Assembly (NCBI GenBank): GCA_002269645.1
Contig: NIVC01003222.1
Coordinates: 1-24,502 of the forward strand
Direction of reading: 5' to 3'
DNA from: Macrostomum lignano
Taxonomy: Eukaryota
DNA: 24,502 nt
Position numbers and translations under genes: made by a program. The number at the start of each line of letters is the position of its first letter. The stretch's first letter is position 1. Under the pieces are notes generated by a model. It saw only the letters and a list, made by a program, of their open reading frames with translations, was not told the origin of the DNA and did not search any database. This document shows, in pieces, positions 1 to 24,502 of this stretch.

Positions 1-410
1 TTTTGCTGAAGTTAAAAGACTTGGGGAAAAGAGGTGACAAAGCTAAATGATCGTATTAGTACGCACTTTAAATTTATTTGCTTTTTTGCAGAAAAAATGC
101 CAATTGCAATTTGATTCTTATTAGCAAATTGAATAGTCATATTCATGCAGTGCTACTTGAAGTAGTTAGACAAGCCGAATTGGAGCGGAATATAGGAAAA
201 TATAAACTTTTATTATAGTGGTGTTCGCTTTATTACGGATGCAAATAGATCGTACAAGTATTGACAAACTTTTGAATTGATTTAATAGTACATAGCTTTG
301 CTGAAAATATAAAAGTACACAGGGAGTCGTTGGTACCCAAGGCAACTTAAGTCGCGTAGTTATGGTAGGGCGGTAGATAAGGAAGCAATTTTCTGTTCAC
401 TATAGGTAGC

Positions 411-601
411 GGTATCCAAGGTAAACACACCCGTTGCTATGCAGAGTGTTTAAGCTTCACGGAAAATCCGCAAAACTACCGGTATCCAAGGTAAACACAC
501 CCGTTGCTATGCAGAGTATTTAAGCTACACGGAAAATCCGATAAACTGCCGGTATCCAAGGTAAACACTCCCGGTATCCAAGGTAAACACACCCGTTGCT
601 A
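411..601. repeat. 70-bp tandem repeat (2 full plus 2 partial copies) downstream of the PSMD4 stop
   Basis: GGTATCCAAGGTAAACAC starts at 411, 481, 551 and 573. Confidence 0.9.
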
Positions 602-742
602 GGTAGCCATATCTTAATAGTTTCTCCTAAGAATAACAAAAGAGGCGCGCAGTTAATTAATAAGAGCCGAAAACAAACCAACGAGTTTTTAGTCAGGCAG
701 TAATAGGTAAGGATTAATAAAGCAGGTAATAAAATTAATGAA

Positions 743-1179
743 TCAAGCGGCTCCGCTGCCGCCGCCGCCGCTGCCGCCCTCATTGCCGCCGTCTTTGTCG
801 CGCTTCCTATTGCGCAGGGCGGCTTGAACTTCGGCGGATTTCGGGTCCACGCCCGGCAGGCCTTGGAGCACGCTTTCCAGGAATTCCGGGTCCTCGAGGG
901 CCTCGTCGTCATCGGCGGCTGCCGAGCCGGATTTGAGATCTTCGGACGGGTCGACTTTGATTTTCTTGCTGGGCGGATCGAGGCGGCCTTCGCTAGACGA
1001 GCCAGAAGCGGCGCCAGAAGCGGCGCCGGCGCCGCCCGCAGCGGCGGCCGCGGCACTGGCAGTTGGCGCCGGGGTCTCGGCGCCAAGCTCGGGTTGGAGG
1101 GACATGCGCAGTGCCATCGCGATTTGCTCATCTTCAGTCATGCTGGCCAGCATGTCGATGTCCGTGTCCATGGAGACGC
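743..1179 (-). CDS. PSMD4: Rpn10 exon 5 (UIM2 and C-terminal UBE3A-AZUL-binding-like motif, stop)
   Basis: Acceptor TTCGCAG|GC (phase 1); SMTEDEQIAMALRMSL is UIM2; LEDPEFLESVLQGLPGVDP matches the human DPEFLQSVLENLPGVDP segment; TGA at 745-743. Confidence 0.92.
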
Positions 1180-1202
1180 CTGCGAAGGCGGCAGGTTTAA
1201 CC

Positions 1203-1571
1203 GAGTCACTCCTAACCCTCAGAGAGTCACTTCTAATCATCAGAGAGTCACTCCTAATCATCATCACAGTCACTCCTAATCCTCATCACAGTCACTCCTA
1301 ATCCTCATCACAGTCACTCCTAATCCTCATCACAGTCACTCCTTCACTCCTAATCCTCATCACAGTCACTCCTTCACTCCTAATCCTCATCACAGTCACT
1401 TCTTCACTCCTAATCCTCATCACAGTCACTCCTTCACTCCTAATCCTCATCACAGTCACTCCTAATCTCAGTAGAGTCACTCCTAATCGCCAGAGAGTCA
1501 CTCCTAATCCTCAGAGAGTCACTCCTAATCCTAAGCAGAGTCACTCCTAATTCTTATCAGAGTGACTCCTA
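1203..1571. repeat. 22-bp minisatellite (30-bp variants) in PSMD4 intron 4
   Basis: Unit CACTCCTAATCCTCATCACAGT; variants carry an extra CACTCCTT. Confidence 0.95.
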
Positions 1572-1691
1572 GAAGCTACTTTTAGAGGGCCAGTTTCGTG
1601 GCAATTTGAACCAATTAAAAGGCATTTATTAGCTACTGATAGTAGGCATACAGAGAGTTTTACAATACAGATTAACAAAACAGTTTCTAAC

Positions 1692-1988
1692 CAGTATCAG
1701 CGCCACCCATAACCCTAGCCAGCATCGCTCCTCGGCGTTGCGCGGCGCTTCGCTGCCAGCGCCGGTGCCGGCGCCAGTCGAGGCGGCCACAACACCGCCG
1801 GCTAGGCTGCCGGAGCCCTCCTGATTGGCGTTTTGCTGCTCCTGCCTGGCCCGCTGCTCCTCCATGGAGACGCGCAGAGCCAGTGCCAGCTCCGGGTCGT
1901 CCTGGGCGTCGACGCCGAAGTCGTAGCCGCCGCCGTAGCCCGGCGGCAGCGAGCCGGCGCCGTCTTCGCCGACAACGATTGGGCTTAC
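1692..1988 (-). CDS. PSMD4: Rpn10 exon 4 (UIM1; apparent 1-nt frameshift near 1728)
   Basis: Acceptor CTCAG|GTAAGC; [10 protein letters not shown]...[24 protein letters not shown] is UIM1. Donor G|GTTAGA at 1691 fits exon 5 only if one base is added near 1728, which restores [10 protein letters not shown]. The 3' boundary is less certain. Confidence 0.85.
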
Positions 1989-2001
1989 CTGAGGGATTGA
2001 A

Positions 2002-2640
2002 GGGGCGATTCTTATGATAGTCAGAGGGCGATTCTTATGAGTCAGGGGCCGATTCTCGTGAGTCAGGGCGATTCTCGTGAGTCAGGGCGATTCTCGTGAG
2101 AGTCAGGGCGATTCTTGTGAGAGTCAGGGGCCGATTCCCGTGAGAGTAAGGGCGATTCTCGTTGGATTCAGAGGGTGATTCTCGTGAGAGTAAGGGAGAT
2201 TCTCGTTAGATTCAGAGGGTGATTCTCGTGAGAGTAAGGGAGATTCTCGTTAGATTCAGAGGGTGATTCTCGTGAGAGTCAGAGGGCGATTCTCGTTGGA
2301 TTCAGAGGGTGATTCTCGTGAGAGTCAGAGGGCGATTCTCGTTAGATTCAGAGGGTGATTCTCGTGAGAGTCAGAGGGCGATTCTCGTTGGATTCAGAGG
2401 GTGATTCTCGTGAGAGTCAGAGGGCGATTCTCGTTGGATTCAGAGGTTGATTCTCGTGAGAGTCAGAGGGCGATTCTCGTTAGATTCAGAGGGTGATTCT
2501 CGTTAGATTCAGAGGGTGATTCTCGTCAGAGTCATAGGGCGATTCTCATGAGTGTCAGAGGGTGATTCTCATGAGTCACAGGGAGATTCCAGTGAGAGTC
2601 AGAGGGCGATTTTTATGGAAGTCAGGGGGGGGCGTTTCTC
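2002..2640. repeat. ~23-bp minisatellite, acceptor-proximal half of PSMD4 intron 3
   Basis: Units GAGGGCGATTCTCGTGAGAGTCA and GAGGGTGATTCTCGTTRGATTCA, largely alternating. Confidence 0.95.
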
Positions 2641-3156
2641 CTGAGAGTGAGAGAGATTCTCATGGGAGTGAGAGAGATATTCTCCGGAGTGAGAGAGAGA
2701 TTCTCATGGGAGTGAGAGAGATTCTCATGGGAGTGAGAGAGATTCTCATGGGAGTGAGAGAGAGATTCTCATGGGAGTGAGAGAGAGATTCTCATGGGAG
2801 TGAGAGAGAGATTCTCATGGGAGTGAGAGAGATTCTCATGGGAGTGAGAGAGATTCTCATGGGAGTGAGAGAGAGATTCTCATGGGAGTGAGAGAGAGAG
2901 AGAGATTCTCATGGGAGTGAGAGAGATTCTCATGGGAGTGAGAGAGATTCTCATGGGAGTGAGAGAGATTCTCATGGGAGTGAGAGAGAGATTCTCATGG
3001 GAGTGAGAGAGAGATTCTCCTGAGAGTGAGAGAGATTCTCATGGGAGTGAGAGAGAGATTCTCCTGAGTGAGAGAGAGATTCTCATGGGAGTGAGAGAGA
3101 TTCTCATGGGAGTGAGAGAGATTCTCATGGGAGTGAGAGAGATTCTCATGGGAGTC
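2641..3156. repeat. 21-27-bp minisatellite, donor-proximal half of PSMD4 intron 3
   Basis: Unit GAGAGAGATTCTCATGGGAGT with a variable number of GA dinucleotides. Confidence 0.95.
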
Positions 3157-3198
3157 ACAAGGCGGTTCAAATGAACCCAGTAACAGTCGGTCCCTCAC

Positions 3199-3384
3199 CA
3201 TCAGGCTATCGTGAAGCATAGATCCGGCCGTAACGGTAACCAGATGAGAGCCGGTGCCGTCTTTGCCATTCACAGCATCCAGCATGGCGGTCAGTTTGGT
3301 CTGGTTGGCCTCCTCCTCGCCAAAGTTGACCACGTCTAGACTGACATTCTCCTTTTTAAGCCGTTTGCCCAGGCGAATCAGATC
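3199..3384 (-). CDS. PSMD4: Rpn10 exon 3 (end of vWA domain)
   Basis: Acceptor CCAG|GAT; [51 protein letters not shown] matches Rpn10; donor ATG|GTGAGG. 186 nt, phases 0/0. Confidence 0.95.
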
Positions 3385-3440
3385 CTGGTAACATAAGTTA
3401 TGAATGAAATTCTCAATTAATTAAACTATAGGGATAACTA

Positions 3441-3655
3441 GGGATAACTATCAATACAATATCCCTAATTGGGATAACTATCAATACAATATCCCTAATT
3501 GGGATAAATATAAATAAAATATCCCTAATTGGGATAACTATCAATACAATATCCCTAATTGGGATAACTATCAATACAATATCCCCAATTGGGATAACTA
3601 TCAATACAATATCCCCAATTGGGATACATATCAATAAAATATCCCTAATTGGTAT
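3441..3655. repeat. 30-bp minisatellite, 7 copies, PSMD4 intron 2
   Basis: ATCCCYAATTGG at 3461, 3491, 3521, 3551, 3581, 3611 and 3641. Confidence 0.95.
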
Positions 3656-3677
3656 CAAAGCCCAAAATTGAGCTAAC

Positions 3678-3896
3678 CTTCTCGTCCTCGGCAATAGGCG
3701 AGCCAACGAAGGCCACAATGCGCATTCGCTGATTTCGACTCTGCCTGTGTCGCAGGGCCAAGTGAGCGATGCGAATCGATGTACTAAACTGGATGCTGCC
3801 CCGGGGCTGCACAGACTGCAGCCGGGACATGACCTTCTGGGCGTCCGGGGACAGAGTCACCAGCACTTCGGCGCCAGCCATGCAGATTAAACCGAC
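3678..3896 (-). CDS. PSMD4: Rpn10 exon 2 (vWA domain)
   Basis: Acceptor TTAG|GTC; [18 protein letters not shown]...[33 protein letters not shown]; donor AAG|GTTAGC. 219 nt, phases 0/0. Confidence 0.95.
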
Positions 3897-3923
3897 CTAA
3901 CAGGATTGAATAAATAATAAAAA

Positions 3924-4010
3924 TTTCGATACATATCGGCAACTGAACTCAACTTAACTTTTTCCTTGTAAATGAAAGCTGTTAAAGTTAACTTTCGATA
4001 CATATCGGCA
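3924..4010. repeat. 18-bp perfect direct repeat in PSMD4 intron 1
   Basis: TTTCGATACATATCGGCA at 3924-3941 and 3993-4010. Confidence 0.9.
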
Positions 4011-4078
4011 CTAGCAATTAACCAATAAAACCAATGAACAAACGCACACCGACATGCATGTACGCGATATTTTCTTAC

Positions 4079-4219
4079 CGTATTCTCAGCGTTGGACTTC
4101 TTAGAATGGCAAACCAAACTGACAGCGTCCTGCTGGGCCAGCAGTCTTGTGGGCACAAAATCGCCATTCCGAGCGTAATCGGAATTGTCTACGCAGATCA
4201 CGGTGGCTTCGAGTACCAT
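4079..4219 (-). CDS. PSMD4: 26S proteasome ubiquitin receptor Rpn10/S5a, coding exon 1 (47 codons, start of vWA domain)
   Basis: ATG at 4219; [40 protein letters not shown] matches the conserved Rpn10 N-terminus (human [26 protein letters not shown]). Donor ACG|GTAAGA, phase 0. Confidence 0.96.
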
Positions 4220-4230
4220 GCTGTATGATA
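4220..4230 (-). promoter_or_regulatory. 3' splice acceptor 1 nt upstream of the PSMD4 ATG (5'UTR cis-intron or trans-splice site)
   Basis: Minus strand reads TATCATACAG|C ATG, preceded by an AT-rich region. Confidence 0.5.
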
Positions 4231-5220
4231 TTATTATCAATCAGTCTAATTCTTTGTAGCCGAAAAAGAGAAAAGCAGAAATATTTACAAAAAAAGTTTG
4301 TTTTTACTGCTAGCATTGTCAACCTACTGTAAGTAGAAATAATAAAATGTAGGAAACTTTTTGTTTGCGCAACTAATCTACTATAAGCAATATACGAATA
4401 AAAAGAAAAATAAATAATAAACACAGAAAGGAAAGTAAATATTGATTTTAATAAAAATGTTATATTTAGTAATATAGATTTACAGCGGAAGCTTTAATAG
4501 TAAAAGAAAAAAGGAGTAGCATATCAAAACAAATATTACCAAAAATGAGTAAATCAATAAAAACTTTTAGTTACTCGTGTACCAAACAAAAAGTACAATA
4601 TTTCTGTAGTACATCGTGAACTCTCAATGTAACAAAACTTCTAGCATGAAGGTTTGTATTAACTGGGCAGCATTGCAAATGAAACAAATTATACATACCA
4701 TTCCAATAAATTTGAATTCATTTGCAATGCTGACATCAAGCAATGTGAATAATGATTTGTACTTGAATAAATGAGCTATACTAGCTAGAGTAGGACTAAA
4801 ATAGCTATGGCGATTGTCCAACGAAATAGGCTACAGCGCGTTTTACACTAACACAATAAATACTTATATATAATATATATACAGAAGGAAGATCGTGCAG
4901 TCTGAATAGATTGATAAATTAAAAAAGAATCGAAAATGGGTTGAATCAGAACACTATAAAAAATTATAGCCATATTTAGGCATCATTGTGGCGTTTCAAT
5001 TTTTTTAGATCTATAAATGACGGAAAGAAACACAAAAATCGGTAACTAAAAAAAACAATTTTCAAAAAAGCTGAAAAAAGGCCAGCGAAAAGGCAAGCAA
5101 GCTCAGAAAAAGTTACTTTTTTTAAGTTTAAAGAAAAAACTAAAGTTATTCTAAACTTCTAACAGTAGTTCGGCGTCTTCTATATCCGAAAAAAATTGAA
5201 CACGTTTAGTTAGAGAAGAG

Positions 5221-5598
5221 TATATCTAGCGTAAGAGGGACCAAACGGGGGTTGGCGATGGCAGGCCGCGTGTACATCTAGGGTAAGAGGAGCCAAATAG
5301 GGGTTGGCAGGGGTAGGCCGCGTGTACATCTAGGGTAAGAGGGGCCAAATGGGGGTTGGCAGGGGCAGGCCGCGTGTACATCTAGGGTAAGAGTGGCCCA
5401 ATGGGGGTTGGCGATGGCAGGCCGCGTGTTCATCTAGGGTAAGAGGAGCCAAATGGGGGTTGGCGGGGCCAGACCGTGTGTACATCTAGGGTAAGAGGAG
5501 CCAAATGGGGGTTGGCGGGGGCAGGCCGTGTGTACATCTAGGGCCAGAGGAGCCAAATGGGGGTTGGCGGGGGCAGGCCGCGTGTACATCTAGGGTGA
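5221..5598. repeat. 52-bp G-rich minisatellite, 7 copies, between the two genes
   Basis: CTAG anchor at 5226, 5278, 5330, 5382, 5434, 5486, 5538, 5590; unit AGGGTAAGAGGAGCCAAATGGGGGTTGGCGGGGGCAGGCCGCGTGTACATCT. Confidence 0.95.
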
Positions 5599-6381
5599 GA
5601 GTTTCGTACAGAATGGTTGAGTGTACATCAAGTAAAATGTCGAGCACAACGTACAAAAAAAATATAGTAATCCAACCTAAAAAACATCAGAAAAAGCACG
5701 ACAAAAGCTGGCTAAAGTCCAATAAAATCGTTATTATCACTCTCAAAGGTGAAAATTATCAATTAGTAAATAGCATGCAAGATTAGTTAGTAGCCCTTCG
5801 GCTCTGTATAAGCAAGCGTAGTACCAAATGTCAAGGAAGAAAAGGAATACAATGCAATGCATTAAATAATTTCGGATTAATTAACGAATAGAAAAACAAT
5901 CACAGATTAATAAATTGATGCGTGTGTAAACTGCAACACAAAGGAACAATTTGTATTAATAAAAATCGATTTAATTGAAGGTACTATAATGGTGTAAAAC
6001 TAAAATTAGTACAAATTCATCAATAAAAATTCACAGCTACAATCTATGACGAACTAGAGCAGTAAGGCGGAGAGCGGCAAAGCAACACAGCAGATCTGCA
6101 TGTAGGAGACAGGGCGGGGGCCCGCCAAGGTGGAAGGGCGGACAGTTAAAGAAAGAAATGGCAAAGAGAAAGCATTTAAATTGCAGCTGAAATTGCATTG
6201 AGAGGCCAGACGTAATTGATAAAAATTTTCACAGCAAATCAGGAAGAAATTTATAATATTATAAATAGTCGCGGACACCGATTGACTTGGATGACAGTGT
6301 TCGGAGTACAAGTAAGAGCGGGTCACTGGCAAAGTAGGCGAAATATGGCAACGTACAATCGGACGGGAAGGGAGGCATGTT

Positions 6382-6455
<74 letters not shown>

Positions 6456-6468
6456 AAGACAGGCAGGC

Positions 6469-6549
<81 letters not shown>

Positions 6550-6602
6550 CAGACAGGCAGACAGACAGACAGGCAGAAAGACAGGCAGGCAGACAGACAG
6601 GC

Positions 6603-6633
<31 letters not shown>

Positions 6634-7086
6634 CAGACAGGCAGACAGACAGACAGGCAGAAAGACAGGCAGGCAGACAGACAGACAGAAAGACAGACAG
6701 ACAGACAGACAGACAGAAAGACAGGCAGGCAGACAGACAGGCAGAAAGACAGGCAGGCAGACAGACAGGCAGAGACAGACAGACAGACAGACAGAAAGAC
6801 AGGCAGGCAGACAGACAGGCAGAGACAGACAGACAGACAGACAGAAAGACAGACAGACAGACAGACAGACAGAAAGACAGGCAGACAGACAGACAGACAG
6901 AAAGACAGGCAGGCAGACAGACAGGCAGAAAGACAGGCAGGCAGACAGACAGGCAGAGACAGACAGACAGACAGACAGAAAGACAGGCAGGCAGACAGAC
7001 AGGCAGAGACAGACAGACAGACAGACAGAAAGACAGGCAGGCAGACAGACAGGCAGAGACAGACAGACAGACAGACACAGACAGGC

Positions 7087-7129
<43 letters not shown>

Positions 7130-7500
7130 TAGACACAGACAGACAGACAGACAGACAGGCAGACAGACAGGCAGGCAGACAGACAGACAGACAGACAGAC
7201 ACAGACAGGCAGACAGACAGGCAGAGACAGACAGACAGACACAGACAGGCAGACAGACAGACAGACAGACAGATAGACACAGACAGACAGACAGACACAG
7301 ACAGGCAGACAGACAGGCAGGCAGGCAGACAGACAGACAGACACAGACAGACAGACAGACAGACAGGAAGGCAGACAGACAGGAAGGCAGACAGACAGGC
7401 AGACACAGACAGACAGACAGACGGACAGACACAGACAGGCAGACACAGACAGACAGACAGACGGACAGACACAGACAGACAGATAGACAGACAGATAGAC

Positions 7501-7531
<31 letters not shown>

Positions 7532-7539
7532 GGCAGACA
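6382..7539. repeat. ~1.15-kb compound (GACA)n microsatellite
   Basis: GACA tetramers interspersed with GGCA, GAAA, GATA and GA/CA slips. Confidence 0.98.
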
Positions 7540-7670
7540 AGCCAAGGCCAGAGAAAGACACACAGCAGAAAGACACGCCACCCAATGGCAGGATCAGCCC
7601 ACAGCACAGTAGTGCACACAAATAAACAAACAATGAACCGACAGTTCAATGCTAAGCCAGTTCATCAAAA

Positions 7671-8474
7671 TCAACCGGAACTGGCCACTTGCGCAGTCGT
7701 GACTGCGGACGCGTCGGCGTCAAGGACATCTTGACGTTTCTCTCCAACTTCGACAACCTGTCCAGTGTCATCAGCACCATCATCAGCGGCATCAGAAGGC
7801 TCGCATTCGCAATCGCCGGAAGTGCTGCGCCGCCTAGCCGGAAGTGGCACATCCCCGGCCGACAGCATTCGCTGAATCCAGCATCGCTCAGTAGCCGCCT
7901 CAGCGTCATCATAATTATCCTTATTGTCTTTATCAGCCCAAGGAAACTGCGCCGCTAGCTGGGCGGCGAACTCCTCATCCGGTAGGTAATCCTCGGGGAA
8001 CTCCGTGCAGGGCGGCATCACCAGCGGCCGTCCCGTGGCCCGGTCGCGCAGACAGGTGCACGGCTGCCTGCCGCGGTGCCGCATCTCGTAGCGAATCTCG
8101 GCCTCGCCAACCCGGCCAGGCGGGTAGCGCAGCCGCTGCTGCAGGAAATACGGATAGGGAATCTGGTGCTGCAGGTGCAGAAACCACAGCATGAAGGCGC
8201 TGATGCCGCACTCTTTAGCTGACTGTTCGCGGCAGTGATAGCAGCGGGAGATCAGGTAGGGCGGCAGGTAGGATTTGTTTAAATAATCGTTTCGATCGTG
8301 CCAACGGCAATGGCGGTAGCGCCGGCAGTCGTGGGAGCAGCCCCAGTGGATTGGGTTCGGCGGCACCTCCGGTCTGGGCGCTACGGACAGCACCAGGCCG
8401 GAGCTGCGCTGGCTGCCTGCGGCGGCAGATACGGCAGCGACAGCGTCGACACCCGACTCGCCATCCGACATGAC
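7671..8474 (-). CDS. NRBP-like exon 10 (terminal; Cys/His/aromatic-rich segment and acidic tail)
   Basis: Acceptor CCATTCAG|GTC; 267 open codons to TGA at 7673-7671; GC-rich coding-like composition. Confidence 0.68.
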   Translation of the reverse strand, partial: VMSDGESGVDAVAAVSAAAGSQRSSGLVLSVAPRPEVPPNPIHWGCSHDCRRYRHCRWHDRNDYLNKSYLPPYLISRCYHCREQSAKECGISAFMLWFLHLQHQIPYPYFLQQRLRYPPGRVGEAEIRYEMRHRGRQPCTCLRDRATGRPLVMPPCTEFPEDYLPDEEFAAQLAAQFPWADKDNKDNYDDAEAATERCWIQRMLSAGDVPLPARRRSTSGDCECEPSDAADDGADDTGQVVEVGEKRQDVLDADASAVTTAQVASSG

Positions 8475-8500
8475 CTGAATGGGAGCGAAGTTGAAAGATA

Positions 8501-9122
8501 TGGAAAATTCCACTGGTCCCAAAGCCAAGAGAAATGGAAAATTCCACTGACCCCAAAGCCAAGAGAAATGGAAAATTCCACTGACCCCAAACCAAGAGAA
8601 TTGGAAAATTCCACTGACCCAAACCCAAGAGAATTGGAAAATTCCACTGACCCCAAACCCAAGAGAATTGGAAAATTCCACTGACCCCAAAACCAAGAGA
8701 AATGGAAAATTCCACTGACCCCAAAGCCAAGAGAAATGGAAAATTCCACTGACCTCAAAACAAAGAGAAATGGAAAATTCCACTGACCTCAAAACCAAGA
8801 GAAATGGAAAATTCCACTGACCTCAAAACCAAGAGAAATGGAAAATTCCACTGACCTCAAAACCAAGAGAATTGGAAAATTCCACTGACCCCAAAACCAA
8901 GAGAAATGGAAAATTCCACTGACCCCAAAGCCAAGAGAAATGGAAAATTCCACTGACCTCAAAACAAAGAGAAATGGAAAAATTCCACTGACCTCAAAAC
9001 CAAGAGAAATGGAAAATTCCACTGACCTCAAAACCAAGAGAAATGGAAAATTCCACTGACCTCAAAGCCAAGAGAAATGGAAAATTCCACTGACCCCAAA
9101 GCCAAGAGAATTGGAAAATTCC
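8501..9122. repeat. ~34-bp minisatellite, 19 cores, NRBP intron 9
   Basis: Unit GAGAAATGGAAAATTCCACTGACCYCAAAACCAA. Confidence 0.97.
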
Positions 9123-9145
9123 ATCAAAACGACAAAAAAACTCAC

Positions 9146-9553
9146 CCCTCTATTCGATGACGCGGAACGACGCTCGTCCGTGGACTCCGACGCAGCTGCC
9201 GCTGTGGCCAATCCACCAGCAACCTCTTCGTTTGCAGCAGGCGGCGGCGCTTCAGCCGTAGCAGCGGCCGCTCCGGTGAAGTCGGCAGCCTCAGGCGGTT
9301 CGCTGTCAGCTCGAGATCGCTGCTTCCGTCTGCTTCGCTGCTGCCGCATCAGCTGACTGTGGGAATGCTGCTGCTGCTGATGGAGCTGCTGCTGCGCCTG
9401 GCCGCCAGCTCCGGGATAAAAATCCTGCGGATATTTGCGAAATCTTTCCCGCTCTCTGGCGGCCGACAAATCGAACAGGCGATCTTTGAGCTGCTGCAAC
9501 TCCTGCCGGTCTGTCTCCCAGTCCACGGCTGCTGAGCTCTCCGGCTGGACCGC
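9146..9553 (-). CDS. NRBP-like exon 9 (charged helix/coiled-coil, then Q/A-rich)
   Basis: Acceptor ATCGCAG|GCG; AVQPESSAAVDWETDRQELQQLKDRLFDL...; donor GGG|GTGAGT; 408 nt, phases 0/0. Confidence 0.7.
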
Positions 9554-9572
9554 CTGCGATAGGGCGATATGC

Positions 9573-10113
9573 GATACTCCAGTGTGACAGGCAGATACTC
9601 CAGTATAACAGGGAGATACTCCAGTCTAACAGGGAGACACTCGAGTCTAACAGGGAGATACTCGAGTCTAACAGGGAGACACTCGAGTCTAACAGGGAGA
9701 CACTCGAGTCTAACAGGGAGACACTCGAGTCTAACAGGGAGATACTCGAGTCTAACAGGGAGATACTCGAGTCTAACAGGGAGACACTCGAGTCTAACAG
9801 GGAGACACTCGAGTCTAACAGGGAGACACTCGAGTCTAACAGGGAGATACTCGAGTCTGACAGGGAGACACTCGAGTCTAACAGGGAGACACTCGAGTCT
9901 AACAGGGAGACACTCGAGTCTAACAGGGAGACACTCGAGTCTAACAGGGAGATACTCGAGTCTGACAGGGAGACACTCGAGTCTAACAGGGAGACACTCG
10001 AGTCTAACAGGGAGACACTCGAGTCTAACATGGAGACACTCGAGTCTAACAGGGAGACACTCGAGTCTAACAGGGAGACACTCGAGTCAAACAGGGAGAC
10101 ACTCGAGTCTAAC
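9573..10113. repeat. 21-bp minisatellite, ~25 copies, NRBP intron 8
   Basis: Unit AACAGGGAGAYACTCGAGTCT, degenerating toward the acceptor. Confidence 0.97.
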
Positions 10114-10121
10114 AGCCTCAC

Positions 10122-10414
10122 CATCAGCTGGCAGCTGTGATTGTCGGTGATGCACGGCAGCAGTGCCGCATCGTCGGTTGCAGTCTCTTCCGTCACTTTT
10201 GTGCCCGCTTTTTCTTCTGCTTCTGGTGCTCCTAGTGCGGCTGGTTCGCTATCTGCGGTGTCAGCTCTATCGACAGTTTCAAGAATTGGCAACTCTTCTT
10301 TAGTTGGAGACTTCTGTGCGGCGGCTGCGGCTGCCACGGCGGTCTCTCTGAGCAGGAGCAACTTCTCATTAAGCACGTTGGGATCCAACTCCCAGCCGCC
10401 GCCGCCGCCGCCAC
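10122..10414 (-). CDS. NRBP-like exon 8 (low-complexity extension)
   Basis: Acceptor ACCAG|GT (phase 1); GGGGGGGWELDPNVLNEKLLLLRE...; donor ATG|GTGAGG, phase 0. Supported by frame continuity only. Confidence 0.7.
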
Positions 10415-10459
10415 CTGGTTTACAGAGAGGGTTGAGAACATTCATTTTTAGTATCTATG

Positions 10460-11075
10460 GTCCCTAAAAGTACAATCAAACCACGTATAGGGTCCTAAAG
10501 TACAACCCTAAAAGTACTTTTAAGAAATATGGTGCCAAAAGTACAAAGCTACAATCTAGGGTTCCTAAAGTAAAAACTGACCATTCAATGGCCTTACTTT
10601 TTACCGGGTAGGGTACAATAAAATACGGATTATTTAGGGCCCTCTAAAAAGTACAAACTGGTCATCTAGGGTTCCAAAAGTAAAACTTTCCATCTACGAG
10701 ATGCACAAACTGATTACACAGGGTTTCAAAAGTACAAAATGACCATCTAGGGCTCCTAAAGTACAAACTGGCTGTTTAGAGTTTCAAAAGTGCAAAATGA
10801 CCATCTAGGGCTCCTAAAGTACAAACTGGCTGTTTAGAGTTTCTAGGGCTCCTAAAGTACAAACTGGCTGTTTAGTTTCAAAAGTGCAAAATGACCATCT
10901 AGGGCTCCTAAAGTACAAACTGGCTGTTTAGAGTTTCAAAAGTGCAAAATGACCATCTAGGGCTCCTAAAGTACAAACTGGCTGTTTAGAGTTTCAAGAG
11001 TGCAAAATGACCATCTAGGGCTGCTAAAGTACAAACTGGCTGTCTAGAGCTTCAAAAGTGCAAACTGACTATCCA
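10460..11075. repeat. 58-bp (2 x 29-bp) higher-order repeat, NRBP intron 7
   Basis: GACCATCTAGGG at 10741, 10799, 10893, 10951 and 11009; degenerate monomers from about 10460. Confidence 0.9.
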
Positions 11076-11099
11076 GAGTCTTCATCAAGCAGCACCAAC

Positions 11100-11460
11100 C
11101 AATGCCAGCAACAACAGCCTGCTGTTGCAGATGAGCAGCGGCTCCGGATGTACTATTAGCGATTGTCACGGCGGACGCGGCTACCGACGAAGTCGCTGCG
11201 GTGGTTGTCGTTTGCTCTGTAGCCGGCGCAGGATCATCGTTGTGACCTCCGCCGCTGCCGCTGCCACAGTCCGTAGCAAGACTGCGACTAATAGCGCGCT
11301 GTACGGCAGATTCGTAGTCTTTGTGCGGCTCAGGCCAGCCCATCTTGCGGCAGAGCTGACGATAGCGCTGAATGTAACCGAATACGGTCGGATGGCCGGC
11401 GTAGGCCAGGGCCAGGCGACGGTGCAGCTCGGCGCGATCTTCCGGACTGCACACGGACAC
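11100..11460 (-). CDS. NRBP-like exon 7 (last NRBP helix, then start of extension)
   Basis: Acceptor TTCCGCAG|GTG; VSVCSPEDRAELHRRL weakly resembles NRBP GFISEADQSRL; GC-rich coding-like composition; donor G|GTTGGT (phase 1) matches exon 8. Confidence 0.72.
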
Positions 11461-11580
11461 CTGCGGAATTATTCGCCAGAACGGGGGAGCGAGGTAAAGT
11501 ACACTGACCATGGAGCTGGGATGACACTACTAAGATTTGATGCTACTGCCAGGTAAGGATTCTTTAATATTTCATGATAG

Positions 11581-12955
11581 CGGGTCAAGTTACACTTCAG
11601 TGGGTCATGACAATGGGTCAGGTACACTTCAGTGGGTCATGACAATGGGTTAAGGTACACTTCAGTGGGTCATGACAATGGGTCAAGGTACACTTCAGTG
11701 GGTCATGACAATAAGTCAAGTTACACTTCAGTGGGTCATGACAATGGGTCAAGGTACACTTCAGTGGGTCATGACAATGGGTCAAGGTACAATCCAATGG
11801 GTCATGACAATGGGTCAGGTACACTTCAGTGGGTCATGACGATGGGTCAAGATACTATTCAGTGGGTCATGACAATGAGTCAAGATACTATTCAGTGGGT
11901 CATGACAATGGGTCAAGTTACACTTCAGTGGGTCATGACAATGGGTCAAGTTACTATTCAGTGGGTCATGACAATGGGTCAAGATACTATTCAGTGGGTC
12001 ATGACAATGGGTCAAGGTACACTCCAATGGGTCATGACAATGGGTCAGGTACACTTCAGTGGGTCATGACAATGGGTCAAGGTACACTCCAATGGGTCAT
12101 GACAATGGGTCAAGTTACACTTCAGTGGGTCATGACAATGGGTCAAGTTACTATTCAGTGGGTCATGACAATGGGTTAAGGTACACTTCAGTGGGTCATG
12201 ACAATGGGTCAAGGTACACTCCAATGGGTCATGACAATGGGTCAGGTACACTTCAGTGGGTCATGACAATGGGTTAAGGTACACTTCAGTGGGTCATGAC
12301 AATGGGTCAGGTACACTTCAGTGGGTCATGACAATGGGTCAAGATACTATTCAGTGGGTCATGACAATGGGTCAAGTTACACTTCAGTGGGTCATGACAA
12401 TGGGTCAAGTTACTATTCAGTGGGTCATGACAATGGGTTAAGATACTATTCAGTGGGTCATGACAATGGGTTAAGGTACACTTCAGTGGGTCATGACAAT
12501 GGGTCAAGGTACAATCTAATGGGTCATGACAATGGGTCAGGTACACTTCAGTGGGTCATGACGATGGGTCAAGATACTATTCAGTGGGTCATGACAATGA
12601 GTCAAGATACTATTCAGTGGGTCATGACAATGGGTCAAGATACCATTCAGTGGGTCATGACAATGGGTCAAGATACCATTCAGTGGGTCATGACAATGGG
12701 TCAAGATACTATTCAGTGGGTCATGACAATGGGTCAAGATACCGTTCAGTGGGTCATGACAATGGGTCAAGATACCATTCAGTGGGTCATGACAATGAGT
12801 CAAGATACTATTCAGTGGGTCATGACAATGGGTCAAGGTACACTTCAGTGGGTCATGACAATGGGTTAAGATACTATTCAGTGGGTCATGACAATGAGTC
12901 AAGATACTATTCAGTGGGGTGATAACAATGGGTCAAGATTCTTTTCACTGGGTCA
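11581..12955. repeat. 33-bp minisatellite, ~40 copies, NRBP intron 6 (acceptor side)
   Basis: Unit GGGTCATGACAATGGGTCAAGGTACACTTCAGT; 40 GTCATGAC cores counted by eye. Confidence 0.98.
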
Positions 12956-13307
12956 GCACAATAAGATAAGCAAGAGAAGACTATTTAGTTGCTCATAAAA
13001 TGGGTCAAGAATATTTTTTGTGGTTTAAGCGAAAATTTTAGACTCTTTAAATACGAAAAAGATGAAAGCAATCGGAATATGATACGGATTTACTGTCCCT
13101 TACACATTAAGATCGTTTTTAAGTTCAACGCTACCAAACAATAGCGATTTTGAATACTGAATATAAGTTACCAACCCGCACCAATTATCTATGAATATCC
13201 CAAAAAATTCTCGAAAACTGACAGCACCTTAGATAAATAGGAAATCATAGTTAAAAGCAACCAACAGGAGAAATAAAATTAAAACAAAAGCAACTCAGTG
13301 CACTTAC

Positions 13308-13398
13308 GCAGTGTAGTGAGAGCAACGAAATTACGCGCGAGAATAGTCGAGTAACAATAAATATAATTAAATTGCAAAAACAAAATAACAAAACTACG
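13308..13398 (-). other. Candidate 91-nt frame-shifting cassette (poison) exon in NRBP intron 6
   Basis: Acceptor CTTCTTTACTTTTTTTCGCAG| and donor C|GTAAGT, both near-consensus; 91 nt is not a multiple of 3. Confidence 0.4.
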
Positions 13399-13475
13399 CT
13401 GCGAAAAAAAGTAAAGAAGGTGCAGTGGATACTTTGAGAATAAAAAAATAAACGCAAGCTAACAGACTTGCGTTT

Positions 13476-14440
13476 GGGGATGGGGATCTTGGGATTTATG
13501 GAATGGGGATCTTGGAATTCATGGAATGGGGATCTTGGGATTTATGGAGTGGGGATCTTGGGATTTATGGAATGGGGATCTTGGGATTTATGGAGTGGGG
13601 ATCTTGGGATTTATGGAATGGGGATCTTGGGATTTATGGAGCGGGATCTTGAGATTTATGGAATGGGGATCTTGGAATTCATGGAATGGGGATCTTGGGA
13701 TTTATGGAGTGGGGATCTTGGGATTTATGGAATTGGGATCTTGGGATTTATGGAGTGGGGATCTTGGGATTTATGGAATTGGGATCTTGGGATTTATGGA
13801 GTGGGGATCTTGGGATTTATGGAATGGGGATCTTGGGATTTATGGAGCGGGATCTTGAGATTTATGGAATGGGGATCTTGGAATTCATGGAATTGGGATC
13901 TTGGGATTTATGGAGTGGGGATCTTGGGATTTATGGAATGGGGATCTTGGGATTTATGGAATTGGGATCTTGGGATTTATGGAGTGGGGATCTTGGGATT
14001 TATGGAATTGGATATCTTGGGATTTATGGAATGGCGATCTTGGGATTTATGAAATGGGGATCTTTGGATTTATGGAGCGGTATCTTGGGATTTATGGAAT
14101 TGGGATCTTGGGATTCATGGAATGGGGATCTTGGGATTTATGGAATGGGGATCTTGGGATTTATGGAATGGGGATCTTGGGATTTATGGAATTGGGATCT
14201 TGGGATTCATGGAGTGGGGATCTTGGGATTCATGGAGTAGGGATCTTGGGATTCATGGAGTGGGGATCTTGGGATTCATGGAGTCGGGATCTTGGGATTT
14301 TTCGTTGAGGATCTGGGGATTGTTTAGTGGGGATCTTGAAATTTTTGCATGGGGAACTTGGGATTAATGGGGCAGGGATTGTGGGATTCATGGAGTGGGG
14401 ATCCTAGGATTCTTCGTTGGGGATCTTTACAGTTTTTCGT
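13476..14440. repeat. 22-23-bp minisatellite, NRBP intron 6 (donor side)
   Basis: Unit GGGATCTTGGGATTTATGGA(ATG/GTG/ATT). Confidence 0.97.
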
Positions 14441-14558
14441 TAGGGATTATTTATATTTTTAGGATGGGATTTTTGAGTTCTTGAGTTCTTTGATATCTTG
14501 AGTTCTAGGCAAAACACACAGCAACTTAAAGAAATGAGCCTACAACGTTTCAACTCAC

Positions 14559-14915
14559 CTCGTCAATCATAAAAGTGGTCAAATAATCCAAGTCGCTGTA
14601 TTCGGACTCGACAAACTGACAATGCGCATTTCTCATTATGTTCTCTTTGCCAAACCACAGTCGAACGTGGACGTCCCACCTCCCTAAGCCGATGTAGATG
14701 ATGTAAACGTCTATGAACTGTGCTCGACTAGTGATCTGTTTAGTCGGCGGCTCGTGATTCTCGTTGTCAACAACTAGGATGCTGTCCTCTTCATCGTCGT
14801 AATCGCCGAATAAGTCCAGCTTGGTTGGCTCCTGCTGCTGCTGAGCAGCTTCATCTGGGGTATTAAGAGTCGACTCGGAACCATTGTTAACAGCTGATGC
14901 GCCATTGGGGGAGAC
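14559..14915 (-). CDS. NRBP: NRBP-like exon 6 (C-terminal NRBP domain)
   Basis: Acceptor TTCATAG|GTC; 119 open codons ending WDVHVRLWFGKENIMRNAHCQFVESEYSDLDYLTTFMIDE, which resembles the NRBP C-terminal domain; donor GAG|GTGAGT. Confidence 0.8.
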
Positions 14916-14940
14916 CTATGAATCCCAGGTTCGAGACTGA

Positions 14941-15690
14941 GTTAGGCGATTCTCATAGAGATTACAGGGCAATTCTCATAGAGATTACAGGGCAATTCTC
15001 ATGGAGATTACAGGGCAATTCTCATAGAGATTACAGGGCGATTCTCATGGGGATTACAGGGCGATTCTCATGGGGATTACAGGGCGATTCTCATAGAGAT
15101 TACAGGGCGATTCTCATGGAGATTACAGGGCGATTCTCATGGAGATTACAGGGCAATTCTCATAGAGATTACAGGGCGATTCTCATAGAGATTACAGGTC
15201 GATTCTCATGGGATTACAGGGCGATTCTCATAGAGATTACAGGGCAATTCTCATGGAGATTACAGGGCAATTCTCATAGAGATTACAGGGCGATTCTCAT
15301 GGGGATTACAGGGCGATTCTCATGGGGATTACAGGGCGATTCTCATAGAGATTACAGGGCGATTCTCATGGAGATTACAGGGCGATTCTCATGGAGATTA
15401 CAGGGCAATTCTCATAGAGATTACAGGGCGATTCTCATAGAGATTACAGGTCGATTCTCATGGGGATTACAGGGCGATTCTCATAGAGATTACAGGGCAA
15501 TTCTCATAGAGATTACATGATAAATCTCATAGAGATTATAGGACAAATCTCATAGAGATTATAGGACAAATCTCATAGAGATTATAGGACAAATCTCATA
15601 GAGATTATAGGACAAATCTCATAGAGATTATAGGACAAATCTCATAGAGATTATAGGACAAATTTCATAGAGATTATAGGAGAAATCTCA
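14941..15690. repeat. 23-bp minisatellite with two subdomains, NRBP intron 5
   Basis: ACAGGGCGATTCTCATAGAGATT to about 15520, then ATAGGACAAATCTCATAGAGATT. Confidence 0.97.
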
Positions 15691-15712
15691 ATTAAAAACA
15701 CAGCACACTTAC

Positions 15713-16271
15713 ACAAGCGTCCCCAGCAAGCAAACCAGTGGACACATTGGAAACCGCATCAGATAGTTGGACAGAACTAGCACTGCCAGGTGCCGATACA
15801 GCGGTAGTAGTAGTAGTTGTAGTTAAAGTCGCTACGGATTGATTCTGTTCCATCATCGGAGCGCCTTTGTTATCAAACCCAGAGTCAGTCAGGCCAGCAG
15901 CCGGTGACACAGGTGCCACTGTAGACAGCTTAGCGGTGCCTGACACTGATGCAGATACAGTAGCACTATTAAGAGCAGAAGAAACTGAGACAGCAATTGC
16001 AGGTGGCTCATTGCCGATACTACTACTACTAATACTACTTGCAGCAGTAGTCAGATTATTAGACACAGAAGCAGTTTCTAATATAATTGGCGAGCTTCTT
16101 TCGCTGGCAGAATCTGCAACAGATGCCGGTTTCAATGATTGTACGTCAGAATTAGCCGGTAAAGTAGCTGTTGAACCAGTACTACTGTTAGTAGAAGAGG
16201 CTGCTAAGTTTTGCAGAATCTGCGAATTCTGTGAAGAGGATAGCGAACTAGCTAATGATTGTTGCTGTTGT

Positions 16272-16303
<32 letters not shown>

Positions 16304-16406
16304 TCTCTTCTGCGAAGGTGTTCGACTAACGCTGGCGTTGGGGCCCGCCGAGCCGCCGTGGCTTGACTTAGATCGAGCGATGCCGAATATTGGATAGAAG
16401 CCGTAC
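15713..16406 (-). CDS. NRBP: NRBP-like exon 5 (YGFYP motif, then polyQ and Ser/Thr/Ala-rich linker)
   Basis: Acceptor CCGCAG|G; RYGFYPIFG matches NRBP RNGIYPLTAFG; open for 231 codons; donor TGT|GTAAGT, phase 0. Confidence 0.85.
16258..16304 (-). repeat. CAG/CAA polyglutamine tract (~15 Q) in NRBP exon 5
   Basis: Mixed TTG/CTG triplets on the plus strand, in frame with exon 5. Confidence 0.9.
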
Positions 16407-16429
16407 CTGCGGTTTGGCAGTTCGAGTTT

Positions 16430-16945
16430 GCTTTAGGTCCCGAGTTCGAGTCCGGTATAGGTCCCGAGTTCGATTCCGGTAAAGGTCCTGAGACTATAGG
16501 TCCCGAGTTTGAGTCTGCTATAGGTCCCGAGTTCGAGTCCGGTATAGGTCGCGATTTCGAGCCTAATATAGGTCCTGAGTTCGAGCCCGGTATACATTAG
16601 GTGCCGAGTTCGAGCCCGGTATACATTAGGTGCCGAGTTCGAGCCCGGTATAGGTGCCGAGTTCGAGCCCGGTATAGGTGCCAAGTTCGAGCCTATTAAG
16701 AGCTTATTAATCATAAGCTCCCCGATCTCCCCGACTTTGAGTTTGGCATAGATCCCTAGTTCAAGCCTGGCATAGCTCCCCGACTTTGAGTTAGGTATAG
16801 GTCCCGCGTTCGAACCCGGTATAGGTCCCGAGTTCGAGTCTGGTAAATCTCCTAAGATCAAGCCCAGTAAAACTTCCGACCCGAATTTTAGTGTCGGTAA
16901 AGATCTGAGTTTGAGTTTTGGTAAAGGTCCCAAGTTCGAGCCCCA
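16430..16945. repeat. Degenerate 24-bp minisatellite, NRBP intron 4
   Basis: Consensus CCGAGTTCGAGYCCGGTATAGGTC, clearest at 16437-16690. Confidence 0.85.
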
Positions 16946-17111
16946 AGCTTTAATAGGGCTTTGGCAGTAAGCCCCGCGTCCTGAGCTTGACACTCCTAGT
17001 AAAACATCACTGGCATGGAAGTTAAGAGCCCGATGCACTTTTTAAGCTGCGCTACTGAGTTCGAATCTGTGAAAAGTTATCGAAACTATTCTATATGTTT
17101 CAAAGGCATAC

Positions 17112-17292
17112 CTGATGTCTTCAAGAAAGCGAACAGTCATAGACAGAGAATGAGTCATCTCTTTAACGTAGCGAGTTCTCTCAATGCCGTCCTTAGTCAT
17201 TTTGCAGATCACCGTGTCATTGTCAAATTTGTCATTGAAATGGTCTACTAGCTCCTGTAAGCGGCTGTTGTCTCCGCGCCTCTCGGCCGGAA
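17112..17292 (-). CDS. NRBP: NRBP-like exon 4
   Basis: Acceptor TTGCAG|TT (phase 1); IPAERRGDNSRLQELVDHF...VRFLEDIR matches NRBP MIPEN...KFLEDVR; donor AG|GTATGC, phase 2. Confidence 0.85.
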
Positions 17293-17384
17293 CTGCAATT
17301 GTCCAATTTTGGAGAAAATAAGTGCTCTGGTAATTAAAATTATCTTAACAACTGATGCGATTGATTTTCTAATGAGAATGATCT

Positions 17385-17990
17385 AATTACACAATCAGGG
17401 TGATTTAATTATCTAATAAGAATTATATAATTATCTAATAAGAATATTCTAATCACCTAATGGGAATTATCTAATTATCTAATGAGAACATTTCAATTAC
17501 TTGATGAGAATAATCTAATCATCTAATGCTAATAATCTAATCACCTAATGGGAATTATCTAATCACCTAATGTGAAAAATCTAATCACCTAATGTGAAAA
17601 ATCTAATAATCACCTGATGAGAATTATCGAATCACCTAATGAGAATTATCTAATCACCTAATGTGAAAAATCTAATCACCTAATGTGAAAAATCTAATAA
17701 TCACCTAATGAGAATTATCGAATCACCTAATGAGAATCATCTAATCACCTAATGAGAATTGTCTAATCACCTAATGAGAGTTATCTAATCACCTAATGAG
17801 AATAATTCAATGACTTAATGTGAATGAGAATAATAATCACCTAATGAGAACTATCTAATCGTTATCTAATCACCTAATGAGAACTATCTAATGACCTAAT
17901 GAGAGTTATCTAATCACCTAATGAGAACTATCTAATGACCTAATGAGAGTTATCTAATCACCTAATGAGAATTATCGGATCACCTAATTA
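17385..17990. repeat. ~22-bp minisatellite, NRBP intron 3
   Basis: Unit CTAATCACCTAATGAGAATTAT; 17 exact CACCTAAT cores. Confidence 0.93.
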
Positions 17991-18117
17991 AAACGATCTA
18001 TTAAAATAAACCAATTTAATTCCGATAATAACTAATAACTATTAGCTTAGAACTAATAATCCAAGTCTACTCTAATGTAACAACAACCAAAGCGCAAATC
18101 AAACAAAAGACACTCAC

Positions 18118-18749
18118 TAAAGGACACCAGAGCAGTGCCGCACAGAATGACAAGAGACGGCACCTCCAGCAGAGCCCGGTGCTGGTACAGCTCAGCCAGA
18201 GACAGCCGCCGGCTAGGATCGGCTTCTAAGCAGCCAATGAAAAAGTCGCGCATGACACTGTCGGAAACTCTCGCTAGCATCGTTTCGATGCGATGGTCGC
18301 GAGAAATCTGCTGCTGCTCTTCTTGTTGTTGCTGCTGCTGCTGTTGTTGTTGCTGCTCCTGTTGCTGCTTCTGCTGCTGACTAGTTGCCGATTCGTTCGA
18401 GTTAGCCGAGTCTTTAGCGTCCCAGGTAAGAATCTCCAGTGACAGCAGGCCGACCGCGTAGATGTCGCTGGCTAGGTTAACTCGAACCATCGGACCTGAA
18501 GGCGGCGTTGCTGCTTCCGCTGTAGCAGAATCTGCAACATTTTCGGCTGAAGCGGCAACGGATTGGCGACATTCCGGCGCCAGGTAAGCGACGCTCTGCG
18601 GCACCCTGGAGTAGTCCGTCAACCTCTGTCTAGACGATCCGAGGCACTGGCTAATAGCGAAGCAGCCGACTTTAAGTGTACCGCTAGTGTGATAATGAAT
18701 CGATTCGCTGCTCAAGTTGCCGTGCACTATGCCGGCGTCTGATAGGAAC
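18118..18749 (-). CDS. NRBP: NRBP-like exon 3 (pseudokinase C-lobe, polyQ insert, BC-box)
   Basis: IVHGNL (no catalytic Asp, as in NRBP HGNL), LKVG in place of DFG, YLAPE, SDIYAVG, RDFFIGCLEADPSRR, LLEVPSLVILC. Acceptor GAAG|G; donor A|GTGAGT. Confidence 0.92.
18310..18380 (-). repeat. Interrupted polyglutamine tract inside the pseudokinase C-lobe
   Basis: QQQKQQQEQQQQQQQQQQQEEQQQ in exon 3. Confidence 0.9.
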
Positions 18750-18849
18750 CTTCAGGTGTTGGTCGTTTGGGAATTATCGGAGACAGTTAAGAAAAAGGCT
18801 ATAACAACTATTTGCTTAAGTAAAAAACACTAGCAGAGTCAACAAAACA

Positions 18850-19065
18850 AAAGGTCATTTGAAGGTCCAGCAGGCAAAAGGTCACTTCAAGGTCAAGAAC
18901 AGAGGGTCAATTTAAGGTCAAGCACACAAAAAAGGTCAAAGGTCAAGTTAATTAGGTCAATATTTCTGTCAACCTATTGTTACTTTTCCCCTTTCAAGGT
19001 CGCATTAAAGGCAAGTAAAGGAAAGTACCGGTAAGGTCACTTCAAGGTCATGAAATCAGGTCAAG
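18850..19065. repeat. Decayed repeat or homotypic AGGTCA cluster, NRBP intron 2
   Basis: 10 AGGTCA plus 1 GGGTCA, all in the same orientation. Confidence 0.85.
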
Positions 19066-19101
19066 CTAATGCCCACAAAAATGAATGAAGAAACCACTCA
19101 C

Positions 19102-19310
19102 TTAATAACGGACAGCAGGATGCCGGTGTACTTTCTCCACATGACACTGTTAATCTTGGAGTTGCTTAGGTACTGTTTAAGCGAGCCTTCCTCCGTTCTT
19201 TCGGTGACGAATACGAATTTTGATTGGCCATCTTCTAACTGCACTGTCCAGTTGTCCAGGATTCGAACCATCGACGGATGATTAATGCGCCTCAGTTTGC
19301 GGAAAAGCGA
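19102..19310 (-). CDS. NRBP: NRBP-like exon 2 (pseudokinase N-lobe/hinge)
   Basis: SLFRKLRRINHPSMVRILDNW...FVFVTERTEEGSLKQYL...WRKYTGILLSVI aligns without gaps to NRBP. Acceptor is AAG (CTAATCAAG|TCG); donor AA|GTGAGT, phase 2. Confidence 0.85.
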
Positions 19311-19394
19311 CTTGATTAGGGAGGGGGGGCGATTGTTGTTAACACTAAAACTCTCCGGTTATTGATACCCTAATCCCAAGTCTTCCGACTTTCC

Positions 19395-19895
19395 AAATCC
19401 CCAGTTATCAATCCCTAGTTATCAGATATTAATCCCTGGTTATCGATATTAATCCCTAGGTATCAATATTAATCCCTGGTTAACAACATTACCCTCATTT
19501 ATCGATATAAACGACCCAGTTATCGATATTAATCTCTAGTTATCGATATCAAGCCCCAGTTATCGATGTTGATCCTGGTTATCAAAACTAACGCGTTATC
19601 GATATTTACTCCCTAGTTTTCGATAATAATCCCTAGCGCTATCGATACTAACCGTTAGTTATTGGTAATAATTCCTAGTTATCGATACTAATGCCTAGTT
19701 ATCGATATTAACTCCTAATTACCGAGAATAATGAGTAGTTATCAGTATTAATTTTAGGTTATCAATTTTAATGCTTAAATATCGATACTACATCGATATG
19801 CCAGTTACAAATATCCCTAATCCTGAGCTAACGATTGTCTAATCTAAAGCATCAAAATAATTAATGTCGACATCGATAAACCAAATCGATATCAA
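19395..19895. repeat. Decayed ~20-21-bp minisatellite with a TATCGATA core, NRBP intron 1
   Basis: Consensus about GTTATCGATATTAATCCCTA; 9 exact TATCGATA. Confidence 0.88.
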
Positions 19896-19906
19896 AGTGA
19901 AATTAC

Positions 19907-20299
19907 CTCCAACTCGGCAACAGCTTTGCCCTGATCGCTGCCAATCAGCACCTCGTTCCAGAGCACCTCCCTGCCAACCTTGGGATCAATAGACAGATAA
20001 GTGGAATCAACGCCAACAATGGTCACTGGCTGGCGTATGTTCCGTTTCTGGAATCGTTCACTCGGACTTTTCTCAATTATTTTCTCATTATCATCGTCGT
20101 CGTCGTCTTCGACGTCCGGCGCGCCGGCGTCGAGATCGACCACGGTCGGCTCCGCCGACGAGGAAGCGATAGTATTGTTACTATTGTTAGTATTGCTGGA
20201 CGATTGGTTTGTAGCAATATTAGATGTTGGATCGTTTATTGTTTGCGAAGACGATGTTGCAGTATTGTGGCTGAGTTCGTTTTGTTGTTGTTGCTGCAT
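19907..20299 (-). CDS. NRBP: NRBP/Madm-like pseudokinase, coding exon 1
   Basis: ATG at 20299. A Q/S/N-rich leader, then EKIIEKSPSERFQKR...GVDSTYLSIDPKVGREVLWNEV, matching NRBP1 EILEESPCGRWQKR...GIDSAYLAMDTEEGVEVVWNEV. Donor GAG|GTAATT, phase 0. Confidence 0.9.
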
Positions 20300-20653
20300 G
20301 GCAATAATTTTTATAGTATTTTTGCGCACCAAATCAGACAGACCGTCACAGTTCTTTGGACTGCCACGAGTGCGGTGTTGCTTTAACGAAATAAACGTAA
20401 CAGGCCAACAACAGCATGAATATTATGCATTAGAATTATTGCTTTTAATAACCTTTAAAAGTTTAAAGGTTTTTATATTTAATACACTCGTATTTTATGC
20501 TTGGCGTGATATCGGCGATATTTGTTTGTTTTTACTTTTTGGTAGGTTTAAGTGCTATTGGCTAATTATAATAGTAAGAGTTATTACATAAGAGACTTAT
20601 AAGTCTTAGATACTTTCGTTGCAAATAGGTGGCATAATTCTACTTGTCTGGCC

Positions 20654-21733
20654 TGGCCAATGTGTAGCTTTGGATGACAAATGCTCTACGGGTAGCTAAT
20701 AGGTTGTCAGCTGTGTTGTTAATGTGTAGCTTTGGTTGACAAATGCTCTACGGGTAGCTAATAGGTTGTCAGCTGTGTTGTTAATGTGTAGCTTTGGTTG
20801 ACAAATGCTCTACGGGTAGCTAATAGGTTGTCAGCTGTGTTGTTAATGTGTAGCTTTGGTTGACAAATGCTCTACGGGTAGCTAATAGGTTGTCAGCTGT
20901 GTTGTTAATGTGTAGCTTTGCGATGACAAATGCTCTACGGGTAGCTAATAGGTTGTCAGCTGTGTTGTTAATGTGTAGCTTTGCGATGACAAATGCTCTA
21001 CGGGTAGCTAATAGGTTGTCAGCTGTGTTGTTAATGTGTAGCTTTGGTTGACAAATGCTCTACGGGTAGCTAATAGGTTGTCATTTGTGTTGTTAATGTG
21101 TAGCTTTGGGATAACAAATGCTCTACGGGTAGCTAATAGGTTGTCAGCTGTGTTGTTAATGTGTAGCTTTGGGAACAAAAATGATATACGGGTAGCTAAT
21201 AGGTTGTCATTTGTGTTGTTAATGTGTAGCTTTGGGAACAAAAATGATATACGGGTAGCTAATAGGTTGTCAGCTGTGTTGTTAATGTGTAGCTTTGGGA
21301 ACAAAAATGATATACGGGTAGCTAATAGGTTGTCATTTGTGTTGTTAATGTGTAGCTTTGGGAACAAAAATGATATACGGGTAGCTAATAGGTTGTCAGC
21401 TGTGTTGTTAATGTGTAGCTTTGGGAACAAAAATGATATACGGGTAGCTAATAGGTTGTCAGCTGTGTTGTTAATGTGTAGCTTTGGGAACAAAAATGAT
21501 ATACGGGTAGCTAATAGGTTGTCATTTGTGTTGTTAATGTGTAGCTTTGGGAACAAAAATGATATACGGGTAGCTAATAGGTTGTCATTTGTGTTGTTAA
21601 TGTGTAGCTTTGGGAACAAAAATGATATACGGGTAGCTAATAGGTTGTCATTTGTGTTGTTAATGTGTAGCTTTGGGAACAAAAATGATATACGGGTAGC
21701 TAATAGGTTGTCATTTGTGTTGTTAATGTGTAG
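20654..21733. repeat. 62/63-bp minisatellite, 17 copies, upstream of the NRBP ATG
   Basis: AGGTTGTCA anchor at 20701, 20763, 20825, 20887, 20950 ... 21705. Confidence 0.98.
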
Positions 21734-21897
21734 CAACCGTTTCGGCCATATGTCACATGTTTTGATTCATTCAAGTTAAATTATGCAGTAACAAAAGATT
21801 TTATAGCAACTTTTTACTAGATGAATCTTTTGGCATTTTCAATAGCAATTTTTAATTTAATCGACTCCAAGAATAGGCACTGTTTAGTCAGTCTTAC

Positions 21898-21994
21898 TGA
21901 CGGCCGATTCGATTTGAACAACTTTTTTCTACTAGGATTGATCGAACAGTTCGGTATGGGCGAGAAAAATGCGATTAGCGCAACTACAAGTAGA
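21898..21994 (-). other. Candidate non-coding 5'UTR exon of the NRBP-like gene
   Basis: Long polypyrimidine tract TTTTTTTCTCTTCCTTTATCTGTTTCTGAATTCTAG| before 21994 and donor TCA|GTAAGA at 21897. This would place the 62/63-bp array inside a 5'UTR intron. Confidence 0.35.
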
Positions 21995-24212
21995 CTAGAA
22001 TTCAGAAACAGATAAAGGAAGAGAAAAAAATGGCAAATAAAAATTCCGATTTTGCCGACTTTGATCGCCAAGAATCGGGCCTGTTTAAAGCCTCTCTTCT
22101 CCTATGCCTGTCACACATTTTCTCTTTTTTTCACTCTGGTGAAAATAGCGAATTAGTAACTAGGCCGCGAAGCTGACTAAAGCCGCATTAGCACAAGTTT
22201 TTTCTCATCATTTCGTTTGATCGGCAACGTCAGGCCTGGGCGGATGAAAGATCAAACAGTGCCGCCAGGACGGGCAGAAATAGCCAAAAACGGCACAACT
22301 ACGGACCGCAGTACTAAAACGAACTGCATAATGAAATCAATTATGAGCCGTGAGTCGGGCAACGGTTTATTTTTTTTAAAGAGAAAAGTTGCAGACCAGA
22401 CAGACAGACGGACAGGCCTAGACAGGCATCAGCAAGAAGGATTAGGGATTCCTCAAACAAGACACCGCGCGGTCCCATCTCTAACTTTCTAAACTTCCCA
22501 ATAGGTTGCGGTGGCGGCGGCAGCTTTTAGAAGAAAGAAGACATCATTCTATCCAAGACTACCCCCCCCCCCACAACGGTAGCTTGTCTCGTCCCACGGA
22601 CTGAGAAGTGTTTATCAAGGATGAGGGGGTGGGGCAGGTAGGATGAAGAGATTAACCCTAGACTTAGAGGGGAGACGAGCCTTTAACCACAGCTTTCGCC
22701 AAAAAATACACACAAGCCTCCGTGCCCCCACCACCTCTACGCGCCTTTTTAGCATCAAAGACTGCCGCCAGGGCCAGCAATCTGCTACAGACAGCAGTGG
22801 CCGAAGGGGCTGCCGAAACCACCCGCTGTGCCGGGTCGAGGGGCGGGTAGCAGCTTTTGGGCGAGGTCGGCCTCCCAATATGAAGAGAGATGGCGGCATC
22901 CTTTGATGTTTCGGCAGCGCAAAGCCAGAAATAGGCAATGGGAAAAACGGGGGTTGCCCATAGAGCGCGCAGAAATGGTTAAAAGCAAACGATTTCGGCC
23001 TGGCTTCAGTCTCGCAGTCAGTCCATCATTGAATGTTTGCAAAAGACGAATTCCAAGCATAAAATGCACCACCTTTTTCAAACTAACTATATGCATTTAT
23101 TTCTTCTGATCAGACCTGCCTCTGACAGAAAATTTAATTCTTTTTCTTTTTTTCTCCACCCACAAAGATGTTTATAGATTGCGTCAGAGCGGAACTGTGA
23201 GAGAAAATACTGAATTGGACTGACAGAGAGACCGCGTGATTCACTCGTAGAGACCTGTTTCAGAACAAAGATCACTAGAATGTGCTCATTCTTTGTTTTT
23301 GTTGGCAATCCAATTTGCAATTGGCACAGAGACTTTAGGCTGCGAATAATCATCTCTGCCAAACCCAGGACTCCTAAGTCTGTTTGTGTCACATTAATTT
23401 GGCCGCAGGTGTATAAAATTCCATTTTCTACTAAATGATTAAAAACAGAAACTTGACAGGACGCTCCGTAGTGTTGCATTTTTGCGTCGAAAATATTAAC
23501 GAGTCTTTCCTGGCATCTTCTTTTTTGCTTGCTTGACACAAGAAGTAAAGGTTTAGGGTAATGTTATAAATCAGAATTAAAGATTTCATTGTGATATAAC
23601 ACATGCTTCTACTATGTTTGTATGCAAAGAAGCAGTGCATATAACTTAAAACTATTGGGTAGTTTGATTTGCAACATTGGTTTGCTTCTATTTCCAAATT
23701 ATAACCCGTCGTTATGACTACAAAACATTTCCTAGAAAAATCCAGGTGTCCCGACGTAGCGGTCTTTGAATAAGGCACAATAACAGACGAAGAGAATAGA
23801 TAAAAATAGACTAGCCGACACTTGAAAGGAAGCCGCCGCCGATTTCTTCTTCTTAATAATACTAAACTCTAAGACGGAAAACCACTCCTTGTGGTTGGCT
23901 GGCCAAGTCCTACTACTGACTATACGAGTAGAGCGCTGTTTAGATTGGCAGAAGACGGGACCAACCCCATCTTAGCCTTCCAGCATCCTCTTTGATCGCG
24001 GAAGCGGCAAAATTTTTGTATAAATACCGGCCGAAACCATGCCTTCCTAGCTGTAGTATTTCATTCACAGGACAGCTCTGACCGTGCAGAAGAAACCAGA
24101 CATTGTGTGACTCGAAATCAAATAGTTTCAATTTTTTAAAAACACCAATACAAAATGTCGCTGCCAATAGGCTCAGAAACTAATAAGAACAACAAATCAT
24201 TCAAGCTACTAA

Positions 24213-24321
24213 GTACAATGGCTAGCTGTGCTATGCTTAAGCGCGCTAGTTCAACAATTTTTCAACGATAGAAGCGGCGTCAATCAACGTCGGCATTGGG
24301 CATCGCGAATTAGCAGCGTTG
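24213..24321 (+). CDS. Probable signal-peptide exon of a divergent secreted or membrane protein (start codon unresolved)
   Basis: Open frame VQWLAVLCLSALVQQFFNDRSG...ISSV ending at a strong donor G|GTGAGT (24322), phase 1. No in-frame ATG after the TAA at 24210-24212. Confidence 0.4.
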
Positions 24322-24393
24322 GTGAGTAGTGAATGAAGAATTTTAACGTACTTATTTAGGCTTATTTACAATGTATCGAAACCTTAACTGCAG

Positions 24394-24502
24394 ACGGCCC
24401 CTACAGCATCACCTACGACTTAAGTCGACGCGCCGGCCCGCTCTGCCCACGAGGATTTAAACGCGAGCCAAGACACGCTCGACGCTGCTTCAAGGTGGTA
24501 CT
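24394..24502 (+). CDS. Partial exon, possibly the start of a C-type lectin-like domain (runs off the window)
   Basis: 72-nt GT-AG intron ending TTAACTGCAG; only the phase-1 frame is open: GPYSITYDLSRRAGPLCPRGFKREPRHARRCFKVV. CPxGF...CFKV resembles the CPxGW...CY(K) start of C-type lectin domains. Confidence 0.45.

Follow-up and report, generated by a model that had tools for sequence, protein, structure and literature searches.

The window, meaning the whole 24,502-nt stretch of DNA analysed, is the entire 24.5-kb contig NIVC01003222.1 of Macrostomum lignano, and its minus strand carries PSMD4 and an NRBP-like gene. The spliced PSMD4 coding sequence, queried with the 264 aa of exons 1-4, was 100% identical to P0001, and P0008 is a copy without introns. 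Simple and tandem repeats account for 43% of the window; for the M. lignano genome a content of 15% has been reported (PMC5730564). A minisatellite was found in 10 of the 11 mapped introns, spanning 53-96% of the intron length, and the conserved (ancient) PSMD4 intron 2 likewise contains one. Scanning the window against Rfam and for tRNA genes returned no RNA family and no tRNA.

Three introns hold the arrays A1, A2 and A3, which exist as an earlier note on this DNA had described them. All three were recovered by TRF with matches of 82-95%, and the units quoted in that note correctly represent the consensus units in rotated form. The introns, arrays and domains are as follows (a slash marks a splice junction):

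1989..3198, minus strand: PSMD4 intron 3, host of A1; donor CTGATG/GTGAGG at 3198, acceptor CCCTCAG/GTAAGC at 1989.
2003-3168: array A1; TRF period 23 bp, 52 copies, with a 21-bp sub-array at 2636-3155.
2003..2620, minus strand: acceptor-proximal domain of A1; sense 23-bp units GAGAATCGCCCTCTGACTCTCAC and GAGAATCACCCTCTGAATCTAAC alternating, with variants that include GAGAATCTCCCTTACTCTCAC.
2636..3168, minus strand: donor-proximal domain of A1; derived 21/23-bp units GAGAATCTCTCTC(TC)ACTCCCAT.
9554..10121, minus strand: host intron of A2 (NRBP intron 8 of the earlier note); donor CTGATG/GTGAGG, acceptor TATCGCAG/GCGG.
9576-10115, minus strand: array A2; TRF period 21 bp, 26 copies; units GAGTGTCTCCCTGTTAGACTC (majority) and GAGTATCTCCCTGTTAGACTC.
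9555..9580, minus strand: acceptor-side edge unit of A2, GAGTATCGC[ATATCGC]CCTATCGCAG, which carries ATCGCCCT.
14916..15712, minus strand: host intron of A3 (NRBP intron 5 of the earlier note); donor GCTTGT/GTAAGT, acceptor TTCATAG/GTCTCC.
14945-15680: array A3; TRF period 23 bp, 32 copies.
14945..15505, minus strand: acceptor-proximal domain of A3; 23-bp units GAGAATCGCCCTGTAATCTCTAT, with variants ending ...CTCCAT and ...CCCCAT.
15506..15690, minus strand: donor-proximal domain of A3; derived units GAGATTTGTCCTATAATCTCTAT.
19326..19337, minus strand: unamplified core-like 12-mer AACAATCGCCCC, 19 nt upstream of the acceptor of NRBP intron 1.

Variants are distributed with a clear polarity along the arrays. 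The donor-proximal domain of A1 has lost the CpG-containing core, and the acceptor-proximal domain of A3 forms a higher-order repeat of 11 units (252 bp). A2 makes up 95% of its intron; GAGACACTC is its majority variant (19 of the 26 units) and GAGATACTC its minority variant. The edge unit of A2 contains a 7-bp micro-duplication, and its version in the paralogous contig L001 reads AATCGCCCT; (A)ATCGCCCT is present in the edge unit of both the window and L001. The units showed hairpin or slippage-prone structure at z of 0 to -2.1, the same as unrelated units, and no unusual hairpin.

With regard to the host genes, the ORF is uninterrupted over the splice junction of the A3 intron. The exons on either side of A2, placed in NRBP by the earlier note, make up a continuous same-strand ORF, but they have no Pfam match and lie outside the one NRBP model recovered, P0124. 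The A2 host may therefore be a third gene. The Pfam scan found no domains in the exons flanking A2 and A3. In addition, the open antisense ORF of A3 was searched against a 5.8-billion-protein set for other arrays, with no matches. A metagenome scan for two cores 9-11 nt apart returned a single bacterial contig, in which 2.5 copies of a 21-bp repeat occur, and this was rejected as a chance match.

The earlier note had proposed one shared seed in all three introns; A1 and A3 are alike beyond chance, and for A2 the shared seed is probable only. The 12-mer said to be common to PSMD4 intron 3 and NRBP intron 5, AGGGCGATTCTC, indeed occurs exactly 23 times, only in A1 (9) and A3 (14). When one mismatch at most was allowed, the core gave 46 matches against 0.08 expected, all of them on the plus strand and all within A1 or A3. 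Units of A1 and A3 compared on the same strand reached z = 10.3-10.8 against shuffles, and BLAST recovered common 12-14-mers between the two arrays (E = 0.003-0.04). Furthermore, both arrays have a 23-bp period and their unit variants jointly define a 17-nt common stretch, CCCATGAGAATCGCCCT. Altogether, the homology of A1 and A3 through common descent is supported.

The evidence for A2 is more graded. Its unit is 21 bp, not 20 bp, and the majority unit and ACAGGGCGATTCTC agree at 11 of 14 positions instead of the 12 claimed. Comparison with shuffles, a kind of check named in the earlier note, placed the A1-A3 pair far above the shuffles (z = 10-11) but gave the window consensus of A2 only p = 0.017-0.075, that is, 0.06-0.075 (105 pairs) and 0.017-0.023 (276 pairs) against A1 / A3, a likeness that by itself does not exceed chance. 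The L001 orthologue of A2, diverged by ~7%, scored z = 4.5 with A3 and z = 4.0 with A1a. In addition, a bridging variant of A1, GAGAATCTCCCT, lies one mismatch from the A2 core GAGTATCTCCCT, and the core sub-array of A3 in L001 has a 21-bp period, as in A2. From the orthologue scores, the bridging variant and the edge unit GAGTATCGC..ATCGCCCT, we infer that A2 is probably a more diverged member of the same family.

The same arrays are present in the same introns of three paralogous contigs, L001, L002 and L003, whose non-array DNA is 93%, 98% and 100% identical to the window, respectively. Array length varies among these copies: the A1 intron measures 1210 nt in the window, 1211 nt in L003, 819 nt in L002 and 1031 nt in L001, and the A2 intron measures 568 or 482 nt. 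The sizes of the A3 domains also vary between copies, with the donor-proximal domain predominating in L001. A1 and A3 differ from each other in L001 just as they do in the window, so that the spread predates the copies, with no sign of ongoing exchange. The family thus spread before the paralogous copies diverged and later evolved in place.

Two origins had been offered in the earlier note, a dispersing family or a splice-proximal element. Common descent is supported, but the acceptor anchoring and orientation offered as special are not so. The arrays do lie near the acceptor, within the ~10-35 nt described, with A1, A2 and A3 ending 14, 22 and 29 nt from their acceptors; unrelated arrays end 12, 21 and 24 nt from theirs, and on the donor side the distance is 6-32 nt. 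Arrays are equally close to donors and acceptors because minisatellites fill nearly the whole intron, and acceptor anchoring is not family-specific. All three arrays also share the orientation relative to transcription that had been described, being located in minus-strand genes. With the host genes co-oriented, such agreement among three arrays has a chance probability of 0.25 and proves nothing. In a third gene, moreover, an intron of PNK3P-like type contains a candidate relative that is inverted; an orientation bias cannot be shown. By location, family arrays account for 3 of 11 intronic and 0 of 4 intergenic arrays, counts that carry no information on intronic enrichment.

The best reading is that of an undescribed minisatellite family with a shared core, of an already known type; among the papers searched, none reports introners or families of intronic minisatellites for Macrostomum. 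With moderate confidence, A1, A3 and probably A2 are regarded as diverged members of one neutral minisatellite family that was seeded into neighbouring introns and then grew in place. The ancestor would have been a single unit of ~21-23 bp, with sense GAG(A/T)ATCGCCCT followed by ~9-11 bases that are rich in pyrimidines and end with ...AT or ...AC. This unit, or a short array of it, would have been seeded into introns of adjacent genes of like orientation, presumably by local DNA copying or by carriage on a dispersed element, at a time when the genomic copies of the region had not yet diverged. Each array would then have expanded and changed in place via slippage and unequal exchange, with interior and donor-side units being homogenised to derived variants without CpG and the old core being retained in acceptor-side and edge units. 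The arrays themselves would be non-coding intron filler and are presumed to be neutral. Against this reading, three, perhaps four, related arrays occur among ~21 in roughly 35 kb, which is many for random dispersal and would require either that the copying was local or that the family is very common.

An unlikely but credible alternative is that a single-copy, lineage-specific 3' element of the AATCGCCC(C/T) type was multiplied separately in each intron, with growth from acceptor to donor, which would be reminiscent of the amphioxus "mirage" minisatellites anchored at boundaries. ATCGCCCT is found in the acceptor-nearest units of A1, A2 and A3 with the donor-side units being derived, and all units end in a pyrimidine-rich stretch plus GAG, which is pseudo-acceptor-like. 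The unamplified AACAATCGCCCC near the NRBP intron 1 acceptor agrees with the terminal A1 copy AAGAATCGCCCC at 11 of 12 positions, and its site is the only AATCGCCC beyond the three introns (chance ~0.01-0.03, post hoc). Furthermore, 3' intron ends are more alike than shuffles: among the last 40 nt of 13 introns, 6 pairs score at least 10 against 1.7 expected. The sense ATCGCC earlier placed upstream of four acceptors was located at 2004, 9563, 14945 and 19328 (GGCGAT on the plus strand), about 8-28 nt away, but three of the four sites are the array edges themselves. A search for a fixed-distance 3' splice-site element found the core at just 4 of 13 introns and at a variable distance of 8-28 nt, which speaks against this alternative, as do units that contain no exon sequence, the tiny sample and the post hoc choice of the 8-mer. 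Sharing between A1 and A3 far exceeds the 8-mer, reaching 14-mers, the 17-nt composite stretch and a common 23-bp period. Sharing of this extent implies that the element, when amplified, already measured ~20 nt and did not differ between the two introns, in effect a shared family. Nevertheless, the acceptor-side cores and the unamplified core at a fourth acceptor are better explained by descent from a 3' intron element than by random seeding.

A related possibility, considered very doubtful, is that the family marks introns born in the Macrostomum lineage, in which copied intron-like or mobile DNA was inserted and its inner part expanded, as by introner-like insertion or intron transposition. 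At the position of PSMD4 intron 3 (DSLM/VSPIV), the exons are continuous in Schistosoma (L004), Pecten (L005) and Asterias (L006), and the A1 intron position is, by this sequence comparison, specific to the Macrostomum lineage. PSMD4 intron 4 is also absent in these three animals, while the older intron 2 is common to Pecten and, within overlapping tblastn pieces, Schistosoma. The position comparison covers the A1 intron, the exons of A2 and A3 being lineage-specific and of low complexity. Intron birth would accord with G/GTGAG ... G/GTAAG flanking the A1 intron, with the start CTGATG/GTGAGG shared by the A1 and A2 introns and followed soon after by CTGTTA, and with a ropporin-like intron of L003 that has AG/GTTGG on both sides and a non-consensus donor. 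However, the donor contexts of A1 and A2 agree at 13 of 20 positions in register, which is equalled by an unrelated intron pair, and the common donor 12-mer was rejected as evidence of intron copying since it lies at this background level. Outside the arrays, the 5' and 3' parts of the three introns are unrelated; neither terminal inverted repeats nor target-site duplications were clearly found at them, and the A1 flank GGTGAG/GGTAAG is weak. The two ends of the A1 intron (TGAGGGA...TCCCTCA) were considered as a terminal inverted repeat and rejected, since donor and acceptor consensus sequences are naturally complementary. The minisatellite in the ancient PSMD4 intron 2 further means that arrays are not exclusive to new introns. 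The broader claim that new Macrostomum introns were made or propagated by repeat-carrying DNA, as a copied intron-like piece or a multiplied 3' intron end, draws on the A1 intron position and on the single-copy core at another acceptor, and is likewise held improbable.

Finally, chance likeness of unrelated pyrimidine-rich intronic repeats is ruled out for A1-A3 by the core matches, z scores and BLAST 12-14-mers, and is altogether very unlikely: for A2 alone it draws on p = 0.02-0.07 per pair over more than 100 pairs and on the ~1.2 core matches with at most two mismatches expected by chance in the remainder of the window. Three observations on A2 concur against it, namely the unit in L001, the edge unit and the bridging variant seen in A1.

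As seen at this locus, M. lignano introns can consist almost entirely of minisatellite. Array-filled introns of this kind are relevant to assembly, to annotation (array ORFs, read-through gene models) and to the design of transgenes in this flatworm model. If the intron-birth reading were true, the shared seed would be a footprint of intron birth instead of ordinary repeat turnover. A genome-wide tie of the family to lineage-specific introns or acceptor-proximal sequence would offer an animal system for studying intron origin and growth, a subject with few tractable cases, in a species where transgenesis is already available.

Among known systems, Jeffreys-type minisatellites have 10-60 bp units at separate loci and a common core of 10-15 bp, which in humans is of the GGGCAGGAXG type. 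Like these hypervariable families with a shared core (reviewed in PMC3880010), A1-A3 have tandem units, a common core, copy-number variation and variant polarity along the array. Unlike them, the M. lignano family has a core unrelated to the human one, fills whole introns of housekeeping genes and is known from three loci, all inside 14 kb. The mirage minisatellites of amphioxus lie at exon-intron boundaries, have boundary-spanning units that contain exon sequence and carry AG/GT-like signals without harm to splicing, and have been suggested as a source of new intron positions, with cluster edges escaping homogenisation (PMC3087553). The M. lignano arrays are likewise intronic and near splice sites, with splice-signal-like units, unstable length and edge units that differ from the interior. 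In contrast to mirage units, however, their units stop 14-29 nt before the exon and, when tested, contained no exon sequence, and they share one core, whereas none has been reported for mirage units of different genes.

Introners of Micromonas, Aureococcus and fungi are near-identical over their full length, are present in many copies and often have terminal repeats and target duplications. As with introners and introner-like elements (PMC4457414), related and transcription-oriented sequence is found here in introns of unrelated genes, and the A1 host intron is lineage-specific. Unlike introners, the M. lignano introns have the tandem unit alone in common; their flanks differ and terminal repeats were not found. 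To our knowledge, no use of the many pseudo-acceptors in the M. lignano arrays has been described. Introns arising from tandem arrays, in which the repeats supply the splice sites used and generate alternative introns, were reportedly described by Zhuo et al. in PNAS in 2007. As in that case, the M. lignano units with splice-site-like sequence lie in introns; in contrast to it, the splice sites used in M. lignano lie in unique or edge sequence.

The three arrays described in the earlier note were recovered by TRF with the periods it gave and in sequences that agree with those quoted, apart from A2, which is present but has a unit of 21 bp rather than 20 bp, the quoted form being a minority one. 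Listing the A2 units in order gives GAGACACTC (+ strand) as the majority unit. With splice sites set from the PSMD4 protein and ORF continuity, the host introns are as follows.

3198..1989, minus strand: PSMD4 intron 3, with the 23-bp array A1, which stops 14 nt from the acceptor
15712..14916, minus strand: NRBP intron 5, with the 23-bp array A3, which stops 29 nt from the acceptor
10121..9554, minus strand: intron with the 21-bp array A2, which stops 22 nt from the acceptor

The 12-mer AGGGCGATTCTC, said to be shared by A1 and A3, indeed has 23 exact occurrences in the window, confined to A1 (2003-3168) and A3 (14945-15680). With one mismatch allowed, 46 matches were found, all on the + strand and all within A1 or A3, where 0.08 would be expected. 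The four ATCGCC positions listed in the earlier note were also correct.

To assess shared ancestry, every pair (105) among 15 unit consensus sequences was scored on either strand and in every rotation, with shuffled units as the reference. A1 and A3 scored z = 10.3 on the same strand, and the A2 consensus of the window reached z = 1.9-2.0 (p = 0.06-0.075). In a wider comparison of 24 units (276 pairs), z was 10.8 for A3 with the A1 unit type A1a and 3.1 for A2 of the window with A3; for the A2 orthologue in the paralogous M. lignano contig L001 (GAGTATCTCCCTGTCAGACTG) it was 4.5 with A3 and 4.0 with A1a. Allowing up to two mismatches to the core added A2 and one stray site, with 1.2 expected across the rest of the window. 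An A1 variant, GAGAATCTCCCT, is one mismatch away from the A2 core GAGTATCTCCCT, and CCCATGAGAATCGCCCT is common to the A1 and A3 variants taken together. The final A2 unit before the acceptor is GAGTATCGC[ATATCGC]CCTATCGCAG, and its L001 counterpart is AATCGCCCT. The homology of A1 and A3 is beyond doubt, and A2 probably belongs to the same family as a more diverged member.

The spliced PSMD4 reading frame (minus strand) showed 100% identity to M. lignano BOX15_Mlig025766g1 across the 264 aa (exons 1-4) used as the query. The annotated PSMD4 model of this contig, BOX15_Mlig032866g2, is truncated at 294 aa because one G fewer is present at ~1715 in exon 4 (GAGGAG-CGATG) than in the paralogous contigs L001-L003, which shifts the reading frame; the missing G is either an assembly indel or the mark of a disabled PSMD4 copy. 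An NRBP-like pseudokinase gene lies upstream on the same strand, and the only NRBP model found, P0124, has the following exons, after which more ORF-bearing exons come.

20422-19907, minus strand: P0124 exon
19316-19071, minus strand: P0124 exon
18751-18119, minus strand: P0124 exon
17293 onward, minus strand: P0124 exon

Over 1.5 kb of non-array DNA, identity to the window was 100% in L003, 98% in L002 and 93% in L001. Between the two genes, a (GACA)n tract (window 6382-7539) measures 1.16 kb, and 0.76-2.27 kb across the four genomic copies.

About 16 tandem arrays occupy 43% of the window, compared with a published figure of 15% for the whole M. lignano genome (PMC5730564). In 10 of the 11 introns with fixed ends (window 1180-19906), a minisatellite fills 53-96% of the intron, and its unit, 20-58 bp long, differs from intron to intron. 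In arrays unrelated to the family, the gap to the acceptor is 12 nt for a 24-bp unit, 21 nt for a 34-bp unit and 24 nt for a 22-bp unit, as small as in A1, A2 and A3 (14, 22 and 29 nt), and arrays begin 6-32 nt from donors. Lying close to the acceptor is thus a trait of array-filled introns and not of this family. The shared orientation is no evidence of a bias, as there are only three arrays, all on co-oriented genes, and a candidate relative in a PNK3P-like intron is inverted. Altogether, the earlier observation was largely right, but the special status it gave to acceptor anchoring and orientation was not borne out. This candidate, a 16-bp array (GTGTGGGACAGGGAGA)n at L003 21609-21888, starts 12 nt past the donor of an intron 8 kb downstream of PSMD4 and has TCTCCCTGTC in common with A2 in opposite orientation (z = 7.3); its sense strand carries GGG runs at canonical G-quadruplex spacing. 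In addition, NRBP intron 3 holds a 22-bp array (window 17369-18059) that carries on the + strand ATGAGAATT, the family's sense-strand motif inverted, and is possibly a distant inverted member (z about 3-3.6, not significant).

Every array was found in the same intron in L001-L003, orthologous arrays are more alike than different family members are, and the differences between A1 and A3 are the same in L001; the spread of the family thus predates the divergence of the copies. No indication of continuing exchange between arrays was seen on comparing the window with L001-L003. The A1 intron measures 1210, 1211, 819 and 1031 nt in the four copies; for the A2 intron the length is 568 or 482 nt. All three arrays consist of two domains, with core-bearing units on the acceptor side and derived units without CpG on the donor side, and domain sizes vary among paralogues.

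A1 domain units: ATCTCTCTC
A3 domain units: ATTTGTCCT
A2 domain units: GTCTCCCT

This layout and the length variation are ordinary minisatellite behaviour, in which array edges escape homogenisation. Read on the antisense strand, A3 (window 14945-15520, +) stays open for 191 aa without a stop codon although TAG occurs in most units (P = 0.0006 against shuffled unit order), largely because it has a higher-order repeat of 11 units whose 252 bp make exactly 84 codons; no protein homologue of this ORF was found.

The arrays are best accounted for as a neutral minisatellite family, for which we infer both the neutrality and the route of seeding. A family unit would have been seeded into neighbouring introns by DNA-level copying or from a dispersed source, and the seeded units would then have grown into arrays in place. 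Outside the arrays, the three introns have flanks unrelated to one another. No transposon ends were seen, and scans of the arrays and the window detected neither an RNA family nor a tRNA nor any unusual fold. Amplification of an element at the 3' end of introns is a less likely reading that the following observations fit. The NRBP intron 1 acceptor is preceded, at a distance of 19 nt, by an unamplified 12-mer, AACAATCGCCCC, that agrees with the terminal A1 copy at 11 of 12 positions; among intron 3' ends, six pairs score at least 10 against 1.7 expected from shuffles; and the core-bearing units stand on the acceptor side.

Two further motifs recur among these introns. In three introns CTCGAAC, as AAACTCGAAC in two cases, ends 13-15 nt short of the acceptor. 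It also opens the 24-bp unit of the array in NRBP intron 4, and could be either a motif of the branch-site type or a relic unit.

Window 16407-16440: CTCGAAC site, NRBP intron 4
Window 14916-14945: CTCGAAC site, A3 intron
L003 21920-21948: CTCGAAC site, PNK3P-like intron

The 30-bp unit repeated in PSMD4 intron 2 has an exact 13-mer in common with the 20-bp unit of NRBP intron 1 (E = 0.009, z = 4.5), for the most part in opposite orientation, and each of these units is partly palindromic.

Window 3441-3652: region of the similarity, PSMD4 intron 2
Window 19406-19752 (also 19810-19821): region of the similarity, NRBP intron 1

An unlikely alternative to seeding into existing introns, an origin tied to lineage-specific intron gain, is suggested by the position of the A1 intron. 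At this position (DSLM/VSPIV; 1989-3198) the exon is continuous in Schistosoma (L004), Pecten (L005) and Asterias (L006), as it is at PSMD4 intron 4 (window 1180-1691). PSMD4 intron 2 is common to Macrostomum and Pecten, and to Schistosoma within overlapping tblastn pieces, and intron 1 lies 6-7 codons off the Pecten/Asterias boundary. Since the A1 intron is absent in three other animals while intron 2 is shared, these alignments are most simply read as a gain in the Macrostomum lineage, and the PSMD4 positions overall suggest intron gain or sliding there. A donor 12-mer shared by A1 and A2 was rejected as a sign of intron copying, an unrelated intron pair being equally similar in register. 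Direct-repeat flanks are the expected signature of intron gain by duplication or staggered-break repair. In a ropporin-like gene (L003 18021-19263, minus), an intron at 18333-18897 with a 72-bp array and a non-consensus donor is bracketed by two copies of one 7-mer (CTGCAG/GTTGGTTC ... CACAAAG/GTTGGC).

Among known systems, introners were rejected on the features tested, as the three introns lack both full-length similarity and terminal repeats. No description of such an intronic minisatellite family in Macrostomum was found in the literature searched. The arrays resemble the amphioxus 'mirage' repeats in position and behaviour but differ in the defining feature, as the units of A1, A2 and A3 are without exon sequence (PMC3087553). 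At this locus they show all the features tested of a Jeffreys-type minisatellite family, and the family is real and ordinary in kind.
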